In this document: in pieces, positions 1 to 64,000 of the stretch | Layout of the letters: every line of letters begins with the position of its first letter | Numbering within the stretch: position 1 is the stretch's first letter | Virus record (IMG/VR): IMGVR_UViG_2939121850_000001 | Direction: 5' to 3' (one strand) | DNA from: a virus | Lineage: Duplodnaviria > Heunggongvirae > Uroviricota > Caudoviricetes | DNA length: 64,000 bases | Made by a program: the position numbers and the translations under genes | The notes under the pieces: model-generated | What the model saw: only the letters and a program-made list of their open reading frames with translations | The model's database searches: none | Told to the model about the DNA's origin: nothing

Positions 1-201
1 ATTGAATATCTCAATAACGTAATGGATATGCAAAGAACTGACATGGCGGAGATCCGTAACGCCCGGGGCAATGTCCGGGAAGCGATTGCAGCCCTTCAGG
101 CTGCCGGACGTTTTGAGGAAAACGAAGAGCTGGTTAACGGAGCAGCTCGCCACCTGGCTGATCTGTTGGTAGCAATCCAGAAAGCGGGGGTAGCGGCATG
201 A
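1..201 (+). CDS. 3' end of a dar-operon gene (DarA-like), truncated by window edge
   Basis: Open frame from position 1 to TGA 199-201; stop overlaps ATG of next gene; position upstream of ddrA/ddrB. Confidence 0.4.
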   Translation: MEYLNNVMDMQRTDMAEIRNARGNVREAIAALQAAGRFEENEELVNGAARHLADLLVAIQKAGVAA

Positions 202-563
202 CACTATCAGCTATTGAGTTAATGGATCTCAGCGATAAGTTGGATGTTCTGATGTCTAAAGCGGCGACCGCGAGTGGCATGGAGTTGCTGGATATCAGCG
301 ATGAAATTGACCAGATCATGCAACAGATGGGGTACGGCGCGTCCGGCGGTGGTAGTGGCGAGGAAAAACAACCTTCGGAACATGATGGTGTGCCAAAACT
401 GGTTGCTGATTTCCTGGCTGATAAATTCGCCGATCAGAGCACCGATGCATTTATCGGTACCTTGCAGGACTTGAGTCAATATGTTGGCACATACATCGAC
501 CTGGACCAGGTTAAACAGCACACGGCGGCATGGATAGCCGCCAACATTAAAGAGGCAGCATAA
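198..563 (+). CDS. ddrA: DdrA-like small dar-operon protein (121 aa)
   Basis: 121-aa ORF coupled to flanking dar-operon ORFs; name by synteny with P1. Confidence 0.5.
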   Translation: MTLSAIELMDLSDKLDVLMSKAATASGMELLDISDEIDQIMQQMGYGASGGGSGEEKQPSEHDGVPKLVADFLADKFADQSTDAFIGTLQDLSQYVGTYIDLDQVKQHTAAWIAANIKEAA

Positions 564-575
564 GGCGTAACAGGG

Positions 576-3563
576 ATGAGCTTAAGCGATCAGGTGGTAA
601 TGGCCACCAGCATAGAAACGCTGATCGAGCTGCTAAAGAACCTGCCCGATTATGGGCGGGTTTCGTATGTGGTGACAGCGAAGGGAGACGAGGTAAAAAC
701 AGCGTTTGATATCGTCGATGCCTCAGCTCTTTTGGTATCCAATACTCTGGATGGGAAAATTAATCCTGACTATCCCCAGGAACTTCAGCCGCGCGACCGG
801 ACCCGCGCATCCAGCCTTCTTCAGGTTAACCAGATATCCAAAGATTTGCGGCCTGCTCAGCTTACTGATTCCGGTTTATCCAGCCATGGCGCGCCGATAA
901 TTGGTGAGGACAATGCCGTTGAGTCAGGTAATGGACGGACCATGGGGATCATCAAAGCCTATCAGGACGGTAATGCGGATCGGTATCGGGAGTACCTGAT
1001 TGAACATGCGACCGAATTCGGCATACGGCCTGAAAAGGTTGAATCAATGACGGCTCCGGTACTGGTGCGCCGCCGGTTAACGAAGGTTGACCGTGTTCAG
1101 TTTGCCAAGGACTCAAATATTTCTGATCTCCAGGAAATGGCAGCCAGTGAAAAGGCTTTTGTTGATGCCGACAGCATAACACCGGCGATGATGGCGTTGT
1201 TTAACCCGTCAGAAAGCGGAGATCTGCTTAGCCGCAGTAATGACGCGTTTATTCGCGGATTCATGACGCAAGTTGGTGCCACACAGGCGGCTGGCCTTGT
1301 AACTGAAGATGGGCGACCAACACGGCAACTTGTTGACCGTATACAAAACGCGATCTTTGCCAAGGCATATAAGGATGCGCGCCTGGTAAGGATGGTTGCA
1401 GAAGAACCTGATCCGGATATGCGTAATGTTCTGACGGCGCTTAATGCGGCAGCCAATGATTTTGTCCAGATGCAGGCTTTATCAGGAGAAGCGCACAAGC
1501 AGGCTGTGACAACTATTGTTGATGGCATTGAGACAGCGGATAGCCTCGATAAAAAGGCGCTGGCGGCATTGAAAGATGCGGTAGACCTGGTAAGGCAATC
1601 GAAGGAGTCAGGCCAGCATATTACCGATGTTATTGCTCAGGGGGATATGTTCAGCGAAACGGCCCCGGAAGTGAAAGCACTCGCGTTGTTCATCGTCGCG
1701 AATAACCGTAGCGCGAAGCGTATGGCCACCGCCTTTAAGTTGATGGCGCAACGTATCAATGATGAGTTACAGCACCAGGGCCAGGCGCTCGGGGATATGT
1801 TTGGCGGCGGCGATGTGTCGTTACAGGATATCCTTCGCCAGGTGTCTCAGGAACTGGAATACGAAGGCATGCAAGGGATATCCGGCGGTCTTTTCGAGTC
1901 CGTTTCCGGCGGTAGTTACAACGGTGTTGCTCCGTATACCAGTTTGCTATTACATCGGGCATCCGGCATCAAAGACATTATTCATCTGATCAGGCTGCTT
2001 TCCCGCACAGATCCCCAGGATGAACAGCTTGTACAAGTGCTTGCGCATTTTGTTCGAATGCCTGTTGCCGACGTGAAAAAATGGTGCCGATTATTCGGTA
2101 TCAGCAATTCGTTACTTCGCGGCTTGTTAAATCACGCATCCTCCCTTGGGCGCGATGGCTTTGACGAGATAGCGCAGGCGATAAAAAACGGAGATATGCC
2201 ACCAGCTATTGACTGGTTTTCCATTCGCCCAACCAGGGTGAAAGCATTCCTTAGCGCGGCGCATTTGGCATCACCATTGGCAGAAATGGTTCAGAGGTTG
2301 TCGCTCATATTCACAGACCATACCGCGTTGGGTGATCTGACTCTGGACGAGATGAAAGAAGCCTCCATTCAGTGGGCCGATCAACAAAATGAGGTTAACT
2401 CAGACTTCTTGCCAGCATTCAGGAAGGCCGTTAGTAAAGCGGATGATGCCCGTGGAATTCTGAAGGCATTTAAGGCATTGCAAAGTCGTGTTAATAAACA
2501 TGTCGGTGATATCGATGGGGTAACGGCGGAAGGCCGGGATATCCTTCAAGAGCACGGCATAACGCCAGAGTTTATTGATGAGATCAGGACTGATATGCAG
2601 CGTGAGGTCGTATCGTCCCTGCAAATCGTAGCCAGAGCGTTGGCGGATGCTAATCCGAAGAGTGCGGCCATTGTTAACCGGGTTATTGGTGATATTGAAG
2701 CATCGGAGGGCATGGGGGCGCTGAAACTCTTCCTTTCGCGAGCGTTTAATCCTAACGGCAATATTCTCCCTGGCATTATTGGTGAGGCTAAAAAGTATGT
2801 CAGTGAAGAAGAACTTGAGCAGCTTGACCAACTACTTAAGCGATTCTCATATAACCCGCAGACACGCTGGCAAATGAATCAGCGAAGTATGGGTTCGGTC
2901 CACGAGAAAGTGTTATCTGCCATGAACAGTGCGATCGCCAACTCATCCGTATCTGAAGAAAAAGCTCTTGAGTGGGCCGACTCTTTTATCACGGAAGAAG
3001 TGGAAGAAGCCCGCGCTGGACAGAATGGTGGGATAAACCTGCGCAAGGAACTTGCTGATATTTATCGCCTGACTGGCGGGAAAATATCGACCTTATCAAA
3101 GGTGGTTCACCACCAGGGAAGGGCATATGCAAATCTAAATGGTGTTGTTGCTGTCAATTTGAACGATGAAAATGCAAGTGCACTGTGGCACGAGCTGGGT
3201 CATCATCTTGAGTACAGTAACCCCGGTTTGTTAGAGAAAGCCCGGTCATTCCTGAAGGCCAATGTTGAAGGGGGTAAGCCATCTTTCGTCAATATCGGTG
3301 GGCGTGGCAAGCCTGAATGGTGCTTCAGATCTCGATTGAGTAATATTTATATGGCGAAGGTATACCCGCCAGTCTCAGTGAGTAACTCCGGGAAAATTCG
3401 GCAGAAATCACCGACTATTTCCAAAACGTCAGCAACGGAAGTATTCTCTATGGCTCTTCAGTTGTATCATGACAAAGAGGCCGCTGCCGCATCACTGATG
3501 AATGGTGACGGATTGCTGGAACTGTTATTAGGTGTGGCAAAGGAGCTAAATAATGCAGATTAA
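576..3563 (+). CDS. ddrB: DdrB-like large dar-operon virion protein (995 aa)
   Basis: 995-aa ORF between ddrA-like ORF and ssb region; size and position match P1 ddrB as recalled. Confidence 0.55.
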   Translation: MSLSDQVVMATSIETLIELLKNLPDYGRVSYVVTAKGDEVKTAFDIVDASALLVSNTLDGKINPDYPQELQPRDRTRASSLLQVNQISKDLRPAQLTDSGLSSHGAPIIGEDNAVESGNGRTMGIIKAYQDGNADRYREYLIEHATEFGIRPEKVESMTAPVLVRRRLTKVDRVQFAKDSNISDLQEMAASEKAFVDADSITPAMMALFNPSESGDLLSRSNDAFIRGFMTQVGATQAAGLVTEDGRPTRQLVDRIQNAIFAKAYKDARLVRMVAEEPDPDMRNVLTALNAAANDFVQMQALSGEAHKQAVTTIVDGIETADSLDKKALAALKDAVDLVRQSKESGQHITDVIAQGDMFSETAPEVKALALFIVANNRSAKRMATAFKLMAQRINDELQHQGQALGDMFGGGDVSLQDILRQVSQELEYEGMQGISGGLFESVSGGSYNGVAPYTSLLLHRASGIKDIIHLIRLLSRTDPQDEQLVQVLAHFVRMPVADVKKWCRLFGISNSLLRGLLNHASSLGRDGFDEIAQAIKNGDMPPAIDWFSIRPTRVKAFLSAAHLASPLAEMVQRLSLIFTDHTALGDLTLDEMKEASIQWADQQNEVNSDFLPAFRKAVSKADDARGILKAFKALQSRVNKHVGDIDGVTAEGRDILQEHGITPEFIDEIRTDMQREVVSSLQIVARALADANPKSAAIVNRVIGDIEASEGMGALKLFLSRAFNPNGNILPGIIGEAKKYVSEEELEQLDQLLKRFSYNPQTRWQMNQRSMGSVHEKVLSAMNSAIANSSVSEEKALEWADSFITEEVEEARAGQNGGINLRKELADIYRLTGGKISTLSKVVHHQGRAYANLNGVVAVNLNDENASALWHELGHHLEYSNPGLLEKARSFLKANVEGGKPSFVNIGGRGKPEWCFRSRLSNIYMAKVYPPVSVSNSGKIRQKSPTISKTSATEVFSMALQLYHDKEAAAASLMNGDGLLELLLGVAKELNNAD

Positions 3564-3861
3564 AATCGCAGCGCCATTAGGCGGAGATGCCATTATCGAA
3601 TTTGATGATAATGAAGAAGTTTCCGGGCGTTTAAGCATTATCTCCGGTGACATTACCGAGGACATGATCGCTGAAGCCATAGCTGGAGCAAATCCCAATA
3701 GCTATATGGGATTCGTTAACACCCTTGATGCTCCCGCAAGTGATGTTCTCCGAACGCTGCATCTTTACGCTGGCTGGTTTGTTGATTGGCCAGCAGTAGA
3801 TGGTGGCGATGAGGACGACGACGATGATTTTGGTGATCATGTAGACCAGATCGTATATTGA
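3553..3861 (+). CDS. hypothetical acidic protein (102 aa)
   Basis: ORF overlapping ddrB stop; D/E-rich C-terminus; ends just before hairpin terminator. Confidence 0.45.
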   Translation: MQIKIAAPLGGDAIIEFDDNEEVSGRLSIISGDITEDMIAEAIAGANPNSYMGFVNTLDAPASDVLRTLHLYAGWFVDWPAVDGGDEDDDDDFGDHVDQIVY

Positions 3862-3864
3862 AGA

Positions 3865-3893
3865 AATCCCGCCAATCGGCGGGATTTTTTTTT
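3865..3893. terminator. bidirectional rho-independent terminator
   Basis: Stem aatcccgcc / ggcgggatt with T-run, between convergent ORFs. Confidence 0.6.
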
Positions 3894-4854
3894 AATCGCT
3901 TTCCACTTCTTCCGTAGTGTTTTCTTGCAGTTCTGTTAATGCAGCACGACACAGGCTCCGGGCATTGGCTATAGCCACACTTTTGACTTCATCCGTCATC
4001 GTGCAGGTAATGTACTGATCGAGTTCTTCAGCGCGGATGATGCTTTTGCCAATCAGAAACTGTATTTGCCAGAGCAGATCAGCATCCATAATCAGAATTT
4101 CTGCCGGGCCTTCAGGACCAGCCGGGAAGGAAACATAAGACTGTTTGCCCAGGCCGATAACTCGACAACTTGCTTCAAGAATTGCGCGATTGAGGTCTGA
4201 CTTTGTAACTGATACAGGTTGATTTTCACCTGCGATTACGCCGTTGACATGGATGTGGAATGGCATGTAGCTTGAAATTCGCTCTACTTTCCATACGCCA
4301 GCAAGCGATCCTTCATGCAGCACAATGGGGGTAACCGCGAGTTTCATCTCACCATATAACTGCTGGCAGATAGCTGGATTGCTGAATACATCCAAAGGTT
4401 CACACTCAAACAGCGGCGCAATCTGTATGAGGTCCATCATGGTCATACCAGGGGTACGAGCAGTAATGAATCTGCGCATGCCAGTATCCATTGTGCGCCA
4501 GATAGCTACACCATGCTTTTTGCTCACTTCTTCAGTAAAGCCAAGGTGGCACATGATGGTTTTTTCGATAGCCAGATCAGAGATAGAAACCTTTTCGCCA
4601 GGTACACCATCATTATTGATGGTCACTTCGACACTCTGGCCATTACGCAGGCGGTATTGAATTGTTTTAGTATTTTGTGCTGTCATAGTCTTTTCTCTGC
4701 TTAAAAACTGATGTATTGCGCCTTCAGGTGGGTCAGGAATGTTTTCCCACCAGCGAAAGCAATATCTCGGGGTGTTCTTTTCGTGAAAAGCGCGTGCCAT
4801 TGCCAACTTTGGCGTTTTTTTGCGAGTTCGTGCTTTTGTCGGCGTCTTGACCAC
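3892..4854 (-). CDS. hypothetical protein; start uncertain (possibly Met57 at 4686)
   Basis: 320-aa ORF between ssb and dar operon; no IS1 nearby unlike P1. Confidence 0.5.
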   Translation of the reverse strand: MVKTPTKARTRKKTPKLAMARAFHEKNTPRYCFRWWENIPDPPEGAIHQFLSREKTMTAQNTKTIQYRLRNGQSVEVTINNDGVPGEKVSISDLAIEKTIMCHLGFTEEVSKKHGVAIWRTMDTGMRRFITARTPGMTMMDLIQIAPLFECEPLDVFSNPAICQQLYGEMKLAVTPIVLHEGSLAGVWKVERISSYMPFHIHVNGVIAGENQPVSVTKSDLNRAILEASCRVIGLGKQSYVSFPAGPEGPAEILIMDADLLWQIQFLIGKSIIRAEELDQYITCTMTDEVKSVAIANARSLCRAALTELQENTTEEVESD

Positions 4855-4888
4855 CGCTTTTCTTTCAGTCGTTTTTTACTCATAAACT

Positions 4889-5377
4889 CTAAAACGGAAT
4901 ATCGTCGTCAAAGTCCATTGGAGGTTCGTTATTGGCGTTGCTCTGAGGTTTACCGCCACCACTGTATTGCTGGTGGTTTTGAGGTTGGTTTGATTGCCCC
5001 CAGCCATTTGAGGACTGTGAATCGTCACGGCGAGCGCCGATCATTTGCATGGTGCCGCCCTGGCTGACGATAATTTCCGTCGTGTAACGTTCTACACCGA
5101 CGTCATCTGTCCACTTACGGGTTTTAAGTTTCCCTTCGATGTAGACCTGAGAACCTTTTCGTAAATACTCACTCGCAATTTCAGCAAGTTTTCCGAACAA
5201 AACGACTTTATGCCATTCTGTCTGCTCTTTCTGTTGGCCCGTTTGCTTGTCGCGCCATGATTCATTCGTTGCGATGCTGAGTCTTCCGACAGCGCCGCCA
5301 TTTGGTATATACCTGATCTCCGGGTCTTGCCCCAGGGTACCAATCAGGATGACTTTGTTTACACCGCGTTGTGCCAC
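4889..5377 (-). CDS. ssb: single-stranded DNA-binding protein
   Basis: 162 aa; OB-fold N-terminus, Gly/Gln-rich linker, acidic C-terminal tail DFDDDIPF. Confidence 0.9.
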
Positions 5378-5396
5378 TTATCTTACCTAATAAAAT

Positions 5397-5413
5397 AAAA
5401 TGATTAGAGCAAT
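5397..5413 (-). promoter_or_regulatory. C1 operator-like site (15/17 match)
   Basis: aaaatgattagagcaat is reverse complement of ATTGCTCTAATcAtTTT; in ssb/lyz divergent intergenic region. Confidence 0.55.
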
Positions 5414-5546
5414 AATGTATATCTTTGAAACGTAGCTAACAAGTGATTTGCATTATCCTGTGCCTTCTAAAGGGATCGAGTCAGTCGGTATTGACTGTGA
5501 ATGGGTATTTGTCCTGGAGCGTAAAAAATTCGCTTATGAGGTCTTT

Positions 5547-6104
5547 ATGAAGGGAAAAACAGCCGCAGGAGGCGGTGCAATTTGCGCTATCGCGGTGATG
5601 ATTACCATCGTGATGGGTAATGGCAATGTGCGAACCAACCAGGCGGGGCTTGAGCTTATCGGAAACGCGGAAGGTTGCCTACGTGATCCATACATGTGCC
5701 CGGCGGGTGTATGGACTGACGGGATTGGTAATACACATGGGGTAACGCCAGGCGTGCGAAAAACCGACCAGCAAATCGCCGCTGATTGGGAAAAGAATAT
5801 CCTGATCGCTGAACGCTGTATTAATCAGCACTTCCGGGGCAAAGACATGCCCGATAATGCCTTCAGCGCAATGACAAGCGCGGCATTCAATATGGGATGC
5901 AATAGTTTACGGACCTACTACAGCAAAGCGCGAGGCATGCGAGTCGAAACGTCCATCCACAAGTGGGCGCAGAAAGGGGAATGGGTGAATATGTGTAACC
6001 ATCTCCCTGATTTTGTGAACAGTAACGGCGTCCCCCTGCCCGGGTTAAAGATTCGCCGTGAAAAAGAACGCCAGCTTTGCCTGACGGGGCCGGTCAATGA
6101 ATAA
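5547..6104 (+). CDS. lyz: SAR endolysin (lysozyme)
   Basis: 185 aa from Met34 of the ORF with RBS gagg; N-terminal Gly/Ala-rich SAR segment; lysozyme catalytic motif EGCLRDPYMCPAGVWTDGIGNT. Confidence 0.85.
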   Translation: MKGKTAAGGGAICAIAVMITIVMGNGNVRTNQAGLELIGNAEGCLRDPYMCPAGVWTDGIGNTHGVTPGVRKTDQQIAADWEKNILIAERCINQHFRGKDMPDNAFSAMTSAAFNMGCNSLRTYYSKARGMRVETSIHKWAQKGEWVNMCNHLPDFVNSNGVPLPGLKIRREKERQLCLTGPVNE

Positions 6105-6351
6105 ACTCCGGCAGCTCCGCCGACTTTCGACAATGAAGTTATCGCTGGCGGCGATAGTTTTCGACTCGATTTTCATGGCGGTATATGTGCTCAATGAGAC
6201 GTGGCCACTGGAACCGCTATTGTATGCTGGGCTTCGGCTGTGCCTGACATTTTTGAGCATGGCTGCAAGATTGATGCAGCAGAAAGAAACCGCTTCAGAT
6301 TGTCCACGCCGCGCGGTGCGCAAATATATGGCACGCAGACGAAGGCGATAA
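6097..6351 (+). CDS. small membrane protein with poly-Arg C-terminus (holin-like), coupled to lyz
   Basis: ATG overlaps lyz stop; hydrophobic helices; C-terminus ARRRRR; followed by terminator. Confidence 0.4.
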   Translation: MNKLRQLRRLSTMKLSLAAIVFDSIFMAVYVLNETWPLEPLLYAGLRLCLTFLSMAARLMQQKETASDCPRRAVRKYMARRRRR

Positions 6352-6362
6352 TAGTTAACGAG

Positions 6363-6390
6363 AACCCCGGCAGCCGCCGGGGTTATTTTT
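6363..6390 (+). terminator. rho-independent terminator after lyz operon
   Basis: aaccccgg / ccggggtt hairpin followed by TTTTT. Confidence 0.6.
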
Positions 6391-6395
6391 GGTGG

Positions 6396-9126
<2,731 letters not shown>

Positions 9127-9192
9127 TTAATTAGAATAATTCACATCGTGTTTGAACGGAATTTAACACTAGTCACTTGTTAAGGATTACCA

Positions 9193-9812
9193 ATGAACAA
9201 GCTATCTATGGGGGTGTTTCGCTGTTCAAGTGTCAGCGAAATATTGAAATACATTAGGGCAATAACATCTCACCGAGCGCCGATTAAATATGGCGTGGAA
9301 AAGGTGGAAGGCAAAAGCTATGACCGACTGCGCCGGGAGGCGAATCAGAAGGCGATAGATTTGCTTAATTCGCTGGTGGACGGCGCGACACTGACAGATG
9401 AACAGCGCCAGATCCTGGCTGGGTACACCGGTGAAGGCGGCATTGGCGGGTCCGTCTCCGAATATTACACACCAAAGCCGATCGCTGAAGGTGTCTGGGA
9501 GATCATGAAGCTCTACGGCGCGGACGTAGGTAACACTCTGGAACCATCGGCGGGAACCGGCGTTTTTAATGAGACAAAACCGGTTGGTACGGTGATGACC
9601 GCGACTGAGATCAGCAGTGTTTCCGGTCGTATAAACCAGTTGTTACACCCGGAAGACAGCGTACAGATTTCCCCGTTCGAACAGCTGGCTGTAAGCACGC
9701 CTAACGATTCATTCGACCATGTTGTGGGTAACGTTCCGTTCGGCGGTCGTGATAACACACGCAACATCGATAAGCCTTACGCAGAAGAAACGGACATGGG
9801 TTCTTACTTCAT
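9193..9812 (+). pseudogene. darB: darB 5' fragment (N-terminal methyltransferase region), cut by IS insertion
   Basis: SAM-binding motif EPSAGTGVF and GNVPFG motif; frame continues exactly into 13052 ORF once the insertion and one TSD copy are removed. Confidence 0.85.
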
Positions 9813-12800
9813 GGGGTTCTAGGGATTTTCCGTCCAAAAACGACAAAGTGCTCTGGAGGCCGCGCCGTCCGTGGCCTCCAGAGGGGTATTACTTTTCGCT
9901 GACGGGTAAATATCCCTCGATTGAGCGCATAAGCTCCTCCAGATCTGGCAATTTTTCGCTCAATTCGAAGTGGTAAGTCCCCTTGAGGTTAATGTTGTGC
10001 CAGGCCACAGGGGATGCCTGTTTGACGATATCTATTCTCTTGGTATCTCCTTGGTATTCGAAGCTGGTCAACAGCTGGCTGAGTATCCTGGAGTTGAAGT
10101 AAACGATGGCATTGGTGACCAGGCGAGCGCACTCATTCCATAGCTGGATTTCTTCGTCTGAACTGCCCCGGAACTGATCCCCATTGACGCTGCTCACGGC
10201 CCGACGCAGTTGGTGATAGGCCTCTCCCCGGTTCAGCGCGCGCTGAACATAGTTTCTTAAACTGGCATCATCGATGTAGCACAGTAGATAATTCGCTTTC
10301 ACCAGGCGATTGTATTCCGTCAGGGCTTCCAGCAGCGGGTGATTGCGCTTGTACTCCGAGAGCTTTCTCACCAAGGTGGCTTGCGTTGTTTTCCGCTGCT
10401 TAAGTGATACTGCAATCCGTTGGATGGTATCCCAGTGCTGCGCAATACGATGGGTATTGATTGGCTTTTTTAAGCACAGCTGAATTCGGTGTTCTTTGTC
10501 TTCCTTGACATCAAACATGTCATTGATCACTTTGCCAACCTGGGCATAGCGTGGGGCAAACTGGTATCCGAACAGATCCAGTAACGCGAAGTTCACATGG
10601 TTCACCCCATGGGTATCGGTTGAGAGCACATCCGGAATGATGTCTGACGTATTGCTCATCAACAAATCAAAGATGTAGTGCGATTCATGTTCGTTGGCGC
10701 CGATCACTCTGGCGTTGATCGCAGCGTGATTGGCGATCAAGGTCATGGCAGAAACACCTTTTTGAGTGCCAAAGTACTTCGACGAATAACGGGTTTTGAA
10801 GGTCTCGCGCCGGGCTTCGAACTTTTGACCATCGGCACTGGCGTGGATCACATCTTCCTGGATGTTGTAGTACCGGAAGATGGGTAGCTTGGCTGTCGCG
10901 TTATTGATGTTGTCGTTAGCAGCATTCAATGTTTCCAGGCGAAGATAGTTCGCCTGGATAGTGCTGAGCTGATCATAGGTACGATCAGAGATCTGTGCCA
11001 TGCCGTAAATGCCTTGATTGGTTGCATTGCCGACCAGAATTGCCAACAGGTCATATTCATGGGAACGGCTTCTGGATTGGGAACCCAGCACATGAGCGAA
11101 GCAGTCAATGAAACCGGTGTCACGATCAACCATGCGCAGTACATCCGCAATCCCCGTTGTGGGAATTTGCTGGAAGAAGGGATTGTTGACCAGATGATGT
11201 TTGCTGGCCGAAGGCAGGCGCCAGAAGCGTTTACCCTGCGGATTACGCAAGATGATATTCCGGTTGTCTTCCTGTTCAAGATATTCGCCGACTTCGTACA
11301 AACGGGTATCCAATTCCATGGCCATCTGTTTGATCAGCTTTTCAGGCTCCTCCGCTAATTTTGTAAAATGGCTCTGTTGAAGCAGCGTATATTTGTTTTT
11401 TCGCCAATGTTCCCCGTCGATCAGGTCGGCGTCGAGTGCCCGGTATTTAGTGATATCAGGCAGCGTCAGCTGGCCATTCAGGCGATCAGGAATCTGTTGA
11501 TAGAGGAACCACTCATAACGATCGATCAGGATATTCCCTTCACCATCCAGCAGGAATTCACGTGATTTTTTGGAAAGGAGTCTGGTGTCGGCAGTTTGCA
11601 ACTGAGCGTCCTGGCCGTTGAGTTCGTTTTGTGTTTTCGCCAAGGCGGCCGCTAAGTGCTGGGTGCCGTCGCAGCCTTCGAAGCGCAGACATAGGAACAA
11701 CTCTCGCAGCAAACCTTTCCGCAGACTTTCTTTCTCGTCGCAGTACTGCCACATGGCTTCATCGACCGATCGTCGCTGCTCGTTCAGGAAGAGACATACA
11801 GATTCCAGATCCCTTTTGGTCAGCAGGCTCAGTGCTTGCTGTCTTACTGTTGCAAACGGTAGTTGCAGATCAATGCTGTCATCAATGAACAGGTGCAGTA
11901 CTTCAGCTGCCTTGCTGACATTTTTAGCTGCTTTTTGCCAATCCTTAAACACCGCTTCCTGCGCATAATCCTTTGCCTTCTGTTTGGTCTGTCTGACATG
12001 ATGCACAAAGCCATCGGCAATACGTTCCAGCGCTTGCTGCCATCGCGTTTGAAGATAGCACAATAAATACAGCCATTGGCTGCCTACGGTTTGACGTTTC
12101 AGTTTGGCACCGTAGTAGTCGACTTTCTCTGCCAGGTGTTGCAGATTTTTCTGCGACAGTGATAGCGTGCTCAACAGCAGATCCACTTCCGGCATCCAAT
12201 GCTGGATATGGCGATAGACAATCAGTTCTTTCTCCAACTCGGTTCCGGTGAAGTTACGAGCCGATTGTCGCAACTGTCGGAACGGCAGTGGACCTGTGCC
12301 GTTCACGAGCTCCGCCAGTGCTTGCTTAAGACCGCGTGACATTGCACGCTCAAGGTGCGCGGCCATGTGTTCCTGTTCGTCTCCCACCACCTGACTGATG
12401 ATCTTTTGCAGCGTGCTGTAGGCAGGGATTGCGATCTTCTGCCCCGAACAATATTCATTGGCCGCATCGAAGAGGTGCCTAGGCGCTGTCCAGGCTCTGG
12501 CTTGCTGGGATAAGTAATCTCTCAACGCCGCTCCATGGTCTTTGACATTCCAGCGCTGGTAGTTGCAGAGCTGGAAAACACGTTGGTAAATCCGTTCGTT
12601 CTCTTTTGGCGTGAGATTAAAGGGTCTACAGCCTGGGCCTGGTAGAACGGTTTGATAAACGTATTTGAGGTCCTGCTTGATCTGATGAAAGCCGGGATTC
12701 AGCACCACCGGCTTGGCTTTGAAATAGCCCAGCAGTACCACCAGCATGTAACGCTGGCCCCGATGACGGAGGCTTTTAGCGATCGCCAGTTCCTTATCGT

Positions 12801-13048
12801 TCAGCGAGAAAAAGAAGCGTTGGTCGGCGGAGGTGAAAGCGGGGGGTCCATATAACTCATCTTGTTCTGCCTCGGACAAGATTTGGACACGTTCTTCGAA
12901 TGCCATGGATTTAGCCCAAAAAGACTAAATCTTACTCAAACAGAGCCCAAATAGGGATCTCGAAAAAAGTAATACCCCTCTGGAGGCCACAGACGGCGGG
13001 GCCTCCAGAGCACTTTGTCGTTTTTGGACGGAAAATCCCTAGAACCCC
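9813..13048 (-). mobile_element. Tn3-family insertion sequence (tnpA only), 3236 bp
   Basis: Terminal inverted repeats starting GGGGTTCTAGGGATTTTCCGTCC, about 75-90 bp with few mismatches; 5-bp direct repeat TTCAT at 9808-9812 and 13049-13053; single 1005-aa transposase. Confidence 0.85.
9889..12906 (-). CDS. tnpA: Tn3-family transposase TnpA (1005 aa)
   Basis: Size typical of Tn3-family TnpA; sits between long IRs; DTHG-containing C-terminal region. Confidence 0.8.
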   Translation of the reverse strand: MAFEERVQILSEAEQDELYGPPAFTSADQRFFFSLNDKELAIAKSLRHRGQRYMLVVLLGYFKAKPVVLNPGFHQIKQDLKYVYQTVLPGPGCRPFNLTPKENERIYQRVFQLCNYQRWNVKDHGAALRDYLSQQARAWTAPRHLFDAANEYCSGQKIAIPAYSTLQKIISQVVGDEQEHMAAHLERAMSRGLKQALAELVNGTGPLPFRQLRQSARNFTGTELEKELIVYRHIQHWMPEVDLLLSTLSLSQKNLQHLAEKVDYYGAKLKRQTVGSQWLYLLCYLQTRWQQALERIADGFVHHVRQTKQKAKDYAQEAVFKDWQKAAKNVSKAAEVLHLFIDDSIDLQLPFATVRQQALSLLTKRDLESVCLFLNEQRRSVDEAMWQYCDEKESLRKGLLRELFLCLRFEGCDGTQHLAAALAKTQNELNGQDAQLQTADTRLLSKKSREFLLDGEGNILIDRYEWFLYQQIPDRLNGQLTLPDITKYRALDADLIDGEHWRKNKYTLLQQSHFTKLAEEPEKLIKQMAMELDTRLYEVGEYLEQEDNRNIILRNPQGKRFWRLPSASKHHLVNNPFFQQIPTTGIADVLRMVDRDTGFIDCFAHVLGSQSRSRSHEYDLLAILVGNATNQGIYGMAQISDRTYDQLSTIQANYLRLETLNAANDNINNATAKLPIFRYYNIQEDVIHASADGQKFEARRETFKTRYSSKYFGTQKGVSAMTLIANHAAINARVIGANEHESHYIFDLLMSNTSDIIPDVLSTDTHGVNHVNFALLDLFGYQFAPRYAQVGKVINDMFDVKEDKEHRIQLCLKKPINTHRIAQHWDTIQRIAVSLKQRKTTQATLVRKLSEYKRNHPLLEALTEYNRLVKANYLLCYIDDASLRNYVQRALNRGEAYHQLRRAVSSVNGDQFRGSSDEEIQLWNECARLVTNAIVYFNSRILSQLLTSFEYQGDTKRIDIVKQASPVAWHNINLKGTYHFELSEKLPDLEELMRSIEGYLPVSEK

Positions 13049-16000
13049 TTCATGCTCCGCATGCTGGACAAAATAAAGACAGGCGGATTCATGTGCGTGA
13101 TTGTGCCGCCGTCCATTGTTTCAGGTTCAAACATGAAGCGGTTACGCCTGCGCCTATCACGGAAAGCTGAATTTCTTGGTGCCCACCGCCTGCCTACCGG
13201 TACTTTTGACGCAAACGGGACCAGTACGGTCGTAGATGTGGTGCTGATGCGCAAACATCCGGCAGAGATGGCTGAGAAAATCCCCCTGGTGGATGAAAGC
13301 ACTCTTGAATCGGCAAATGTGCTTTGGCCAACGTTTATTTCTGGCAAGTGGTTTGAAAAGGATGGCCGCCGGTTTGTTCATGGCACCCAGGAAAAGGGCT
13401 TCCAGGGGCGTATTGAGGTTCGTGCCGACGGTCAGATTGATAACCAGGCTCTTAAAGCGAAGCTGATTCATCGTTTCGAAAGCCGTATCGACTGGTCTTT
13501 GCTCGATATGGCTGAACCGTCACCGACCGCAGACGTTGTTGGTGAAGGGGAAATGCGCCTGATTAATGGCGTATGGCAAAAATATGCTGGTGGTCGCTGG
13601 ATTGAAGCTGATGCCGGGAAGGAACTTAAGATCGATGCTGCCAGTTATGGCGCGGATAGCTGGGAGGCTCTTCAGCGTAACCTGACTACAACAGAAGGCC
13701 GTCTCGGCATGACATTTACCCAGATGGCAAATGTCCGCGATAAGTACACCACATCAATCAGCGACGATATGGTGCAGCTGGTGGACTGGATTAACAGCCA
13801 GCCTGAAAAATACCGTGAACGCTTGTATCGCGGGGCGATGATTGGCCGGATGTTAATTGAATATCAGGACATGAAGGCCGCCGGGCATAGTGCTGAACAA
13901 ATCGAACAGCAGCGCCTTTCTCTGGTATCCCGTTTGCAGGCAGAGATTGACCGTTTTGGTAACCCCGGTCGCGGTCCGATAGCGAAATTATCGGGGAGCG
14001 GTGCGCGCGCCTGGTTTGCTTTCCGTGGTGCAATTAAGCTGGATGGCACTATTTCTGACGAGCTGACAGGAAAGCTGGTTACGCATGATTCCAGCGCAAG
14101 TTATGACTCCACCAGCTATCAGGACACCCTGCGTTATCTCTACAGTGATCTCACTCGCGATCCAATCCAGCTCGATGATTTCCGCCTTGCGTTTACCGGC
14201 GAACTGCCAGCCAGTGATGAAGAGTTGCTTAATTTATTGGCCAGCACCCCTGGTATTGCGGTTTCACCGTATGGCGGGATTGTTCCGTTCGCCCGCGCCA
14301 CCAGCGGCGACATTAACGAGATAGTGGCTCCAAAACAGGAATTCCTCGCCACGCTCCCCGACGGTCCAGTAAAGAACAACGTCCTTAATCAGCTGGCAGC
14401 GATCGAAGAGAAGCGCATCAAGACGCCAGCAGAGAATATCCGGTTTAAGCTCAATAGCCGTTGGTTCGACCGTTCCGTCATTCTGGAATTTTTGCAGGAA
14501 AACGGCTATCCGGATCTGCGCTATGTGCAGTCAGTGCAGCTTGAAGGCGACGAAATGGTTTCTGACACCTATCACGGTGGTGATGGTCTGTTCGTCGGGC
14601 ACCGATACGGTGTCGTCCAGCGCAAGGATAAAGAAACAGGCGAGATCCGCTACGAGTGGGACCGTAAATCAGGTGAAAACGCGACCGGGTTCCCGGCACA
14701 GCTGGAAAAGTATCTCAATGGTGCGCGTATCGGTGGCAAAGATAGCGCGACGGCGAACGGCTACCGCGAGCAGATGGCACTGCTTGAGGACCAGTTCAAT
14801 AAGTGGATCAAGACGCACGATCGCTACGATGAGCTGGTTGCCAAATACAACGATGTTTTCAATAGCAATATCCCGTATGAACACTCTGGCGATCCGCTTG
14901 GGTTGAAGGGATTAAGCGGTAAGCGACAGCCATTTGATTACCAGAATAGCGAGGTGCGCCGACTGTCCGAAGATGGGCGCGGCATCCTGGGCTTCGGTAC
15001 CGGGCTGGGTAAAACCACGACCGCGCTGGCGCTTGAGGCGTTCAACTATGAGAACGGTCGTTCCACCCGTACTGCGTATGTAGTGCCTAAATCAGTGCTG
15101 GAAAACTGGTATTACGAAGCAAAAGAGTTTCTGAGTGAAGAGGCATTCAGTAACTACCTGTTCGTCGGTCTTGATGTGCTGATGGATGGCGATCAGATTC
15201 GCCAGGTGCCGGTGCTCGATGAGAACGGTAAACCTGTCGTTGGTGCAGATGGCACTCCCGTTATGCGCGATGCCCTTAAGCTGGCAGATGAAGCCACTAT
15301 CACGGCGCGGATGAACGCGATCCCGCACTCAAACTACCGTGCAGTCGTGTTTACCAAAGAACAATACGCCCGCATTCCGCTACGTGATGACACCGTAGAT
15401 GAGCATGCACAAGACATGCTTTATGACTTCGTTGCTGCCGGGCGTGTGGCCAGCGCAATGGACTCCGATTCCCATCGCAAAGAGGCGGCGCGTCGCCGGG
15501 TATTGTCGGAGTATTCAGATACCGGTACCGAAAAAGCAGAGAAGTATCCGTACTTTGAGGATATGGGCTTCGACAGCGTGATTGCTGACGAAGGCCACAA
15601 CTACCGCAATAGCTATAAAAATGGTCGCGAAGCGTCACAGCTGGCCTATCTGCCCACCAGCGCGGTGGCGCAATCGGCGCGAGATATGGCAATCAAAAAC
15701 GCGTACCTGATGAAAAAGAATGGTGGGCGTGGACCGGTTCTCCTGACTGCAACGCCAGTCGTTAACACCCCGATCGATGCATACAACATGCTTTCTCATG
15801 TTCTGCCGAAGGAATACTGGCAGAAGATGGGGATCTACGGTCCTGATGACTTCGTTAAATTCTTCGGCAAGACCAGGCTGGAAACGGTACAGAAAATCAG
15901 CGGTGAAGTTGAAGAAAAAATGGCGCTGGTGGGCTTTGAAAACCTTGATGCGCTGCGCGGCATATTCCATCGCTGGACAACGCTTAAAACGGCGGAAGAC

Positions 16001-19000
16001 GTTAAGGATACCGTGGAGATCCCGGAACTGGACGAACACCAGCAGGATGCACCACTTACTGAAGAACAACTGGCGGCGTATGAAGAATTGCGTCAACAGG
16101 CGGAAGCGGCAGCAAAAGCCAACAATGGCGTAACGACCTCGGTTAATGAAGACGGCGTGATTGAGCACGAGAAAGCCCGTCCGATCTTCTCAATAATCAG
16201 GGATATGGACCGCGTATGTACTGACATGGACCTGTACTATCGCCGGATCACCTATCGTTTCCTGCCGGAGTACGCCGATGCGGTGCAGCAGCTGGCGGAC
16301 AGTTTGCCTAAACAAGCCACCAGCGAAGACGACGACAGTGATGATTCAATCACGCAGCAATCGCAATACTCCCTGATAGATAAGGGCGAGTTTATTCAGT
16401 TGCAGGTTCCGGAAGCGTTCGAGCAGGAAGTGAATAAGCGCCTGGCCAAGTTTGGCATTGACGAACAGACCGTAACTCACCCCGTTACGCCCAAATACGT
16501 GAAGCTGATTGCCACGCTGAAGGAGTTTTTCCCGGAAGGGAAGCAAATCATCTTCACCGACGAAAAAACGCAGCACCAGAAGCTCAAGCGCATTATCTGC
16601 AATGCTCTTAACCTTGAACCTTCAAAGGTGGGGATCCTGAATGCTCAGACGGTTGCCGAGGCAGGTAAAACCGGTAAGAAACTGAAAGCGGTTAAACCGC
16701 CGAAAGAGTTACCGGATGAACCAACAGATGCACAGATAGCGAAATACAACGAGCAAATGGCTCTGTATGACGCCTATATCGCGCAGCAGAATGAAATGTC
16801 GTTGGGCGGTCTGGAAAAGATTGCAGCCGACTTCCAGGAGGGCCGGACTCCGATCATCATCTGCAACAAAAAGGCAGAGGTGGGTATCAACCTGCATCGA
16901 GGAACGACTGACATCCATCATCTGACGTTGCCATGGACACCAGCCAGTATCGCACAGCGTAACGGTCGCGGTGCCCGAGTTGGCTCCAACCGTGCAAGCG
17001 TTCGCGTTCACTACTACTGCGGCAAGGGTTCTTTCGATGAATACCGACTGAAGACGCTGAAGCGTAAAGCAGGCTGGATCTCCGATATCCTCCGTTCAGA
17101 TAAGTCAGAAATGGAGAACGCCGACGCCAACGATATGATCGAAATGCAGATGTATACCGCTAAGGATGATGGCGAACGTCTGGCAATGATGCAGGTTCAA
17201 ATGGATAAGGCGAAAGCCGCGCAACGCGCTCGCCAGAAAGAACAGGCTACTATCGACCTTCAGAACTACATCAAGGCGCAGCACGCAGCTGGCGAGGATG
17301 TGGAGGTACTTACCGCTGAATTAGAGCGAAGCAAAGCGGAACTTGAAAAGACCACCGCCGAGGTAGCTAAATTCAAACAGGCGGTAATGGCCAAAGCAGC
17401 TGATAACGCAGACTGGAAAGCCCGCTGGGGTAGCGTCCATCACACAGACCGTACGTTGTTAGCACAGTATCGCGCGTCGTTGAAAAGCGCCATTCAGCGC
17501 AAGGCTAATATCTCTCAAGCCATCTCCCGCTATGAGAAATTATTGAACCGTACTCAGAAGGCCGCGACGGATATCAAACGCCTGCGCCCGCTGGTGGAGG
17601 ATGCAATAAATAAAGGCATTCTGGATGTTGATCCTGACCTGGTTAACCATGCGAGTGAGTTCCTTGTTATCGGCGATCGCTCATGGCGTGTAGGCCAATA
17701 CTACGATTGTGCCGGTGATATCGTTCGCATTAAGTCGCTGGACTTCGACAGCCAGCGCGCAGACGTGGAGATTATCTTTACCTTCAAAGGTACCAAATCG
17801 GGTAACTGGGATGTGAAGACGCTGGATAAACAGGTTGATGTAACTCCCGATGAAGATGCTGTTATGCAGAAAATCAGTGGTGGCGTCTCCATCGCCGGGA
17901 TTAACGACATCATTTCCTGTGACGATTTCTACCGTTTCCAGCAGCGCGGCATGATCAAAATCACTGACTCATACGGCGTTCAGACTACAGAGTCAGGCTA
18001 TAGCATCGATTTTGTTGGTACCTATACGGACCCACTGAAGCATGCGGTTTACCCGGATCGCCGTGACGGCGCGCTGAAGTCGTCAATTGCAAAATGGGTG
18101 CTTGGTATGATGTCGGAAGGGAATAACCGCCAGATCCGTTCGGCAGAAACATTCCTGGTTGAACTGTTTGGCTCCAATTATGGCGATGTAATCGCGTCAT
18201 ACGGAGATACGCTATCCCCTGAAGCAATTCAGGAGAAAATAGCGGATGCGATCGCCAGAATGCCGGAAAAAACAAGCCAGGGGGCTACTCGTAACGGGGA
18301 TTCTGAACTTGAAGTCACCAATGCCATTTTCGGTACCAATGAGTTCCGGGCGTCAGATTATGAGATCACCACAGCACAGTTTGGCACCATTGGCATTTAC
18401 AGCAATAAAGACGAGATCAAACAGTCAATGGACGCTGCAAGCGCGCGCATTGCAGCAGAACGCAAAGCCAATCTGAATCATGCAGTTTCCGCGCTGACTC
18501 AATCGTGGGTAACAGCAATCAGGGAGGCCGCCACCACAGGAAAAATCACACCGGCAATTGCGGATGTCGTAAACGACGGCTCTAAATTTATGGATGCCTA
18601 TAAAATGGATGCGGTGCAGTTGCCATCAGCCTATGGTCAACTCAGCTATCGCATGACCTACAACCTGGTATCAATGTTTTCCGACCTTGCCATCCTTGGG
18701 CTGGTGGATCTTAACGAGGTTACGCCGGAATTGCTCAGCATGCGCAAGAATCATGTGGAGATATTGCAGAGAATTAACACGGTTCTTGCCGGGCGCACCG
18801 ATGAAGAGAAACAGGCCGACGCTGATCGGATAAACCTGGCCCTTGGCAACATCACGGAGGAAGAGATTGCCGCCAGAAACGAGAAACAAGAAGAGTTATC
18901 ATCAATACAGGGTGATGCCACCAGCATAGCTCAGTCTCTTGGTCTGAATTATCGCGTATCCACCGCCGACCTGAAGATGATGTACGCACCAAAATTCGCC

Positions 19001-19201
19001 GCTGGCGAGGTATTTGGGCTTCAGGAAGCCTCAGGCATGAAAGGCGTTCTTTTCCGTGCGAAAGACGCAATCAAGGCGAAATTCGGCGCTCGCTGGCTGC
19101 CAGCGAAGGCGAAGAACAGCGATTTCCCGGGTAACTGGTGGATTATCGAGACAAAACACAACGTGGCGGACGTTCTGGCCGTCATCCAACAATACGCATA
19201 A
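13049..19201 (+). pseudogene. darB: darB 3' fragment (helicase-containing body, 2049 codons)
   Basis: Helicase Walker A GFGTGLGKTT; 206 + 2049 codons = 2255 aa, the size recalled for P1 DarB. Confidence 0.85.
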
Positions 19202-19234
19202 CAGGAGCGCCCGGTTCGCCGGGCGTCGCATAAT

Positions 19235-19675
19235 ATGGCCACACTATCTGATACAATAAAACCGAATAAAACATATCTTGAGGCGGTACTCCGTACAGCG
19301 TTGTTAGGAAAGACAGAAGACGAATACGTTGATTTCTTCCTGTCAGGGCTACGCGGGCGATTACTGAAAAATCCCCGCCTGTACCGCAGCTATGGCCCAT
19401 ACTGGCCGGAAATTAAAAAATTATTACTGGAGCGCGGTTATGGTAATTTCGGTCGTCTCGTTGACCGTGACGTTCGCAAAATTTACCGTTATGACCGCCC
19501 GGCGCTGACGCTCATAGCTGCGACGCTCTACAGCCAGGAGCGTTTTGATAATGGTCAGATATACTCAGCCTGGCATTTACTGCCAGTGCCTGAAGAGGTT
19601 GACGACCAGGACTATGAGTTTGAGTCTTACGATTTGGAAGTTGAAGCCTTGGCACAGGCTGGAGAGAAAACTTGA
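19235..19675 (+). CDS. ulx: Ulx-like protein (146 aa)
   Basis: ORF between darB and lxc; named by synteny. Confidence 0.5.
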   Translation: MATLSDTIKPNKTYLEAVLRTALLGKTEDEYVDFFLSGLRGRLLKNPRLYRSYGPYWPEIKKLLLERGYGNFGRLVDRDVRKIYRYDRPALTLIAATLYSQERFDNGQIYSAWHLLPVPEEVDDQDYEFESYDLEVEALAQAGEKT

Positions 19676-19920
19676 AGAAGCGATACTACACAGTAAAGCA
19701 TGGGACGCTACGAGCATTGCAAGAGTTTGCTGATAAGCATAACGTTGAGGTGCGCAGGGAGGGGGGAAGTAAAGCTCTGCGCATGTACCGTCCGGACGGG
19801 AAATGGCGTACGGTCGTCGATTTCAAAACTAACAGCGTTCCCCAGGGCGTCCGCGACCGGGCATTCGAAGAATGGGAGCAGATCATCATAGATAACGCAT
19901 TGCTCCTGAATGCTGATTAA
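19672..19920 (+). CDS. lxc: Lxc/Bof-like C1 co-repressor (82 aa), TTG start
   Basis: 82-aa basic protein downstream of ulx; size and position match P1 lxc. Confidence 0.6.
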   Translation: MKKRYYTVKHGTLRALQEFADKHNVEVRREGGSKALRMYRPDGKWRTVVDFKTNSVPQGVRDRAFEEWEQIIIDNALLLNAD

Positions 19921-19956
19921 TTTATCGGGCAGTTTTATCTGCCCGATAAATTTTTA
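19921..19956. terminator. hairpin terminator between convergent lxc and SIR2-like gene
   Basis: Perfect 13-bp stem atttatcgggcag / ctgcccgataaat followed by TTTTT. Confidence 0.7.
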
Positions 19957-19966
19957 TCGACCACAA

Positions 19967-21274
19967 TTACACTATATTCTTAACTATAAGGTTGGCGTCC
20001 TTCAAGGTGCCTAATGTTTCAATGTGGTTTTTTATCATTAATCTATTTGAGGCAATTATTGCAGGCCATCGTGTTTCCCAAGCTCTGTAAGCATACCAAG
20101 AAACTCCCCAATTCCTTTCTTTACTCATATGACCCATCGAGTATTCAACTGCGTCTAAATATGTTTTTTCATACTTAGTATTGCTAACCTCTATGATGCT
20201 TCCAAAATATATAAGCCATTTTGCCAACTGTTCATATTGCTCCCACGCTCCGTTATTCCTTGTTAACTTTCTCTTTTTTTCTATTATCCTTTCGAAAAGA
20301 GAAACGACTTTATCATCATTCCAATCTAAACCTTCCGATATAATTGATGATATAATTTGATAAAATGAATCCTCTAATTTAAGATATTCATTTTTATAAG
20401 TATAAGCCCCCGAAACAACTTTTCTGATATTTTCGCGCGCTCTTTCAATGATGTCTTTAATGAGAGACATCTTATAACTTAATCGACTAAAGAAACAATC
20501 TATTTCTGTATTGTCAATTACCCTTATACCAAAGCAATAGAAGTAATAATCCTTCATATCTTGACTTACTTTGTTGCGAGATATCAAAAAGATATTAGAG
20601 CACAGGGCATTATTTTTCGAAAATTTTTTATAGTCATTTATAATTGCTTTAAGATTTGTGTCGCTTAAAGAATACCCTAATATCGCAACTGTATTTTCAT
20701 GCAGCATCGTACTAAGTTTTCGTGAAAAATAAGTATCGGAATTTATAAATCTGAAGTAATCATCTGAAGTGACAATCATATTTTTTGGCGAATCAATAGA
20801 ACCATGAATATGATATATTTTCACCTTGGATGGATACTTTGGAATTGGCAGACCGGGCGTGATAGACTGTACACTTTCATCTCCAACCAAGCATTCAGCC
20901 AACTTGTCATAATTTGTTGTAATGACACGGAATGAGTTTTTTTGGAAAAAATCTTTTATATTTGATATGTCTTCTCCAAGTTGAATTGGAGATATGATGT
21001 CAACAATTTCATCATAAATCGACTTACCCTCAATATTGAGCTTCAAAGATAGTATTTGTGCGGCTTCTTCAAGACTCAGTGCTGGTGGTTTATCATCAGG
21101 GAATAACGTGTCTTCCAACTTTTTGGCATTGTGAACTTTGCTGCAAACTTTTTTTAATAGTTCCTTCCACGTTGGAGCTTCACCGTTCGAGACTGCCTTT
21201 GAAAAGCCAGTCCCGGTAAATAGACAAAGCCTGCTTGTAGCGGTAGCGTATGCTAACTCAACATATTCGCTCAT
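19967..21274 (-). CDS. SIR2-like (DHS-like NAD-binding fold) protein with uncharacterised C-terminal domain, 435 aa; candidate defence NADase
   Basis: Motifs GTGFS (21-25), TTNYD (119-123), IYHIHGS (153-159); RBS ggag; AT-rich gene in a roughly 50% GC backbone. Confidence 0.7.
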   Translation of the reverse strand: MSEYVELAYATATSRLCLFTGTGFSKAVSNGEAPTWKELLKKVCSKVHNAKKLEDTLFPDDKPPALSLEEAAQILSLKLNIEGKSIYDEIVDIISPIQLGEDISNIKDFFQKNSFRVITTNYDKLAECLVGDESVQSITPGLPIPKYPSKVKIYHIHGSIDSPKNMIVTSDDYFRFINSDTYFSRKLSTMLHENTVAILGYSLSDTNLKAIINDYKKFSKNNALCSNIFLISRNKVSQDMKDYYFYCFGIRVIDNTEIDCFFSRLSYKMSLIKDIIERARENIRKVVSGAYTYKNEYLKLEDSFYQIISSIISEGLDWNDDKVVSLFERIIEKKRKLTRNNGAWEQYEQLAKWLIYFGSIIEVSNTKYEKTYLDAVEYSMGHMSKERNWGVSWYAYRAWETRWPAIIASNRLMIKNHIETLGTLKDANLIVKNIV

Positions 21275-21330
21275 TACTTACTCCATTTACTTATAGTTCT
21301 ATGGAGAAGTATACCCTAATGCATTGACGT

Positions 21331-21999
21331 TTATAGATAATTTCCTTTTCCAGTTAACTCCCCTTTAGGCACCCGTTTTTGTGCCAGTGTTTGGGTTCCG
21401 CGAATTATGTTAATCAGAGGGCTTAGTAACGATGATTCCTGGCGGGCATCAACTTCTCCTGCCATTGCCCTAATGTAGTCGGCGCTTGCAACGTTGTTAT
21501 ATTCCGTTGCGAAGCAGCATAACAACGTCAGAACGTGCTCTGTCGTTATTTCGCTCCAGTTGATGTTGAAAAATTCATCGCCTTTTTTGTCATGTTCGGA
21601 ATCGAAGATGCTTTGGTGAAGGATGTATTTGCCGGATTCCTTGCGCGGTAACTTGATCGCTTTCTGGCGTTCCAATTCCTTGTAAATCTGCATCGCTTCA
21701 ATCAGTACCGGTCTGCCGTTCATGAAGGGATCACGCAACCTTACACGCTGGCCAACTCGACCGGTAATAAAGCTGTTTTCCTCTTCCACCAGCACGATAA
21801 AACCCTTTTCCTCTTTTTCTCGCAATTCGCGCAGCAGCTGGAGTTCCATATCGCGGCGGCGTTCAGGGTAGCTGGTCCGCTCAGCCATTATCAGCTCATT
21901 GTTGATCCATGCGGCAGTCATTGACGCCGGTTTGCCGACGCTCATCGAAACAACGCATATTTTCTTATCCATAGCGCCCCTACAAAAAAGAAAAGCCAC
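21331..21999 (-). CDS. mat: particle maturation protein Mat-like
   Basis: 222-aa ORF between ref and the res-mod slot; named by synteny. Confidence 0.5.
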   Translation of the reverse strand: MAFLFCRGAMDKKICVVSMSVGKPASMTAAWINNELIMAERTSYPERRRDMELQLLRELREKEEKGFIVLVEEENSFITGRVGQRVRLRDPFMNGRPVLIEAMQIYKELERQKAIKLPRKESGKYILHQSIFDSEHDKKGDEFFNINWSEITTEHVLTLLCCFATEYNNVASADYIRAMAGEVDARQESSLLSPLINIIRGTQTLAQKRVPKGELTGKGNYL

Positions 22000-22160
22000 C
22001 AGCGGCGGCTTAGCAATACAACTGAAGGTAGCGCCCGGTACTCAGACTGTGCCGTCCATGGAATATTTGAAAAGGGATCCATCCGTACCGGGCGTGTGAT
22101 GATTCTGACTGAAGTCACTTGTCAGTTGTCAATCATTTATCATTAAAAATAATATATTTA

Positions 22161-22721
22161 TTAGTGCATGATGTTTGCCATCTCATAGGCGTCAGCCAGT
22201 AACTCCATCTCTGACTTGTTCAGCAGGGTGAATTCTTTCTTGCCTCCAACCACACCATCGGCATGAACAGGGACCAGCCAGGGGTATTTTGCTCTTACTT
22301 CAGCCGGTGCTGCATGCTGGTGGTGCCATCTACAAAGTGGCAATTGCTTTTTATGACAACCCGGCGCGGTACGACCGGAGATATGGTGCAGAGACACCTC
22401 TTCAGATATTACTCCATGCATGTAGCAGGCAATGCAGGGGAGAGTGCCAAGAGCATTGGCGATGGTCCGTTCCTCCGCCGTCGGTGTTCGCCCCTTCAAG
22501 CCACGAGATTTTATTTTTACCGCACTTTTCCGCGTTTTGCTGGCTGGTGGGCGCTCTTTCTGTTTAGCGATACGGCGGTCGATAGAATCCCGCATTTTCT
22601 GATATTGCGATTCTCGCCAGGCGGGGTCAGCCAACTTTTCCCGTTGCCGAGCGATCGCTCGTTCTCTGGCTGCCTTCTGCCACTCGCGGCGCTGTTCAAG
22701 TTTTTGTTCGATTGTTTTCAT
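22161..22721 (-). CDS. ref: Ref, HNH-type recombination enhancement endonuclease (186 aa)
   Basis: Starts MKTIEQKLEQ at Met27 of the ORF; Cys/His HNH-like motif CxxC...HH...CH; between cra and mat. Confidence 0.75.
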   Translation of the reverse strand: MKTIEQKLEQRREWQKAARERAIARQREKLADPAWRESQYQKMRDSIDRRIAKQKERPPASKTRKSAVKIKSRGLKGRTPTAEERTIANALGTLPCIACYMHGVISEEVSLHHISGRTAPGCHKKQLPLCRWHHQHAAPAEVRAKYPWLVPVHADGVVGGKKEFTLLNKSEMELLADAYEMANIMH

Positions 22722-22819
22722 ATGGCAAAAAAAAGGCGGCCTAATGGCCGCCAATGATGTCAAGGAGTGAAGTAATGGCAACGTCTTCGTAGTTGACAAA
22801 AACTGCGGCTAAATTATAG

Positions 22820-22836
22820 CAATCAATTAGAGCAAT
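22820..22836 (-). promoter_or_regulatory. C1 operator-like site upstream of ref (14/17)
   Basis: Core attagagcaat on plus strand, reverse complement of ATTGCTCTAAT. Confidence 0.5.
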
Positions 22837-22970
22837 GGTAGATATTTTGTTTCTCGCGAATCACATTTTTTCACTTCAGTACCTGTGTGCTATACTCCTT
22901 CTTGATTGATTGATTGGATGCGGAATACAAACCCGCTCTTTTGTGCAGCCTGGCTCCTTGCCAGGCTTTT

Positions 22971-23282
22971 TTATTTCATCATGGAAGCTGTTAACGCTTT
23001 GGATCTTGCTGAACTGATTGAAAGGGCATTGTTTACCTTACCCAGGAGTTCGCCAAATTCCACCATCACTCTAGTAAGCCCGCGCCGCGCTTCCTCCTCC
23101 GTTGCATTCATCACAAAATGTTCAGCACTCCGCATGCTTTTAACGGGGAACGCAACAGATATCGAGTCGATATCAGGCATCCTATCGCTCAACTTTACGG
23201 TGACAATGACAGATGGCGACAGAATATTAGTGCTTACAGACAGCACTACATATTTTCCGTCGATGTTGAAATCCTTTCTCAT
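22971..23282 (-). CDS. cra: Cra-like protein (cre-associated), 103 aa
   Basis: ORF directly downstream of cre on the same strand; named by synteny. Confidence 0.45.
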   Translation of the reverse strand: MRKDFNIDGKYVVLSVSTNILSPSVIVTVKLSDRMPDIDSISVAFPVKSMRSAEHFVMNATEEEARRGLTRVMVEFGELLGKVNNALSISSARSKALTASMMK

Positions 23283-23298
23283 ACGCCACCATAAATAT

Positions 23299-23315
23299 CA
23301 AAGAATTAGAGCAAT
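23299..23315 (-). promoter_or_regulatory. C1 operator-like core (perfect 11-bp core, 13/17 overall)
   Basis: attagagcaat located between cre stop and cra. Confidence 0.4.
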
Positions 23316-23332
23316 CATTTACGTGTTAATGG

Positions 23333-24364
23333 CTAATTGCCATCTTCCAGCAGGCGCACCATTGCCCCTGTTTCACTATCCAGGTTACGGATATAGTTCA
23401 TGACAATATTTACGTTGGTCCAGCCACCAGCTTGCATGATCTCCGGTATTGAAACTCCGGCACGGGCCATATCTCGCGCGGCTCCGACACGGGCACTGTG
23501 TCCAGACCAGGCCAGGTACCTCTGTCCAGAGTCATCCTTAGCCCCGTAAATCAATCGGTGAGTTGCTTCAAAAATCCCTTCTAGGGCGCGAGTTGATAGC
23601 TGGCTGGTGGGTGATGGCGAGGCAACACCATTTTTTCTGACCCGGCAAAACAGGTAGTTATTCGGATCATCAGCCACACCAGAGACAGAAATCCATCGCT
23701 CGACCAGTTTAGTTACCCCCAGGCTAAGTGCCTTCTCTACACCTGCGGTGCTAACCAGCGTTTTCGTTCTGCCAATATGGATTAACATTCTCCCACCGTC
23801 AGTACGTGAGATATCTTTAACCCTGATCCTGGCAATTTCGGCTATACGTAACAGGGTGTTATAAGCAATCCCCAGAAATGCCAGATTACGTATATCCTGG
23901 CAGCGATCGCTATTTTCCATGAGTGAACGAACCTGGTCGAAATCAGTGCGTTCGAACGCTAGTGCCTGTTTTGCACGTTCACCGGCATCAACGTTTTCTT
24001 TTCGGATCCGCCGCATAACCAGTGAAACAGCATTGCTATCACTTGGTCGCTGCAGCCCGGACCGACGATGAAGCATGTTTAGCTGGCCCAAATGTTGCTG
24101 GATAGTTTTTACTGCCAGACCGCGCGCCTGAAGATATAGAAGATAATCGCGAACATCTTCAGGTTCTGCGGGAAACCATTTCCGGTTATTCAACTTGCAC
24201 CATGCCGCCCACGACCGGCAAACGGACAGAAGCATTTTCCAGGTATGCTCAGAAAACGCCTGGCGATCCCTGAACATGTCCATCAGGTTCTTGCGAACCT
24301 CATCACTCGTTGCATCGACCGGCAATGCAGGCAAATTTTGGTGTACGGTCAGTAAATTGGACAT
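23333..24364 (-). CDS. cre: Cre site-specific tyrosine recombinase (343 aa)
   Basis: Matches recalled P1 Cre over its full length with a handful of substitutions; loxP lies 420 bp upstream. Confidence 0.98.
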   Translation of the reverse strand: MSNLLTVHQNLPALPVDATSDEVRKNLMDMFRDRQAFSEHTWKMLLSVCRSWAAWCKLNNRKWFPAEPEDVRDYLLYLQARGLAVKTIQQHLGQLNMLHRRSGLQRPSDSNAVSLVMRRIRKENVDAGERAKQALAFERTDFDQVRSLMENSDRCQDIRNLAFLGIAYNTLLRIAEIARIRVKDISRTDGGRMLIHIGRTKTLVSTAGVEKALSLGVTKLVERWISVSGVADDPNNYLFCRVRKNGVASPSPTSQLSTRALEGIFEATHRLIYGAKDDSGQRYLAWSGHSARVGAARDMARAGVSIPEIMQAGGWTNVNIVMNYIRNLDSETGAMVRLLEDGN

Positions 24365-24371
24365 TTGACAC

Positions 24372-24593
24372 TCAGATAATGGTTTTAAGTAAAGTGTACA
24401 GGATCGGCTCTGCCTTTACCTGTTTATGGTTCTCGTCATAGAAACGCCAACGACCGCGACTGCGTTCTATTTTTTCTTCACCGCGCGATAATGACAGTTG
24501 ACAACTATCACGATCAAACCCTTTTGCCCGCCAGTAACCACGATTTTTCTCAAGCTCAAGATGAGTGGACACTTTAGCAGCTGAATATCCCAT
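24372..24593 (-). CDS. candidate small basic protein (73 aa) immediately upstream of cre
   Basis: ATG with RBS aggtg 7 nt upstream; stop 8 bp before cre ATG; lies in the cre promoter region. Confidence 0.3.
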   Translation of the reverse strand: MGYSAAKVSTHLELEKNRGYWRAKGFDRDSCQLSLSRGEEKIERSRGRWRFYDENHKQVKAEPILYTLLKTII

Positions 24594-24690
24594 TTTTCAC
24601 CTCTGATTGATTGGTGGTGCTAAGTGCGCTACGCGAAATCTGGAGCACTAACACTGCCAACATTTCGCAGATTTTACGTAGCGCAACCTT

Positions 24691-24710
24691 GATCAAATGA
24701 TCAAGTGATC
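24691..24710. promoter_or_regulatory. cluster of three GATC (Dam) sites in cre upstream region
   Basis: gatcaaatgatcaagtgatc. Confidence 0.4.
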
Positions 24711-24782
24711 ACTATTTGACCTGATAAGGTATTGAACTGTATGGATTTACAGGTAAATTAATCATGTTCAATAACCCTTAAG

Positions 24783-24816
24783 ATAACTTCGTATAATGTA
24801 TGCTATACGAAGTTAT
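24783..24816. other. loxP recombination site (34 bp)
   Basis: Exact ATAACTTCGTATA ATGTATGC TATACGAAGTTAT. Confidence 0.98.
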
Positions 24817-24859
24817 TAGGTCTGAAGAGGAGTTTACGTCCAGCTGCGCATAAAAATCA

Positions 24860-24876
24860 ATAATTATTAGAGCAAT
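24860..24876 (-). promoter_or_regulatory. C1 operator (15/17)
   Basis: ataattattagagcaat, reverse orientation; paired with the next operator upstream of coi. Confidence 0.65.
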
Positions 24877-24942
24877 AAATTTTGAGAGAAAAATCCCACT
24901 CCACCAGCCAAAAACTGGATTGTTTTTCATAGTTGTTTGACA

Positions 24943-24959
24943 ATTGCTCTAATAAATTA
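24943..24959 (+). promoter_or_regulatory. C1 operator (16/17)
   Basis: attgctctaataaatta. Confidence 0.75.
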
Positions 24960-25197
24960 TAGTTTTGCCGCCGTTACGTAATACGACTTTGGATTCACTA
25001 TTTAATGTGTCTTCAGCGTTGTAGAGCGGCTCAGAAGGAAATGAGCAAACAGGGAAACCTTATACAACGGCATTACAGCTATGCATTGCTCATCTTACAC
25101 ACAGCGCAATGTTGTTAGATTACCCCAGCATGGATCATGGGTGAAACAGTAGGTCAGAGCTTCAGGCTCTGTGTTGTCAATACAGTGAGGCATAATT

Positions 25198-25407
25198 ATG
25201 GCTTTCATTCAACCAACCATCGACGACGTTAGACATTGCTCTAACGCTTTATCTGTAGACCCTGCCGAAACCGACGCTGCCCGCGCCATTGCTGAACACT
25301 ACTCAAAGATATCCAATCAGGAGTACCGCATCACCCAAGACGACCTGGATGACCTCACTGACACAATCGAATATCTCATGGCAACTAACCAGTTAGACTC
25401 ACAATAA
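25198..25407 (+). CDS. coi: Coi, C1 inactivator (69 aa)
   Basis: 69-aa acidic ORF immediately upstream of c1, downstream of the operator pair. Confidence 0.75.
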   Translation: MAFIQPTIDDVRHCSNALSVDPAETDAARAIAEHYSKISNQEYRITQDDLDDLTDTIEYLMATNQLDSQ

Positions 25408-25423
25408 ATGCACTAATAAATCT
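25407..25423 (+). promoter_or_regulatory. weak C1 operator-like site between coi and c1 (14/17)
   Basis: aatgcactaataaatct. Confidence 0.35.
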
Positions 25424-25517
25424 ATTATTTTTGTTTGATCCCTCTATAATATAGGTCAGTAATGACCGGTTTTCTCAGCCGGGCGTTATTGACCATGTCA
25501 ATTCTGGAGGAGGATCA

Positions 25518-26369
25518 ATGATAAATTATGTCTACGGCGAACAACTGTACCAGGAGTTCGTCAGCTTCAGGGATCTCTTTCTAAAAAAAGCTGTTGCACG
25601 CGCCCAACACGTTGATACAGCCAGCGACGGTCGTCCTGTACGCCCGGTTGTCGTTCTACCGTTCAAAGAAACTGACAGCATTCAGGCTGAAATTGATAAA
25701 TGGACTTTAATGGCGCGGGAACTGGAACAGTACCCAGACCTCAATATCCCAAAGACTATTTTATATCCAGTGCCTAACATCCTTCGCGGTGTGCGCAAGG
25801 TTACAACTTATCAGACAGAAGCTGTGAACAGCGTCAACATGACCGCTGGCCGCATTATTCATCTGATTGATAAGGACATTCGCATCCAAAAAAGCGCGGG
25901 GATCAATGAGCACAGTGCGAAATACATAGAGAACCTGGAAGCAACAAAAGAGCTAATGAGGCAGTACCCGGAGGATGAAAAATTCCGTATGCGTGTACAC
26001 GGCTTTAGCGAAACAATGCTGCGCGTCCACTACATCTCCAGTAGCCCTAACTACAATGATGGTAAATCAGTTAGTTACCATGTACCGCTGTGTGGCGTGT
26101 TTATCTGCGATGAAACTCTCCGTGATGGAATCATCATCAACGGTGAATTCGAAAAAGCAAAATTTAGCCTTTATGACTCCATAGAACCGATCATCTGCGA
26201 CCGCTGGCCACAAGCAAAAATATATCGCCTGGCAGATATTGAAAATGTAAAAAAACAAATTGCCATCACTCGCGAAGAGAAAAAGGTTAAGTCAGCCGCA
26301 TCAGTTACGCGCAGCCGTAAAACCAAGAAGGGGCAGCCAGTAAACGACAACCCCGAAAGCGCGCAATAA
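25518..26369 (+). CDS. c1: C1 repressor of lysogeny (283 aa)
   Basis: 283 aa starting MINYVYGEQLYQEF; matches recalled P1 C1; the operator motif recurs across the window. Confidence 0.95.
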   Translation: MINYVYGEQLYQEFVSFRDLFLKKAVARAQHVDTASDGRPVRPVVVLPFKETDSIQAEIDKWTLMARELEQYPDLNIPKTILYPVPNILRGVRKVTTYQTEAVNSVNMTAGRIIHLIDKDIRIQKSAGINEHSAKYIENLEATKELMRQYPEDEKFRMRVHGFSETMLRVHYISSSPNYNDGKSVSYHVPLCGVFICDETLRDGIIINGEFEKAKFSLYDSIEPIICDRWPQAKIYRLADIENVKKQIAITREEKKVKSAASVTRSRKTKKGQPVNDNPESAQ

Positions 26370-26372
26370 ATT

Positions 26373-26394
26373 ATGCCCGGCATCAACCGGGCAT
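26373..26394. terminator. hairpin after c1 (convergent with antirepressor-like gene)
   Basis: atgcccgg / ccgggcat stem. Confidence 0.5.
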
Positions 26395-26401
26395 TCTTCC
26401 A

Positions 26402-27409
26402 TTATTCAGCCGCCACCGGTTTTAACAAGCCAGCATCGAGCAGTTTACGCGTCAACCACTGTTGGCCTTTCCCCGTTAATTGGGGCGTCAGCCGTATCTG
26501 GTAGCCCTCTTCATCATCCAGCACCACTTCTTTCACTGTGAAATATCCGGCGTTTATGTACTGCTGGAACGGTACATTTTTACGGCCGCCGGACGCTATC
26601 AGAATGCCGTTCTCCCGTAACCAGGCAAACAGCGCATTTTGTTTAAGTCCAACGACCTTTGCAAAATTCCCAATCAGGATCCCCTTAGCCACTGATACCC
26701 GGTCGGCAAAATCGACTTTGGGGGCTGCGGCCACCAGCTGCTGATTTAGCTGATGGGCTTTCTGTTCCAGAAGTTGCTTTTGTTCGGCCAGTTCGGCAGC
26801 CAGGCGGAGGGCTTCTGGGAGTGTCTGGGGGATTGCGATCGGTTGCTGTTCTTTTTGTCGGAAGTAGCTGTCTTCCAGTTTTTCAAAGAATGCCCACGCT
26901 TCATTTGTGTCCACGATCTTAGACATGCGTGCCGCTCCGCGCTCGGCCCAGAGAATTACCTGACTTGTATATTTGCTAACCAAGTGACTAATAGTCACTA
27001 GCCTTTTAAATTCCTTTAATTTTGAACCAGTTAAGAGATAGTAATGCTTACCTTCTTCAAAGCGATCGGGGTTGCGAGACAGATTTTTACGAATATTCGC
27101 TTCATCGGTCCCATACCCCTTAGCAAGAGTCTCAGTTGTCACTACACGCACTCCCAGCCATTCCAGAACGGGAATTTCATCAGGCTGATTTTGAGCAACC
27201 ACCAGCTCTGATTCCTGAACTGAAGGTGCATGAGTTTTTTCTGATTTAACGTTAGTTGCTTTCATTCTGTGTGCCTCCTTGCGTGTTTCGGCTGCGACGG
27301 TTGCGTAATTCAGATGACCCTGTTCGAGCAGGTATTCGCGGATATCAGACAACAGGATACGGTGAACCGCGTTCTTGTCCTTTCTCCGGTAAAGTTGTTT
27401 GGTGATCAT
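26402..27409 (-). CDS. antirepressor-like protein (N-terminal ORF6N-like, C-terminal KilAC-like), 5' end separated by IS10
   Basis: 335-aa ORF; removing IS10 and one TSD copy restores an in-frame N-terminal extension beginning at ATG 28852. Confidence 0.55.
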   Translation of the reverse strand: MITKQLYRRKDKNAVHRILLSDIREYLLEQGHLNYATVAAETRKEAHRMKATNVKSEKTHAPSVQESELVVAQNQPDEIPVLEWLGVRVVTTETLAKGYGTDEANIRKNLSRNPDRFEEGKHYYLLTGSKLKEFKRLVTISHLVSKYTSQVILWAERGAARMSKIVDTNEAWAFFEKLEDSYFRQKEQQPIAIPQTLPEALRLAAELAEQKQLLEQKAHQLNQQLVAAAPKVDFADRVSVAKGILIGNFAKVVGLKQNALFAWLRENGILIASGGRKNVPFQQYINAGYFTVKEVVLDDEEGYQIRLTPQLTGKGQQWLTRKLLDAGLLKPVAAE

Positions 27410-27426
27410 GAAGTAGTTGGCAATAA

Positions 27427-27435
27427 CGCCTGGTA
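27427..27435. repeat. IS10 target-site duplication, left copy
   Basis: cgcctggta, identical to 28765-28773. Confidence 0.9.
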
Positions 27436-28764
27436 CTGAGAGATCCCCTCATAATTTCCCCAAAACGTAACCATGTGTGAATAGATTTTGAGTAAGCAGG
27501 GTTGCAGCCACGAGTGAGTCTTCCCTTGTTATTGTGTAGCCAGAATGCCGCAAAACTTCCATGCCTAAGCGAACTGTTGAGAGTACGTTTCGATTTCTGA
27601 CTGTGTTAGCCTGGAAGTGCTTGTCCCAACCTTGTTTCTGAGCATGAACGCCCGCAAGCCAACATGTTAGTTGAAGCATCAGGGCGATTAGCAGCATGAT
27701 ATCAAAACGCTCTGAGCTGCTCGTTCGGCTATGGCGTAGGCCTAGTCCGTAGGCAGGACTTTTCAAGTCTCGGAAGGTTTCTTCAATCTGCATTCGCTTC
27801 GAATAGATATTAACAAGTTGTTTGGGTGTTCGAATTTCAACAGGTAAGTTAGTTGCTAGAATCCATGGCTCCTTTGCCGACGCTGAGTAGATTTTAGGTG
27901 ACGGGTGGTGACAATGAGTCCGTGTCGAGCGCTGATTTTTTCGGCCTTTAGAGCGAGATTTATACAATAGAATTTGGCATGAGATTGGATTGCTTTTAGT
28001 CAGCCTCTTATAGCCTAAAGTCTTTGAGTGACTAGATGACATATCATGTAAGTTGCTGATAGGTTTCCAGTTTTCCGCTCCTAGGTCTGCATATTGTACT
28101 TTTCCTCTTACTCGACTTAACCAGTACCAACCCAGCTTCTCAACGGATTTATACCATGGCACTTTAAAGCCAGCATCACTGACAATGAGCGGTGTGGTGT
28201 TACTCGGTAGAATGCTCGCAAGGTCGGCTAGAAATTGGTCATGAGCTTTCTTTGAACATTGCTCTGAAAGCGGGAACGCTTTCTCATAAAGAGTAACAGA
28301 ACGACCGTGTAGTGCGACTGAAGCTCGCAATACCATAAGCCGTTTTTGCTCACGGATATCAGACCAGTCAACAAGTACAATGGGCATCGTATTGCCCGAA
28401 CAGATAAAGCTAGCATGCCAACGGTATACAGCGAGTCGCTCTTTGTGGAGGTGACGATTACCTAACAATCGGTCGATTCGTTTGATGTTATGTTTTGTTC
28501 TCGCTTTGGTTGGCAGGTTACGGCCAAGTTCGGTAAGAGTGAGAGTTTTACAGTCAAGTAAGGCGTGGCAAGCCAACGTTAAGCTGTTGAGTCGTTTTAA
28601 GTGTAATTCGGGGCAGAATTGGTAAAGAGAGTCGTGTAAAATATCGAGTTCGCACATTTTGTTGTCTGATTATTGATTTTTGGCGAAACCATTTGATCAT
28701 ATGACAAGATGTGTATCTACCTTAACTTAATGATTTTGATAAAAATCATTAGGGGATTCATCAG
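27436..28764 (-). mobile_element. IS10 (1329 bp)
   Basis: Ends CTGAGAGATCCCCTCATAATTTCCCC (inside end) and CTGATGAATCCCCTAATGATTTTTATCAAAATCATTAAG (outside end, reverse complement); 9-bp TSD. Confidence 0.95.
27449..28657 (-). CDS. IS10 transposase (402 aa)
   Basis: Starts MCELDILHDSLYQFCPELHLKRLNSL; IS4-family DDE transposase. Confidence 0.95.
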   Translation of the reverse strand: MCELDILHDSLYQFCPELHLKRLNSLTLACHALLDCKTLTLTELGRNLPTKARTKHNIKRIDRLLGNRHLHKERLAVYRWHASFICSGNTMPIVLVDWSDIREQKRLMVLRASVALHGRSVTLYEKAFPLSEQCSKKAHDQFLADLASILPSNTTPLIVSDAGFKVPWYKSVEKLGWYWLSRVRGKVQYADLGAENWKPISNLHDMSSSHSKTLGYKRLTKSNPISCQILLYKSRSKGRKNQRSTRTHCHHPSPKIYSASAKEPWILATNLPVEIRTPKQLVNIYSKRMQIEETFRDLKSPAYGLGLRHSRTSSSERFDIMLLIALMLQLTCWLAGVHAQKQGWDKHFQANTVRNRNVLSTVRLGMEVLRHSGYTITREDSLVAATLLTQNLFTHGYVLGKL

Positions 28765-28773
28765 CGCCTGGTA
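28765..28773. repeat. IS10 target-site duplication, right copy
   Basis: cgcctggta. Confidence 0.9.
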
Positions 28774-28852
28774 TATCCCTGGTACTGATACAGGCAGTGT
28801 GCTGTTCAATTGCCTCGATCATCTCTTCACGGGTGACTAATGACGTTCTCAT
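28774..28852 (-). pseudogene. severed 5' end (first ~26 codons) of the antirepressor-like gene
   Basis: ATG at 28852 overlaps stop of upstream small gene (ATGA); frame continues into 27409 ORF after IS10 removal. Confidence 0.6.
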
Positions 28853-29070
28853 AGTCCCTCCTGAGCAGAAGCGTTAACAGGGAGGCACCAGTAACTGAGA
28901 GAATTGCGTGAATCAGTGGAAAAACGGGCAGAGAAAATACATGGGGCGTCAGGAAGCTGAGAGCGGGCCTCATCTTCTGTTGGTGCAATAACGAAGTGAT
29001 AGTGACGTTTTTGGCAGGAGTAAAAGCGCCAGATAAATTCAGGATGAGTTGGGGTAGGGATAGTAGCCAT
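28849..29070 (-). CDS. small Icd-like protein (73 aa), first gene of the antirepressor module
   Basis: RBS ggagg before ATG 29070; coupled to downstream gene; the longer 187-aa ORF in this frame has a low-complexity N-terminus and no RBS. Confidence 0.45.
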   Translation of the reverse strand: MATIPTPTHPEFIWRFYSCQKRHYHFVIAPTEDEARSQLPDAPCIFSARFSTDSRNSLSYWCLPVNASAQEGL

Positions 29071-29234
29071 ATTGGCAGCCTCCTTAGACGTTGGTATGTA
29101 ACCACCGCAGAAGAGACCAATCTTGCTGGCGGTGGACTGTACGGAGTTGGCCTTACTGGCGTCCAAGGTAACCAGCCTACCCGAAGGTAGCCCCATACAG
29201 CCCACCATTGTAGAGGTGTGCGTGTACGCCGATA

Positions 29235-29259
29235 CAAAAAAAGACGCGAGCGGCGTCTG
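29235..29259 (-). terminator. hairpin + T7 run inside the leader of the antirepressor module (possible small-RNA terminator or attenuator)
   Basis: gacgc..gcgtc stem followed by TTTTTTT on minus strand, about 130-150 nt downstream of the C1 operator. Confidence 0.4.
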
Positions 29260-29388
29260 TATCGCCTTAGACTTAAGCGGGAGGCCAATCCCGGCACCCG
29301 TTTTAATGAGGTGCCTGATAAGCATAAACCGAAAATGCCACAAGGCGCAAGAGGTCAGGTTCAATGTAACATCGGTAGCTAAAAAACA

Positions 29389-29405
29389 CAATTTATTAGA
29401 GCAAA
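29389..29405 (-). promoter_or_regulatory. C1 operator (15/17) just downstream of pacB stop, facing the icd/ant-like module
   Basis: caatttattagagcaaa. Confidence 0.6.
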
Positions 29406-29408
29406 TAT

Positions 29409-30893
29409 TCATTCATTAAGCCATGCCAGAGCTTCATCAACCTGCGCTTCGTCTTCGACGCTAAGCCCTTCATCCTGGGGAACATAATCCGCCAGCATAG
29501 CGAAACAATATGTATCCCAATGGTCTGGTGAGTGCAGGTTGAGTTTTTTCTTCATATCCTCCTTACTCATCACCTTCCATTGACCTGCGGAGTTAATCCC
29601 TACAGGGATTTTCGACGCTTCCTCAATAGTTTCATTACCCTTATCCAGTCTCATACGACCAGATTTTACGGCCTCTGCGGCTTGAACATTGGCATAAGCA
29701 CGTTTATCAAAGTACAGGCTCTTATCTTCACGGCTATGCATCTTTTTACCCCAGCGTATACGCTGTACGGTAATACCATAATACTCGTACATCAGATCCG
29801 CCGTTGCTTTACCCAGGCCATCGCCGTCTATCGCTATGGTGATATTGGGGAATCGCTCAGGATTACATTCTGCGAAAATTTTGGCGGCAAGCTGCGTTTC
29901 TGTAACGTCTGTGTATTCCAGCATTCGATAGTTGATTACACGGCGTTTATTTCGCTGGCCGGACACCATCATGATATTGATAACGGACTTATCCCGTCCC
30001 GTACCACCAGCAACGTCCACACATGCAAGCCAGCCCCATCCTTTTGCAATCTTGACTTTCCGCCGCGTTGCACGTTCAACCTCATCACGTCCAAGAAGGA
30101 AGCCATCCTGTGATTTAGGGAATAGGCCGCGTACCTTAATCATGTACATAGGGTTATCACGCCCGCCGTACTCCGCCAGCTTCATTTTGATAAATGCTGG
30201 CGTTACCAACGGTGATTCCTCACTGTTAAGCGTGATCGCCGTATAAACGCCATCAGGGTTACCAGGACGCTTGGCCAGTTTATGGTGTGTATCGTAGAAA
30301 TAGCCGCTTGGGCGTGTAGGCTGTGACAGCAATAAGATGCGGTTATCCTGTCCGGTAAGAGCACCGGTGATGATACCGAAAGCTCTATCACTGACACCGG
30401 AGGCTTCATCGATAATATACAGAAGATGATCTGCGTGTTCACCGGCGAGAGCTTCTTCACTTCCCAGACGAAAGCCCTTCGGTACTACAGTCCATACACC
30501 TTTACCAGTAACCTCATAGAAAGCGGTTTCTGTCAGAACAAAATAATCAGCAAGCCATGGGAAACGGCTGGTGGCAGTAGCCCAGTTTATCTTGATGTAC
30601 TTGAATATACCGGTCATTACCTGCTGAATTTTGTTCGCAACGATAATGGCACGGGCACCTGGATACATGATTATGAACAACATGATCATGATAGAAGTCA
30701 TGTCTGATTTCCCGGTACCGTGACCAGACGAAACAGATGTCTTGCTACCCTGTTCCTGCACAGACTCAATAATCAGATCCTGCTGCCAGGTAGGTGTTTT
30801 GCCGAACAAAACATCAGCGGCAGCAATCCAGTCATAACGATATAGCGCCACCAGCTCGCGCCAACGTGGATCCGTTACGCAACTTCTGGCCAT
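29409..30893 (-). CDS. pacB: terminase large subunit PacB (494 aa)
   Basis: Walker [11 protein letters not shown]; coupled to pacA; size matches P1 PacB. Confidence 0.85.
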
Positions 30894-32086
30894 TAATCAT
30901 CATCCCCGTATAGCTTGCGGGTAACTTCTTCGTCTTCCTCCTCGTCTTCGTCCAGGTCTTGTTCCAGCCATGGGTCGTTTGATACACCTTCAGTATCAAC
31001 ATCTCCATAACCGCCTGTATCAACAATATCGGCGATTTCTTCCCTACGCTGCTCAATCCACAATGCGGCATCGGCGCGGCGGTTGGCGGCCCGTTCTCGC
31101 GCAACTTTGTCCAGATCTTCAAGAGAAGGGCCACCGACGGCTGTTTGCCTTTCCTCATCATCGGTATTGGTCTTAGGAGCACGCAGATCGGCTTTGATTT
31201 GCTCCAGCATCAGGGGCGGAACTTTCCCGCCATGCGCCTCGATGAATTCAGCTGCTTCCAGCACTGACCAGTTATTTTCACGCTTTCGTTCGTATGCCAG
31301 TTTAACAATGCCAGCTTGCCCCATAGACAAAGCGTGCTTTTCCGCCTCCCGGCTTTCTTTTCGATAGTTATTCCGGATGCTGTAAATGGTGTTGATCAGG
31401 CTGCTTATCTGCGCGGAACAGCTGTTTAGCATGCTCGCGATACGGTATTCAGGCGGAGTTCCTTCATCATCGTCTTTTTGCTGATCGCGCATTTCCTGAA
31501 CCAAGCGAATACACGTATCCCTGGCGTTCTCCAGCATAAGGAGATGAGAGAGAGACTTTTCCAGAAGAGTGGTTTCCAGAACATCAGCCCCGGACCGACG
31601 CAACATAGCGCGCGCGGCCTTCCGCGCTTCAACGTTATCTATCAGGTAATCGCCAGCTTCGAATTCAAAGCGTTCACCATCATCATCCAGGGTGTCGCGT
31701 TCCAGGCGATCACGTAAGGTCCGGTGGGCGCGGGTGATCACGTCATGATCATCAGAACGATCATTTATGCGCTTATTCTGGCGCTTCGCGTTCTCGACTG
31801 CGGCACTGACAACAGCATTAACTCTTTGTTTTTCAGCCATTTCAGCCACAACGTGATCACCTGCACGTTGATCATTAGCGTGATCAATGATCATGCTTTT
31901 TAGTGGTTTTCTGACAGGCTTATTTGGCTTACGGCTGTCCGCTGTTCCGGTGTCTTCTTTGAATGCACGGAGATAACGACGTGCGGTGTTTGGGTTGAGA
32001 TTAAACTCGGCGGCATATTGTGCGATGGTGTAACCACCATCTCGCGCCAGGCGAGCAAAATTCTTCTTGTGATCGTCCCAGGTCAC
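30893..32086 (-). CDS. pacA: terminase small subunit PacA (397 aa); contains pac site
   Basis: Acidic C-terminus; TGATCA(G/C) hexamer clusters inside the gene. Confidence 0.85.
31735..31894. other. pac packaging site
   Basis: Two clusters of TGATCA(C/T/A) hexamers (31735-31764 and 31853-31894), about 160 bp, Dam-methylatable. Confidence 0.8.
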
Positions 32087-32172
32087 TTATGCTTCCTTTC
32101 GTATAAAACTCTTTTTGACGCGAGGGTAACGAAAGTCACATGTCAAAAGGCCCGGAACGGGCAAGCAATCAA

Positions 32173-32625
32173 TCAGATACGTGCGGATGTGGCATTACCG
32201 TAATGACGGTGCTGACGGACCACCTTATTGAAAAGTTGACGCGCCATTACCCAAGGCTGGTGCTCCCGGCGTTCCTTTTCGTCCTGCGTCATATAGAGTT
32301 CGTTCTGGAGTTTTTCATCAAACCGGCGCGGAGCGCGGCTGCGGCGAAAGAATTCAGGATTCAGAGAGTGGATCTGAAATCTACGTGGGCGTGTACTGTC
32401 ATCAATCAAAACAGACGAATACTTAGACACAGCGATAGCCTTTAAGCGCAGATAAACATCGCGCTTATCGACATCCAGATGCGGGTATTCCTTTTCAAGA
32501 ATTGCTGCGAGTTCTTTCGCTGATAGAAGAGATTTAGTGCGGATCATGTAATCCGCAATCTCGTACGATGTTATTCGTGAGTGATTTATTTCCATGAAGT
32601 GGCGTCCCTGCCAGTTAAGTAACAT
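32173..32625 (-). CDS. lpa: late promoter activator Lpa-like (150 aa)
   Basis: 150-aa basic ORF immediately upstream of pacA; C1 operator in its upstream region. Confidence 0.6.
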   Translation of the reverse strand: MLLNWQGRHFMEINHSRITSYEIADYMIRTKSLLSAKELAAILEKEYPHLDVDKRDVYLRLKAIAVSKYSSVLIDDSTRPRRFQIHSLNPEFFRRSRAPRRFDEKLQNELYMTQDEKERREHQPWVMARQLFNKVVRQHRHYGNATSARI

Positions 32626-32695
32626 CCTGTCACCTACTGATTAGCCCATGTCAACTAATCAACGTCGAATATAATACCCTCGATTAAAGAAATAG

Positions 32696-32712
32696 CAATA
32701 CATTAGAGCAAT
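32696..32712 (-). promoter_or_regulatory. C1 operator upstream of lpa (14/17)
   Basis: caatacattagagcaat. Confidence 0.55.
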
Positions 32713-32713
32713 T

Positions 32714-33757
32714 TTATCTAACGCTCGACGAGTGACTTGTGATAGCGCCGACTCCAAGCGCGTAATCAAAGAACAATCGTTGATGCATCGCCAGCCTACC
32801 GTGCGTCTTCTCCCAATTATCGCGGTCACGCTCAATATCACGCTGGCATGACTGGCACAGAGGAATAGCATAAATGTCATGCGCGCATAATCGACTATGA
32901 CGAACGATATAAGGCGTAATGTGAGCGCCAGCTCCCGCAGCTCCACAGCCACAGCATGGACGGGAAGCCACAAAATCCATGTACTCGGGCAATTTTAGCG
33001 ATTGAAGTTTTGGTATTTTGAAATGCGCCATGCCAGGGTCGGCGTCAACATCCACAGGGCATACTTTTGCACGCATCGGCGCGGCGCGTTCTTCCATCAT
33101 CTGAACATATGCTGTAGCGCGATCGTCATACGGGCGAATATCCGCCTCTTTCAGAGGTCCGCTATCCTGCGGAGTAGCCTTCATCTTATTTATTGATATG
33201 CGGCAGACTTCTTCCGGCATCAGGTGCATCATGTTGCGCATGAAAGCCCACCAGCACAGCTCCTGAATACTTAAATCATGGCTATTTGAAAGGCCCATTT
33301 CCTGACGGGCGACATCCAGTATCCAGTTAACGCGATTATTGTGCAGCGTTTCTTTCAGCTCATTAAAACCACGCATCCGGTAATGGTTATCGTGATGCCA
33401 GCACAACAACACCGCGCTATTGTCTCGTTCAGCGTGGACAATATGGTTGTCACACCAACTACGATCTGCGGCCTGGCATTGACCCTCTTTCCTACGCAAC
33501 CACGCCACCAGCGCGTCAATTCCACCAATACGGCGAAACAGTTCATCGCTGTTAAAAAACGGCTGCAACGCCTCATTTGTTGCCATGGTTTGCTCGGTAA
33601 CAACGAGTCCGTCTTCCATGTGCTCGATTAACTCACGCGGCACCGGCTCCATAATAAATTTACGGCCAGCCTCCACCAGCTTTCTGACCTCCTGATCCAC
33701 TTTGAACGTGGCGAGGCCAAGCTCTTTCTGTACAAAGGGAGTAATTACGGCTTTCAC
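32714..33757 (-). CDS. pdcB: PdcB-like protein (347 aa) with Cys/His-rich C-terminal region
   Basis: ORF downstream of doc; named by synteny. Confidence 0.45.
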
Positions 33758-33784
33758 ATCACACCTTTAATCACTGATTGGGCT

Positions 33785-33985
33785 TTATCTGCTGCCCGGC
33801 ATTCTCTGTTTAAGCACAACCATTTCCTGACGGCATAACACAGCAATAGCGGTCCTGGCACCAATTTGCTTACCAACCAGGTATTGCTTTACCTCGCGGC
33901 GACTCACGCCATCAAGAAGCATCTTTAACGCTTCACGGGACAACTTGTTGTATTTACGTGCCATTAATCTACTCCGCAGAACCAT
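33785..33985 (-). CDS. pdcA: PdcA-like small protein
   Basis: Small basic ORF directly after doc. Confidence 0.4.
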
Positions 33986-34349
33986 ACAATCTACGTAACG
34001 TGTCGGCGACAGAAGATACAGATATCTCGCCAGTCGCAGCGCCTACAGTAAGGTCTGCCAGTTCAGGTGAATCAAATACCTGCACCCCGTTACGGCGTAG
34101 AAATAACAGCGCACTGTTTAGCGCGGTACGCTTATTGGCATCATTGAATATATGCCCTCTCGCTGTAGCCACCAGGTAGGTGGCGGAGACTTCGAAAAGG
34201 TCGGTGATCTCTTCGTAGGCAACTCTGGCCTGAACTCTCCCGATAATGGCCTCTGCCCTACCCGGATCTGACATTCCCGGCAGGCCGCCGTAGCGGTTTA
34301 TATTCGCATCATGAAGCGCAATAAGTTCTTCCGGTGATATATGCCTCAT
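33969..34349 (-). CDS. doc: Doc toxin (126 aa, Fic-fold kinase)
   Basis: 126 aa starting [17 protein letters not shown]; overlaps phd stop. Confidence 0.95.
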
Positions 34350-34570
34350 TATCGGTTAACCAGTTCCTTGTTGGTGGAGTCCAGGGTGTCAAACAGGGAT
34401 GCAAATTCAGCATCCAGCGCCGCTTTTTTGTAGGCTTCGAAAGTAGCCTTGCTGACAATTACTGCTGGCTCACGGCCTCTGCGGGTGATTTCAACCTCTT
34501 CCCCGGCTTCAACATTGTTGAGCACTTCAGAAAGGTTGCCACGCGCGGTACGGAAGTTAATGGATTGCAT
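34349..34570 (-). CDS. phd: Phd antitoxin (73 aa)
   Basis: Starts [39 protein letters not shown]. Confidence 0.95.
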
Positions 34571-34642
34571 AAACACCTCGTGTACTCGTTATGTGTACAC
34601 AATTATAAACTTCACAGGCATAAAGCACCAGCACTTTGCAGC

Positions 34643-35032
34643 TTAAATAACCGGACAATCATCAAATTCCCCACTTCGGGCATCATTGATGACATGTGTG
34701 ATCACACCAAAAACAGCATTACTGCCCGTGTATCCATCGTCATCTACTGGTAACGCCTCTTTCTTCCCGGTGCTTAAGTCCTCCAGGTGCTGGCGCGGAT
34801 ACTTCCTGTATCTCTTTATGCGATATTCACCCTCCATAGCGCACACAAGCAGAGAACCATCAACCGGAGTAAGCGAGGAATCAACCACCAGCAAAGCACC
34901 CTGCAATATTCCCTCACGGTGATGGCTATCAGCTGCCCGCATGAAGTAGGTCGCTGAAGGATGTCTAATTATCTGCTGATCAAGAGAAATTCGGCTTTCA
35001 ACATAATCCGCCGCAGGAGAAGGGAAGCCCAT
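34643..35032 (-). CDS. humD: HumD (UmuD'-like SOS mutagenesis protein homolog)
   Basis: 129 aa with LexA/UmuD-type peptidase-like C-terminal domain; LexA box upstream. Confidence 0.6.
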   Translation of the reverse strand: MGFPSPAADYVESRISLDQQIIRHPSATYFMRAADSHHREGILQGALLVVDSSLTPVDGSLLVCAMEGEYRIKRYRKYPRQHLEDLSTGKKEALPVDDDGYTGSNAVFGVITHVINDARSGEFDDCPVI

Positions 35033-35050
35033 AGCGTTTTACCTCAATGA

Positions 35051-35070
35051 TACTGTTTATTCATACAGTA
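35051..35070. promoter_or_regulatory. LexA (SOS) box upstream of humD
   Basis: taCTGTttattcatACAGta, matching CTGT-N8-ACAG; 19 bp upstream of humD ATG. Confidence 0.75.
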
Positions 35071-35155
35071 TACATTGAAAAGGCATAGTTTGTGAAAGCG
35101 GGGTTTGTAGGCGCGCCACGCTGGGGGCTAATCACATTTCTCCCCCATCTTGCCG

Positions 35156-35407
35156 TTATTTTTTTGGTGCATCCTCGTTCTGATACACCGGATCGCTCCC
35201 TTTTGGCAACTGGAGGCTTAACTGCCGGTAGTGCCGTAGCCGTTCCATGAAATAGGCGCGCAGGTTTTCCGGTTGCTCACGGGCCACCTGCTCTGCAATC
35301 ACAGGTATATTCAGCCGTTCTTTGTAAGCAACGCCGCTGGCGGCAAGGTCTACGTTCACCTTGTCTCGCTCTTCCTGGCTTTTAGCTGCTATATTTCGAT
35401 CTGACAC
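35156..35407 (-). CDS. hot: Hot (DNA polymerase III theta-subunit homolog), 83 aa
   Basis: 83-aa ORF adjacent to humD; named by size and synteny. Confidence 0.5.
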
Positions 35408-35439
35408 AAGAAACCTCCAGGAGTTAGTGGATCAGGCAC

Positions 35440-35790
35440 ATGCACAATAACGTTCTCAATGTTAGCCGTTCAATTCAGACAATCAGAGACTGCACCAGTG
35501 TGGTGGCATCAATCCCATTGCGAAACAGCATAGACGAACTGCAAATTCGTGTATTGAATCCGAATCAGGCTAATAAGCAATTGCGCTTTATTTTGACGCT
35601 GAAAAGTGAAACAGAGGGGATAAAGCACAGCGTAAAAGTGTTTTCTGAGGCCATTCTGCTTAATGGGAAGCTCCGGCATCTGGTAAGGCCAGAACGTCAA
35701 TATCCTGACGTCCTGGCGCGTGAAAAAGACCTTCTTTCTGAAGTTCAGGATAGGGTGATCGATTTCGTCAAATGCTATCCCCTGCATTGA
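35440..35790 (+). CDS. hypothetical protein (116 aa); strand ambiguous
   Basis: Competes with a 92-aa minus-strand ORF at 35509-35787; plus frame has more protein-like composition. Confidence 0.3.
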   Translation: MHNNVLNVSRSIQTIRDCTSVVASIPLRNSIDELQIRVLNPNQANKQLRFILTLKSETEGIKHSVKVFSEAILLNGKLRHLVRPERQYPDVLAREKDLLSEVQDRVIDFVKCYPLH

Positions 35791-36632
35791 GGGCAGGTGT
35801 TCCCTTCCGCAAAGTAGGGAAAATTGCTATCAAGTTCATCACACCATCTGCGATGGTCGTAGCACCAAAAAGCCTCCCACGGCAAACCAAAAGACTTCAT
35901 CCACTGGGACACTCGATCTGGTATATCTGCTGGTGGCAGTTCTTCTGGCAATAATTTGCCTGATAATTCCCTTTCCGCCCGCGACAGCATTTTTTTGAGG
36001 CTCGCGTTCTCTTTTTCAGCCACCAGCGGCAATAAAGCCCTGGCCATCTTATGAACCAATAGTGCATCAATAATGCCAAGCGTATGCCCCGGCTTAATGT
36101 TTAATGCCGCCTCAAGGTGACACCTTTCCAGGTCACTTTTCTCGGCTTGTTTATGATGATCTGGTGTAATAACGTCGCCCAAAACACGGCTAATTCTTTC
36201 TCGTAATTGCTGGGTGCCAGCACACTTGATCGCTGTATCGTGGAGACGGTTAACCAGTTCGCGATAAACATGCGGCTTAATGCGGATACGTTCACCGGTG
36301 ACGCCCTTTCCTGGCGCTGGCACCGAACTATCCGGAATATCCGGATAGTTGCCAGCCTCGTAAGCTACCCACAGCCAGTGCATGAATGTTTCAGTGGACA
36401 CACAACCACAGTCCACATCGATTTTTCCGCGTTGCTGTTCCAGCCAATGCTCAAAATTCAATCTACACGTATTACTTTCATGTTGCTCTTTTTGTCTCAA
36501 GGCCAGCATCTGCTGGGCTATTTCCAATACTTCATCTGCCGTATATCCAGCACCGTGACCATACATTTCGATACGGGAAATAATCTCTGATATGCGCTCT
36601 TCAGTGATTCTGGTCATTTCTTTTTGCGCCAT
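35775..36632 (-). CDS. hypothetical protein (285 aa)
   Basis: ORF in minus-strand operon. Confidence 0.5.
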   Translation of the reverse strand: MAQKEMTRITEERISEIISRIEMYGHGAGYTADEVLEIAQQMLALRQKEQHESNTCRLNFEHWLEQQRGKIDVDCGCVSTETFMHWLWVAYEAGNYPDIPDSSVPAPGKGVTGERIRIKPHVYRELVNRLHDTAIKCAGTQQLRERISRVLGDVITPDHHKQAEKSDLERCHLEAALNIKPGHTLGIIDALLVHKMARALLPLVAEKENASLKKMLSRAERELSGKLLPEELPPADIPDRVSQWMKSFGLPWEAFWCYDHRRWCDELDSNFPYFAEGNTCPQCRG

Positions 36633-36988
36633 TTCTTTTCACATTCCTTAGTCCATTCTTCAATGTTCATTTTGGCAATATCAGTCATTCCATCACCTAA
36701 GAAATACTTTTTCCGGTATGTCTTGCACTTAAACCACACTACAACAGCCACCAGCCAGAAAATAAAAGGCCATACAGCAATACCAACGACAGCCGCGATA
36801 AAGCCCAATAGCCATAAATGAAGCTCTCCAACTTCTGTTTCCGGCAATATTCTTAAAGAATTAAACAGCAGGATGAACGAATGGTCGTATGCATTGGCAG
36901 TACAAGACATGCAATCCATATAATTAAAGTCATAGCCTGCGGCTGCCGCCCATAATGGGCGGTCAAGAAAATGTTTTAGTGTCATCAT
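36614..36988 (-). CDS. hypothetical membrane protein (124 aa)
   Basis: Two hydrophobic helices; lysine-rich C-terminus. Confidence 0.45.
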   Translation of the reverse strand: MMTLKHFLDRPLWAAAAGYDFNYMDCMSCTANAYDHSFILLFNSLRILPETEVGELHLWLLGFIAAVVGIAVWPFIFWLVAVVVWFKCKTYRKKYFLGDGMTDIAKMNIEEWTKECEKKWRKKK

Positions 36989-36994
36989 ATAAAT

Positions 36995-37384
36995 TTAAGG
37001 TTCAGACCAGTTATCTTCAATAGCAATGCTTAATCTTTGTAGCCATTCTGCTAATTTCAGCATTGCTTCTCTTTCGCTTAAACCACGAGGAAAATCATCA
37101 AGCGAAATTGTTGGCTTGAATCCCCCGCGATTATCCATTTCAACTGTCAGATTTTGTTCCAGCACGGTATTTCTTACGCGGCTATTGTGCCGGAGCAAAT
37201 ATACTGAGCGTGATTTATTGGTTTTGTGGTCTAGCTTATATTCGGTAAGTATCATCTGGCTTTTGCCATGATTATTACCTCTCCACATACTTACCTCACT
37301 TAATAAAACAACTCCATGCGTAGTTGATGATTTTTTCCCACGTAATATAAATCTGCACTCCGGCAGTAAAACCAAAGCCAACAA
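36995..37384 (-). CDS. hypothetical protein; start uncertain
   Basis: ORF in operon. Confidence 0.35.
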   Translation of the reverse strand: MLALVLLPECRFILRGKKSSTTHGVVLLSEVSMWRGNNHGKSQMILTEYKLDHKTNKSRSVYLLRHNSRVRNTVLEQNLTVEMDNRGGFKPTISLDDFPRGLSEREAMLKLAEWLQRLSIAIEDNWSEP

Positions 37385-37466
37385 TTGCTGAAAAAATCAA
37401 AACATTTACTTTTGACATTATAAATTTTCTCTCGGTGTCGTAGGTGATAGCACCATAATTGATAAT

Positions 37467-37700
37467 TTAGTGAGTTAGCAGTTCCATTTTTTTGATGATT
37501 TCCGCATGAGCATCATCGTTATCAACACTTAGCTCGTTTAATGCTTCTCGCACTACATCAACTTCTTCAGGCTGAAAGAAGTCGTCGCGGTAATCACCAA
37601 ATAGAACCGAAACCAGCCTGCCACCAGCAACATCAAGATTGGCGCTAACAGGTGGCTCTTTGCCATCCTCAAATTCGACTACAAAAGTTAATTTTCCCAT
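37467..37700 (-). CDS. hypothetical acidic protein (77 aa)
   Basis: ORF in operon. Confidence 0.4.
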   Translation of the reverse strand: MGKLTFVVEFEDGKEPPVSANLDVAGGRLVSVLFGDYRDDFFQPEEVDVVREALNELSVDNDDAHAEIIKKMELLTH

Positions 37701-37776
37701 CGTTACCCCCAGAAGATAAAAATAGCGGCAATCGCCATAGCTACGCCTACAATCGCAAATGCTTCAGGCCAGCTTA

Positions 37777-38181
37777 TTACCTCACCTCCAGTCTCCATAC
37801 CGCCTGACCAATCCGGCTGGCATGGGTATCTTTGGATACTGTTCCATCTTTAGCCATCTCCATAAGAATTTTGCGCAAATCTGCCGAACGCCATTCTTCA
37901 TCAGGAAATTCCTTCTCCATTGCCAACCGCAGATTCCAGGTTGCCATCCTGAATGGATATTTCCCGCCGAGAGCTTTATCTTGCAGGGCAGCCCGGGAAC
38001 GCATCACCTGCAAAACCTTCTCTTTTACATCCATCATTTCGCCTCCTGCGGCGGTTCTGGTAGAGGCATCCAGTACAAGGCGTTCCCTAACCACGATAAA
38101 GTGCCGTCGCTCAACTCCACGTATTCCCCTTGTACCTGTCCTGACATATACTCGCCGTGCTTTGAATAAATTAAAATCCAA
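37777..38181 (-). CDS. hypothetical protein (134 aa or shorter)
   Basis: ORF in operon; overlaps next ORF start region. Confidence 0.4.
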   Translation of the reverse strand: MDFNLFKARRVYVRTGTRGIRGVERRHFIVVRERLVLDASTRTAAGGEMMDVKEKVLQVMRSRAALQDKALGGKYPFRMATWNLRLAMEKEFPDEEWRSADLRKILMEMAKDGTVSKDTHASRIGQAVWRLEVR

Positions 38182-38873
38182 TCATCTTGAGCGGGCATTC
38201 GCTCACTACAGCTTATCCAACCATCCGGAATTACCGGATAGTTGCGCATTGCGACCTTTAATGCCTCATAGAAGCAACCTTTCAGATTGTTGAACTGACG
38301 CCCATTAAGAGGACCGTGTTCAGTAAGCATGTTGCGTAATTTCCATGCCGCGTCGTTTACTTCGTTGGATGACAGGGGAGGCAACTTGTAAGTTTGGCTT
38401 ACAGGTTCGGCACCATGAAGCATGGCGCCGCTCCGCTCTATGCCATCCAGCGCGATTCGCAGTGCCTGAATTGTGGTAGAGCTATCGTTTGGGGCTATTC
38501 CATATCGCTCGAATACAGCTAAATGGTTGCGCATAATCTCAGGCGTAAGCTCTTTGTAAGCATAAGCAAGAGGCACTGATGCATTATCCGGCACAACCGA
38601 CGCAGGCGCGGCAGCATAAACAGGAATAACGTCCGATTGATCTTTATTGCTTTCATCCGTCAAAGCCCAGAATAATTTTCCGGCCGGATGTTTGAAAATA
38701 TAAGCAACTGGCTCTGCTTCCAGTGATGCCAGTGCAATTCGTGCCAGTTCCATTTGTTCGCCACGGGTAAGCCCGTTTTCAAGCGGGGATTTAATGAACA
38801 ATTCGATACGTTCTTTAGTGATAGTGCTCATATCACTCTCCTTTGATGCGAATGCCAGCGGCGCGGGAATCAT
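38034..38873 (-). CDS. hypothetical protein (likely starts at Met15, 38831)
   Basis: ORF in operon. Confidence 0.45.
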   Translation of the reverse strand: MIPAPLAFASKESDMSTITKERIELFIKSPLENGLTRGEQMELARIALASLEAEPVAYIFKHPAGKLFWALTDESNKDQSDVIPVYAAAPASVVPDNASVPLAYAYKELTPEIMRNHLAVFERYGIAPNDSSTTIQALRIALDGIERSGAMLHGAEPVSQTYKLPPLSSNEVNDAAWKLRNMLTEHGPLNGRQFNNLKGCFYEALKVAMRNYPVIPDGWISCSERMPAQDDWILIYSKHGEYMSGQVQGEYVELSDGTLSWLGNALYWMPLPEPPQEAK

Positions 38874-39477
38874 TCCATCGCTTTACTTCTTCACGAATTA
38901 CGTCAATGCATTCTTTCGAATCCATTAGGTAATCTTCATCAAAAAGCCTTTCCTGTTCGTTTTCTATCGCAACAATGATTGCTTCAACTAACTTTTGTGC
39001 CTGAGAACCACTTTCTAACTCTGCAATGCGCTTCTCTGCGGCTTCCAACTTCTCGCGCATATCGTCAACGTACTCGACCAGAGAACCGCCAGCAGGAATT
39101 TCGCACTCCTCGACCAGTTGGAAGTAGATATCAGCTGCGGCCCGTGTGTTGCTATGCCTAGCGTCGCCCATCTCACCTTCACGAAGAGCATCGCGTTCGG
39201 CGGTAAGATTGGCTATTTTGCTGTCTTTGCCTTCCAGCTCAACGCGCAGCTTCCCTACCGTTAGCGCAATATCCTCGTTCTCCTGATCGCGGCTTTTGAT
39301 GTATTGCAGGTTTCTTTCCCGTTCATCCAACAATGCCAGCGCGATATCTGGCGAAAAGTGCTTCATAAAATCGTTAAGCGCATTAATTCGCTGATCGAAA
39401 GGCATTACAGGTGCTTCACCAGCAATTTTTGTTTTTTCAGCGATTTCACGAAGCTTTTGATAATCAATCTTGCTCAC
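38833..39477 (-). CDS. hypothetical coiled-coil protein (214 aa), GTG start; paralogous N-terminus with next gene
   Basis: Starts MSKIDYQKLREIA; upstream junction aaggaggcaaccagtgagc repeated at 40113-40131. Confidence 0.5.
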   Translation of the reverse strand: MSKIDYQKLREIAEKTKIAGEAPVMPFDQRINALNDFMKHFSPDIALALLDERERNLQYIKSRDQENEDIALTVGKLRVELEGKDSKIANLTAERDALREGEMGDARHSNTRAAADIYFQLVEECEIPAGGSLVEYVDDMREKLEAAEKRIAELESGSQAQKLVEAIIVAIENEQERLFDEDYLMDSKECIDVIREEVKRWNDSRAAGIRIKGE

Positions 39478-40124
39478 TGGTTGCCTCCTTTGCGAAGCTG
39501 TTCAGCAATACTTACGCATATCTCTGCGCCTCTAATCAGCCCCGGAACGTTCTTGTTTGGCCCAACTTCACCATCAACAAAATCAATCATCGCGTTACGA
39601 GCCATATCCACGCCCTGCGCACGTACTTCAGCCAGAAAAGCATCGGTGGCTGGAATGGGCTTTTGTGGTGATATAGCAATGCGAATTGTCTCAAGGTCTG
39701 GAGCTGTTTCCGCTGTTGGCACCTTGATATAACCCGTCTGCACCCCATTCATGATGAACCTGCGACGGTCATCACATATCGCCTTAAGCCCTGCATTCTC
39801 CGCCGCCAGCGCCGCGCACTTGGCCTCAAGAGCGGCAACCACTTCCTGATGGTCTTTGTACTTAACGTATGAGCCGGAGATGTCATCACCTTCGGTGTTT
39901 AGCCATGCGTCATTGCAATTCACTGCGTAGGTTCTGATGCTCATGTTGATGCTCTCCCGCCCCTGACAGACGCTAGGCCAGTCAATAAAGTATCCGCAAT
40001 GCCTACCCTCAGACGTGCGCGCAGGATAAATGCCGTTATGACCCGGCAAAATATATGCTACCCATTCATCTTGCGTTGCCTGTTTCGCCGCCTCGCGCAG
40101 TTCTTTATAGTTAATTTCGCTCAC
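39474..40124 (-). CDS. hypothetical protein (216 aa), GTG start
   Basis: Starts MSEINYKELREAA; C-terminus RKGGNQ shared with the upstream 79-aa ORF. Confidence 0.5.
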   Translation of the reverse strand: MSEINYKELREAAKQATQDEWVAYILPGHNGIYPARTSEGRHCGYFIDWPSVCQGRESINMSIRTYAVNCNDAWLNTEGDDISGSYVKYKDHQEVVAALEAKCAALAAENAGLKAICDDRRRFIMNGVQTGYIKVPTAETAPDLETIRIAISPQKPIPATDAFLAEVRAQGVDMARNAMIDFVDGEVGPNKNVPGLIRGAEICVSIAEQLRKGGNQ

Positions 40125-40360
40125 TGGTTGCCTCCTTTACGGATCTGCGCTGCGATGCGCGAAAAAAAAGACTCCCGCGTATGACTGTTAAGAGCTGGCG
40201 CGAACGCTGCGTTAAGAACAGCAGCATCACAGCCGTCATCAATATAGAGCGCAATTTTTTTCTCCAGGCGCGCTTTGGCTTCCTGCAACTGCATACCCCG
40301 GCACGCACGCGGGATATAATCAGCAATTTGAGCGATAGCCTTTTCGTTCTGTTTAAACAT
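40121..40360 (-). CDS. hypothetical protein (79 aa)
   Basis: Ends IRKGGNQ at the repeated junction. Confidence 0.4.
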   Translation of the reverse strand: MFKQNEKAIAQIADYIPRACRGMQLQEAKARLEKKIALYIDDGCDAAVLNAAFAPALNSHTRESFFSRIAAQIRKGGNQ

Positions 40361-40556
40361 GCTTCACCTCGATAGGCTTGATGGTGTCTAACAGCAGTCG
40401 GCGGCGCGTATTTTCTGCAAAATGGCGGCGTCCAGTTTCTTTGTGGTAAAACTCGTTTTTGCCGACGACCCACATCCGCTCTGTTTGGTGCAGTTTTTTT
40501 ACCTGCGGACCGTCTTTGGTGATCACGGTGCCGGTATGGGTTTTTACGATTGTCAT
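40353..40556 (-). CDS. hypothetical protein (67 aa)
   Basis: ORF in operon. Confidence 0.35.
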   Translation of the reverse strand: MTIVKTHTGTVITKDGPQVKKLHQTERMWVVGKNEFYHKETGRRHFAENTRRRLLLDTIKPIEVKHV

Positions 40557-40639
40557 GCCACTACCTATTCGAACAGATGAACGAGACAGGCCGATGCTCG
40601 TCCACCTGAAAAACTGACGATTTGATGCATACTCACGGT

Positions 40640-41368
40640 TTATTCCTGAATGCGCTTAAACTCGATTACCCACACCCAGGGATTAGCGTTCCAGCTTTCT
40701 TCACCATAGATGGATTCCCACAGACGCTGGAACGCAACCTTGGCCATTGCGAAATCCCCCTTGGGAGTAAGGAATGTTCCCGGGTGATCAGGAAGCAAAC
40801 TTCCAGCAGGCGGAACGCCCTCATCCCTTGCATCGCATTCGCTGATATCGTTCAACCGCTCAACGCGCACGTTGGTAATTTCCAACAGGATGCGTGATGC
40901 CCATCGCGGCATGTGAATTGATGGACGCCACCCACCATCAAACTTTTCATTCACAGTGTGAGGTTTCCAGTCGGCATCATCGGGTATCGACCATAAACCG
41001 TAATCACCAGGCTTTTGCTCACAACTGGCCCGATAAATCCTTGCTGCGTTCTTCTCATCGCCACGACAAAGGTTGTCGTTCCAGTCCACACTGCAACCAT
41101 CTTCATTGCCTAATATCGCCCATGTTTCACGAACCCAAATTCGATCGCCGACGATACCAAAGGGGCAATTGAAAACACTGCTTACACCATCAGCCCCGTA
41201 CCACTGAAAACCTGCACCAATTTCCCTAACCATCACTGGTGCTTCTGGACCAACTTCCGCAGGCTGATTTTTCATTATCCGCCGCGTCTGCGTTTTCCTT
41301 CCTTCGAGGATGGCTCGGACCATCTCATCGTTGAAAATCATGCCGCGCTCTTTCACTTCGCCTTTCAT
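40640..41368 (-). CDS. hypothetical protein (242 aa)
   Basis: ORF in operon. Confidence 0.5.
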   Translation of the reverse strand: MKGEVKERGMIFNDEMVRAILEGRKTQTRRIMKNQPAEVGPEAPVMVREIGAGFQWYGADGVSSVFNCPFGIVGDRIWVRETWAILGNEDGCSVDWNDNLCRGDEKNAARIYRASCEQKPGDYGLWSIPDDADWKPHTVNEKFDGGWRPSIHMPRWASRILLEITNVRVERLNDISECDARDEGVPPAGSLLPDHPGTFLTPKGDFAMAKVAFQRLWESIYGEESWNANPWVWVIEFKRIQE

Positions 41369-41546
41369 GCATCCCCCTTACCCATGCGCGACGATGCCGC
41401 CAAAAGTGATAGAGAACAGCCAGAAATAGATCGCGGCCATAATGATTTTGAATGCCGTGTTCATATTTTCAGCTCCTGTGATTGATTGGATACATGCCGC
41501 GCCTTGCGGCATGTTTTTATTTTCACTTTCTCTGTTTTAAAAATCA

Positions 41547-41563
41547 ATATTTATTAGAGCAAT
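41547..41563 (-). promoter_or_regulatory. C1 operator (16/17)
   Basis: atatttattagagcaat. Confidence 0.7.
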
Positions 41564-42069
41564 TATTGTTGGTGGAGAAGCGCGTTTTCATACTCCCTGA
41601 CCATTAACGTAAGTACGCCGTGACTCCTGAAAACACGCGCCACTTCAATCTTATCTTCCAGCGCGAACGCAATTTTACTTAGACCAATTTTCTTCAGGAG
41701 ATCAATCTTTGCTGGACCGTCATTTCTGTCATCGGTGGCAGGACGCATAGATAGCAAAGGCTCAGCCCCGTTTGTTACGTACTTCCGCAGCCAGGCTCGT
41801 GTTTTATCCCTTGCGATCTCACAGCGCCCGGTTACAAACCAGACCGTGTAAACGTTAAATAACTGGCGCACCATATCAATAACCGGAGTGATGGGAGTAT
41901 CGGTGTCACAGGCGAGATTAAACTCGTTCCAGTCCTTTGTTAATGCACCTTTACCTGGTGGCGGAAGCAAATGCAGTCTGTCTTCAGTTGCCTCTGATAT
42001 TGTTCCATCAATATCGACTATGACGATATACGGACGTTCCTGGTGTGCGTGTTTATTGAAAATACTCAA
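41563..42069 (-). CDS. HAD-superfamily phosphatase-like protein (168 aa)
   Basis: Motif I VIVDIDGTI. Confidence 0.6.
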   Translation of the reverse strand: MSIFNKHAHQERPYIVIVDIDGTISEATEDRLHLLPPPGKGALTKDWNEFNLACDTDTPITPVIDMVRQLFNVYTVWFVTGRCEIARDKTRAWLRKYVTNGAEPLLSMRPATDDRNDGPAKIDLLKKIGLSKIAFALEDKIEVARVFRSHGVLTLMVREYENALLHQQ

Positions 42070-42141
42070 ATGCCCTCCTCATTGGACGAAAAAAATGCTG
42101 GTGGGCGCACTCCACCAGCATTAAAAGTGACGCTGTAACTA

Positions 42142-43404
42142 TCAGCGGACGTAAATAGTGCCGCCGTTCTCTTTTTCCCATGCATCGCTACGTGCATAGC
42201 AAACATCGAGAAGTCTTCTTGCCGCTGTTTCCTCTAAACCCAATTCGACAACCAACTGCTCATGACGGCGGGTAACCACATCAAACAGGGTATGCAACCC
42301 TTTAGTTGCCAGATCATCAATGAATTCCGGTTCGAACGGCAGTTCTGCATCTGCCAACATAACCTCTTGCGCCCACTCAACTCGACGGACCAATTCCGGG
42401 CGGCGGCTTTCCATCTCTTTACAGATCAATTCATGGAAGAACTCTACCCAACCTTCCGGCTGGAACTCGCGGAAAATTGCCAACGGCTGGAAGTTTGGCA
42501 TCAACCATTCGTTGATTCGGATATCAATGGCATAGCCCATGTCGCAGCAGAACTGATAAGCAAAGTCCAGCTTAGAAACGATATAAGGACGCTCGTTATT
42601 GAACTCTTTAGGCGATGAGATCCCATAAGCCAGGAGGCGCGGGAAGAAGGAGATTTGCCCTAACGTCGGATGAAGTTTGCTTGCAGGGAAACGGCGCTCA
42701 GTAATGCCATACATTTCCTTCTTGAGCGTCGCAAATTTGGCATTCTCATTAACCAGCGCGGTAACCTCTGCTTTTTTATTAGCAAATGCCACGCGCGCTT
42801 CGCTTGCATCTTTAATAGTTTTTTTGAGCTGTTGGTTAAGGTCGGCGACCTGCTTACGCAGTTCCTGTCGCTCGCTTTTAGCTTTGTTATAGCGTTTCTC
42901 AAGGTTAAAAGGATCAAGTTTCATGATCTCTTTATATTGAGATTTTAGCGTTGAAATCTGTGAGTTCCGCAGTTCAACCATCGCGGTCATTTCATTGAGT
43001 TTTGTTTCCAGCTCAATGCTTATACGTTCGGCATTATCAGCACGCTGGTTGGCGTCATGCGTCGCATCGTCGATCGCGTCCTGTTGCTGGCGTTTCAAAT
43101 GTTCAATTTGTAGCTGAAGCTCTTCAATTTCTTTACCCTTCAGACCGAGATCCAACTGCATATTTTCAGCTGCATCTACCAGGGAGTTATGGCTATCAGC
43201 TTCTGCGTTATAAACATCAATAAGCTGTGCGTGAAGCATCTCCGCTGACTGAACCGCATTATCAAAAAAACGCGCTGTGAGGTCATCACAACTAACGCGG
43301 CGTTGCGCGGCCCGGATGTTCTGGATAATGGCCGGGATACCGGCATTCAGGACGTCAGGGATAGATACATTTTCGATTGATTGGTTTTGTGCTGAAGTGC
43401 TCAT
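42142..43404 (-). CDS. hypothetical coiled-coil protein (420 aa)
   Basis: Long heptad-rich central region. Confidence 0.5.
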   Translation of the reverse strand: MSTSAQNQSIENVSIPDVLNAGIPAIIQNIRAAQRRVSCDDLTARFFDNAVQSAEMLHAQLIDVYNAEADSHNSLVDAAENMQLDLGLKGKEIEELQLQIEHLKRQQQDAIDDATHDANQRADNAERISIELETKLNEMTAMVELRNSQISTLKSQYKEIMKLDPFNLEKRYNKAKSERQELRKQVADLNQQLKKTIKDASEARVAFANKKAEVTALVNENAKFATLKKEMYGITERRFPASKLHPTLGQISFFPRLLAYGISSPKEFNNERPYIVSKLDFAYQFCCDMGYAIDIRINEWLMPNFQPLAIFREFQPEGWVEFFHELICKEMESRRPELVRRVEWAQEVMLADAELPFEPEFIDDLATKGLHTLFDVVTRRHEQLVVELGLEETAARRLLDVCYARSDAWEKENGGTIYVR

Positions 43405-43405
43405 T

Positions 43406-43624
43406 TCAAAGTTCCGTATTAGCTTGTGCTTCGGTCATTTTTCCTAAGTATGAAGGAGGAAGGACTACGCAATTTGTATCCAGTCCCTCACCTATGGCAG
43501 CCTGTAAAATTCTGGCTAAGGTGAGTCTCTTGTTGCGATACCTGGTGATGACATGCCTGATACCGCCGGTCGGCGTAACAAAGGCGATCAGCCAGTAGTG
43601 ATATTTCCGTCGGAATGGCCACAT
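43406..43624 (-). CDS. hypothetical protein (72 aa)
   Basis: Small ORF downstream of operator pair. Confidence 0.35.
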   Translation of the reverse strand: MWPFRRKYHYWLIAFVTPTGGIRHVITRYRNKRLTLARILQAAIGEGLDTNCVVLPPSYLGKMTEAQANTEL

Positions 43625-43637
43625 AGTGCACCTTGTA

Positions 43638-43654
43638 GATTGCTCTAATAAAAA
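43638..43654 (+). promoter_or_regulatory. C1 operator-like site (14/17)
   Basis: attgctctaataaaaaa; flanks hairpin acgtgatg..catcacgt. Confidence 0.55.
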
Positions 43655-43686
43655 ACGTGATGAGTGTACATCACGTTTTAAAAATA

Positions 43687-43703
43687 TGGAATTATTAGAG
43701 CAA
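43687..43703 (-). promoter_or_regulatory. C1 operator-like site (14/17), inverted partner of 43638
   Basis: ggaattattagagcaat. Confidence 0.55.
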
Positions 43704-43705
43704 TA

Positions 43706-44407
43706 TTATTCTGATTCTCGCTCAAAAAATGAGCTGATAAGGGGAAGCCAATCCTCTGACACTTCGCGAGGTCGCGGTTTGCCGTGGAAAAAGATTATTC
43801 GGCAGTCTTTTGGTAATGCCCCATTCCCCCTGGAGTAACGCGCGCTCGCATATTTTGAACCAGGTTCCACAACATCGGCCTTGTAACTTACAAACCATCC
43901 TGGATACAGATCCTGAAATGCTGGTGTATCATCGCCCATAACCTTTCGTAAGAACCCCTGGTCACCCCAGCACTCAGTAGTGACACAACGAGAAATCCAA
44001 CCTTCCGGATCTTGCCAGAATGAACTCCAGATATGCGCTTTAACACTATTTGGTATCCACAGGGCACCGCTGCCACGATATTGTGGATGGTAAAAATCCC
44101 TAAGCATGGTGAAGCTGGTTGGTGGATGCTCTAGGATTGGGCGTATATCACCGGCAATAACCGTGTCCAAATCCAGATAGAACAGATCATCGGTTATATC
44201 CGGTCGGAACAACTCGATTTTCGCCCACCAGCCACGGCACTTTTGCCACTGGTTGATCAATGGGACAACTTTGACGCCAGGTACATGTAAACGCTTCAGG
44301 TCTGTCAGGCAAATAATTTCATAGCCTTTTGGCAGTTGATTAACCAGCCACTGCACATCGGAAGCGTTATAGTCACCACCAGAGCGAAAAACTAAAGCAA
44401 TCTTCAT
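43706..44407 (-). CDS. hypothetical protein (233 aa)
   Basis: ORF coupled to phosphatase gene. Confidence 0.5.
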
Positions 44408-45096
44408 GCTGCACCATCACCTTTCACTTTCATCAATGTCAGGTTTCCGCAAAATACGGCACCAGTGTCGATATACTGCTGATTCCAGAATGTCTTCGGG
44501 CTTTTCACCGGAGTGTGACCAAAGATAAAACGATCTGCGCCCGAAATTTCGCCACCAATATCATCCATCGAATCACTGATACGCTCGCGCGCCCAGACAA
44601 CGTTGAAAAGCGGCACCTCCTTACCGAATTGGTATTCATTATCCGGATAGTCGGCATGGGCTATAACGATAGTTTCTTGCCCGGTGTTCAACTCAATGAT
44701 ATAGGGCAGACGCTTTACCAGCTCCACCAGCGCCCAGGCTAATATTTCCTGATCAGTGTCCAGCATGAAGAACCATTGTCCGCCATTCATTAGCCAGTTA
44801 TTCACGTTGCCATCTGGACTTAACGCATCAATCATCAGCCGCTCATGGTTCCCCATCACTGCCCTGAACCAGGGCATCTGCAATAGTTCCAGACATTCGA
44901 CATTTTCAGTACCGCGATCGATAAGGTCGCCGACCGATATCAGTAAATCCTGCGCCGGGTCAAAATCCACACGATGGAGTTCGGACATCAGTCTGGTGTA
45001 GCAACCATGCAGATCACCAACAACCCAGACATTCCTGTATTTGGTACCGTCGATACGGTGATAAATTGTGGGTGCCATCATGTATTCTTCAGCCAT
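44404..45096 (-). CDS. Ser/Thr protein phosphatase (lambda-PPase-like metallophosphoesterase)
   Basis: Motifs GDLHG, GDLIDRG, GNHE. Confidence 0.8.
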
Positions 45097-57190: not shown

Positions 57191-60100
57191 ATTCCTAAGA
57201 TGTCATGAGCAACACCTCGAGTGTCCCCCTTACAAGACACAGAACGTCTGGCAAAAAGAGGTTCCACTCTGAAGCCATTGTCATGATAAAGCTCTCTGAT
57301 GTTTGGCGCGCCACTGTTAGTAATGAGAACCTTTGCACCTCGGCGATGAGCATCCGTCAACAGAGACACCAGGCGTTTTTGCTCTTCAAACTTAAAGTCA
57401 TGACCGGAATAGTTCGTGAATCCCTCTGTATTTGGAAGCGGTTCATATGGCGGATCGCAAAAAATGACATCTCCTTCTCCGGCAGCTTCAATCACCGCAG
57501 CAAAATCACCACATACAAACTCAGAACGACCTTCCGCACCGAGGAAGGCTTCCATCTCCTGTAATGGGAAATACGGAGTTTTATACTTCCCATAACCGAC
57601 ATTGAACTCACCGGCCTGGTTGTAACGCGTCAATCCGTTAAAACAATGTCGGTTCAGGAACAAAAACGCCGCTGCGCGATGTAAATCATCATAGACTTGT
57701 TTGTTAAACGCATTCCGTACTGCCAGGAATCCCTCCTGGGTGTTGTAGTCCAAGAAGAAACGATGTGCCAGAGTGATAAGTGAATGCGCCTCGCGTTGCA
57801 GAGTCTTGTAAAAGTTAATCAGGTCAGCATTCACATCATTTAGCAGATTTTCCTGGTATCCGGCATTCATGAAGACAGCTCCACCACCGACGAAAGGTTC
57901 AATCAGGCGCTTCCCTTCTGGCAAATAGCGAAAGATTTGTTCCAGAACACCAAATTTTCCACCAGCCCATTTGAATATGGACCGTTCGAATTCTGCCGCT
58001 GGTTTAACTTTTCGCTCTTTTGTTTCACGCCCTTCATTCTGCCGACATGCAGCCTTGGTTATCCGCTCGCCAATCCAGCGCATTACTGGTATCGCCATAC
58101 TATTGCCGATCGCTTTGTAACGCGGTCCGTCAGCTGCAAGCATTGCGGCCTCTTCTTCGCTTAAATCTGGATAGTGATTGTGCAGATATGCCAGTTCATC
58201 TGAATTAACTTTTTTACGCTTTTCCGTAGGGATCAACGTATGCCAATCAGGAAAACCTTGCAGCCTTTCACATTCGACAGGGGTAAGACGGCGCATTCTA
58301 CCGTCGCCGAGCAATACAATTGGTGCTTCATGGTTACATGTCAAAGTTGGTGCCGAATTATCGGTTTTTATCTCAGCCCCTCCTTGCCCATGTGCCATGG
58401 CAATTATGTTTGTATCATCGCAAGTTCTGATAGCGATGTTTGAAGTATATCTGGTAGTTTCCTTCCCCTCGCCTCTGCTCGGCGCAATATTCCGGCGCAC
58501 GCCTTCGAACTCAAAAAGTACCGTTGCGGGATCGAGGTCTGTTCGAGCACTTGCGACAACAAACACGCGTCGGCGTCGTTGTGCCACTCCGAAGTATTGG
58601 GCATCAAGGATTCTCCAGGCCACTTTTCGCTGCGGTCCATAAATACAACCACACTGCGGCCACTTTGGAACATGGCAACCGGTTTTGCCATCCCACCGCC
58701 AGAACGCGTTGCTTTTTCCTGATTCAGGTCGATCACCTGGTTCAAATGGCACATCTTCTCCAGCCAATCCGGCAAGGAAACATCCGAAGGCGTTATCTGC
58801 CGATGACAAGACTCCTGGGACATTTTCCCAGACGATAACGGCTGGTTTGAGAAATGACTCAGCCCGTTTGTCGTCAATTGCATTTGCAAGCTCCACATAC
58901 TTTAAAGTTAGCGCGCCACGCTCATCATCAAGCCCACCACGTAATCCCGCGATACTGAATGCCTGACAGTTATGGACCACCGCACCATTGAGGATATAGG
59001 AATGATCACCTTCGACTTCTATGTTGTATACAGTATCTAGGCCTACCGATTTAAACTCTTTGACTGTTCGTAAAAGCATTCCATGAGCCAATCTTGATTT
59101 ACGTGACAATTTCTGCGGGCAGATTGTTACCTGATAATAATTCCGTTGATTTACCACGCGATCCTCGATCACTTTTTTGGGCTCAACTTCAATAAAGCTG
59201 ACCGAAGAAACATAACCACAAGTCTGTGACAACCCCGCAACGCCCCAAGCAAGCGCAGGACTAACACTATTAATTCTAAATCCCGCTTTACCACTTGGTG
59301 TCCCATCAGTATCAAGATAGCCTTGTAAAAACACATGACGCAATGGATGCGACATCACCCATGCAGGGATACGCTTAGCATGGCTTAACTCGCCAAAATG
59401 TTCATTAAGCCAATTGGCATAACACGTATCATTCAAGGTTACTTTGATGCTCCCTCGGATTTCGCTTGCCACGGAAAATATGTTTTCTGGTATGCGGCAA
59501 TGAAACTTTCTCAATTTCTGGCAATTTATGCCAAAAACAACCGCCTTCTTAGATTTACCTCTCCATCTCCTAATATATCCATCGCCAACATAAGCGCCCG
59601 CAAGATACATAGCCTGTTCTTCAGACAAGAACCGAGAACAAATATCTGGAGATGCAATATTGAAATTAGTTAGAGCGCACCATTGATATCCCGGCATATC
59701 ACATGCTGCTCGCCATTCCGGTTCAGACAACAACTCTCTCTTAAAATATGTGCCATTTTTCCGGGTGTTTTGGGCTTTCCACCGAACAGCCAGGAAGGGA
59801 TGGTCATTGGTTGTTCTTATACCTAAAGGCTGCCCAACGGCATTAAGTAACCCCGTATTAGCTATTTTTGAACCAACTCTTTTTACTTGTTGTAACCGCC
59901 CGAGATGACTGACTACGTAATCGCCAGGGCAAACATCTTCTATTGGTTTATAGCCATTTTTACAAAGAACCATATGCCCCGCGGTAAAACATGGTGTTCC
60001 CCCGACGAGCACGTCAGGGGATTCGATTTCCCCAGCCAAGACTTTTTTGGCAAGTTTTGTCATGTCGCCAAGGTTGACAACATGGGGCCAGCGGAGCGCA

Positions 60101-60222
60101 AGAACGGCCGATGGAAAAGGCTCGATTTCAGCAAACCACGCCGGACGCATACCCAACGGTTCCCAGGCAATACTCGCGGCTTCAATTCCACTGCAAACAG
60201 ATCCATAGCACAGCTCTTTCAC
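57181..60222 (-). CDS. dmt: bifunctional DNA methyltransferase Dmt (N-terminal C5-cytosine MTase + C-terminal Dam-like N6-adenine MTase) with an in-frame intein
   Basis: C5-MTase motifs ENV and QRRRRVF, catalytic PC-QAFSIAG split by insert; Dam motifs FKWAGGK and FCDPPYEP. Confidence 0.85.
58969..59991 (-). other. intein (341 aa) with LAGLIDADG homing endonuclease domain, inserted at the C5-MTase PCQ catalytic motif
   Basis: Starts CFTAGHMV, block [17 protein letters not shown]-like [12 protein letters not shown] and [10 protein letters not shown], ends ILNGAVVHN followed by +1 Cys. Confidence 0.85.
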
Positions 60223-61124
60223 TGCTTAGCCTCTCCGCCAAGGGCATTTACCAGAGCATCAACCAGGCACGAAATTTCACTGGTCAACAGGAAGAAATCT
60301 GCGTCCAGTCGCTGCGCAACATCTTCACTATCAATATCAGAGTTCTGCTCAAGCAATTCATCCGCAAATTTGACGCTGGTAAGGCTGAAGTTATGGTCCA
60401 GTGTAAATTTAATGCGGTTCTGCCAGTCGAGTGCCAACTTAGTGACGAGCTTGCCAGCTTCCAGGTGTGTGGAAATTTCATCGCTTCCCAAATCCTGCTT
60501 TTTCACTCGGGCAATACCGCCATCCTCAAGCACTGCCTTAAGTTCTGCCGCATCCCCCATTTGAAATCCCTGTGGAGCACTACCATCACGTACCCAGTCG
60601 GTCAGCGTTAATTCAATGGGATTTTCAACACTTAGGGGAACAACAGGAAGAGAACCCAGAGACTTACGCATAAGTGCGAGCATATCCTCTGCCTGCCGCG
60701 CGCTGGCATTGATATAGATACGTTTAGTTGAACCATCGTAGATCGCCTGGATAACAGAAAACTTTGAAAAAGCCCGTGGCAGAAGAGCATGCAGAACTTC
60801 GTCTTTCAGGGAATCCTTCTCTGTTTTCTTCAGTTTACGCGTTTGTTCTTGCTCTAGTTTTTCAATTTTTTCTTGAATAGCTCGCTGGATAACCGGCGGG
60901 GGAAGAATTTTTGTTTCGCGCTTTGCTTCAACAAGGATAAAACCATTTCCATGCATAGCGATAACTTCGGAATTATCACCAAATGGAGATACAAAACCGA
61001 ACTTGGCCATATCCTGACTACCGCATGGCGTGAAAAGGATCATTTTCTTTTTATCTTCTAAGTCGGTCAGATCCGCCTCACGAGAAAGTTTATAAATAGT
61101 AATGTTTTTCCAGTGCTTAAACAT
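60219..61124 (-). CDS. hrdC: RdgC-like recombination-associated protein (HrdC)
   Basis: Starts [16 protein letters not shown], resembling the RdgC N-terminus; about 301 aa; overlaps dmt start. Confidence 0.6.
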
Positions 61125-61473
61125 GTTGTAACCCTTGAATATCAACCACAGAAAGCTCGTCTTTGTAGAAAAAGGCCAGGTTGTGGCACCCCCTCGTTTG
61201 AGCGTATGAGCTGGGACCAATTTCGTTCTTCCAGACAAATGGCCTTAAATCCGTACGGCGAAGCATAAAAACGCGATTTGTTCCGCTCTGATTCCCAATG
61301 AGGCAAAAGCCTTCTTTCACCTTGATAGCCTGCAAGTTGTCGAGTTCACCGCTGGTTACACGGCTATCGAACTCCTTGCGGCTTATTAGCTCCATCTGCA
61401 TCTGACGACTCCAAACAAATGCCCATTGAAGGGCGATGGCTGAATGGTACCGAAAACACGACATAAAAAACAA
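61117..61473 (-). CDS. upl: Upl-like hypothetical protein (118 aa)
   Basis: First ORF after C1 operator at 61473; named by synteny. Confidence 0.4.
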
Positions 61474-61489
61474 TATTTATTAGAGCAAT
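61473..61489 (-). promoter_or_regulatory. C1 operator (16/17) heading the upl-hrdC-dmt operon
   Basis: atatttattagagcaat. Confidence 0.7.
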
Positions 61490-61569
61490 TATACAATGGT
61501 TAACGCCATGTATACCACAAATAACCTAAGTTAAAATAACGAAAACCAGAGCAAATCATTGGTGATGAC

Positions 61570-61854
61570 GTGGCAAGTATTGCAACAAAAGACAGCATTT
61601 GTTCGGGGCACGGAGGATTCCCATCCAGGCCTCCTGTAGAGAGTGAACCACTACTTAAAGTCAACGGAGTCGAAGTGTTAGTTGATGGTAAGCAATATGC
61701 ACAGCATACCGATGGAAACAGTACGCACGGTGGGCAAGCTATATCAACCAGGGCATGGTTTACCGTCAATGGTAAAGGGATCGTATGCGTTGGTGACCCT
61801 GTTTCATGCGGATCTACCGTAGCGTCCGGAGACGGCCTGGTTCAGGTAAGTTAG
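61570..61854 (+). CDS. PAAR-like domain protein (94 aa)
   Basis: CSGHGG ... VCVGDPVSCGS. Confidence 0.45.
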   Translation: MASIATKDSICSGHGGFPSRPPVESEPLLKVNGVEVLVDGKQYAQHTDGNSTHGGQAISTRAWFTVNGKGIVCVGDPVSCGSTVASGDGLVQVS

Positions 61855-61862
61855 GAGATATC

Positions 61863-62651
61863 ATGCTGGAAAAAGACTACCAGTTATCCGCATATAAAAA
61901 ATTGGCCGCCGCCGGTGGGATGAAAACACCTGGTGCCATAACATCGGCACGAAACAGTGCTAACACAGCAAAACTGCTTGCAGAAGAATTGACCGGATTA
62001 ATTCTGGATACAATTGTCTATCCCGACACTATTACCAGCTATGTTTCAACGATCAGAACAACCACAACCGGCTTAACGAACATTGGAGAACTGGCAACTA
62101 AGCACGCGGACCTGTTGGCTGGTTATGCAGATCTGTCAATGCTGCTTCAACTCGATATTGGTTGGGATGTTTACTGCCGTGCTAATGAGCGAGAAGTTTC
62201 AGAACTGCCGATCTCTATTGCCATTGGTGATGTGAATATTACTAAATCGCTTGAGGACGCTGTTAACGCGCTTAATACATCAAGTTTAGTCGCTGCTATG
62301 GGAGATATTAACCAGACCCTTAACACTGGCTCAGGAAACTCGTCAGGCTCTGATTCAGGCGGAGGTACTGCCACTCCCCCACCAGCACTAACAGAAAAGC
62401 AAATTGAAGCACTGAAAGTAGCAACTGAACAGTTTGGGGGAGTTTTCAACCAAACAACAGCGCCCACAGTTGCATTGCAACAGCAGTATGAACAGGCGAA
62501 GGAAAGCGCCAGCGTAGCCATAACTGCTTATAACCATGCTATCGGAACCGCGCTGGCGGAAGCATCAGCAAATAAGGCCAGCACCGCCAGTGCAGTCGCA
62601 GCTTTGGTTCCTGATTCTGTTCTTGATGAATTAAACAAGGCGACACTTTAA
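61863..62651 (+). CDS. hypothetical protein with Ser/Gly/Thr-rich region
   Basis: Start at MLEKDY with RBS ggag. Confidence 0.45.
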   Translation: MLEKDYQLSAYKKLAAAGGMKTPGAITSARNSANTAKLLAEELTGLILDTIVYPDTITSYVSTIRTTTTGLTNIGELATKHADLLAGYADLSMLLQLDIGWDVYCRANEREVSELPISIAIGDVNITKSLEDAVNALNTSSLVAAMGDINQTLNTGSGNSSGSDSGGGTATPPPALTEKQIEALKVATEQFGGVFNQTTAPTVALQQQYEQAKESASVAITAYNHAIGTALAEASANKASTASAVAALVPDSVLDELNKATL

Positions 62652-62690
62652 CAAAGGACTTCACAGATAATTTTTCTTCAGGAGGAAGAA

Positions 62691-63113
62691 ATGTCGTTTT
62701 TTTCAACGTTAAAAACAGCTTTGTCTTTGAAGGAGAAACTTGCTGTTACTGGTGTTCTTGTCCTGATTTGCGCACTTGTTGGTGCTGGGTTTGCATGGGA
62801 ACGTTATCAGTTAAAGCAAGCCTTGGAAAAAATTGGCAGCCTTGATCAGGCTGTTAAGGAGCGCGATAAGTCAATCATTGATCTTAACCAGACCATTGAG
62901 ACGATGAATAAAGCGGATCAACATTTTCACAGCCAGGAAGTGAAAAATGAATCAGAACAAGCGAAGTATGCAGACAGACAAATGGAACGAAAAGCTGAAG
63001 TTCAGAAACAACTGGTTGCGTCGGGTAGTGTTCGCCAGCGCATTCCTGTTGACACTCAGCGGTTGCTCCGGGAGTCGATCAGCGAATTTAACGCCGACGC
63101 CGACAAAGGTTAA
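62691..63113 (+). CDS. putative i-spanin (N-terminal TM helix + coiled coil), 140 aa
   Basis: TM segment LAVTGVLVLICALVGAGFAW followed by charged coiled coil. Confidence 0.5.
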   Translation: MSFFSTLKTALSLKEKLAVTGVLVLICALVGAGFAWERYQLKQALEKIGSLDQAVKERDKSIIDLNQTIETMNKADQHFHSQEVKNESEQAKYADRQMERKAEVQKQLVASGSVRQRIPVDTQRLLRESISEFNADADKG

Positions 63114-63279
63114 TCACCCTGCCCCCAAAAGTGCGTTTATGTGCAGGATGCCAGAGTTTAGCAGTGAATATTTTGATGATCTGCCAGCCTATATCCTTGA
63201 TACAGAAACGATGCTGATGGGGATTAACAGGAAGAATCGCAACGTTAATGATTACAACCGCGCTATCAGCGGTAACTAA
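62947..63279 (+). CDS. putative o-spanin lipoprotein, overlapping the i-spanin gene out of frame
   Basis: Signal peptide with lipobox LSGC; Pro-rich mature region. Confidence 0.45.
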   Translation: MNQNKRSMQTDKWNEKLKFRNNWLRRVVFASAFLLTLSGCSGSRSANLTPTPTKVNHPAPKSAFMCRMPEFSSEYFDDLPAYILDTETMLMGINRKNRNVNDYNRAISGN

Positions 63280-63290
63280 AAGGGATTTTT

Positions 63291-63683
63291 ATGTCTGATA
63301 AAGTAACAGTAAAGCAAACTATCAACAAAGCGACTTCAATCTACAAAATTGAGCACATCACTGTTGGCAAGCCAGGATCTGAACAATACCGTCATGCTTT
63401 CGAGCTTGCCGATCAGCTTGGTTTAAAACACCCGGATTGCATCGAGCATGTATTTCCGACTTATGCTGATGAGCAATGCACTCATGTTCTTACCGAAGAG
63501 GATTTTTTCAGCACTGAAGAACGAGAAGGCGTTGATCGCTGCATTGGTGTGATTTGTTCTTCGGTAAGTGATGAGTTATTCCCTAATGTGCCTGAATATG
63601 GTGGTATTGGATACCAGTTCCTGTATGAAGGCGATGAGCTTAAATGCTATGAACATGGTCTTCTTATCGAAAGCGTAGAATAA
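63291..63683 (+). CDS. hypothetical protein (130 aa)
   Basis: ORF with RBS; followed by terminator. Confidence 0.45.
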   Translation: MSDKVTVKQTINKATSIYKIEHITVGKPGSEQYRHAFELADQLGLKHPDCIEHVFPTYADEQCTHVLTEEDFFSTEEREGVDRCIGVICSSVSDELFPNVPEYGGIGYQFLYEGDELKCYEHGLLIESVE

Positions 63684-63695
63684 TACCCTTCCTTC

Positions 63696-63720
63696 CAACC
63701 GGCTATGTTGGCCGGTTTTT
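63696..63720 (+). terminator. rho-independent terminator
   Basis: aaccggc tatgttg gccggtt + TTTTT. Confidence 0.7.
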
Positions 63721-63723
63721 CAC

Positions 63724-63944
63724 TTATCCACATTATCCACTGGGTAGATCCAATAATTAGGTCCATACAGATCCCAATTAGATCCATATAGATCCCTGAT
63801 CGTTGCAGGCCGCGCCACGTCTGGCTTAGAAGTGTATCGCGATGTGTGCTGGAGGGAAACCGATGTGTGCTGGAGGGATAAAAATGTGTGCTGACGGGTT
63901 GCTAATGTGTGCTGGCGGGATATAGGATGTGTGCTGACGGGAAA
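63724..63944. repeat. plasmid replication origin oriR/incC: DnaA boxes, GATC heptamers, five 19-bp RepA iterons
   Basis: TTATCCACA x2 (63724-63742); AGATCC(C/A) repeats 63765-63800; five iterons (G/A)ATGTGTGCTG(G/A)(A/C)GGGA at about 21-bp spacing (63841-63944). Confidence 0.85.
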
Positions 63945-64000
63945 GCCTGGGTAGTTATCACCTCTTATAAAAACTATCCACATAATTCGGAAAAAGTAAT

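Follow-up and report, generated by a model that had tools for sequence, protein, structure and literature searches.

The stretch of DNA analysed here (64,000 nucleotides, referred to below as the window) covers 64 kb of a replicon of roughly 95–100 kb and carries, within what a sequence-only reading had taken to be the antirestriction gene darB, a 3236-bp insertion. This locus raises the questions of which gene has been interrupted and by what, and whether any DarB function would survive the event. The order of the genes around the insertion is that of phage P1 (ddrB, hxr, isaA, ssb, lyz, pro, prt, darB, ulx, lxc), and the features of the locus itself are collected in Table 1. Joining positions 9193–9812 to 13054–19201 produces a continuous 6768-nt reading frame, interrupted by no stop before its last codon and encoding 2255 aa, the length given by P1 darB, and so reproduces the claim that removal of the element together with one copy of the duplication fuses the 5′ fragment in frame to the 2049-codon body. 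The repaired protein differs from P1 DarB at 25 of its 2255 residues (98.9% amino acid identity, no gaps, 90 synonymous codon changes), residues 1–200 being the same in both, and this identity, with the prt-darB-ulx-lxc order, upholds the assignment of the interrupted gene to darB. The P1 annotation also places a predicted PdarB in the equivalent prt-darB intergenic position to the promoter-like site found here.

The N-terminal fragment had been described as 206 codons in length. The break does lie after codon 206, and the fragment can be refined to an open reading frame of 209 codons in which the ATG of Met207 is rebuilt with the element's initial G, residues 1–207 are those of DarB, and a TAG at 9820–9822, inside the left repeat of the element, closes the frame. 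No second copy of darB was found within the 64-kb window; as it stands, the darB of the window is a broken gene and almost certainly non-functional. When the empty site was rebuilt over 800 nt, it proved to be contiguous in P1 and in 17 other phage records at 96–99% identity, including P7, SJ46 and RCS47. The closest intact darB allele is carried by E. coli A1_181 on its IncY plasmid NZ_CP040069.1, in which the empty site is contiguous too. The insertion is evidently recent, because the repaired gene shows no decay and is separated from this intact allele by three synonymous base differences in 6768.

Table 1. Features of the interrupted darB locus, in positions of the window
Feature	Position	Strand	Basis
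Promoter-like site upstream of darB	9111..9140	+	Consensus scan, 9/12; putative function
darB 5′ fragment: residues 1–207, then Gly-Phe and TAG	9193..9822	+	Translation
Left copy of the 5-bp target-site duplication, TTCAT	9808..9812		Read from sequence
IS3000, complete copy, 3236 bp	9813..13048	- (strand of tnpA)	100% identity to annotated copies
Left terminal inverted repeat, 84 nt, with GC-rich palindrome at 9851–9883	9813..9896		Repeat pairing
tnpA, Tn3-family DDE transposase, 1005 aa, intact	9889..12906	-	Pfam, NCBIfam
Right terminal inverted repeat, 84 nt; palindrome as in the left repeat	12965..13048		Repeat pairing
Right copy of the target-site duplication, TTCAT	13049..13053		Read from sequence
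darB 3′ body, residues 207–2255: remaining methyltransferase domain and SNF2/helicase region	13052..19201	+	ORF list, Pfam
ulx, DarB-loading helper, 33 nt 3′ of darB	19235..19675	+	Position and length as P1 ulx

The inserted DNA is bounded by inverted repeats that match at 82 of 84 positions (98%), both starting with GGGG, and whose opening letters on both sides are GGGGTTCTAGGG; each read inward, the ends of the element are GGGGTTCTAGGGATTTTCC and likewise GGGGTTCTAGGGATTTTCCGTCC. The 23-nt terminal sequence occurs at two sites in the 64-kb window, these being the two ends of the element, against an expectation of 0 by chance. The sole long open reading frame is tnpA, which together with the two repeats fills the 3236 bp. 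Its product contains the Pfam domains DUF4158 (E 4.5e-29) and DDE_Tnp_Tn3 (E 1.3e-129) and scores 1000 bits against the NCBIfam equivalog NF033527 (transpos_Tn3), for which the cut-off is 500. Neither resolvase nor cargo genes were found among the open reading frames of the 3236-bp element, and five short overlapping frames in or across its left end matched no family in an NCBIfam search. Domain and ORF searches therefore agree with what had been read from the letters, a single 1005-aa Tn3-family transposase with no resolvase or cargo, and the length of the element, its long GGGG-starting inverted repeats and the TTCAT duplication were all recovered at the same coordinates. The combination of a DDE transposase of ~1000 aa, repeats of at least ~38 bp beginning with GGGG, a 5-bp duplication and a single-gene architecture is that expected of IS3000 within the Tn3 family.

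The element is specifically IS3000, with 100% identity over its full length (1–3236) to copies that PLSDB and RefSeq E. coli records annotate as 'Tn3-like element IS3000 family transposase', and the copy of IS3000 in NZ_CP022125.1 is string-identical to it. We take the annotation of this transposase to be of the WP_004199413 type. Given this full-length identity to annotated IS3000 the element is already known, and the type of event is routine; the novelty lies in the insertion site only. In PLSDB, 1886 plasmid records contain the element at 99% identity or more, and 1350 contain at least 80% of it in one place; these plasmids come mostly from Klebsiella, Escherichia and Enterobacter and are mostly conjugative. 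Among complete E. coli genomes IS3000 is present in 413 of 5426, where 1334 of its 1347 places are on plasmids. It was found in none of the 50,697 phage records of INPHARED, so that the copy described here would be the first phage-borne one relative to that collection. Other copies with the same ends are flanked by different duplications, TACTT in NZ_CP022125.1 and ACTGT in CP028181.1, and a third independent copy by the imperfect pair AAAAT/AAATT. Relatives of the terminal repeat are nearly all identical, with one 94% relative in Sphingopyxis, which is too little variation from which to judge conservation of the palindrome through compensatory changes.

The IS3000 copies that are known from pNDM-HN380-type IncX3 plasmids with blaNDM, and from the ends of Tn3000, have the same 3236 bp, the same repeats and transposase and 5-bp duplications, and the copy in the window differs from that of the IncX3 blaNDM plasmids in location only. 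Another transposase-only insertion sequence without a resolvase is IS1071, which has unusually long terminal repeats of ~110 bp. IS1071 also belongs to the Tn3 family, in which IS3000 is the name of one of the seven TnpA subgroups and IS1071 represents another (PMC7157771); the element in the window is of a different subgroup and a different sequence and is not IS1071. Taken as a whole, we put at about 90% the probability that darB of a P1-like phage-plasmid (IncY-type), in E. coli or a close relative, was hit at codon 207 by transposition of a complete, presumably active IS3000.

The consequences for DarB depend on where the protein is cut. Matches to the Pfam families N6_Mtase and Eco57I extend over residues 90–291 of intact DarB, and the break at 206/207 falls inside them, with methyltransferase motif I (EPSAGTG, residues 117–123) and motif IV (GNVPFG, residues 179–184) before the break and the rest of the domain after it; the body further contains matches to the Pfam families SNF2-rel_dom, ResIII and Helicase_C. 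Packaging of DarB into the capsid requires its residues 1–30, and these residues also suffice for it (PMC9024508); the capsid holds about 40 copies of the protein per virion (PMC9024508; PMC12810830). This capsid-targeting signal is present in the window, but on the 209-aa stub, split from the enzymatic body. DarB, Ulx and DdrB are required against EcoB and EcoK (PMC12810830; PMC9024508), and darB is non-essential for the growth of P1 (PMC10695390). On the basis of the domain position and the published truncation experiments in P1, DarB has almost certainly been inactivated by the insertion; the original proposal that DarB is probably inactive is well grounded by the break within the methyltransferase domain and the separation of the targeting signal from the helicase body. 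The stub, which retains the signal, may be loaded into heads, and the enzymatic body, from which residues 1–30 are absent, should not be loadable into the capsid. The phage should remain viable, because darB is dispensable, yet type I restriction systems of the EcoK/EcoB type should be able to act on it.

A transcript from the darB promoter would be expected to yield the 209-aa stub, a product that contains the signal for capsid targeting and one half of the methyltransferase domain. Translation would end in the left repeat, and the transcript would then meet a hairpin and 3 kb of antisense tnpA, such that the 2049-codon body and ulx would be poorly or not expressed. The hairpin predicted for the palindrome in each repeat has a folding energy of about -28 to -36 kcal/mol (for the left repeat, -33.6 to -35.9, z -2.5 to -3.2), and the GC-rich palindrome is followed, when read outward, by the T-rich tract CACUUUGUCGUUUUUGG; hairpin and tract together would probably impede transcription out of the element. 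As tnpA and darB lie on opposite strands, the tnpA promoter is directed away from the body. Promoters and terminators were sought by crude consensus scans. On the + strand, the right-hand end of the element showed no sigma-70-like sites. Within the first 300 nt of the body, the open reading frame of which starts at the native Met207 codon at 13052, none of the in-frame start codons (ATG, GTG or TTG) is preceded by a Shine-Dalgarno-like motif. The idea that the helicase body could be re-expressed from this internal Met appears weak, there being no promoter-like site and no Shine-Dalgarno motif, with residues 1–30 missing as well. The same kind of scan gave no promoter-like sites between 18300 and 19950, ahead of ulx, and ulx is probably under polarity from the insertion. 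Polarity on ulx would bring no further cost once DarB is lost.

Any body protein that was made would be without a packaging signal. With the body either unexpressed or unpackaged, virions would be without functional DarB, and the injected DNA would lose its protection from type I restriction of the EcoB/EcoK type, while DarA-dependent protection would be unaffected. We consider it very unlikely that DarB is instead split but functional, with protection still given jointly by the 209-aa stub and a 2049-aa body made by re-initiation. Such a division of labour would be helped by the Met207 ATG found in both fragments (the left regenerated by the G of the element, the right native), by a body frame that is intact with no later mutations, and by the packaging signal that the stub retains. 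It would nevertheless need expression of a body that has no promoter-like site or Shine-Dalgarno motif and lies beyond repeats with GC-rich hairpins and then T-rich tracts in the outward direction, and the product of which has been recorded by no gene caller in the public collection searched; the cut through the methyltransferase fold, moreover, leaves motif IV on one side and the C-terminal half on the other, and the body is devoid of the residues 1–30 required for capsid loading (PMC9024508).

Loss of DarB through insertion presupposes that the insertion is real. No copy of the exact junction turned up in PLSDB, complete E. coli genomes, GTDB genome contigs, IMG/VR, JGI metagenomes or phage records. 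An exact-protein look-up retrieved the 209-aa stub, called on the Logan short-read contig SRR6442662_84 (24,346 bp), which corresponds to positions 3193–9840 of the window with identity over 6648 bp and stops 28 nt into the left repeat. The left junction is thus independently confirmed by SRR6442662, whose isolate is perhaps the source strain itself or else clonally related to it. The end of the contig within the repeat, after 28 nt, points to more than one copy of IS3000 in this isolate. The 2049-aa body gave no match in the exact-protein look-up of public gene calls, and an independent record of the right junction is likewise absent there. As assemblers err at repeats, an IS3000 apparently present in several copies in the SRR6442662 data, with a contig ending in the repeat, could in principle have been misplaced in a darB that is really intact. 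A misjoin, however, would not yield a perfect 5-bp duplication whose removal restores the frame base for base, and the left junction was assembled separately in SRR6442662; an assembly artefact is, in our view, hardly credible.

For the preferred reading, transposition of IS3000 into darB, a course of events can be proposed. The donor would have been a co-resident plasmid, for which IncX3 blaNDM plasmids, the commonest carriers, are candidates. Tn3-family elements transpose replicatively via a cointegrate. IS3000 would have entered darB by this copy-in route and, because it has no resolvase, the cointegrate would have been resolved through homologous recombination of the host to leave the simple insertion flanked by TTCAT. 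Strains that hold both an IS3000 donor and a P1-like plasmid do exist: CREC-629 (NZ_CP024818 and NZ_CP024817) and CREC-532 (NZ_CP024833 and NZ_CP024832) each contain a 46-kb IS3000-bearing plasmid beside a 97-kb P1-like plasmid with this darB region.

The element might alternatively be one end of something larger, a composite transposon or an unresolved cointegrate (Tn3000-like, with blaNDM) fused to the phage-plasmid. IS3000 brackets blaNDM in the composite transposon Tn3000, which has flanking 5-bp repeats, and it mediates plasmid fusions (PMC8407110); with no resolvase, cointegrates can also persist. In the window, however, both flanks of the element are darB and abut perfectly after its removal, the two terminal-repeat matches in 64 kb are the ends of one copy, and the matching 5-bp repeats on either side fit a single-copy insertion, which makes a larger fused structure extremely improbable. 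A self-splicing intron- or intein-like insert is ruled out by the DDE transposase, the inverted repeats, the duplication and a coding strand opposite to that of darB.

The allele that results from the insertion of IS3000 can be set beside several known situations. Engineered deletions and truncations of darB in P1 were reportedly the subject of Piya et al. in 2017. In P1 mutants with engineered darB deletions or N-terminal truncations (Gonzales et al. 2022, PMC9024508), packaged DarB is likewise lost, viability is kept and sensitivity to EcoB and EcoK is expected; in contrast to these, the window holds a natural insertion-sequence allele in which a stub of 207 DarB residues still has the capsid-targeting signal. 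P1, too, has resident insertion sequences, IS1 between isaA and isaB and IS5 upstream of mod; they similarly lie in accessory parts of the genome segment in question and leave the phage unharmed, but they are outside the antirestriction genes, unlike IS3000 here. The window is without the IS1 and isaB of P1 and carries IS3000 and ISVsa5 instead. On plasmids, too, darB is frequently incomplete: of the 806 PLSDB records with matches to darB, 440 hold at least 80% of the gene, and many of the records below 80% are 5′-truncated remnants that start at nt 2800 and sit on non-phage backbones, such as that of the IncHI1B plasmid NZ_CP058713.1. The window differs from these remnants in having a clean, reversible insertion in an otherwise P1-collinear genome.

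Alone, the finding is of little weight: it is the disruption of a dispensable accessory gene by an insertion sequence that was already known. The stub with its capsid-targeting signal would be a natural counterpart of the engineered N30 fusions. It is doubtful that the insertion is more than a neutral hit, with either IS3000 gaining a virion-borne route or the loss of DarB being favoured in the plasmid lifestyle. Were the first true, a presumably inducible phage-plasmid would move IS3000 between cells and would offer 3.2 kb of homology and a transposase for fusion with IS3000-bearing blaNDM plasmids; the second would fit the many incomplete copies of darB on plasmids. The presence of IS3000, which is tied to the spread of NDM carbapenemase genes, on a phage-plasmid backbone has modest relevance to surveillance for exchange between resistance platforms and phage-plasmids. 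For the phage-plasmid itself, particles should be restricted by hosts of the EcoK/EcoB type, which would narrow its effective host range in both infection and transduction.

The 84-nt terminal repeats of IS3000, the transposase-only Tn3-family element that splits the antirestriction gene darB, each contain one GC-rich palindrome with a stem of 11–14 bp, followed in the outward reading by a T-rich tract. Given this order, the palindrome, which shows scant sequence variation between copies, may act as a terminator that insulates both ends of the element. Two plasmids retrieved from PLSDB with darB, NZ_AP025210.2 and NZ_CP149284.1, match the gene in two pieces, and the annotation of cydA/cydB (cytochrome bd oxidase) under the gap suggests a separate, cargo-bearing kind of darB disruption.

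Coordinates of the features described (nucleotide positions in the window)
Feature	Position	Strand	Details
Palindrome, first IS3000 repeat	9851-9883		GC-rich
Palindrome, second IS3000 repeat	12978-13010		GC-rich
Region replacing EcoP1 mod/res	19921-21336		
SIR2_2-domain protein ORF	19967-21274	minus	435 aa
KilAC/ANT antirepressor gene	26402-27409		
ISVsa5	27436-28764		1329 bp; IS10-like, IS4 family
ISVsa5 transposase ORF	27449-28657	minus	402 aa; DDE_Tnp_1
dmt ORF	57181-60222	minus	
Intein within dmt	~58969-59991	minus	341 aa

The dmt gene is interrupted by an intein that carries both Hint and LAGLIDADG (homing-endonuclease) domains and is absent from the Dmt of phage P1. It splits the C5-cytosine methyltransferase half of the protein precisely at the catalytic Pro-Cys motif (...GGTP/CFTAGH...VVHN/CQAFS..., slashes marking the boundaries). 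The dmt gene of NZ_CP040069.1, the IncY plasmid with the closest intact darB allele, is 3288 nt, the length expected if the intein is present there too. Where P1 has mod/res of EcoP1 together with an IS5, both the window and NZ_CP040069.1 instead carry a gene for a SIR2_2-domain protein, which is likely a defence gene.

Further departures from P1 include the absence at 3564-3892 of IS1 and isaB, which in P1 lie between hxr and isaA, so that the alignment passes straight from one to the other. Two stretches lack any nucleotide match to P1 (35402-36019 and 36364-40673); they lie within the variable region that has the pmgT-pmgV block on one side and the humD-hot block on the other, and whose counterpart in NZ_CP040069.1 holds ead/Ea22-like and DUF genes.

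ISVsa5 is the second insertion sequence in the window besides IS3000, and is flanked on both sides by the 9-bp duplication CGCCTGGTA (27427-27435 and 28765-28773). It lies downstream of an icd-like ORF and ~26 nt upstream of the KilAC/ANT antirepressor gene, in a second immunity-like locus adjoining c1, and its insertion could be polar on the antirepressor gene.

Follow-up and report, generated by a model that had tools for sequence, protein, structure and literature searches.

A SIR2 gene in the variable slot between lxc and mat

The window analyzed here (the whole 64,000-nucleotide stretch of the IMG/VR virus record IMGVR_UViG_2939121850_000001, a P1-like phage-plasmid) carries, between the genes lxc and mat, a single AT-rich gene coding for a two-domain protein, in which an N-terminal SIR2 domain is followed by an α-helical solenoid (Table 1). 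Alignments with P1, JL22 and MH422554 show homology ending exactly at the stop codons of mat and lxc; the variable slot thus runs from one stop codon to the other and is slightly wider than the interval 19957-21330 given in an earlier sequence-only reading, whose single-gene cassette of about 1.4 kb stands, with its true start at 19921. That reading had equated the interval with the res-mod slot of P1, an identity confirmed both by these homology breaks and by P1 itself, which carries res-mod and IS5 between mat and lxc. Other P1-like elements house type III restriction-modification (R-M), DUF2971 or PIN genes at this place: the cargo is DUF2971/PDC-S31 in MH422554, PIN/PDC-S34 in JL22 and, in phage SJ46, capRelSJ46, which has the same orientation as the SIR2 gene and is an experimentally validated defense gene that functions from its native upstream DNA (PMC9712102). 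Because CapRelSJ46, type III R-M, DUF2971 and PIN genes occur there, the slot is, as judged from its gene content, a defense hotspot of single-gene or compact systems.

Table 1. Features of the lxc–mat region of the window, in window coordinates
Feature	Position	Strand	Remarks
lxc, convergent downstream neighbor	19672..19920	+	ORF; 97-99% identical to lxc of P1-like phages
Variable cargo slot, lxc stop codon to mat stop codon	19921..21330	.	1410 bp; P1 res-mod slot
lxc hairpin terminator, cassette-borne	19921..19957	+	TTTATCGGGCAG-TTTTAT-CTGCCCGATAAA then TTTTTAT
435-aa SIR2 + α-solenoid gene	19967..21274	-	Intact ORF, ATG start
All-α Trp-rich solenoid domain, residues 256-435	19970..20509	-	Presumed sensor or regulatory domain, family unassigned
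SIR2 (SIRim/SIR2_2) NAD-binding catalytic domain, residues 1-255	20510..21274	-	GTGFS 21-25, N121, D123, H155, H157
56-bp mat–SIR2 intergenic region	21275..21330	-	RBS GGAG (21281-21284)
Best candidate SIR2 promoter	21330..21357	-	TTAACT-16 nt-TATAAA, overlaps mat stop codon
mat (maturation control), co-oriented upstream neighbor	21331..21972	-	ORF; annotation in related plasmids
Omat (C1 operator), Pmat, late promoter LPmat	22102..22170	-	Upstream of mat; 100% identical to P1 2628-2696, which bears the annotation of the three sites

The GC content of the gene is 34.5% (GC3, 32%) against 48.5% for the whole window, and along the ORF it ranges from 0.29 to 0.37 as opposed to about 0.50 in the flanks, in agreement with the intact, AT-rich 435-aa ORF recognized earlier. 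The idea that the low GC, together with two internal plus-strand ORFs (54 and 59 aa), might hide a second gene was rejected, since the minus-strand ORF is kept at full length across phyla. RefSeq plasmid records label the gene “SIR2 family protein”, and another RefSeq label reads “NAD-dependent protein deacylase”. The hairpin at the lxc end of the slot was read directly from the sequence: it was missed by the terminator scanner, which needs at least three G–C pairs followed by a T-run, because the base of its stem is AT-rich. On the SIR2 strand its T-run is weak. The three further alleles of the slot described below retain the hairpin, with differences in its loop. An Rfam scan of 19600-22300 returned no RNA family.

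The literature that we found on P1-like elements, SIR2 and hotspots does not describe this cargo, and searches with the accession numbers and the PHROG id of the gene retrieved no paper. Similarly, no SIR2 system is mentioned in the text of a published survey in which P1-like contigs were examined with DefenseFinder v1.3.0 (bioRxiv 10.1101/2025.09.12.675607); such an absence is consistent with novelty and gives no functional support.

The SIR2 domain and the C-terminal solenoid

The N-terminal part of the protein displays GTGFS at residues 21-25, TTNYD at 119-123, including N121, and KIYHIHGS, including H155 and H157, at the very positions where the sequence-only reading had placed its sirtuin-type motifs, and all three motifs are invariant across 40 homologues. 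N121 and H157 align with the catalytic residues N133 and H171 of DSR2; thus, of the residues formerly named as catalytic, N121 is upheld, whereas the counterpart of the DSR2 histidine H171 is H157 rather than H155. Pfam searches recover SIR2_2 (PF13289) over residues 117-252 (85.6 bits; gathering score, 24.5; E = 4.6e-24), and do not report the classical SIR2 family (PF02146) for the 435-aa protein even at E ≤ 10; nor does the protein contain any CxxC motif that could supply zinc-ribbon cysteines. In structure comparisons, its Rossmann-type SIR2 fold resembles that of antiphage SIR2 proteins more closely than that of classical sirtuins, with a similarity to NADase-type defense SIR2 proteins about twice that to deacylases. 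The profile match, the modeled structure and the conserved Asn and His together support a SIR2 fold of the defense (SIRim/SIR2_2) type with the catalytic pair kept, as had been claimed for the fold. The domain is hence predicted to be an NAD+ glycohydrolase.

The C-terminal domain holds seven of the eight Trp residues of the protein and is predicted to be an all-α helical repeat of 180 aa. Pfam, NCBIfam and PDB sequence searches returned nothing significant for it, and structure comparison yielded generic solenoid matches only, so that the earlier characterization of this part as Trp-rich and unassignable proved right on both counts. Weak matches of this domain to BBH37 and P12-lipoprotein were rejected because their scores fall below the cut-offs. 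The domain is found solely within the SIR2-plus-solenoid architecture, and this two-domain arrangement is fixed; known ligand domains, SLOG and Macro included, are missing from the protein. Since the structural matches are generic, a sensing role for the solenoid would be drawn from analogy.

Relationship to known SIR2 systems

SIR2-mediated NAD+ depletion is an established defense strategy, and the PADLOC matches of the 435-aa protein are only to defense SIR2 proteins, namely PDC-S25, ThsA, LmuA and Dsr2. A full-length match to a catalogued system was obtained neither with PADLOC-DB v2.0.0 nor with NCBIfam. DSR2 of Bacillus subtilis 29R (PDB 8wkt, 8k98 and others) is likewise the product of a single gene, in which helical-repeat regions follow an N-terminal SIR2 NADase, and it is the best match both in PDB sequence searches (E = 5.5e-10, residues 14-282) and in Foldseek (about 500 columns). 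However, DSR2 is far longer (about 1000 aa, as opposed to 435 aa here) and, in place of a 180-aa solenoid, has large MID and CTD domains through which it binds the tail tube of the phage; sequence similarity to it is not detected outside approximately residues 14-282. With the Dsr2 equivalog taken as a protein of about 1000-1200 aa composed of SIR2, MID and a tail-tube-binding CTD, the NCBIfam model NF041819, whose cut-off is 1400 bits, scores 23.3 and the PADLOC Dsr2 model covers the SIR2 core only (profile positions 121-243 of 1222); the DSR1 model NF041818 scores 26.5 bits, its cut-off being 1400 as well.

The other SIR2 systems differ in their domains, their partners or both. In Thoeris, ThsA includes a SLOG domain and depends on ThsB, a TIR protein, whereas the 435-aa protein has neither SLOG nor Macro, the PADLOC ThsA models match its SIR2 part only, ThsB is absent next to the window gene, and a TIR neighbor was seen in only two of the 150 neighbors scanned elsewhere. 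HerA, as in SIR2-HerA (Nezha), is absent from the window and does not recur in 50 loci; the SIR2-APAZ and pAgo pair of the short pAgo system SPARSA has its counterpart here in neither an APAZ domain nor an Argonaute neighbor; and in place of the NTPase domain of Avs5 (SIR2-STAND), for which no match was found, the C-terminal part of the protein is the 180-aa helical repeat. KomC of Kongming consists of a SIR2 domain alone (264 aa) and depends on KomA and KomB, whereas the present protein lacks such partners and has the extra 180-aa domain. Lamassu of the LmuA-SIR2 type includes the SMC-like ATPase LmuB, which is absent from the window, and the LmuA model covers residues 13-222 only. The best PADLOC match is to PDC-S25/phrog_2695 (E = 2.5e-27), a single-gene SIR2 defense candidate; here residues 100-258 align with profile positions 127-288 of 517 and the remaining profile is unmatched, which points to a different architecture. 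We know of no experimental test of PDC-S25 itself.

CapRelSJ46, from the P1-like Salmonella phage SJ46, shares with the present gene the mat–lxc slot, the strand and the single-gene organization, and it joins an N-terminal toxic enzyme to a C-terminal sensor or regulator, as is proposed here. As a protein it is unrelated, namely a RelA/SpoT tRNA pyrophosphokinase, and the analogy is confined to position and logic.

A recent preprint on a CRISPR-supervised immune system describes sole-Sir2 as a single protein of about 440 aa whose Sir2-like domain is similar to the SIR2 domain of DSR2, and reports that it converts NAD+ to ADPR in vitro, that homologues without CRISPR association exist, and that one such CRISPR-independent homologue protected E. 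coli from T2 and T4 (bioRxiv 10.1101/2024.12.27.630466). By that description, the Sir2 domain of sole-Sir2 is C-terminal to an unrelated N-terminal part, the reverse of the order seen here, and the genes of the founding members are part of type I-C operons, where they stand between cas3 and cas5c and are followed by a solitary type I-C repeat unit. The type I-C repeat-like unit GTGGATTGAAAY is absent from the 97 loci examined for our family, no Cas family recurs among the 150 scanned neighbors, and the Pasteurellaceae contexts contain no Cas neighbors. Set side by side by description only, the two proteins may be related. The suggestion that the gene represents an undescribed subtype is backed by the lack of a full-length PADLOC or NCBIfam match and becomes uncertain in view of the roughly 440-aa sole-Sir2.

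Distribution, gene neighborhoods and alleles

In PHROGs, the family phrog_7567 matches the protein over its full length (817 bits), and public collections contain the exact protein sequence, within a 324-member cluster; truncated copies, H92 for one, exist in databases too. Megablast and tblastn detected no copy of the gene in the INPHARED phage collection; its carriers are filed as plasmids, and PHROGs nonetheless includes the full-length family. Among 5426 complete E. coli genomes, 61 (about 1%) have the gene intact, and 65 of the 66 copies are plasmid-borne. Beyond E. coli, the family is kept at 50-60% identity across Proteobacteria, chromosomal sites included, and the gene moves singly between very different backbones.

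The only neighbors of the SIR2 gene in the window are lxc and mat, and among the window ORFs no TIR, HerA or Argonaute gene adjoins it, just as the initial inspection had it. No conserved partner emerges from wider comparisons either: in all-against-all BLAST, neighbor families recur in at most four of 50 species-level loci, and PADLOC and Pfam scans of 150 neighbors placed no family in more than two. The neighbors of the homologues often include defense or mobile-element genes: these include a prophage integrase junction in E. coli; GmrSD, SLATT and a dGTPase-like HD gene in Pasteurella; HNH, DUF4145 and DUF87 genes in Halomonas; and type I R-M, ThsB, Mrr and NERD genes among the others scanned.

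Four alleles of the gene, namely that of the window, WP_032271833, WP_112038434 and WP_044169699, occupy the mat–lxc slot, with coding regions that differ by 12-17%. They are under purifying selection (dN/dS of 0.11-0.16 between alleles), and the C-terminal half is the more variable, its identity being 68-83% against 92.5-94% in the SIR2 half. A conserved SIR2 half joined to a divergent C-terminal half would fit the usual pattern of an effector with a variable sensor; dS is likewise higher in the C-terminal half, so that the divergence is as much a product of mosaicism or recombination as of diversifying selection.

Transcription of the SIR2 gene

The mat–SIR2 intergenic region is 100% identical in the four alleles, and no terminator is predicted in it. 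A standard promoter scan found no site from mat to the ATG and no strong sigma-70 promoter upstream; in a relaxed scan, the sole candidate for a promoter of the gene's own, TTAACT-16-TATAAA, scores 9/12 and is devoid of the conserved final T. Its counterpart in SJ46, TTAACA-16-TATAAT, scores 11/12 and falls within the upstream segment, 100-200 bp long, that is all CapRelSJ46 needs for its function (PMC9712102). By this comparison with SJ46, we infer that the candidate could serve as the promoter of the SIR2 gene. In plasmid p07D18002_A_OXA, an IS26-associated rearrangement has removed mat and its promoter but spared the SIR2 ORF, which is intact together with about 130 bp of its upstream DNA.

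With up to three mismatches allowed, the C1 operator has no match in the slot and 15 elsewhere in the window, in keeping with what had been seen by eye. Since Omat, Pmat and LPmat are the same as in P1, part of the transcription of the SIR2 gene could be C1-repressed or late. Its expression in the lysogen, previously deduced from the operator-free slot, is no more than plausible, because the gene is co-oriented with the C1-repressed mat and lies 56 bp downstream of it; the premise remains valid and the deduction is weaker than it had been presented.

Proposed function and alternatives

Extrapolating from homology and from analogy with known systems, we propose, with a probability of roughly 0.6, that the gene codes for a compact, DSR2-like, self-contained NAD+-depleting abortive-infection protein, which would be an interchangeable cargo of the mat–lxc hotspot. 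The C-terminal 180-residue α-solenoid most likely keeps the SIR2 enzyme inactive and senses infection, and it probably does so by binding a protein of the incoming phage, after the precedents of DSR2, which binds the tail tube, and CapRelSJ46, which binds the capsid. Such binding would release or oligomerize the SIR2 domain, whose activity would deplete NAD+ and lead the infected cell to abort the infection, so that both the lysogen population and the resident plasmid-prophage would be protected. Among SIR2 proteins, KomC, ThsA, Avs5 and FAM118B function as filaments. A more specific version, to which we would give somewhat less than even odds, is that the protein is a “mini-DSR2”, in which the solenoid found nowhere else is a new phage-protein sensor gating the SIR2 NADase, with the four alleles recognizing different triggers, mat–lxc acting as the swap site and the promoter lying at the mat stop codon. 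If this were true, it would be a founding minimal immune receptor in a genetically tractable E. coli phage-plasmid, and the slot would swap single-gene sensor-effector fusions, namely SIR2, CapRel, DUF2971 and PIN.

For the question of how SIR2 proteins that are small and stand alone detect infection, the present family offers a compact 435-aa two-domain protein with a dedicated sensor-like domain on a natural E. coli element, and as its sensor-divergent alleles lie in an identical context, trigger identification and specificity swapping are directly testable. More generally, the “res-mod” region of P1-like phage-plasmids is a defense hotspot of type III R-M, CapRel, SIR2, DUF2971 and PIN; P1-like elements disseminate resistance genes among E. 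coli and Salmonella of clinical and livestock origin, and hence the hotspot bears on phage therapy and on mobile-element competition in those hosts.

Among the alternatives to a self-contained abortive-infection protein, it is conceivable, though unlikely, that the gene supplies the effector half of a split system and is activated by a signal molecule or a partner encoded elsewhere on the plasmid or the chromosome, in the way that ThsA is activated by the products of ThsB, KomC by KomA/B and LmuA by LmuB. The protein, however, has none of the known ligand domains such as SLOG or Macro, the 50 species-level loci show no conserved partner, and the SIR2 gene is the sole cargo of the P1 slot and travels singly between backbones.

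A shade less likely is a part in the lytic program, whereby the gene would be transcribed together with mat from Pmat/LPmat after C1 derepression and act late, for instance by excluding co-infecting phages or by remodeling host NAD metabolism while P1 grows, and would not be a sentinel of the lysogen. Such a role would be compatible with its co-orientation with mat 56 bp upstream, with no predicted terminator between them, with the P1-type Omat, Pmat and LPmat, and with the weakness of its own promoter candidate; yet capRelSJ46, at the same position and in the same orientation, works in uninfected cells from 100-200 bp of upstream DNA (PMC9712102), p07D18002_A_OXA keeps an intact SIR2 ORF despite the loss of mat and its promoter, chromosomal homologues exist without mat, and an unregulated NADase would damage the phage's own late growth.

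The RefSeq label of a deacylase evokes a protein-modifying sirtuin, be it a deacylase or an ADP-ribosyltransferase, whose solenoid would recruit a host or phage substrate with no bulk depletion of NAD+. This appears quite improbable given that the family matched is SIR2_2 and not classical SIR2, that the zinc-ribbon cysteine motif is missing, that NADase-type defense SIR2 proteins are about twice as similar as deacylases, and that the genomic contexts are those of defense or mobile elements and not of metabolic regulation. Least credible is that the gene acts as a toxin or plasmid-addiction module, or that it is cargo in decay, devoid of current function: AT-rich foreign DNA on a low-copy plasmid-prophage and the truncated database copies, H92 included, would suit this idea, but no antitoxin gene is present, dN/dS is 0.11-0.16 across the four alleles, the ORF is full-length in 61 complete E. 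coli genomes, and the family remains 50-60% identical across Proteobacteria, even at chromosomal sites.

A single SIR2 gene in the mat–lxc slot

The flanking genes (darB, the ulx homologue, lxc, mat, ref and cre; see table) identify the window as part of a P1-like element. In alignments, similarity to P1, JL22 and MH422554 ends exactly at the stop codons of mat and lxc; these breaks therefore delimit a cargo slot, whose sole credible gene is an uninterrupted SIR2 gene of 435 codons with an ATG start. The corresponding P1 interval contains res, mod and one IS5. The gene has 34.5% GC against 48.5% for the window, with values of 0.29-0.37 across the ORF and ~0.50 in both flanks. The sequence-only reading had described an AT-rich single-gene SIR2-like cassette in the res-mod slot, and the ORF, GC, flanks and motifs confirm this. 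Its motif positions (GTGFS at 21-25, TTNYD with N121, KIYHIHGS with H155 and H157) and its Trp-rich C-terminal domain (7/8 Trp in residues 256-435) likewise held.

Next to the slot, the 250-aa Mat frame of P1 is split into a 58-aa and a 213/222-aa ORF because a G-run is one G shorter (GGGG in the window, GGGGG in P1). The same split is annotated in JL22, and a 642-nt version of mat in most plasmids.

Coordinates of the slot, its surroundings and comparable loci
Feature	Sequence	Position	Strand
darB	window	13052-19201	+
ulx homologue	window	19235-19675	+
lxc	window	19672-19920	+
Cargo slot (1410 bp)	window	19921-21330	
SIR2 gene	window	19967..21274	-
56-bp spacer	window	21275-21330	
Promoter-like site	window	21357..21330	-
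mat	window	21331-21972	-
mat, 213/222-aa ORF	window	21331..21999	-
mat, 58-aa ORF	window	21942..22118	-
G-run	window	~21984-21987	-
Hairpin	window	22011..21993	-
ref	window	22161-22799	-
cre	window	23333-24364	-
C1 operator matches (examples)	window	24860-24959, 57163-57190	
Perfect C1 operator site	window	57174-57190	
Promoter-like site	SJ46 (L016)	2150..2123	-
Spacer, other three alleles	L017, L018, L019	2809-2864	
Locus with truncated mat	p07D18002_A_OXA (L018)	2865-4150	
Homologue P0008 locus	E. coli chromosomes (L007-L010)	4616-7311	
HD/HD_assoc gene	Pantoea (L002)	4628-5857	
HD/HD_assoc gene	Pasteurella canis (L102, L103)	6589-7980	

The slot is a defence hotspot, its cargo differing among P1-like elements: EcoP1I res-mod in P1; a 373-aa RelA/SpoT protein (PDC-S33, E = 7e-87) in SJ46, on the strand and at the position of the SIR2 gene; a DUF2971/PDC-S31 protein in MH422554; a PIN_12/PDC-S34 protein in JL22; and, by annotation, YaaC, GNAT, DUF1449, EAL, DUF4145 or type III R-M in other plasmids. 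We take the SJ46 cargo to be CapRelSJ46, a fused toxin-antitoxin defence protein that senses capsid (PMC9712102); no second RelA/SpoT gene is annotated in the SJ46 stretch examined. The res-mod region was known before as 'variable region 1' of P1-like plasmids (PMC9603915), and a survey that ran DefenseFinder v1.3.0 on 846 P1-like contigs reported type III R-M, dGTPase, PrrC and CapRel, with SIR2 unmentioned (bioRxiv 10.1101/2025.09.12.675607). Our literature searches found no published description of a SIR2 cargo in this slot.

Domain architecture and proposed mechanism

Sequence and structural matches, along with the absence of a CxxC zinc module, identify a defence-type SIR2 domain ('SIRim'; bioRxiv 10.1101/2024.09.18.613514) with an intact catalytic dyad at the N-terminus. 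Pfam SIR2_2 (PF13289) matches residues 117-252 with 85.6 bits. The PADLOC matches are all defence SIR2 proteins (PDC-S25, ThsA, LmuA, Dsr2 and Dsr1), each restricted to the SIR2 core, and NCBIfam Dsr1/Dsr2, with cut-offs of 1400, reach 23-27 bits. Among PDB sequences DSR2 matches best (E = 5.5e-10, residues 14-282), ahead of KomC, ThsA and human FAM118B; in the DSR2 alignment N121 lies opposite the Asn of ITTNYD, and H157 opposite the residue replaced by Ala in the DSR2 H171A entries. With an AlphaFold2 model built from 40 homologues (mean pLDDT 85.7), Foldseek also places DSR2 first (E = 1e-12), over ~500 aligned columns, i.e., past the SIR2 core. By the membership criteria tested, the protein falls within the SIR2_2/SIRim domain family and outside DSR1, DSR2, Thoeris, SIR2-HerA, SPARSA, Avs5, Kongming, Lamassu and PDC-S25. 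The classical SIR2 family gave no Pfam match, and a protein-modifying sirtuin is a less well supported reading than a defence NADase.

A profile of the C-terminal domain, run against 1.84 billion cluster representatives, recovered only 98 proteins. Virtually all of them either are 430-480 aa long and carry the domain at ~256-435 or are fragments of proteins of that kind; SIR2_2 precedes the domain in 10/10 divergent carriers checked. The domain is thus exclusive to this SIR2 clade, in a fixed two-domain architecture. The family (~434 aa, 50-61% identity) spans Gamma-, Beta- and Alphaproteobacteria, with a few members elsewhere, and is strongly conserved in both domains.

Based on this fixed architecture and on analogy with DSR2 and CapRelSJ46, we propose, with a probability of roughly 0.6, that the protein is an autoinhibited sensor-effector that depletes NAD+ in abortive infection. 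The C-terminal solenoid would hold the SIR2 domain inactive and detect infection, most likely via a phage protein. Once activated, and possibly oligomerised like KomC, ThsA, Avs5 and FAM118B, the SIR2 domain would deplete NAD+ and the infection would be aborted. Of this picture, the fold, the catalytic residues, the architecture, the lack of partners, the hotspot setting and the pattern of selection are observations; enzymatic activity, mode of activation, phenotype and expression are inferred.

The nearest functional precedent is sole-Sir2, a single ~440-aa protein with NADase activity in vitro, a homologue of which protected against T2 and T4 (bioRxiv 10.1101/2024.12.27.630466). However, the preprint places its Sir2 domain at the C-terminus, whereas that of the window protein is N-terminal, and its founding members lie inside type I-C cas operons, while the examined loci of the window protein's family all lack an I-C repeat unit and a neighbouring Cas gene. 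Going by the preprint's description, we consider it somewhat doubtful that the two belong to one family. Either way, single-gene SIR2 NADase defence is a known kind, to which the window protein adds a variant or, should the two families be one, a further member; specialists will find little to surprise them in the general idea. The protein has an undescribed sensor-like domain, and its gene occupies a well-defined hotspot in a phage-plasmid that serves as a model. The question of sensing is directly testable, because the system is compact, occurs in E. coli and has a putative sensor that varies among natural alleles.

A stand-alone gene

Across 50 species-level loci, no neighbour family keeps a fixed position or is shared by more than four loci, and no Pfam/PADLOC family occurs more than twice among 150 scanned neighbours. 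The SIR2 gene is thus a stand-alone gene, and a split system whose partner acts in trans is less well supported than a self-contained sensor-effector. The contexts of homologues are often mobile or defence-like. In E. coli chromosomes, the 60%-identical homologue P0008 is the next gene downstream of one resembling a prophage integrase, at a prophage-chromosome junction adjoining ccm genes, a position typical of prophage-borne defence cargo. The Pasteurella homologue adjoins GmrSD, SLATT and dGTPase-like HD genes, and that of Pantoea an HD/HD_assoc gene; the Halomonas homologue is surrounded by HNH, DUF4145 and DUF87 genes, and the Paracidovorax one stands beside an SMC-like gene.

The dGTPase-like HD/HD_assoc gene is immediately upstream on the same strand in two unrelated genera, with gaps of 144 bp (Pantoea) and 20 bp (Pasteurella canis), which may reflect a defence-island neighbourhood or an occasional functional pairing. 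ThsB-like TIR models match 2/150 scanned neighbours (E = 6e-52; neighbours from loci L020-L075); other matches among the 150 are type I R-M specificity subunits, MADS mad3/mad5, Mrr_cat and NERD.

Expression

The sequence-only reading had suggested expression in the lysogen, noting no C1 operator in the slot. This absence was borne out (zero matches at <=3 mismatches), but the suggestion is weaker than it was put: mat lies 56 bp upstream on the same strand, its regulatory region (C1 operator Omat, Pmat and late promoter LPmat) matches that of P1 at every base, and a strict scan found no promoter upstream of the SIR2 ATG. With no predicted terminator separating mat from the SIR2 gene, read-through from this C1-repressed, late-activated promoter is possible. 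A late-lytic role through such co-transcription with mat is nonetheless less well supported than abortive infection. A relaxed scan detected TTAACT-16-TATAAA (9/12, last base non-consensus) overlapping the mat stop codon. The homologous SJ46 site, TTAACA-16-TATAAT (11/12, near-consensus), also overlaps the mat stop codon, is directed into the slot toward capRel, and falls inside the upstream stretch, 100-200 bp long, that was enough for CapRelSJ46 function in a promoter-less vector (PMC9712102). In p07D18002_A_OXA (NZ_PV023060.1), an IS26-associated rearrangement has cut mat to 78 nt beside an IS26 copy, and the SIR2 ORF with ~130 bp upstream is intact. It is plausible that the lysogen expresses the SIR2 gene constitutively at a low level.

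P1, JL22 and MH422554, with cargo on the opposite strand, have degenerate -10 hexamers at the promoter-like site. Downstream of Pmat/LPmat, but before the 213-aa mat ORF begins, there is a hairpin resembling a terminator, AAGCCGCCGCTGGTGGCTT, with a T-run after it; this hairpin could attenuate mat and any read-through into the slot. The window as a whole has 15 C1 operator consensus matches (<=3 mismatches) against 0.3 expected by chance, which fits an intact P1-type immunity circuit.

Alleles and population

The full-length gene occurs in 61/5426 complete E. coli genomes, with 65 of the 66 E. coli copies plasmid-borne, and in 56 PLSDB plasmids. Four alleles (the window gene, WP_032271833, WP_112038434 and WP_044169699) occupy the identical slot with identical spacing, and their pairwise dN/dS of 0.11-0.16 indicates purifying selection; an addiction module or decaying cargo is less well supported than a defence gene. 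Their identity is 92.5-94% in the SIR2 half and 68-83% in the C-terminal half; in an immune sensor-effector fusion one would expect just such a pairing of a conserved effector and a variable second domain. Along the gene this identity is mosaic, at 95-100% in the upstream spacer and first ~300 nt and 62-88% in the 3' half; the 3' half is also higher in dS, so recombination, besides selection, explains the gradient. The spacer itself is 100% identical in the four alleles, while the coding sequence differs by 12-17%; together with the near-identical first ~300 nt, this points to a recombination anchor or to constraint on a 5' UTR/promoter.

Follow-up and report, generated by a model that had tools for sequence, protein, structure and literature searches.

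Immunity in P1 is conventionally assigned to three loci, immC, immI and immT. In the P1-like element studied here, an insert at positions 26372-29408 lies between c1 (25518-26369, plus strand) and pacB (29409-30893, minus strand), and a first-pass annotation had suggested that it could be a second or relocated anti-immunity module, possibly with its own small-RNA specificity. We asked what this insert encodes and how it is related to immI. The window, that is, the whole stretch of DNA analysed (64,000 nucleotides), represents about 64 kb of a roughly 93-kb element; the region from sim to kilA/repL falls outside it. In P1, c1 and pacB are indeed neighbours, and only 24 bp lie between their two stop codons. 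P7 likewise has only 24 bp at this site and the insert is absent from both phages, so that it is not the standard P1 pacB-c1 interval.

The pacB-c1 insert is organised like immI

Read on the minus strand, the insert contains, in order, a C1 operator, an IsrK-family leader, a C4 RNA gene, icd, and an ant gene split by IS10. All of the elements named in the first-pass annotation were recovered, essentially where it had placed them. The order of the parts is that of P1 and P7 immI, and the proposed resemblance to the P1 locus holds at the level of single bases, the P1 DNA being alignable with this region from Op51 onwards, across c4 and icd and as far as ant. As in immI, a C4 gene with the fold of its Rfam family carries segments a' and b' that can pair with a1 and b1 as well as with a2 and b2 at the icd ribosome-binding site, and icd is followed by a translationally coupled ant with nested starts, although the ant1 frame is interrupted by IS10 in the window. 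The position is different: immI of P1 lies between sim and kilA/repL, whereas this module lies beside immC, between c1 and pacB, and is therefore an immI paralogue rather than immI itself. Taken together, the insert is very likely a second, paralogous immI-type anti-immunity operon that occupies the place of the 24-bp pacB-c1 spacer of P1.

A C1 operator and two candidate promoters

The elements at the pacB end of the module are the following.

29389-29405, minus strand: C1 operator TTTGCTCTAATAAATTG, homologue of P1 Op51 (15 of 17 consensus bases; aligns column for column with Op51)
29363-29391, minus strand: candidate C1-controlled promoter, positional homologue of P1 P51a/P2c4 (-35 TTGTGT, 17-nt spacer, -10 TACATT; placed by alignment to the annotated P1 promoter)
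29321-29350, minus strand: candidate operator-free promoter, positional homologue of P1 P51b/P1c4 (-35 TTGCGC, 18-nt spacer, -10 TATGCT; placed by alignment)

The C1 operator noted directly after the pacB stop begins 3 nt past it and departs from the C1 consensus at two positions; RCS47 and JL22 have the identical sequence. Operator-like sites are abundant in the window (15, compared with 0.29 expected by chance). The final 3 nt of this one overlap the -35 hexamer of the upstream promoter, in the same orientation and register as Op51. Both promoters are proposed solely from alignment to P1: a simple sigma-70 consensus scan found no promoter in the leader, neither candidate reaching its threshold. 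The C1-controlled candidate is a weak match to the consensus (7/12). The operator-free candidate is much weaker than P1 P51b, and the Rfam isrK match begins 7 nt past its -10 hexamer.

The leader consists of an IsrK-type RNA and a C4 RNA

Between the candidate promoters and icd lie the following RNA elements.

29237-29314, minus strand: IsrK-family leader RNA (Rfam RF01394, 60.8 bits; gathering score, 50; fold; complementarity to C4)
29282-29288, minus strand: C4 target site a1 within the leader (complementarity to C4)
29265-29272, minus strand: C4 target site b1 within the leader (complementarity to C4)
29236-29258, minus strand: intrinsic terminator ending the leader (terminator scan; hairpin and a run of seven T)
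29125-29212, minus strand: C4 antisense RNA gene, core 29131-29206 (Rfam RF01695, 75.9 bits; gathering score, 45)
29160-29168, minus strand: recognition loop b' within the C4 gene
29147-29153, minus strand: single-stranded segment a' within the C4 gene
29079-29120, minus strand: region of the icd-ant mRNA targeted by C4 (a2, 29114-29120; b2, 29082-29090; positions match those of P1 a2 and b2)

What had been described as a structured leader of about 150 nt is in fact about 245 nt long and made of two Rfam-recognised RNAs, isrK and C4. The UUCG-type hairpin noticed in it exists, but belongs to the C4 RNA as its hairpin 1; the terminator with its seven T residues was recognised correctly and stands at the 3' end of the isrK match, as in the IsrK family. 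The C4 fold has a z score of -4.26, and compensatory changes are found among homologues in 13 of its 27 pairs. An ORF annotated in RefSeq as 'ash family protein' was considered as a true gene of the module and dropped: in ETEC1706, at least, this ORF of 39 aa coincides exactly in position with the C4 RNA gene.

The predicted a'-a2 and b'-b2 duplexes comprise 7 bp and 9 bp, respectively, both antiparallel and with one G-U pair in each, and b2 overlaps the icd Shine-Dalgarno sequence AAGGAGG (29079-29085). The complementarity to the icd ribosome-binding region that the first-pass annotation had proposed to look for is thus present, and it resides in a' and b' of C4, which pair with a2 and b2 and also with a1 and b1 of the leader. 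This is the pairing logic of P1 and P7 immI, in which b2 likewise lies over the icd ribosome-binding site.

The module has its own recognition code

In the window, a' (AGGCCAA) pairs with a1 (TTGGCCT) and a2 (TTGGTCT), while b' (CCTTGGAC) pairs with b1 and b2 (GTCTAAGG). The corresponding codes are TTGACAG with GTTAGTGA in P1 and TTAGCAG with GATTGTGA in P7; pairing is likewise present in both, and the two differ at the a and b sites by only 2 + 2 nt. P1 and P7 are heteroimmune (PMC6906374). Since the code of the window is unlike that of either phage, the module should be insulated from the canonical immI carried by its relatives, and the suggestion of a separate small-RNA specificity is supported as far as can be judged from sequence. 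At the c1-pacB site at least four codes can be distinguished, across which a1 and a2 change together with a', as do b1 and b2 with b'.

Window type, c1-pacB site: TTGGCCT with GTCTAAGG
RCS47, c1-pacB site: TTGAGAC with GTCAAAGG
JL22, c1-pacB site: TTGAGAC with GCAAAAGG
ETEC1706, c1-pacB site: TTGGAAC with GTCAAAGG

The same three-way co-variation is seen in D6 and in two chromosomal islands.

icd and a composite antirepressor

The remaining features, down to c1, are listed here.

28849-29070, minus strand: icd homologue, 73 aa (NF033153, 49.8 bits; 80% identical to P1 Icd; phrog_1426)
28765-28852, minus strand: 5' end of an ant1-like gene, up to the first base of codon 30
27436-28764, minus strand: IS10, 1329 bp (intact 402-aa transposase, 27449-28657)
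28650-28719, plus strand: RNA-OUT of IS10 (Rfam, 97.3 bits)
27427-27435 and 28765-28773: 9-bp target duplication CGCCTGGTA flanking IS10
26402-27435, minus strand: remainder of ant (nested ant2-like start, ORF6N domain, KilAC domain)
26373-26394, no strand assigned: GC-rich hairpin, probable two-way terminator separating convergent ant and c1 (terminator scan; 6 G-C pairs among 9)

The 73-aa gene noticed upstream of the antirepressor is an Icd homologue; no Pfam model matches Icd, whereas the NCBIfam model NF033153 does. Its stop codon overlaps the ant start (28852) in an ATGA coupling, as in P1. The antirepressor-like protein of about 360 aa expected to follow is 370 aa long when IS10 is removed and 28765-28852 is joined to 26402-27435, which restores an open frame; the '335-aa protein' mentioned earlier is merely the part of the gene past the IS10. 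The restored Ant has the ORF6N (aa 117-200; Pfam PF10543, 8.6e-17) and KilAC (aa 258-359; PF03374, 3.3e-31) domains that had been proposed. Its nested ant2-like start is codon 84, with the Shine-Dalgarno sequence AAGGAGG and the ATG lying within 27257-27280, as in P1 Ant1/Ant2. Among seven relatives, the ant ORF is conserved in six (it is frameshifted in the 673R5 record) and the codon-84 start is kept in six to seven; the ATGA coupling is conserved.

Homology supports the assignment of this protein as an antirepressor. Its best PHROG match is phrog_63, 'anti-repressor Ant' (4e-132, full length), and a full-length comparison with P1 Ant1 gives 57% identity. The N-terminal 105 aa are P1-Ant-like and the C-terminal KilAC part is more than 90% identical to P1 Ant1. 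The central third, which contains ORF6N, has no relation to the centre of P1 Ant1 and is the most variable part among relatives; binding to C1 is therefore not assured. This divergent centre, together with the depositor annotation 'DNA binding protein Roi' in some records, would fit a second Ant whose target is not P1 C1 but the repressors of other prophages, or one that binds DNA in some other role. We regard such a role as rather improbable, given the P1-like N-terminal and KilAC parts, the full-length PHROG match, and the C1 operator, which links the operon to the C1 circuit.

IS10 interrupts ant and leaves the RNA genes intact

The insertion lies in codon 30 of ant1 and has all the hallmarks of IS10 (IS4 family): a length of 1329 bp, terminal inverted repeats, a 9-bp target duplication, a 402-aa transposase and RNA-OUT. 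Antirepressor output in the window is most likely lost or strongly reduced, and its Ant is probably dead, a likelihood rather than a fact. The nested ant2-like ORF is intact, and it may be expressed at a low level by read-through from IS10. The C4, IsrK-like RNA and icd genes are also intact, and C4-mediated immunity of the window's code probably remains, without the element's own second Ant. No other record among the phages, plasmids and complete E. coli genomes searched has IS10 at the same site; coverage of the interval stayed below 80% in all of them. Consequently, the insertion looks like a single recent event and not a selected state.

A broken ant next to intact C4, leader and icd genes is also what would be expected if the main job of the module were defence, C4 silencing in trans the ant operons with the same code in incoming or co-resident elements (superinfection immunity); the loss of ant would then be neutral or beneficial. 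The circulation of multiple RNA codes at this site, as expected of a determinant of immunity specificity, and the presence of the same code in an unrelated chromosomal island point in this direction as well. Conservation of the ant ORF and its nested start in 6/7 relatives indicates, on the other hand, that Ant is generally under selection, and the IS10 insertion, which looks like a single recent event, argues against reading it as a selected state. Defence as the main function is somewhat unlikely.

The module is a second copy, not a relocated immI

RCS47, JL22, 673R5 and pE2-2 each carry the canonical immI in addition to the c1-pacB module. Of the two possibilities raised by the first-pass annotation, 'second' therefore stands and 'relocated' does not, as judged from these relatives holding both loci. 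An element with a single c4-icd-ant operon that has moved beside immC would account for the one C4 match found within the window, the canonical immI region lying outside it. Such a relocation is very improbable: both loci are present in all four of the relatives examined in full, among them pE2-2, whose module is 100% identical to that of the window over 644 nt. Moreover, this leader belongs to the isrK type, whereas the canonical locus has one of the c4-a1b1 type, a difference that fits the acquisition of a separate module and not a move. CP088502.1, tried as the best plasmid match, was rejected: its version of the region is rearranged and has deletions, and in it a truncated ant is fused beside pacB.

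Of 697 complete E. coli genomes with c1, at least 258 contain the module. If the region had no function and were simply left over from recombination with a lambdoid or satellite element, this might explain why the leader cassette is common to Stx phages, D6 and chromosomal islands, and why ant is IS-disrupted in the window and frameshifted in the 673R5 record. The three-way RNA co-variation, the conserved ORFs and coupling, and the occurrence in so many genomes argue for selection and make this explanation hardly credible.

The first-pass annotation had overlooked that the insert is a common, previously sequenced variant of P1-like elements, as well as its IsrK-type leader and the inactivation, in all probability, of its antirepressor by IS10. 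The pacB-c1 'ant' insert of RCS47, pTZ20_1P, JL22 and 673R5 is the same module, with the same site, operator, icd and ant and 83-99% DNA identity, although the RCS47 and JL22 inserts have C4 codes other than that of the window. It has been described just as 'two short hypothetical orfs and an antirepressor gene' (PMC6906374; GenBank annotations); the RNAs and codes at the pacB-c1 locus are neither annotated in the RCS47, JL22 and 673R5 records nor described in PMC6906374. Our literature search for accounts of a second c4-icd-ant module in P1-like elements yielded no more than a single sentence in PMC6906374 and, for D6-like plasmids, a remark in PMC6799933. The insert is thus common in natural P1 relatives and has so far been mentioned in passing only; the kind of system is already known.

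Comparison with immI, Gifsy-1 and D6

Beyond its position, the module differs from P1 and P7 immI in its RNA code, the ORF6N centre of Ant, a weaker operator-free promoter and the IS10-disrupted ant. The leaders differ too: the P1 leader is a match to c4-a1b1 and a weak one (35 bits) to isrK, whereas the module has an isrK-type leader (60.8 bits) that ends in a strong terminator.

In this respect it resembles the isrK - orf45 (STnc1160) - anrP region of Gifsy-1 in Salmonella, where an IsrK-family leader and terminator are directly followed by a C4-family RNA and a small ORF is translationally coupled to an antirepressor. IsrK of Gifsy-1, when supplied in trans, activates translation of the small ORF that follows and of the antirepressor coupled to it, and the published model makes no mention of C4 (PMC4825925). 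By analogy with this short leader RNA, which trans-activates the read-through transcript, the same role may be proposed for the a1/b1-bearing leader here. The layout of the module would suit such a role, although partial read-through into the small ORF and antirepressor, trans-activation by the short RNA and Hfq binding are documented for Gifsy-1 only (PMC4825925). Unlike the module, the Gifsy-1 region, part of a lambdoid prophage, lacks both a C1 operator and icd. The small ORF there overlaps the C4 homologue, and the antirepressor (STM2616) is far shorter, at 188 aa.

A second c4-icd region in D6-like plasmid prophages (PMC6799933; D6 orf83/orf82) also combines isrK, C4, icd and an antirepressor. 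Its code is the same as that of JL22, and it provides a precedent for two such modules per plasmid prophage. It differs in its site near ref and pmgF, in its antirepressor of the Rha/Roi/KilA type (by the annotation of the D6 record) and in its promoter region.

A proposed mechanism

Our analysis covers the anatomy of the module, its homology, the RNA complementarity with its co-variation, and the disruption of ant; how the module is transcribed and processed, in which direction regulation runs and what Ant acts upon are proposed here by homology with P1 immI and Gifsy-1 IsrK. Transcripts reading through the leader terminator would be processed to C4, whose a' and b' would pair with a2 and b2 and block icd translation. 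Because ant is translationally coupled to icd, no Ant would then be made. The short leader RNA could titrate C4, since it carries the decoy sites a1 and b1, and would thereby act as an activator. Upon a drop in C1, the operator-controlled promoter would add transcripts, C4 would be outnumbered, and Icd and Ant1/Ant2 would be made; once made, Ant would, by analogy, inactivate the repressor.

Implications for P1-type immunity

A wider and quite speculative reading, which we think improbable at present, is that P1-like phage-plasmids run two insulated RNA-coded circuits, the second drawn from an IsrK/C4 'code pool' shared with the antirepressors of Stx and other lambdoid phages and with the replication operons of chromosomal integrase-primase islands. 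The leader of an E. coli EC12 island is 98% identical to that of the window and has the same a and b code. If this reading were true, the phage-plasmid leader RNA could titrate the C4 of an EC12-type island and switch the island on, the island C4 could silence the second Ant of the plasmid, and a satellite-like island and a P1-type element would be joined by an RNA-level link of sensing or interference.

For P1-type elements themselves, a second C4/Icd/Ant circuit beside c1, with several interchangeable codes, would add a fourth immunity locus in at least a third of those found in complete E. coli genomes. This bears on which P1-like phage-plasmids, many of them with resistance genes, coexist, exclude or induce each other. 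The IS10 allele predicts a lysogen that keeps its RNA-based immunity, minus one induction route. The codes would constitute a natural set of orthogonal antisense-RNA switches, and the module joins two literatures, on P1 C4 and on Salmonella IsrK, that have given one cassette different names.

An immI-type operon between c1 and pacB

The source of the window is a P1-like phage-plasmid, and three tRNA genes within the window have the same order and spacing as those of its relative, plasmid pE2-2. In P1, as the first-pass annotation had it, c1 and pacB are adjacent: their stop codons lie 24 bp apart. The insert found here is therefore not the standard P1 interval, and in P1, P7, SJ46 and others only the flanks of the module query matched. 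A check of the sequence and its matches showed that all the elements listed for the insert are present on the minus strand, starting from the pacB stop:

23333-24364, minus strand: cre, neighbour of the module
25198-25407, plus strand: coi, neighbour of the module
25518-26369, plus strand: c1, flanking the module
26373-26394: GC-rich hairpin, probable terminator, between convergent ant and c1
27436-28764: complete IS10 (1329 bp), in codon 30 of ant
28650-28719, plus strand: RNA-OUT of IS10
28849-29070, minus strand: icd (73 aa; NCBIfam 'Icd-like', 49.8 bits; 80% identity to P1 Icd)
29125-29212, minus strand: C4 antisense RNA (Rfam, 75.9 bits; gathering score 45)
29236-29258, minus strand: leader terminator, a hairpin plus seven-T run at the 3' end of isrK
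29237-29314, minus strand: isrK, IsrK-family leader RNA (Rfam, 60.8 bits; gathering score 50)
29321-29326 (-10) and 29345-29350 (-35), minus strand: candidate promoter aligned with the annotated P1 promoter P51b
29363-29368 (-10) and 29386-29391 (-35), minus strand: candidate promoter aligned with the annotated P1 promoter P51a
29389-29405, minus strand: C1 operator TTTGCTCTAATAAATTG
29409-30893, minus strand: pacB, flanking the module
30893-32086, minus strand: pacA, neighbour of the module

The operator had been placed right after the pacB stop; it starts 3 nt past it and matches 15 of the 17 consensus positions. With up to three mismatches allowed, the window holds 15 such sites, against 0.29 expected from shuffles. 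They are spread over 5397-61489, and a perfect one (57174-57190) overlaps another on the opposite strand (57163-57179). Both candidate promoters match the consensus weakly and went unreported in a promoter scan.

The leader had been described as about 150 nt long, with a UUCG hairpin and a hairpin plus T7 terminator. Both structures are there, the former being hairpin 1 of C4, but the leader measures about 245 nt and holds two RNA genes. The structure prediction that had been suggested gave the 76-nt C4 core the family's shape (-40.1 kcal/mol, z = -4.26), and compensatory changes occur at 13 of its 27 pairs among seven homologues.

Aligned with P1 immI, the module can be followed from Op51 to ant, in agreement with the proposed mirroring of that layout. 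Apart from where it sits in the genome, it has all the sequence-level features that define a P1-type C4/icd/ant operon and is thus, on sequence grounds, a paralogue belonging to a known kind of system. The leaders differ in type: that of P1 matches Rfam c4-a1b1 with 51 bits and isrK weakly (35 bits), whereas isrK is above threshold in those of the window, RCS47, JL22 and D6.

A distinct and co-varying RNA code

The targets annotated in P1 (a, TTGACAG; b, GTTAGTGA/GTTAGTGC) are each complementary to a part of C4, a to its single-stranded a' segment and b to its loop b'. At homologous positions in the window, a' (AGGCCAA) pairs with a1 (TTGGCCT, 29282-29288) and, with one G-U pair, with a2 (TTGGTCT, 29114-29120); b' (CCTTGGAC(G)) pairs with b1 (GTCTAAGG, 29265-29272) and, again with one G-U pair, with b2 (CGTCTAAGG, 29082-29090). 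Since b2 overlaps the icd Shine-Dalgarno sequence, the suspected complementarity toward the icd ribosome-binding site is present. So is the suspected specificity of its own, the code being unlike those of P1 and P7 at both a and b. Between the heteroimmune P1 and P7 (PMC6906374), just two bases of a and two of b differ; the window code differs from each of them at more positions, and cross-recognition is thus predicted to be unlikely. Relatives carry further codes at the c1-pacB site:

RCS47: a TTGAGAC, b GTCAAAGG
JL22, pXH989 and NCTC9040: a TTGAGAC, b GCAAAAGG
ETEC1706: a TTGGAAC, b GTCAAAGG

In every code compared at this site, a'/a1/a2 and b'/b1/b2 are altered jointly, a three-way co-variation that makes the strongest argument for functional RNA interactions.

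The antirepressor gene is interrupted by IS10

The 73-aa gene had been called icd-like, which both its family match and its identity to P1 Icd bear out, and the coupled antirepressor-like protein with ORF6N and KilAC regions was likewise recovered. The ant start (28852) shares an ATGA with the icd stop, and removal of IS10 and one copy of its 9-bp duplication (CGCCTGGTA) restores an open frame of 370 aa with ORF6N (aa 117-200) and KilAC (aa 258-359) domains, whose best PHROG match, over the full length, is 'anti-repressor Ant' (4e-132). Identity between the restored Ant and P1 Ant1 is 57%: the first ~105 aa and the last ~140 aa are conserved, the latter at more than 90% identity, whereas the central third, which is the ORF6N domain in the module's Ant, is unrelated. 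This central segment is also the most variable portion among relatives. The module's ant has a nested start (a perfect AAGGAGG followed by ATG) at codon 84, which is kept in seven relatives; P1 Ant2 likewise begins in frame at codon 84 of ant1.

The IS10 has an intact 402-aa transposase and an RNA-OUT match of 97.3 bits. Because it parts ant from its coupled start and moves the promoters 1.3 kb further upstream, antirepressor output is probably lost in this copy, though the intact nested ant2-like ORF may allow some expression. The genes for C4, the leader and Icd are undamaged, so that RNA-based immunity of the window's code may persist. RNA-OUT is directed outward to icd, C4 and the leader, all three of which are encoded on the opposite strand; outward transcription, whose source is the IS10 promoter pOUT, could interfere with the remaining module. 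At the other end, ant and c1 point toward each other, and the 22-nt hairpin is all that separates their stop codons; once the ant operon is induced, transcripts running past its end would be antisense to c1.

Distribution and copy number

The insert occurs without IS10 at the c1-pacB site of RCS47, JL22, vB_EcoM-673R5 and dozens of IncY-type plasmids. Among 5,426 complete E. coli genomes, 697 carry c1 and at least 258 the operator-to-ant segment (644-nt query, at least 80% coverage). The nearest copy, in pE2-2, is identical over the 644 nt. No IS10 at the module position was found in any record of the phage, plasmid and complete E. coli genome collections.

RCS47, JL22 and 673R5 also have the canonical sim-c4-icd-ant1/2-kilA region, and a scan of the whole of pE2-2 gave two C4 genes: the copy next to c1 has an isrK leader, and the canonical copy has a P7-type code and a leader of the c4-a1b1 type. 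In the window's element, the canonical locus would fall outside the window; judging from these relatives, we infer that the module is a second copy of an immI-type operon.

The record of vB_EcoM-673R5 (L002, ON470615.2) has a frameshift in its second ant (257 aa) and a c1 annotation broken into three, reflecting either real decay or sequencing errors. An IncFIB/IncHI1B plasmid (CP088502.1; L006, 120320-120721) is a deleted derivative: all that is left of the second ant is its 3' end portion, abutting pacB, with IS10-family and IS5-family elements nearby.

Related cassettes in prophages and islands

An isrK plus C4 cassette also lies upstream of Rha-type or other regulatory or antirepressor genes in many Stx-converting phages. 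In Gifsy-1 (L018, NC_010392.1; region 34131-34329, minus strand), the published gene for the IsrK sRNA (isrK, 34240-34316; Rfam) overlaps an Rfam c4-a1b1 match. A C4-family RNA (34131-34214; Rfam, 69 bits) comes right after isrK, with the antirepressor-like gene STM2616 next. Provided in trans, short IsrK turns on translation of a small downstream ORF and, through coupling to it, of the antirepressor AnrP, and STnc1160, an RNA of ~80 nt complementary to IsrK, is processed from the read-through transcript (PMC4825925). Since isrK directly precedes the C4-family RNA, the orf45/STnc1160 region would, by position, lie on the C4 homologue, which goes beyond that study; we found no statement of this link in the literature searched.

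In P1-like plasmids, RefSeq 'ash family protein' CDSs or pseudogenes coincide with isrK and C4 genes (ETEC1706, L011, 1722-1841; pE2-2, 86616-86933, or 36616-36933 of L009). The 39-aa CDS of ETEC1706 covers the C4 core (1724-1802), and the name is probably a protein call placed on an RNA gene.

An E. coli EC12 island adjoining nfeF (NZ_CP070229.1, ~3671000-3685000; L019, and L010 3001-3262) reads integrase, HTH, isrK plus C4, icd-like, DUF4222, primase, SSB, ProQ/FinO and PerC. This island and the window have the same C4 core and the same a and b codes, and their leaders are 98% identical; in a second island (L014), the a code is shared and the b code differs. Cross-talk through the RNA code between the module and chromosomal integrase-primase islands with an identical cassette is conceivable but improbable.

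Proposed mechanism

The mechanism we propose draws on the P1 immI annotation, established P1 knowledge and the IsrK study, together with the parts, homology, complementarity and co-variation observed here. Transcription would start from the two candidate promoters, only the upstream of which is overlapped by the C1 operator. The leader terminator would halt most transcripts, giving an RNA of ~80 nt bearing a1 and b1, and C4 would be processed from those that read through. By pairing with a2 and b2, C4 would occlude the icd ribosome-binding site and prevent coupled ant translation, and the leader RNA could titrate C4. Weakened C1 repression would shift the ratio and allow Icd and Ant1/Ant2 to be synthesized, after which Ant would inactivate the repressor. 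With its distinct code, this circuit would be independent of the canonical immI.

The module itself is already sequenced and in many records partly auto-annotated ('Icd-like', 'KilAC antirepressor', 'ant', 'Roi'). For P1-like elements, a passage naming RCS47 bears on the insert (PMC6906374), and D6-like plasmids have been noted to carry a second c4-icd region (PMC6799933). In the literature searched, to which the D6 comparative paper did not belong, we found neither a functional test at the c1-pacB locus nor any account of its RNAs, of their codes or of its IsrK-type leader. The finding of the first-pass annotation is sound and its interpretation holds: the arrangement is a widespread one, predictable in its mechanism from P1 and IsrK, of which the window carries a probably inactivated copy.

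Follow-up and report, generated by a model that had tools for sequence, protein, structure and literature searches.

An IS10 insertion interrupts the ant gene of an apparent accessory immI-type operon in a P1-like phage-plasmid

A complete copy of IS10 lies within the antirepressor gene ant in the 64,000-nucleotide stretch of DNA analyzed here (hereafter the window, to which all positions refer unless a relative is named). The best explanation of the whole, which is very probably correct, is a single IS10 transposition into ant of an accessory operon, leaving the module most likely without an antirepressor. By this explanation one IS10 would have moved by normal cut-and-paste transposition into codons 27–29 of the ant1/ant2 gene; the operon that received it would be an accessory one of the immI type, located between pacB and c1 of a P1-like IncY phage-plasmid. 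The insertion is expected to be strongly polar, with the poorly translated transposase as the only long ORF across ~1.3 kb, and the module would most likely stop supplying antirepressor while still supplying the C4 immunity RNA and Icd. The element and its target duplication are as follows.

27436–28764, minus strand: IS10 (ISVsa5-type), 1329 bp, with its inside end at 27436 and its outside end at 28764
27449–28657, minus strand: IS10 transposase ORF, 402 aa, uninterrupted (Pfam DDE_Tnp_1; NCBIfam NF033591, IS4 family)
28650–28719, plus strand: RNA-OUT antisense RNA (Rfam RF00240, 97.3 bits against a gathering score of 41)
27427–27435, no strand: left copy of the 9-bp target-site duplication, CGCCTGGTA (sequence and the empty site of a relative)
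28765–28773, no strand: right copy of the 9-bp target-site duplication, CGCCTGGTA (same evidence)

The initial annotation of this DNA, made from the sequence, had described a complete 1329-bp IS10, and the exact ends and full-length 100% identity to the IS10/ISVsa5 copies of many plasmids bear this out. The 5′-most letters of the element are CTGAGAGATCCCCTC (inside end) and its final letters are GGGGATTCATCAG (outside end); a sequence check gave the termini as CTGAGAGATCCCCTC and CTGATGAATCCCCTA, the latter in reverse complement. As inverted repeats the two termini agree only in part, at 19 of their first 30 positions. Copies at 99% identity or more are present in 1160 records, and one that is 100% identical flanks Tn10 in Salmonella Typhi pHCM1, where it sits at the jem-gene side of the transposon. 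The transposase scores 402 bits with NF033591, against a cut-off of 152, and its DDE residues D97, D161, and E292 are all in place. RNA-OUT lies at the transposase 5′ end, proximal to icd; its transcription leaves IS10 across the outside end, with the ant remnant behind it and icd and C4 ahead in antisense orientation. Since its ORF and both ends are intact and its duplication looks fresh, this copy is probably competent for transposition. It is the only IS10 in the window and stands apart from any Tn10; a composite transposon or larger cargo was considered and ruled out on the grounds of this single copy and of flanks that both continue the sequence of a relative. Another IS10 was seen in NZ_CP073955.1, a 94-kb E. 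coli plasmid in the size range of P1-like plasmids, inside a Dam-family methyltransferase gene (30926–32278).

The 9-bp duplication, previously reported as perfect, is indeed CGCCTGGTA on both sides of the element; the same nine letters occur once more in the window, at 1380, and the chance of a 9/9 flanking match is ~4e-6 per site. The closest complete relative found, NZ_CP055201.1, is a 92.9-kb IncY plasmid of Shigella flexneri that is collinear with the window at 97–99% identity, and it supplies the comparison with a relative lacking IS10 that the initial annotation had proposed: window 22729–27435 aligns to 51919–56621 of this plasmid and window 28765–38074 to 56613–65922, its site is empty, and the two alignments overlap by exactly the 9 duplicated bp. 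As a multicopy repeat, IS10 is a frequent cause of broken or confused short-read assemblies, and an IS10 copy misplaced during assembly, or a chimeric join, might in principle produce such an arrangement; the perfect duplication, the exact canonical IS ends and flanks collinear with the relative's empty site leave this artifact a negligible probability. A chimeric contig, the case that had been named as fatal to the insertion, is excluded because the otherwise empty site of the relative carries the 9-bp overlap, and a misjoin creates no duplication. IS10 has a target preference, and no requirement, for the hotspot consensus NGCTNAGCN; the target used here matches this preference at only 3 of the 6 specified positions in either orientation.

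The insertion appears to be private to this element. No record in PLSDB or among complete E. coli genomes covered at least 80% of a 2.3-kb query spanning the junctions, and the exact junction patterns were absent from GTDB representative genomes, IMG/VR, and JGI metagenomes. Novelty is limited to the allele; every component, and the kind of event, is already known.

When the IS and one copy of the repeat are removed in silico, a 370-codon minus-strand ORF is restored that runs from the ATG at 28852 to a stop at 26402. Its present parts are listed below.

28774–28852, minus strand: severed 5′ part of ant1, codons 1–26 (start fixed by RefSeq)
28852–28727, minus strand: chimeric ORF of 41 codons, made up of the ant1 stub, the duplication and IS sequence (ORF reading)
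26402–27435, minus strand: 3′ part of ant, codons 27–370, with the ORF6N and KilAC/ANT domains (Pfam, alignment)
26402–27265, minus strand: intact Ant2-type ORF from Met84 (ATG 27265), with AAGGAGG upstream (P1 annotation, alignment)

The same gene in relatives is annotated by RefSeq as a 1113-bp KilAC-domain antirepressor gene preceded by a 222-bp Icd-like gene that overlaps its start, and it is this annotation that places the ant1 start. Counted from the ATG at 28852, IS10 entered after 26.3 native codons, in agreement with the earlier estimate of about 26, and in the part of the protein that belongs to Ant1 only. Transposase and ant are both on the minus strand, co-oriented as had been stated, and the reported 26 bp between the inside end and the remaining ORF are exactly the 26 bases to the next in-frame ATG, at 27409. 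Restored Ant contains the Pfam domains ORF6N (residues 117–200) and ANT/KilAC (258–359; 108 bits) and is 62% identical to P1 Ant1, with residues 1–83 and the C-terminal third strongly conserved. Met84, which corresponds to the annotated P1 Ant2 start, is invariant across the aligned paralogues and follows the first start by 83 codons, as in P1; Met1 and Met84 each have a Shine-Dalgarno sequence upstream. From its KilAC/ANT domain and its identity to P1 Ant1, the product is presumed to be an antirepressor that binds and inactivates C1. What had been called an ant-like gene is thus upheld as an antirepressor gene; the refinement is that it belongs, as the ant1/ant2 homologue, to a second immI-type operon that is complete, and does not stand alone.

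The genome is a P1-like phage-plasmid of the IncY type, in which genes for the C1 repressor, PacB, and PacA are present. The features surrounding the insertion are given in order of position.

25518–26369, plus strand: c1 repressor gene, the presumed Ant target (NCBIfam phage_rep_C1, 612 bits against 500)
26373–26394, minus strand: terminator-like hairpin that separates c1 from ant, the two genes being convergent (terminator search)
28849–29070, minus strand: icd homologue, 73 codons, intact (NCBIfam Icd-like, 49.8 bits against 25; annotation of relatives; alignment)
29082–29120, minus strand: C4 target sites a2 (29120–29114) and b2 (29089–29082) (full complementarity)
29125–29212, minus strand: C4 antisense RNA (Rfam RF01695, 75.9 bits against 45)
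29237–29314, minus strand: isrK-like leader with C4 targets a1 (29288–29282) and b1 (29272–29265) (Rfam RF01394, 60.8 bits against 50)
29389–29405, minus strand: C1 operator-like sequence TTTGCTCTAATAAATTG, which aligns with the annotated P1 operator Oc4 AATGCTCTAATAAATTT
30893–29409, minus strand: PacB (gene context)
32086–30893, minus strand: PacA (gene context)

IS10 struck a coherent accessory operon of the immI type that comprises a C1 operator, an isrK-like leader, C4, icd, and ant, and that has its own C4 specificity. The region upstream of ant aligns column by column with annotated P1 immI: the operator-like site is found 4 nt past the pacB stop, a promoter region probably follows on its 3′ side, the leader ends in a hairpin plus T-run (29258–29238), b2 covers the icd Shine-Dalgarno sequence, and the icd stop overlaps the ant1 start (ATGA, 28849–28852). 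The C4 target pairs occur twice, in the P1 order (in the leader and before icd), and pair completely with the C4 loops; in shuffled sequences both C4 partners appeared together in 5 of 2000 cases for a1/b1 and 2 of 2000 for a2/b2. The recognition loops of C4 are AGGCCAA and CCTTGGAC, as against CTGTCAA and TCACTAAC in P1, and loops and targets so unlike those of P1 imply that the module has a separate (heteroimmune) immunity specificity. The operon is located between pacB and c1 and not in the canonical place beside sim and kilA-repL, and is therefore a paralogous accessory module and not the immI locus itself.

Modules of this kind are repeated in the lineage. NZ_CP055201.1 has three icd-ant modules (the canonical immI, one near cre and one between pacB and c1), and the number in relatives is two or three. 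The window lacks the cre-side module, and the canonical immI locus would lie outside its 64 kb; searches by tblastn and Rfam found no second copy of ant or C4 within the window. For pTZ20_1P and RCS47 the literature already describes an ant gene between pacB and c1 (PMC6906374). Of 5426 complete E. coli genomes, about 321 have this type of ant near full length, and its location is nearly always a plasmid.

Other features of the window and of this relative were recorded in passing. The cre-side module of NZ_CP055201.1 keeps the P1 a′ loop (CTGTCAA) and differs at the b′ position. Where NZ_CP055201.1 has that module, window 19967–22799 (minus strand) has other genes instead, which encode a 435-aa SIR2-like protein (Pfam SIR2_2; PADLOC PDC-S25/ThsA-like matches), a Ref-like RecA-dependent nuclease and a 222-aa protein with no family match; the segment looks like a variable cargo spot, possibly related to defense. 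A second, independent mobile-element insertion is present at window 9813–13048, a 3236-bp Tn3-family element that has perfect 38-bp inverted repeats, a 5-bp duplication (TTCAT) and a 1005-aa transposase (NCBIfam, 1000 bits) as its only product; it splits a darB-like methylase/helicase gene (9193–9822 and 13052–19201) and is absent from NZ_CP055201.1. Window 54851–56508 (minus strand) contains three tRNA genes, in keeping with a P1-type genome.

A ribosome that begins at the ant1 start now meets a stop after 41 codons, 12 codons inside the IS, and full-length Ant1 can for this reason no longer be made. The insertion leaves C4, its targets and icd as they were, and likewise the Ant2-type ORF and the ribosome-binding site that serves it. 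IS10 and Tn10 insertions are classically strongly polar, and translation of the transposase from outside transcripts is inhibited. Strong polarity would be expected in the present case because the operon transcript must cross ~1.3 kb with little translation before it arrives at the Ant2 start, and we infer that such polarity, and hence loss of function of the module, is the likeliest outcome.

The initial annotation had allowed that read-through from the transposase could still express an N-terminally truncated protein. The 335-codon remnant that begins at the first in-frame ATG (27409, Met36) is not a likely form of it, as this ATG has neither a Shine-Dalgarno sequence nor a promoter-like site nearby; the realistic product of read-through would be of the Ant2 type, from Met84. 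Partial inactivation, in which read-through from the operon promoter or from weak IS10 promoters yields Ant2 without Ant1, with altered or residual function, is considered unlikely. In its favor, the Ant2 start with its AAGGAGG is shared by all paralogues and survives intact here, the transposase is read in the same direction as ant, and a search for intrinsic terminators toward ant, inside IS10 and between the IS and ant, gave none that was strong or convincing. Against it stand the polarity of IS10 and the inhibited translation of its transposase, and a minus strand on which no promoter-like site was detected around the inside end and from the IS to ant. The active P1 antirepressor is, moreover, described as an Ant1–Ant2 complex (PMC8546580, PMC8198154).

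The transposase ORF and the ant remnant also share a reading frame: in window 27410–27451 (minus strand) the interval consists of one TGA plus 13 sense codons, which run into native Ant sequence (PGVIANYF...). Rare read-through of the TGA would yield a transposase–Ant fusion, a configuration that could be counted in favor of residual function; a shared frame has a 1-in-3 chance, was given no weight, and is most likely a coincidence.

Loss of antirepressor by polarity, the preferred outcome, is also in keeping with the direction of the outward promoter of IS10. This promoter, pOUT, lies near the transposase 5′ end and is known to activate neighboring genes, with read-through into adjacent DNA at ~10% of PlacUV5 (PMC9330008). 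Here it faces icd and C4 on the opposite strand, away from ant, and expression of ant would therefore need read-through of ~1.3 kb of poorly translated RNA. The same orientation raises the question of new regulation, in which pOUT transcripts antisense to the ant1 stub, icd, and C4 would lower C4 and icd and shift the immunity specificity of the module. RNA-OUT and pOUT are directed at icd and C4, pOUT read-through is documented, and no terminator-like site was found on the plus strand at 28765–29500; the argument is purely positional, however, the orientation has a 1-in-2 chance, and the allele was present in no other record searched and so carries no sign of selection, all of which makes this outcome most improbable. 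A broader proposal is that the insertion does more than knock out the gene, through the combined loss of Ant1, retention of an Ant2-only ORF and antisense transcription of icd and C4 from the constitutive pOUT, and that it turns the operon into a pure immunity/antisense module or lowers C4. This proposal is very unlikely to hold; if it were true, lowered C4 could change which superinfecting P1-like phages are excluded.

The expected loss of antirepressor would have a small fitness effect, neutral to mildly favoring stable plasmid carriage, because ant of P1 is dispensable and doubly repressed and because the lineage usually carries further ant modules. In a CRISPRi screen of P1, ant1, ant2, icd, and c4 were non-essential (PMC10695390), and in the P1 lysogen the ant operon is repressed by both C1 and C4 (PMC8198154). 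A measurable stabilization of lysogeny by the insertion is possible, as a matter of speculation.

Independent lesions of the same module were found in other plasmids. In NZ_CP019262.1 ant has a premature stop (...KYTS*VILW..., at 403–1515 of the extracted locus), and the annotation of three more plasmids shows the same gap; in NZ_CP030784.2, an Escherichia albertii plasmid, a different IS of ~1.3 kb with a 395-aa ORF lies between the C1 operator and C4, in the leader (1871–3194 of the extracted locus). In addition, ISApl1-mcr-1 is inserted in canonical ant1 of P7-like plasmids, such as pMCR_SCKP-LL83 and its relatives (PMC5786510). Among these elements, antirepressor genes are therefore a tolerated and recurrent site of disruption.

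The significance of the present allele is small: it is one more case in which the antirepressor genes of phage-plasmids tolerate, and repeatedly gather, insertions and inactivating mutations. This bears on the drift of P1-like elements with resistance or virulence cargo from inducible phage to stable plasmid. The interrupted module preserves the C4/icd/ant circuit of P1 well, as a heteroimmune copy, and the IS-bearing element and its empty-site relatives would form a natural pair with which to address the part of the module in induction and superinfection immunity.

Among known systems, the closest counterpart of the module is the immI operon of P1 and P7, with which it shares the order and spacing of C1 operator, promoter region, a1/b1, C4, and a2/b2 over the icd Shine-Dalgarno sequence, followed by a 73-codon icd that overlaps ant1 by ATGA and, 83 codons into ant1, a second start in the same frame for Ant2; the Ant N-terminus and the KilAC C-terminus are highly conserved. 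It differs in that immI of P1 and P7 adjoins sim/kilA/repL whereas the module here lies between pacB and c1, in the other sequence of its C4 loops and targets, in a central Ant domain that is ORF6N rather than that of P1 (62% overall identity), and in a leader that scores as Rfam isrK. The RNA that gives that family its name, isrK, is a dual-function sRNA of Gifsy-1 (PMC4825925). The isrK-orf45-anrP locus of Gifsy-1 in Salmonella resembles the module in its leader sRNA with terminator, of the same Rfam family, and in an antirepressor-like gene that is gated by translation of a short ORF upstream of it (PMC4825925); it differs in belonging to an integrated lambdoid prophage, in an output of AntQ-mediated antitermination and in that no C4-type RNA is described there. 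The Rfam score suggests that the Salmonella locus and the leaders of P1-type immI operons may be related.

RCS47, pTZ20_1P, and many IncY plasmids have the same extra ant module in the same position, with ant uninterrupted at this site. The ISApl1-mcr-1 case is alike in that a P1/P7-like phage-plasmid persists with its antirepressor gene broken by a mobile element (PMC5786510); there the insertion is in ant1 of canonical immI, carries a resistance gene and lacks target repeats, whereas here a bare IS with perfect repeats sits in an accessory module. The element itself matches IS10 (IS4 family, the terminal element of Tn10; ISVsa5 family in NCBI nomenclature) in its 1329-bp length, its ends, the 9-bp duplication, the 402-aa DDE transposase, RNA-OUT and Dam sites at both ends, and this copy shows no difference of substance.

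Follow-up and report, generated by a model that had tools for sequence, protein, structure and literature searches.

A 23-nt repeat that is present twice in a P1-like phage-plasmid sequence of 64 kb (the whole stretch of DNA that was analysed, hereafter the window) is, with a probability of roughly 0.8, the usual junction that links one Ead/Ea22-like accessory gene to the cistron before it and at the same time a homologous exchange point for whole genes. Homologous recombination within the conserved island around the repeat would exchange, insert or delete whole genes, and reading frames as well as translation signals would stay intact. The likely agents are RecA or the single-strand-annealing recombinases of phages, for which short and diverged homology is enough. 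The expected outcome would be the combinatorial gene arrays of lambdoid and Stx phages and of P1-like phage-plasmids.

Anatomy of the junction

There are exactly two copies of the repeat, GCTCACTGGTTGCCTCCTTT(G/A)CG, in the window (Table 1). They are identical at 22 of 23 positions, and the 64-kb window contains no further copy, even with up to three mismatches allowed. By chance, no copy would be expected (none was found in 100 dinucleotide-preserving shuffles). The earlier note had recognised the repeat but placed it at 39469-39490 and 40113-40135, while the true sites lie 3-6 nt further right. Its description of each copy as an RKGGNQ stop, an AAGGAGG and a GTG start leading into MSEINYKELRE or MSKIDYQKLRE can be read directly in the open reading frames. 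On the minus strand, both copies run from ...RKGGNQ-stop and the Shine-Dalgarno sequence AAGGAGG through a 6-nt spacer to GTG-AGC. At both stop/start pairs, the GTG overlaps the TGA stop by 4 nt (GTGA).

Table 1. Positions of the junction copies, the array genes and neighbouring features in the window (plus-strand coordinates; asterisks of stop codons written as "stop").
Feature	Position	Strand	Description
Junction copy 2 (23-mer)	40119..40141	-	R-K-G-G-N-Q-stop of the 79-aa gene, AAGGAGG, GTG-AGC of the 216-aa gene
Junction copy 1 (23-mer)	39472..39494	-	layout as in copy 2, between the 216-aa and 214-aa genes
Wider conserved island, copy 2	40073..40155	-	about -17 to +65 nt from the first A of AAAGGAGG; identity profile and pairwise alignment
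Wider conserved island, copy 1	39426..39508	-	identity profile and pairwise alignment
67-aa gene, phrog_1226	40353..40556	-	upstream of the 79-aa gene, 8-nt overlap
79-aa gene, phrog_1344, function unknown	40121..40360	-	ends ...FFSRIAAQIRKGGNQ-stop
216-aa Ead/Ea22-like gene, GTG start	39474..40124	-	starts MSEINYKELRE; ends ...RKGGNQ-stop
214-aa Ead/Ea22-like gene, GTG start	38833..39477	-	starts MSKIDYQKLRE; ends ...AAGIRIKGE-stop
DUF551-domain gene, 265 aa from ATG at 38831	38034..38831	-	next in array
Second junction type	38829..38847	-	AAAGGAGAG-TGA-T-ATG
Same-strand array of lambdoid-type accessory genes, 4.3 kb	36364..40673	-	absent from canonical P1
P1 C1 operator Op88 (ATTGCTCTAATAAATAT) with PpmgT promoter region	41547..41563	-	conserved, upstream of array

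The similarity of the two copies exceeds the 23-mer and extends, at a weaker level, over roughly 55-80 nt (IA(A/E)Q(I/L)RKGGNQ-stop upstream and MSxIxYxxLRExA downstream). Around copy 2, the island takes in codons of both genes: IAAQIRKGGNQ at the C-terminus of the one and MSEINYKELREAAKQA at the N-terminus of the other. In the RefSeq/PGAP annotation of the Shigella IncY plasmid NZ_CP055201.1, the same two GTG-start coding sequences with 4-nt overlaps are found. Furthermore, alignment to the Pfam Ead_Ea22 profile sets profile position 1 against residue 2 in each protein, in support of the GTG starts.

Such a layout would suit translational coupling. As in other translationally coupled overlapping genes, the stop and start share a GTGA overlap and the Shine-Dalgarno sequence, 6 nt from the GTG, is part of the upstream gene's final codons. 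Unlike in the usual coupled pairs, one initiation region is here common to many unrelated gene pairs.

Both links in the window carry the junction because one small gene is followed here, head to tail, by a tandem pair of Ead/Ea22-like genes. The two stretches that flank the array are contiguous inside pmgT in canonical P1, and the array lies downstream of Op88/PpmgT, so placed that it may be repressed by C1. At the second junction type, the DUF551 gene has its Shine-Dalgarno sequence AAGGAG within the K-G-E-stop tail of the 214-aa gene, and the same tail was found in lambda ea22 and in HK620 hkaG. At the other end, the boundary between the 67-aa and 79-aa genes is far less reshuffled than the KGGNQ boundary.

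Two other kinds of element were considered for the junction and rejected: an RNA element, since the fold z-scores of +0.13 and +0.82 were no better than those of shuffled sequences, and a terminator, since neither copy has a terminator-like site. Between 37000 and 42500, the only Rfam match was a sub-threshold GcvB at 41437-41520.

The core as a translation-initiation region

The junction is made up of the core, AAAGGAGGCAACCAGTGAGC, which is the Ead/Ea22 gene's own translation-initiation region, and of the conserved termini of the family; it is no element specialised for recombination. The core comprises the strong Shine-Dalgarno sequence AAGGAGG, a 6-nt spacer and GTG followed by AGC (Ser). 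When 80 loci were anchored only on the Ead N-terminal codons, 62 matched AAAGGAGGCAACCAGTG with at most two mismatches, and 18 of these matches fell among the 23 cases in which no long upstream frame reads into the junction. The N-terminal codons of the family (MSxIxYxxLRE), and often the C-terminal xAxQ(L/I)RKGGNQ, extend the core.

An upstream gene that enters in the -1 frame ends ...K-G-G-N-Q-stop with a 4-nt overlap because GTG-AGC contains TGA. Neither Gly codon varies at its four-fold-degenerate third position, with a filter of ≤4 mismatches in one codon-variation survey inflating the apparent invariance of the core. The Asn codon shows non-synonymous changes that yield S, K, C, G or I. 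Constraint thus appears to act on the nucleotides and not on the KGGNQ peptide.

It is conceivable, if rather doubtful, that second-order selection has kept the initiation region as a standardised 'docking' junction. If so, a gene that acquires it would gain a strong ribosome-binding site, a frame-safe upstream stop and a homology handle, and genes could pass among lambdoid phages, prophage remnants and P1-like phage-plasmids by a recombinase-independent, integron-like exchange. Better supported than docking is a reading that concerns the protein tails. Ea22 proteins are described as having an N-terminal MSxIxxxALRE motif and a conserved C-terminal K/R-G-E tripeptide (PMC7093339). This tripeptide and the KGGNQ tail would both be the translated Shine-Dalgarno sequence of the next gene rather than protein motifs. 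For annotators and structural biologists, this calls for caution: a conserved C-terminal KGGNQ or K/R-G-E can be a by-product of the ribosome-binding site of the following gene, and the protein itself may not need it.

Occurrence in other genomes

Among the IMG/VR matches listed, the 20-nt core was found in more than 120 viral contigs. The 77-nt island, which includes the core, is present in 291 phage and 359 plasmid records, where it nearly always spans two annotated genes. A search of P1-like genomes, as the earlier note had proposed, revealed that module boundaries in related genomes carry the junction again, next to other genes. In eight P1-like loci (the window, two Punavirus phages and five plasmids of ~90-106 kb typed as IncY or IncHI1B), it joins different gene pairs, and the order seen in the window is shared by one locus only. 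The junction is not specific to P1: in lambdoid, Stx and P22-like phages it is a typical feature of the early-left (exo-xis/ea) region. HK620 belongs to these and carries the junction, with one base changed, between hkaH and hkaG. The analysis of HK620 by Clark et al. in 2001 reportedly treats boundary (linker) sequences of lambdoid mosaicism.

In a genome collection that keeps one genome per species, the core matched four times only, and two of these matches lie in MAG bins labelled Anaerolineales and Sutterella. Both are probably mis-binned contigs of enterobacterial phages. Given this composition and the probable mis-binning, the collection says little about host range.

Reassortment of flanking genes and position of breakpoints

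To describe the flanks, we collected 127 junction instances among the IMG/VR matches listed, of which 115 entered the combination count. These comprised 19 upstream tail types and 24 downstream types in 63 combinations, including 46 two-by-two blocks with all four combinations; the counts are not independent, as the samples hold many related prophages, and the first sample was chosen for the exact core. Flank types were clustered on the 30 residues adjoining the junction. Single linkage on segments of 60-80 aa merged mosaic proteins via common coiled-coil pieces.

Across 63 non-redundant junction contexts, position-wise identity reached ~0.7 or more at most positions between -5 and +28 nt. It was raised over ~80 nt in total, and outside about -17 and +65 nt it fell to the random level (0.25-0.35). 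Where neither flank of two copies was related, the island they shared had a median length of 35 nt (IQR 25-48, 90th percentile 58). Homology between differently flanked copies stopped 0-40 nt past the TGA in ~98% of 1,811 pairs.

In 80 loci with the same 79-aa gene at ≥95% amino acid identity, GGAGGCANCCAGTGA forms its end in 70 of 78 cases, and more than 15 different genes follow it, non-Ead genes among them. On its KGGNQ side we counted 22 neighbour types, versus 7 on the other side.

One natural contig, L137, corresponds to the recombinant predicted from the two copies in the window: the 79-aa gene is joined to the 214-aa gene and the 216-aa gene is missing. It aligned to the predicted sequence in a single alignment with 98.4% identity over 1,077 nt, and the 79-nt joint was identical. 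The 216-aa gene behaves as a cassette between the two junction copies. The proposal that gene cassettes are swapped at this junction is supported and survived the recurrence check, with reassorting flanks, breakpoints at the junction and the indel of L137. Compared with the closest relatives of the window, breakpoints also fall within genes, at 39794 (in a coiled-coil segment), 39653/39784 and 39220, and the junction is thus one of several exchange points.

These sequence patterns suggest homologous recombination as the mechanism, and we infer that recombination rather than selection alone set the breakpoints. RecA and the annealing recombinases are both candidates; where the downstream gene is not of the Ead/Ea22 type, the exact core of 20-23 nt is marginal for RecA. 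Since the sequence at which breakpoints cluster is conserved and functional, selection that favours intact genes and translation signals could account for part of the clustering.

A Hendrix-type model we regard as unlikely. Under it, the junction would be conserved for function only, as a strong ribosome-binding site with protein termini under functional constraint; rare illegitimate recombination would occur anywhere, and selection would keep the joins at gene boundaries, so that the junction marks boundaries without causing them. Random joining followed by selection would not predict that unrelated genes (PAPS-reductase-like, DUF551 and small membrane-like ORFs) are joined via an identical 20-mer that includes the codons GTG-AGC. 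It is true that the core is clearly a translation-initiation region, kept even without an upstream gene, and that conservation in the downstream part follows the pattern of coding sequence; the homology ends, however, are scattered over the island and not placed at a single functional border. The model also draws on the many phage module boundaries without any conserved sequence (PMC3233612) and on the breakpoints that fall within genes here. Against it stand the threefold difference in neighbour diversity between the sides of the 79-aa gene, the richer side being that of the shared island, and the existence of a precise, repeat-bounded indel in L137.

The Ead/Ea22 family and the two gene bodies

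The protein bodies between the junctions had been called unrelated. BLASTP indeed aligns only residues 1-15 of the two proteins, but both match Pfam Ead_Ea22 (PF13935) with 63 bits (216 aa) and 64.8 bits (214 aa) at a gathering cut-off of 27, and they have four PHROG families in common (368, 492, 250 and 1667). That is, the two proteins are mosaic members of one family, to which lambda Ea22 and P22 Ead also belong. The 216-aa gene is itself a mosaic, with an N-terminal half that matches vB_EcoM-813R1 and a C-terminal part that matches MH422554.

Alignment with lambda Ea22 revealed the N-terminal Ea22 motif in both proteins, and both genes resemble lambda ea22 in the GTG-AGC start and the MSEIN..ALRE N-terminus. 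Only the 214-aa protein has the C-terminal IKGE, within a lambda-like ...GIRIKGE-stop tail; the 216-aa protein ends RKGGNQ. Lambda ea22 differs in its upstream junction (...KQRGSK-stop), in its Shine-Dalgarno sequence (AGAGAGG) and in having no gene directly after it, and the central and C-terminal parts of the proteins in the window are other modules than those of lambda Ea22.

Adjacent genes of the same family, with near-equal length (216 and 214 aa) and the same ends, might be taken for a local tandem duplication of one Ead/Ea22 gene whose copies diverged while the ends stayed similar. This is very improbable. Beyond 15 N-terminal residues (~55-60 nt) the bodies do not align, whereas the junction is identical at 22 of 23 positions; each gene or gene half has relatives of 95-99% nucleotide identity elsewhere, in other contexts; and dozens of further gene pairs are connected through this junction in other genomes. 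Simple local duplication, the outcome that the earlier note had said would overturn its reading, is thereby effectively refuted. Least credible of all is a site-specific cassette system, integron-like or dependent on another recombinase, with the repeat as recognition site: the repeat does recur at cassette borders and bounds the presence or absence of a whole gene, but it has no inverted-repeat or hairpin potential (the fold z-scores given above, and no Rfam match), exchange points spread over tens of nucleotides without a fixed position, and Shine-Dalgarno sequence, start codon and coding ends account for the sequence wholly.

Comparison with known systems

The preferred reading, a standard junction of Ead/Ea22-like genes that also serves as a homologous exchange point, would make this a clean, quantified example of homology-guided phage mosaicism, in which an island of ~35-80 nt joins modules of at least 19 x 24 types. 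The island is common to integrated lambdoid prophages and P1-like plasmid prophages, which differ widely in lifestyle, and would offer a concrete route for the movement of accessory genes between them. It is also a handy anchor for cataloguing the exo-xis/ea accessory genes in Stx phages and P1-like plasmids.

Integron attC cassettes are comparable in that whole genes are bounded, as cassettes, by a recurring sequence. Here, however, there is no hairpin-forming imperfect inverted repeat and no fixed crossover, and the six array genes that were scanned, a subset of the ORFs in the array, gave no match to an integrase or recombinase family. The junction is not a member of the integron-type cassettes.

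A closer likeness exists to the mosaics made by phage Rad52-like recombinases (Red-beta, RecT and Erf), which recombine short diverged homology (De Paepe et al. 2014, PMC3945230). Both involve short, partly diverged homology amid unrelated DNA in enterobacterial temperate phages and prophages. The islands described here (median 35 nt) are shorter than the mosaics defined in that study (≥100 bp, >90% identity), which suggests that they escaped its survey.

The junction is an already known kind of phage mosaic boundary and fits the classic model; it is no new kind of element or system. In that model (Susskind & Botstein 1978; Clark et al. 2001), as outlined in PMC3233612, homologous recombination acts on short stretches of conserved sequence that lie between genes. 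As with the lambdoid boundary sequences, the conserved sequence found here is short, sits at a gene boundary and has non-homologous flanks; it belongs to the same part of the genome, that of the early-left ea/exo-xis genes, modules reassort around it, and breakpoints fall inside it; such boundaries have likewise been proposed as a focus for homologous recombination. The present case differs from them in that the sequence lies in a P1-like phage-plasmid, occurs twice in tandem, is quantified across hundreds of contigs and proves to be the translation-initiation region of one gene family.

A repeated junction at the overlapping starts of two Ead/Ea22-like genes

The 23-mer that joins the 79-, 216- and 214-aa genes was detected twice in the window. 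There was no third copy in the window at up to 3 mismatches, and none in 100 dinucleotide-preserving shuffles. The repeat described in the earlier note is therefore real and has two copies, but it had been placed 3-6 nt too far to the left (see the table for corrected positions). Both junctions have AAGGAGG 6 nt 5' of a GTG that overlaps the preceding TGA (GTGA), and in the PGAP annotation of a Shigella flexneri IncY plasmid these two CDSs likewise overlap their neighbours by 4 nt. The protein bodies had been called unrelated. This holds for BLASTP, which aligned residues 1-15 only, but not for Pfam, by which both the 216- and the 214-aa protein are Ead_Ea22 (63 and 64.8 bits versus a gathering threshold of 27). 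Four PHROG families are common to the two proteins as well, and both belong to the Ead/Ea22-like family. In lambda, Ea22 promotes lysogeny (PMC7093339).

Close to its 3' end, the 79-aa gene contains a homopolymer run, A8 on the plus strand (T8 on the coding strand, 40162-40169). In vB_EcoM-813R1 (L001), the closest relative, and in one other contig, the frame 5' of this run is the window's alternative frame with the tail ...LLTVIRGSLFSRIAAQIRKGGNQ, which suggests frameshift variation or a sequencing error.

Features of the junction region and of the array that contains it
Feature	Position	Strand	Details
Same-strand gene array	36364-40673		4.3 kb, not in canonical P1; edges 36363 and 40674
214-aa ORF	38833-39477	minus	GTG start, MSKIDYQKLRE..., tail ...GIRIKGE-stop
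Junction copy 1	39472-39494	genes on minus	23-mer GCTCACTGGTTGCCTCCTTT(G/A)CG
216-aa ORF	39474-40124	minus	GTG start, MSEINYKELRE..., tail ...IAEQLRKGGNQ-stop
Junction copy 2	40119-40141	genes on minus	23-mer GCTCACTGGTTGCCTCCTTT(G/A)CG
79-aa ORF	40121-40360	minus	tail ...IAAQIRKGGNQ-stop
C1 operator Op88 equivalent and PpmgT promoter region	41547-41563		conserved just upstream of the array

Genes are reshuffled across the junction

Among the matches listed, the 20-nt core AAAGGAGGCAACCAGTGAGC was found in more than 120 IMG/VR contigs. A wider 77-nt island had matches in 291 phage and 359 plasmid records, nearly always spanning two annotated genes. We extracted 127 junction instances from IMG/VR, again among the matches listed, and clustered 30 residues per side. 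Within this set, 19 types of upstream tails and 24 downstream types formed 63 combinations in 115 junctions. In 46 2x2 blocks all four flank combinations were present, a number that calls for exchange at or near the junction as its explanation. Genes 3' of it were for the most part Ead/Ea22-like; the others included a PAPS-reductase-like gene, a DUF551 gene and several small unrelated ORFs, with only GTG-AGC in common with the rest. At eight P1-like loci the junction links differing gene pairs, the window's order being found at one locus only, so the proposal of the earlier note survives the check that the note itself had put forward, a comparison with other P1-like genomes. In the genome contig collection, the exact core was also present in two MAG bins (L205 and L207) with the labels Anaerolineales and Sutterella, most likely mis-binned enterobacterial phage contigs from gut or environmental metagenomes.

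Across 63 non-redundant contexts, identity was no better than random (0.25-0.35) outside a stretch from about -17 to +65 nt relative to the start of the core. For a second sample, the body of the 79-aa gene served as the anchor (80 loci with an amino acid identity of at least 95%). There, GGAGGCANCCAGTGA stood at the gene's end in 70 of 78 loci, and more than 15 different genes followed directly downstream. The neighbours of the 79-aa gene differed sharply in diversity, with 22 types on the KGGNQ side versus 7 on the other. When, in the second sample, the upstream gene was the same and the downstream bodies were unrelated, homology stopped 0-40 nt past the TGA in about 98% of 1,811 pairs, drawn, like our other samples, from phylogenetically non-independent sequences. 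Where neither flank was related, the copies shared an island with a median length of 35 nt (IQR 25-48).

If the two direct copies in the window recombined, the 216-aa gene would be lost and the 79- and 214-aa genes would become joined. Locus L137, from a 53-kb IMG/VR contig, contains the hybrid 79-nt joint without mismatch and aligns in one piece, at 98.4%, with the full 1,077-nt predicted product. Thus, the 216-aa gene behaves as a cassette bounded by the repeat, the event being either an insertion or a deletion.

Ead/Ea22-like genes are also mosaic at the sub-gene level. vB_EcoM-813R1 is 99.8% identical to the window from 39794 rightwards, with the breakpoint in the coiled-coil segment of the 216-aa gene. 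The encoded protein equals its vB_EcoM-813R1 homologue until ...EAKCAALAAEN and continues with the C-terminal module of another Punavirus record, MH422554. Among several conserved islands the junction stands out most, and exchange occurs elsewhere too. A sub-gene breakpoint region was also seen at 39653-39784, and other conserved islands that recur in many tails, such as ATDAFLAEVRAQGV(E/D)M, may be further exchange points. In MH422554 (L002, 4464-4476), the same Ead/Ea22 gene type begins MARMTIDYQVLRE, its ATG overlapping an upstream gene, also of 214 aa, that ends ...CEGWRE-stop; the family therefore uses other junctions as well.

The core as a translation-initiation region

For a further sample (n=80), we anchored on Ead N-terminal codons 2-9 only and left the upstream sequence free. 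The exact 17 nt AAAGGAGGCAACCAGTG occurred in 37 of the 80 cases, and 62 had it at up to 2 mismatches, among them 18 of the 23 cases in which no long reading frame runs into the junction from upstream. This conservation irrespective of an upstream frame shows that the core is the Ead/Ea22 gene's own translation-initiation region. Direct reading shows a TGA in the -1 frame of GTG-AGC (Met-Ser); genes that come in from upstream in this frame end ...KGGNQ-stop, and neither of the other two frames has a stop at this point. The constraint on the core is nucleotide-level (Shine-Dalgarno) and not peptide-level: in the set of distinct core-like junctions, both Gly codons were invariant at their four-fold-degenerate third positions, an apparent invariance inflated by the ≤4-mismatch filter that defined the set, while the Asn codon varied to Ser, Lys, Cys, Gly or Ile.

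The same logic, a Shine-Dalgarno sequence read as peptide, accounts for a second junction type in the window. At 38829-38847 the 214-aa gene ends AAA-GGA-GAG-TGA (K-G-E-stop), and the ATG of the DUF551 gene follows one base later. Lambda Ea22 and HK620 HkaG also end in ...GIRIKGE-stop. In HK620 (L270, 2790-2810) the next ATG lies 1 nt past the stop of hkaG, and in both the window and HK620 the K/R-G-E codons coincide with AAGGAG and TGA directly 5' of the next gene's ATG. In lambda (L204, 1048-1060) no gene follows within 191 nt past ea22, and its tail looks like a relic. The conserved K/R-G-E tripeptide of Ea22 proteins was reported as of unknown significance (Dydecka et al. 2020, PMC7093339); rather than a protein motif, this tripeptide is probably the translation of a Shine-Dalgarno sequence.

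The array in a P1-like phage-plasmid

The window, a P1-like (Punavirus) phage-plasmid, is collinear with canonical P1 over 40674-45000 (98.5%) and 36017-36363, and these stretches adjoin inside P1 pmgT; the window therefore has an additional array compared to P1. Its genes are of the early-left (exo-xis/ea) type of lambdoid phages, with 90-97% identity to Stx, HK and P22-like phages. P1 pmgT resembles the 5' part of the window's 242-aa ORF (40640-41368) fused to the 3' part of its 285-aa ORF (35775-36632); alternatively, the array was inserted into pmgT. The array edges have only microhomology in common (TGTGGGTA / TGGGT). The C1 operator consensus ATTGCTCTAATAAATTT had 15 matches in the window at up to 3 mismatches versus 0.29 expected, including the Op88 equivalent. 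Judged by homology to annotated P1, C1 probably represses the array. Segment 38000-41500 is extremely mosaic: at least 80% of it was covered by 1 of 1,222 matching plasmid records and by none of 465 matching phage records.

Mechanism and relation to known boundary sequences

Together, these comparisons support a junction common to lambdoid phages and P1-like phage-plasmids that probably serves as a homology handle for gene-level reshuffling. The portable junction of the earlier note, at which gene cassettes are swapped by homologous recombination, is thereby upheld and sharpened to the initiation region and conserved termini of one accessory-gene family. We infer recombination at the junction from sequence comparison; on short, diverged homology, Rad52-like phage recombinases are much more effective than RecA (PMC3945230). 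The main alternative, conservation for function only combined with illegitimate recombination, seems improbable to us: it does not easily explain an identical 20-mer common to unrelated genes, homology ends spread over the island, or the existence of a repeat-bounded indel. A site-specific, integron-like system was rejected, as the junction has neither a hairpin nor a fixed crossover point and none of the six array genes that we scanned hit a recombinase family. Simple local tandem duplication is ruled out by the short BLASTP alignment, the many flank combinations and the recurrence of the junction between other gene pairs, also in P1-like elements.

We consider it rather doubtful that selection maintains the junction as a 'docking' standard through which accessory genes are exchanged. 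The junction is an instance of the boundary (linker) sequence concept of lambdoid phages. HK620, in which boundary sequences were reportedly described, has the same junction, with a single base difference, between hkaH and hkaG. Such sequences belong to the mosaicism of lambdoid phages (Susskind & Botstein 1978; Clark et al. 2001; summarised in PMC3233612), and the junction is a well-documented instance of this already known kind of phage boundary.

Follow-up and report, generated by a model that had tools for sequence, protein, structure and literature searches.

A probable LAGLIDADG intein at the catalytic cysteine of the bifunctional DNA methyltransferase Dmt in P1-like phage-plasmids

Background

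P1 is among the most used and most tractable E. coli phages, and E. coli itself is, to our knowledge, normally regarded as an intein-free host. In a P1-like element assigned to the Caudoviricetes (IMG/VR record IMGVR_UViG_2939121850_000001; the window, that is the whole stretch of DNA analysed, is 64,000 nucleotides long), the methyltransferase gene dmt is interrupted within motif IV by 341 codons, directly before the catalytic cysteine. The question raised by this locus is whether the insert is a native part of Dmt or an intein whose removal would rebuild the active site and, if it is an intein, how its distribution among P1-like elements is to be explained. A first-pass annotation, made from the sequence alone, had read the insert as a full-length LAGLIDADG intein.

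Results and discussion

The dmt gene and its exteins

The dmt precursor ORF occupies positions 57181-60222 on the minus strand (1013 aa, about 113 kDa, GTG start) and its start overlaps the end of hrdC/rdgC. It encodes an N-terminal C5-cytosine methyltransferase interrupted by the insert and a C-terminal Dam-type N6-adenine methyltransferase. Orthology and synteny with the P1-family Dmt (Punavirus, bifunctional C5 + Dam) are confirmed: hrdC lies upstream and tRNA-Asn/Thr downstream, in the order uhr-hrdC-dmt-tRNA-Asn/Thr found in P1/P7, and the dmt gene of the P1 isolate OP279344 is 98.2% identical over its full length. Intein-bearing proteins of this kind (1013-1095 aa) are at present annotated only as 'Dam family methyltransferase'.

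The N-extein (aa 1-77; positions 59992-60222, minus strand) includes the motif I region of the C5-methyltransferase and the first half of motif IV, and ends in DVLVGGTP. Its last residue, Pro77, is position -1 and is encoded by CCA. The C-extein (57181-58968, minus strand, stop codon included) starts at the motif IV catalytic Cys with CQAFSIAG and continues with motif VI (ENV), motif VIII (QRRRR), the variable target-recognition region of the C5 methyltransferase (58294-58566, minus strand) and motifs IX and X (GNSMAIPV). The Dam domain lies at its end, with DPPY at positions 57445-57456. The target-recognition region is of a short variant here, while at least two longer variants occur in other P1-like elements. 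The 862-aa Dmt variant of one of these (L006) was examined as a possible carrier of a second mobile insert. This was rejected, Pfam identifying two methyltransferase domains only, and the protein is treated as a putative third target-recognition variant.

The insert is 1023 bp long, in frame and without a stop codon, and follows directly on Pro77, just ahead of the catalytic Cys of motif IV. The residues CFTAGHMV begin at position 78 of the dmt ORF and CQAFSIAG at position 419, which leaves 341 aa between them. The boundaries given in the first-pass annotation (58969-59991, 341 aa in the 1013-aa ORF) are exact to the base. The GC content of the insert is 43.1%, compared to 54.5% for the N-extein and 48.4% for the C-extein. 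On the exteins, the Pfam C-5 methylase profile PF00145 gives 108 bits in four stretches split around the insert, and the Dam profile PF02086 also matches in the flanks. When the insert is removed in silico, the C5 motifs I, IV (PCQ), VI (ENV), VIII, IX and X are all present and in order. The spliced sequence aligns to M.HhaI across GFPCQAFS, which identifies the +1 Cys as the cysteine of motif IV, as had been proposed; in M.HhaI this residue is Cys81, the catalytic nucleophile.

Splicing and endonuclease blocks of the insert

The insert (58969-59991, minus strand; 341 aa, about 38.3 kDa) has the organization of a class 1 intein, with a Hint splicing domain into which a LAGLIDADG homing-endonuclease domain is inserted. 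All of the motifs quoted previously, namely Cys1, block B, the two LAGLIDADG motifs, ILNGAVVHN and Cys+1, were found in it. The N-terminal block A (59953-59991, minus strand, as for all blocks below) carries Cys1, the predicted N-terminal splicing nucleophile; among 44 relatives Cys1, Phe2 and Gly13 are invariant and Ala4 and Gly5 nearly so. Block B (59785-59823) contains the TxxH motif Thr61-Asn-Asp-His64, of which Thr61 and His64 are invariant in the relatives. At the other end, blocks F and G together with the +1 residue (58966-59034) include Asp329, His340, the terminal Asn341 and Cys+1, the intein ending in ILNGAVVHN immediately before Cys+1. Asn341 is invariant and Cys+1 nearly invariant in the same 44 relatives. 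The endonuclease domain includes a first LAGLIDADG motif (block C, 59572-59607; YLAGAYVGD137G) and a second (block E, 59299-59331; FLQGYLDTD229G), with predicted helices (residues 124-137 and 218-229) that end at the acidic residues Asp137 and Asp229. Block D (59356-59382) lies between them and carries Lys206, invariant in the 44 relatives. The three nuclease residues Asp137, Lys206 and Asp229 are thus present here and are kept in relatives that are only 24-53% identical.

Domain models identify the endonuclease and the C-terminal splicing region. Pfam LAGLIDADG_3 matches the insert with E = 2.8e-7 and 31.1 bits (31-35 bits over searches) against a cutoff of 22.5, and NCBIfam TIGR01443, the intein C-terminal splicing region, with 28.9 bits against a cutoff of 15.6. 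The Hint_2 match is marginal (E = 2.2e-6, 28.6 bits for a cutoff of 28.4), the Pfam Intein_splicing profile scores 18-22, under its cutoff of 35.8, and NCBIfam gave no match on the insert for an N-terminal intein model. A sequence search of the PDB returned weak matches only (the Spl DnaX mini-intein, E = 0.0013 in the 42 C-terminal residues, and PI-PkoII, E = 0.027), so that a comparison of folds was needed. The AlphaFold2 model of the intein, built from a 44-sequence alignment, has a pLDDT of 96.3 and a pTM of 0.92, whereas a single-sequence run gave a pLDDT of only 31. The best PDB matches of this model in Foldseek are PI-SceI (E = 1e-16), TliVMA, PhoVMA, PI-PfuI and PI-TkoII, with E values from 1e-16 to 3e-9. 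Its central domain also matches I-DmoI and I-SceI (E from 7e-5 to 2e-4) and is predicted to adopt the alpha-beta-beta-alpha-beta-beta-alpha core fold of LAGLIDADG endonucleases. The intein signals of the insert are well beyond chance, and the initial reading as a full-length LAGLIDADG intein is upheld by Pfam, by TIGR01443, by the AlphaFold2 fold and by the Foldseek matches.

Two other types of element were considered and ruled out. A group I intron or a free-standing homing endonuclease gene does not agree with an insert that is in frame, lacks a stop codon and carries Hint blocks at its two termini. A bacterial intein-like (BIL) domain is ruled out by the endonuclease domain, the canonical His-Asn/Cys junction and the insertion at a conserved site.

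Empty sites and distribution

P7 and reference P1 exhibit a precise empty site in which GGTP-CQAFS is contiguous (the hyphen marks the junction here and below) and the 341 aa are absent; the P7 Dam protein is 672 aa long and the reference P1 Dmt 754 aa. At the nucleotide level the empty dmt site reads GGTACGCCT followed directly by TGTCAGGC. The intein-less site of P7/P1 is GTCGGGGGTACGCCT joined to TGTCAGGCATTCAGT, and that of the L005 type GGAACACCT joined to TGT. An intein-less Dmt that contained the same 341 aa had been named in the first-pass annotation as the observation that would speak against an intein; P7, reference P1 and many plasmid alleles instead read GGTP-CQAFS. These precise empty sites rule out a native Dmt domain.

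With a junction-spanning dmt query, 496 PLSDB records match, 361 of them uninterrupted and about 130 split exactly at nt 231/232, so that the intein occupies about 27% of the P1-like dmt alleles in PLSDB while about 73% are empty. It is present at 99% identity or more in 151 of 5426 complete E. coli genomes (2.8%). Intein-bearing P1-like phage-plasmids are found in E. coli, Salmonella, Shigella, E. albertii and E. fergusonii, and the intein is also carried by the sequenced P1 isolate OP279344, propagated in the laboratory strain MG1655 Z1. It occurs with both short and long target-recognition variants of dmt, and one E. coli plasmid copy sits in a frameshifted dmt.

Divergence and mosaic flanks

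Intein copies are at least 98.9% identical to each other while the surrounding dmt diverges by up to about 7%. Mean divergence is 0.58% for the intein and 3.28% for the exteins, and the largest contrast is 0.98% versus 7.35% (Fisher p ~3e-16). The intein is thus 5-7 times less divergent than its host gene. All nine sampled copies are open and none shows a change in a catalytic residue. Ten of the variable sites in the intein are synonymous and ten non-synonymous, which indicates only moderate constraint on a short time scale.

In the flank sequences, intein-plus alleles interleave with intein-less ones. Reference P1 and the intein-plus L015 have identical C-exteins, and the C-extein described here differs by 1-2 nt from those of the intein-less L005 and L006. 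The -1 codon is CCA in the nine intein-plus alleles and CCT in the eight intein-less ones, and the flank haplotype linked to the intein stops at varying distances from the junction. Mosaicism of P1-like dmt genes is also seen outside the region of the intein, in swapped target-recognition cassettes and in a Dam domain whose nearest neighbours are not those of the N-extein. The low diversity of the intein, the mosaic flanks and the presence of two specificity-domain variants fit a probable recent horizontal spread by homing or recombination. Sporadic occupancy of about 27%, a young intein and mosaic flanks with variable tract ends form a homing-like pattern, although general recombination among P1-like elements could give the same.

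Proposed mechanism and alternative explanations

The reading that we favour, and consider probable, is that of a genuine class 1 LAGLIDADG intein that separates Pro77 from the motif IV catalytic Cys in a P1-like Dmt, with a precursor that is spliced and an intein that homes into empty alleles. The 113-kDa precursor would splice itself by an N-S acyl shift at Cys1 and trans-thioesterification to Cys+1, after which cyclisation of Asn341 and an S-N shift would complete the reaction. Splicing would yield the endonuclease (38 kDa) and a Dmt of 75 kDa in which the GGTPCQAFS active site is rebuilt. Since only splicing would rebuild this site, m5C methylation is expected to require splicing; the C-terminal Dam domain, being separate, may function even in the unspliced precursor. 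Where intein-plus and intein-less P1-like elements share a cell, the free endonuclease would cut the empty site, and repair from the intein-plus allele would copy the intein together with a variable length of flank. Enzymes of the LAGLIDADG type produce 4-nt 3' overhangs. Splicing of Dmt, nuclease activity and splicing-dependent methylation are inferences.

The competing explanations differ in which part of this scheme they deny. That Dmt natively contains the 341 aa as an accessory domain, or that they are unrelated DNA inserted in frame by chance, has nothing in its favour except the modest Pfam Hint_2 score and is vanishingly improbable given the precise absence of the insert from P7, reference P1 and 361 PLSDB records, the high-confidence intein fold with a full set of intein blocks, and homologous inserts at the same site in unrelated C5 methyltransferases. 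A more substantial objection concerns the residue at -1, where Pro is nearly invariant and generally disfavours splicing. According to PMC6486613, many inteins do not splice with Pro at this position, natural and engineered ones having earlier failed to function when Pro stood at -1 or +2; the precursor might therefore splice slowly or not at all here, unless the intein family is adapted to it. Moreover, dmt was non-essential in a P1 CRISPRi screen (PMC10695390), so that selection for splicing may be weak. The insert might then be a tolerated parasite that does not splice, for instance because of the Pro at -1, and that disables a dispensable C5 half while Dam works in the 113-kDa fusion. The degenerate contexts seen elsewhere (a frameshifted C-extein in a Mannheimia phage and the frameshifted dmt of one E. 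coli plasmid) agree with this. However, although 27 of the 31 relatives with a complete motif IV have Pro at -1, the family has conserved Cys1, TxxH, Asp329, the terminal Asn and Cys+1, which would not persist if splicing were not under selection. The extein C5 motifs I, IV, VI, VIII, IX and X are also intact in intein-plus alleles, and we regard a non-splicing insert as quite improbable.

An explanation that leaves splicing in place has somewhat more in its favour. The endonuclease may be inactive or decaying, the intein having reached about a quarter of P1-like elements, and different dmt backgrounds, because co-resident P1-like phage-plasmids recombine by the usual homologous route and successful plasmids expand clonally. 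P1-like elements recombine extensively, and mosaic flanks with low intein diversity are therefore possible without nuclease activity. That P1-like dmt is mosaic even far from the intein, and that half of the variable intein sites are non-synonymous, point in this direction. Against it, the acidic residue of each LAGLIDADG motif and the lysine of block D are unaltered here and conserved in the 44 relatives down to about 22% identity, the sampled copies are all open (9/9), and an intein 5-7 times less diverged than its flanks, with flank tracts of variable length, corresponds to the classical co-conversion pattern. We therefore judge a spread by recombination alone to be unlikely, but to deserve some weight. 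A further suggestion, rather doubtful, is that the intein is not just a selfish passenger but acts as a post-translational switch uncoupling the two Dmt activities, with Dam activity from the precursor and C5 methylation only after splicing at the difficult Pro-Cys junction. Splicing could in that case be conditional, for example on redox state, which is imaginable because the intein contains 11 cysteines, Cys1 among them, and Cys+1 comes directly after it.

If splicing of the Dmt precursor is confirmed, the Dmt intein will count as a naturally occurring case of splicing next to a Pro at -1; should the switch also prove correct, a corollary would be an intein family that has naturally adapted to this Pro and is of use in protein engineering. 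A natural, intact intein with its endonuclease that segregates in P1-like phage-plasmids offers a ready system for homing experiments and population genetics in a model organism. Methylome predictions for these plasmids overlook the interrupted cytosine methyltransferase.

Comparison with known inteins

Inteins in phage methylases are already known. Kelley et al. 2016 (PMC5050341) described them in mycobacteriophage N6/N4 methylases (DNMT-1/2) and Gosselin et al. 2023 (PMC9957025) in the actinophage methylase family Dorothy_75. Actinophage C-5 methylases (IPR001525) appear among the intein hosts that a 2025 survey gives as already reported (bioRxiv 10.1101/2025.01.02.630785). As far as these three sources were searched, no mention of P1, Dmt or enterobacterial phage-plasmids was found in them. 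No specific report of an intein was returned by a literature search covering P1 Dmt, P1-like elements, Punavirus, RCS47 and C5 methyltransferases; methylases are absent from the main text of Novikova et al. 2016, and dmt from a paper on 77 P1-like phage-plasmids. The novelty suggested in the first-pass annotation thus holds for P1 Dmt, of which no description was found in the literature searched, but not for phage methyltransferases in general, given the actinophage and mycobacteriophage cases. These resemble the intein described here in their LAGLIDADG endonuclease and in residing in phage orphan DNA methylases; they are sporadically distributed and their horizontal transfer between divergent methylases has been demonstrated. 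They differ by their hosts, phages of Actinobacteria rather than a P1-like element. The Pacc40-type intein is about 27% identical to ours, and the DNMT-1/2 hosts are N6/N4 methylases with another junction (QMHV-CLARG...VVKN-CPLQ in Pacc40).

The structural matches PI-SceI (S. cerevisiae VMA1), TliVMA, PhoVMA, PI-PfuI and PI-TkoII share with this intein a Hint domain split by a two-motif LAGLIDADG endonuclease as well as Cys1, TxxH, His-Asn and Cys+1. However, sequence identity is only 11-17%, the host proteins are V-ATPase, ribonucleotide reductase and polymerase instead of a DNA C5 methyltransferase, the matched chains have 361-537 residues (PI-SceI about 394-448) as opposed to 341 aa, and Pro at -1 sets this intein apart.

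The intein-less P1 Dmt and P7 Dam (AF234172, AF503408; Lobocka et al. 2004) represent the same gene, with the same synteny and bifunctional C5 + Dam architecture. The exteins described here have a DNA identity of about 95.6-97.8% with the intein-less phage records; the lowest value, 95.6%, is that with P7. Reference P1 Dmt differs from the dmt studied here by its long target-recognition variant and by G74W in motif IV.

Related inteins (24-53% identical) are found at the same Pro-Cys site in dozens of other C5 methyltransferases, several of them from phages. Unannotated phage members occur in Mannheimia phage vB_MhS_587AP2 (47.7% identity; its C-extein is the frameshifted one), Propionibacterium phage B22 (gp50, 30.6%) and the E. 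coli jumbo phage ph0011 (27.5%). These three and many metagenomic proteins share the insertion point GG(T/S/F)P-CF(T/V/P)AG...VVHN-CQxxSxAG. The phages and methyltransferase lineages differ from those of P1 Dmt, and none of these hosts, the metagenomic ones included, is a bifunctional C5 + Dam fusion like Dmt. The motif IV Pro-Cys of C5 methyltransferases is therefore a recurrent intein insertion site across distant phages.

The dmt gene and its insert

The dmt gene, at 57181..60222 on the minus strand, codes for 1013 aa from a GTG start codon. Sequence and surroundings identify the locus as dmt from a P1-like phage-plasmid. End to end it shares 98.2% identity with the gene in the Escherichia phage P1 isolate OP279344, and its exteins are ~95.6-97.8% identical to those of intein-less phage records, with P7 dam as the minimum (95.6%). 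Synteny is that of P1-like relatives (uhr-hrdC-dmt, then tRNA-Asn and tRNA-Thr), and three tRNA genes, Met-CAT, Thr-TGT and Asn-GTT (54848-54923, 56355-56430 and 56433-56508, minus strand), follow dmt downstream, an arrangement shared with P1 and P7. The ORFs listed at 56007-56580 are spurious translations of these tRNA genes.

The C-terminal part of Dmt is a D12/Dam adenine methyltransferase (Pfam PF02086, 191 bits), and an NCBIfam match explains the current protein name, "Dam family methyltransferase". The C-5 cytosine methylase (PF00145, 108 bits) is split into stretches flanking an insert. The first-pass annotation had placed a 341-aa insert at 58969..59991, and these coordinates are exact (minus strand): CFTAGHMV begins at residue 78 of the translation and CQAFSIAG at residue 419. 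Dmt spliced in silico aligns with M.HhaI across GFPCQAFS. The +1 Cys is therefore the motif IV cysteine, as had been proposed, and corresponds to Cys81, the well-established catalytic nucleophile of M.HhaI. Motifs VI, VIII, IX and X follow motif IV in order.

A swappable cassette lies between C5 motifs VIII and IX (58294-58566, minus strand). Compared with records L003, L004, L006 and L012, it accompanies extein lengths of 672, 754 and 862 aa among P1-like alleles. The cassettes are presumably alternative target-recognition domains, so that the m5C specificity would differ between alleles. Pfam identified no extra domain in the longest (862-aa) variant. The Dmt of reference P1 c1.100 mod749::IS5 (AF234172; L003:3001-5265) reads LVWGTPCQ in motif IV, a Gly74-to-Trp change at codon 74 without counterpart in the near-identical natural alleles L007 and L008. 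This laboratory reference phage may have weaker C5 activity as a result.

Intein anatomy and predicted fold

The insertion is precise and in frame, and it contains the full set of canonical intein blocks (A, B, C, D, E, H, F and G). Block A (13 residues) includes Cys1, block B (10 residues) Thr61 and His64, block C (12 residues) Asp137, block D (HAKRIPAWV) Lys206, block E (10 residues) Asp229 and block F (15 residues) Asp329; block H spans 19 residues, and block G with the following residue reads NGAVVHN/C. Pfam profiles LAGLIDADG_3 (31 bits, cutoff 22.5) and Hint_2 (28.6 bits, cutoff 28.4) match within the insert, and NCBIfam TIGR01443, the intein C-terminal splicing region, matches Dmt (28.9 bits, cutoff 15.6). 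Structure prediction from the single sequence gave a pLDDT of 31, and a model from an alignment of 44 relatives reached 96.3 (pTM 0.92). In the PDB it most closely resembles PI-SceI (E=1e-16), the TliVMA and PhoVMA inteins, PI-PfuI and PI-TkoII, and its central domain also matches the free-standing LAGLIDADG enzymes I-DmoI and I-SceI. In this model the LAGLIDADG helices 124-137 and 218-229 terminate exactly at Asp137 and Asp229. The intein has a GC content of 43.1%, against 54.5% and 48.4% in its flanks.

Precise empty sites exist. The comparison with P1 Dmt proposed in the first-pass annotation was run as a five-way protein alignment, in which P7 Dam (672 aa) and reference P1 Dmt (754 aa) lack the insert and are uninterrupted across the corresponding 16 residues, and the window, OP279344 and RCS47 carry an identical 341-aa insert at the same point. 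The observation is confirmed, and its interpretation as a LAGLIDADG intein is supported by the blocks, the profile matches and the predicted PI-SceI-like fold.

Relatives of the intein

Protein searches identified inteins 47-53% identical in other C5 methyltransferases, with the junction GG(T/V)P/C...HN/CQ(A/S)(F/Y)S, and ~30% identical copies in actinobacterial enzymes (SPE/C...N/CTNHS and GGSP/C...HN/CQDVS). A profile search widened the family to 72 proteins, the majority of them PF00145 proteins, with a distinct subgroup in HNH/McrA-like proteins. The inteins of this sister group (in proteins P0025, P0050, P0051 and P0054-P0059) are 21-25% identical to the one in Dmt and have the junction ...R(D)(K/R)NT/CF(T/A)AGT...AVHN/CQ(Y/F)CG, directly before a zinc-finger-type Cys-x-x-Cys. 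Across the 44 aligned relatives Cys1, Thr61, His64, Gly132, Gly138, Lys206, Gly224 and Asn341 are invariant, and Asp229 and Cys+1 nearly so; long-term selection therefore acts on both the splicing and the nuclease active site in this family.

Phage relatives were sought by tblastn in phage genomes. These are found in Mannheimia phage vB_MhS_587AP2 (47.7% identical), Propionibacterium phage B22 (30.6%), E. coli jumbo phages such as ph0011 (27.5%) and Cluster F mycobacteriophage methylases (~27%); Lactobacillus phage Nyseid carries an intein of the same family. The junctions show the Pro/Cys site of Dmt in B22, ph0011 and the Mannheimia phage, whereas the site in the N-4 methylase Pacc40 gp60 differs. 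In the Mannheimia phage, the closest phage relative (L019:1264-3584), the intein precedes a frameshifted C-extein (CQSDKGG...stop), the remainder of the methyltransferase is a separate annotated CDS and an HNH homing endonuclease gene lies immediately downstream. The N-terminal protein is found on 578 Mannheimia haemolytica contigs.

Distribution and spread

The intein DNA matched 132 PLSDB plasmids from Escherichia, Salmonella and Shigella (120 at ≥99% identity, lowest 98.9%). A 600-bp extein query spanning the junction matched 496 records, of which 361 are uninterrupted and the rest split exactly at nt 231/232, an occupancy of ~27% of P1-like dmt alleles. The intein is present in 151 of 5426 complete E. 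coli genomes, always at ≥99% identity. The 152 copies include 147 on plasmids and 5 on chromosome-labelled records, which may reflect either integration of P1-like elements or faulty assembly.

Seventeen dmt alleles were aligned, nine with the intein and eight without. Among the intein-plus alleles mean divergence is 0.58% in the intein versus 3.28% in the exteins, and the most extreme pair differs by 0.98% and 7.35% (Fisher p ~3e-16). All nine copies are open, with 20 variable sites (10 synonymous) and unchanged catalytic residues. The intein is younger than its host gene. In the flanks the intein-plus alleles are not monophyletic: the C-extein of NZ_CP012497.1 (intein-plus) is identical to that of intein-less reference P1, that of the window lies only 1-2 nt from intein-less L005/L006, and the Dam region of OP279344.1 is nearest to intein-less L010. 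The intein also occurs with both the short (672-aa extein) and the long (754-aa extein) target-recognition variants. Intein-linked flank markers stop at varying distances downstream of the junction (<24 bp in NZ_CP012497.1, ~125 bp in L004). The Pro77 codon (59992-59994, minus strand) is CCA in 9/9 intein-plus and CCT in 8/8 intein-less alleles, and in L013, L014 and L016 the 20 bp upstream of the junction contain a cluster of synonymous changes absent from all sampled intein-less alleles. Both features may date back to the flank of the original donor, or they may be changes that confer immunity on the target site. Such allele relationships are as expected if a homing element has been spreading recently and co-converting its flanks; taken by themselves they would also accommodate spread by general recombination, which is frequent among P1-like elements.

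In NZ_CP012497.1 a 1-nt deletion in a GGGGG stretch, 11 nt ahead of the intein, ends dmt at codon 93, and what follows is labelled "LAGLIDADG family homing endonuclease" in RefSeq. The gene could be a genuine pseudogene, or the homopolymer may have been misread in sequencing. OP279344.1 is a sequenced P1 isolate ("del res del mod") grown in MG1655 Z1, a laboratory E. coli K-12 strain. It has the intein, with 100% protein identity to the window, and the short target-recognition variant, while classical reference P1 has neither. An experimental system is therefore already at hand.

Splicing and the proline at -1

Standard class 1 splicing would rebuild the PCQ site in a 74.8-kDa Dmt and set free a 38.3-kDa endonuclease (computed masses), which would cut empty sites and then home. 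The m5C activity would depend on splicing, and the separate Dam domain may work within the unspliced precursor. The main caveat is the Pro at -1, a residue generally described as incompatible with splicing there: according to PMC6486613, inteins both natural and engineered had previously failed when Pro stood at -1 or +2. Where both junctions of a relative fall inside motif IV, residue -1 is Pro in 27/31 and Glu in 4/31, and the conservation of the splicing residues despite this argues that the family may cope with Pro at -1. If the inteins of this family splice, they would be natural Pro-tolerant inteins. A P1 CRISPRi screen found dmt non-essential (PMC10695390), so that a parasite unable to splice could be tolerated.

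Comparison with known inteins

PI-SceI-type inteins with an endonuclease are textbook elements. The suggestion that no intein had been described in phage DNA methyltransferases does not hold: mycobacteriophage DNMT-1/2 (N6_N4 methylases) carry them (PMC5050341), the Dorothy_75 actinophage methylase family combines inteins with evidence of horizontal transfer (PMC9957025), and a 2025 actinophage survey names C-5 methylases (IPR001525) as hosts already on record (bioRxiv 10.1101/2025.01.02.630785). For P1 Dmt our literature search found no paper describing an intein, and none either for P1-like phage-plasmids or for insertion at the catalytic cysteine of motif IV. Database names such as "Hint domain-containing protein", "DOD-type homing endonuclease" and, for the frameshifted copy, "LAGLIDADG family homing endonuclease" hint at it. 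The novelty is thus narrower than first claimed. Rather than a new principle, the Dmt intein offers a tractable, unusually convenient model system, with a recurrent catalytic-cysteine insertion site and a Pro -1 junction.
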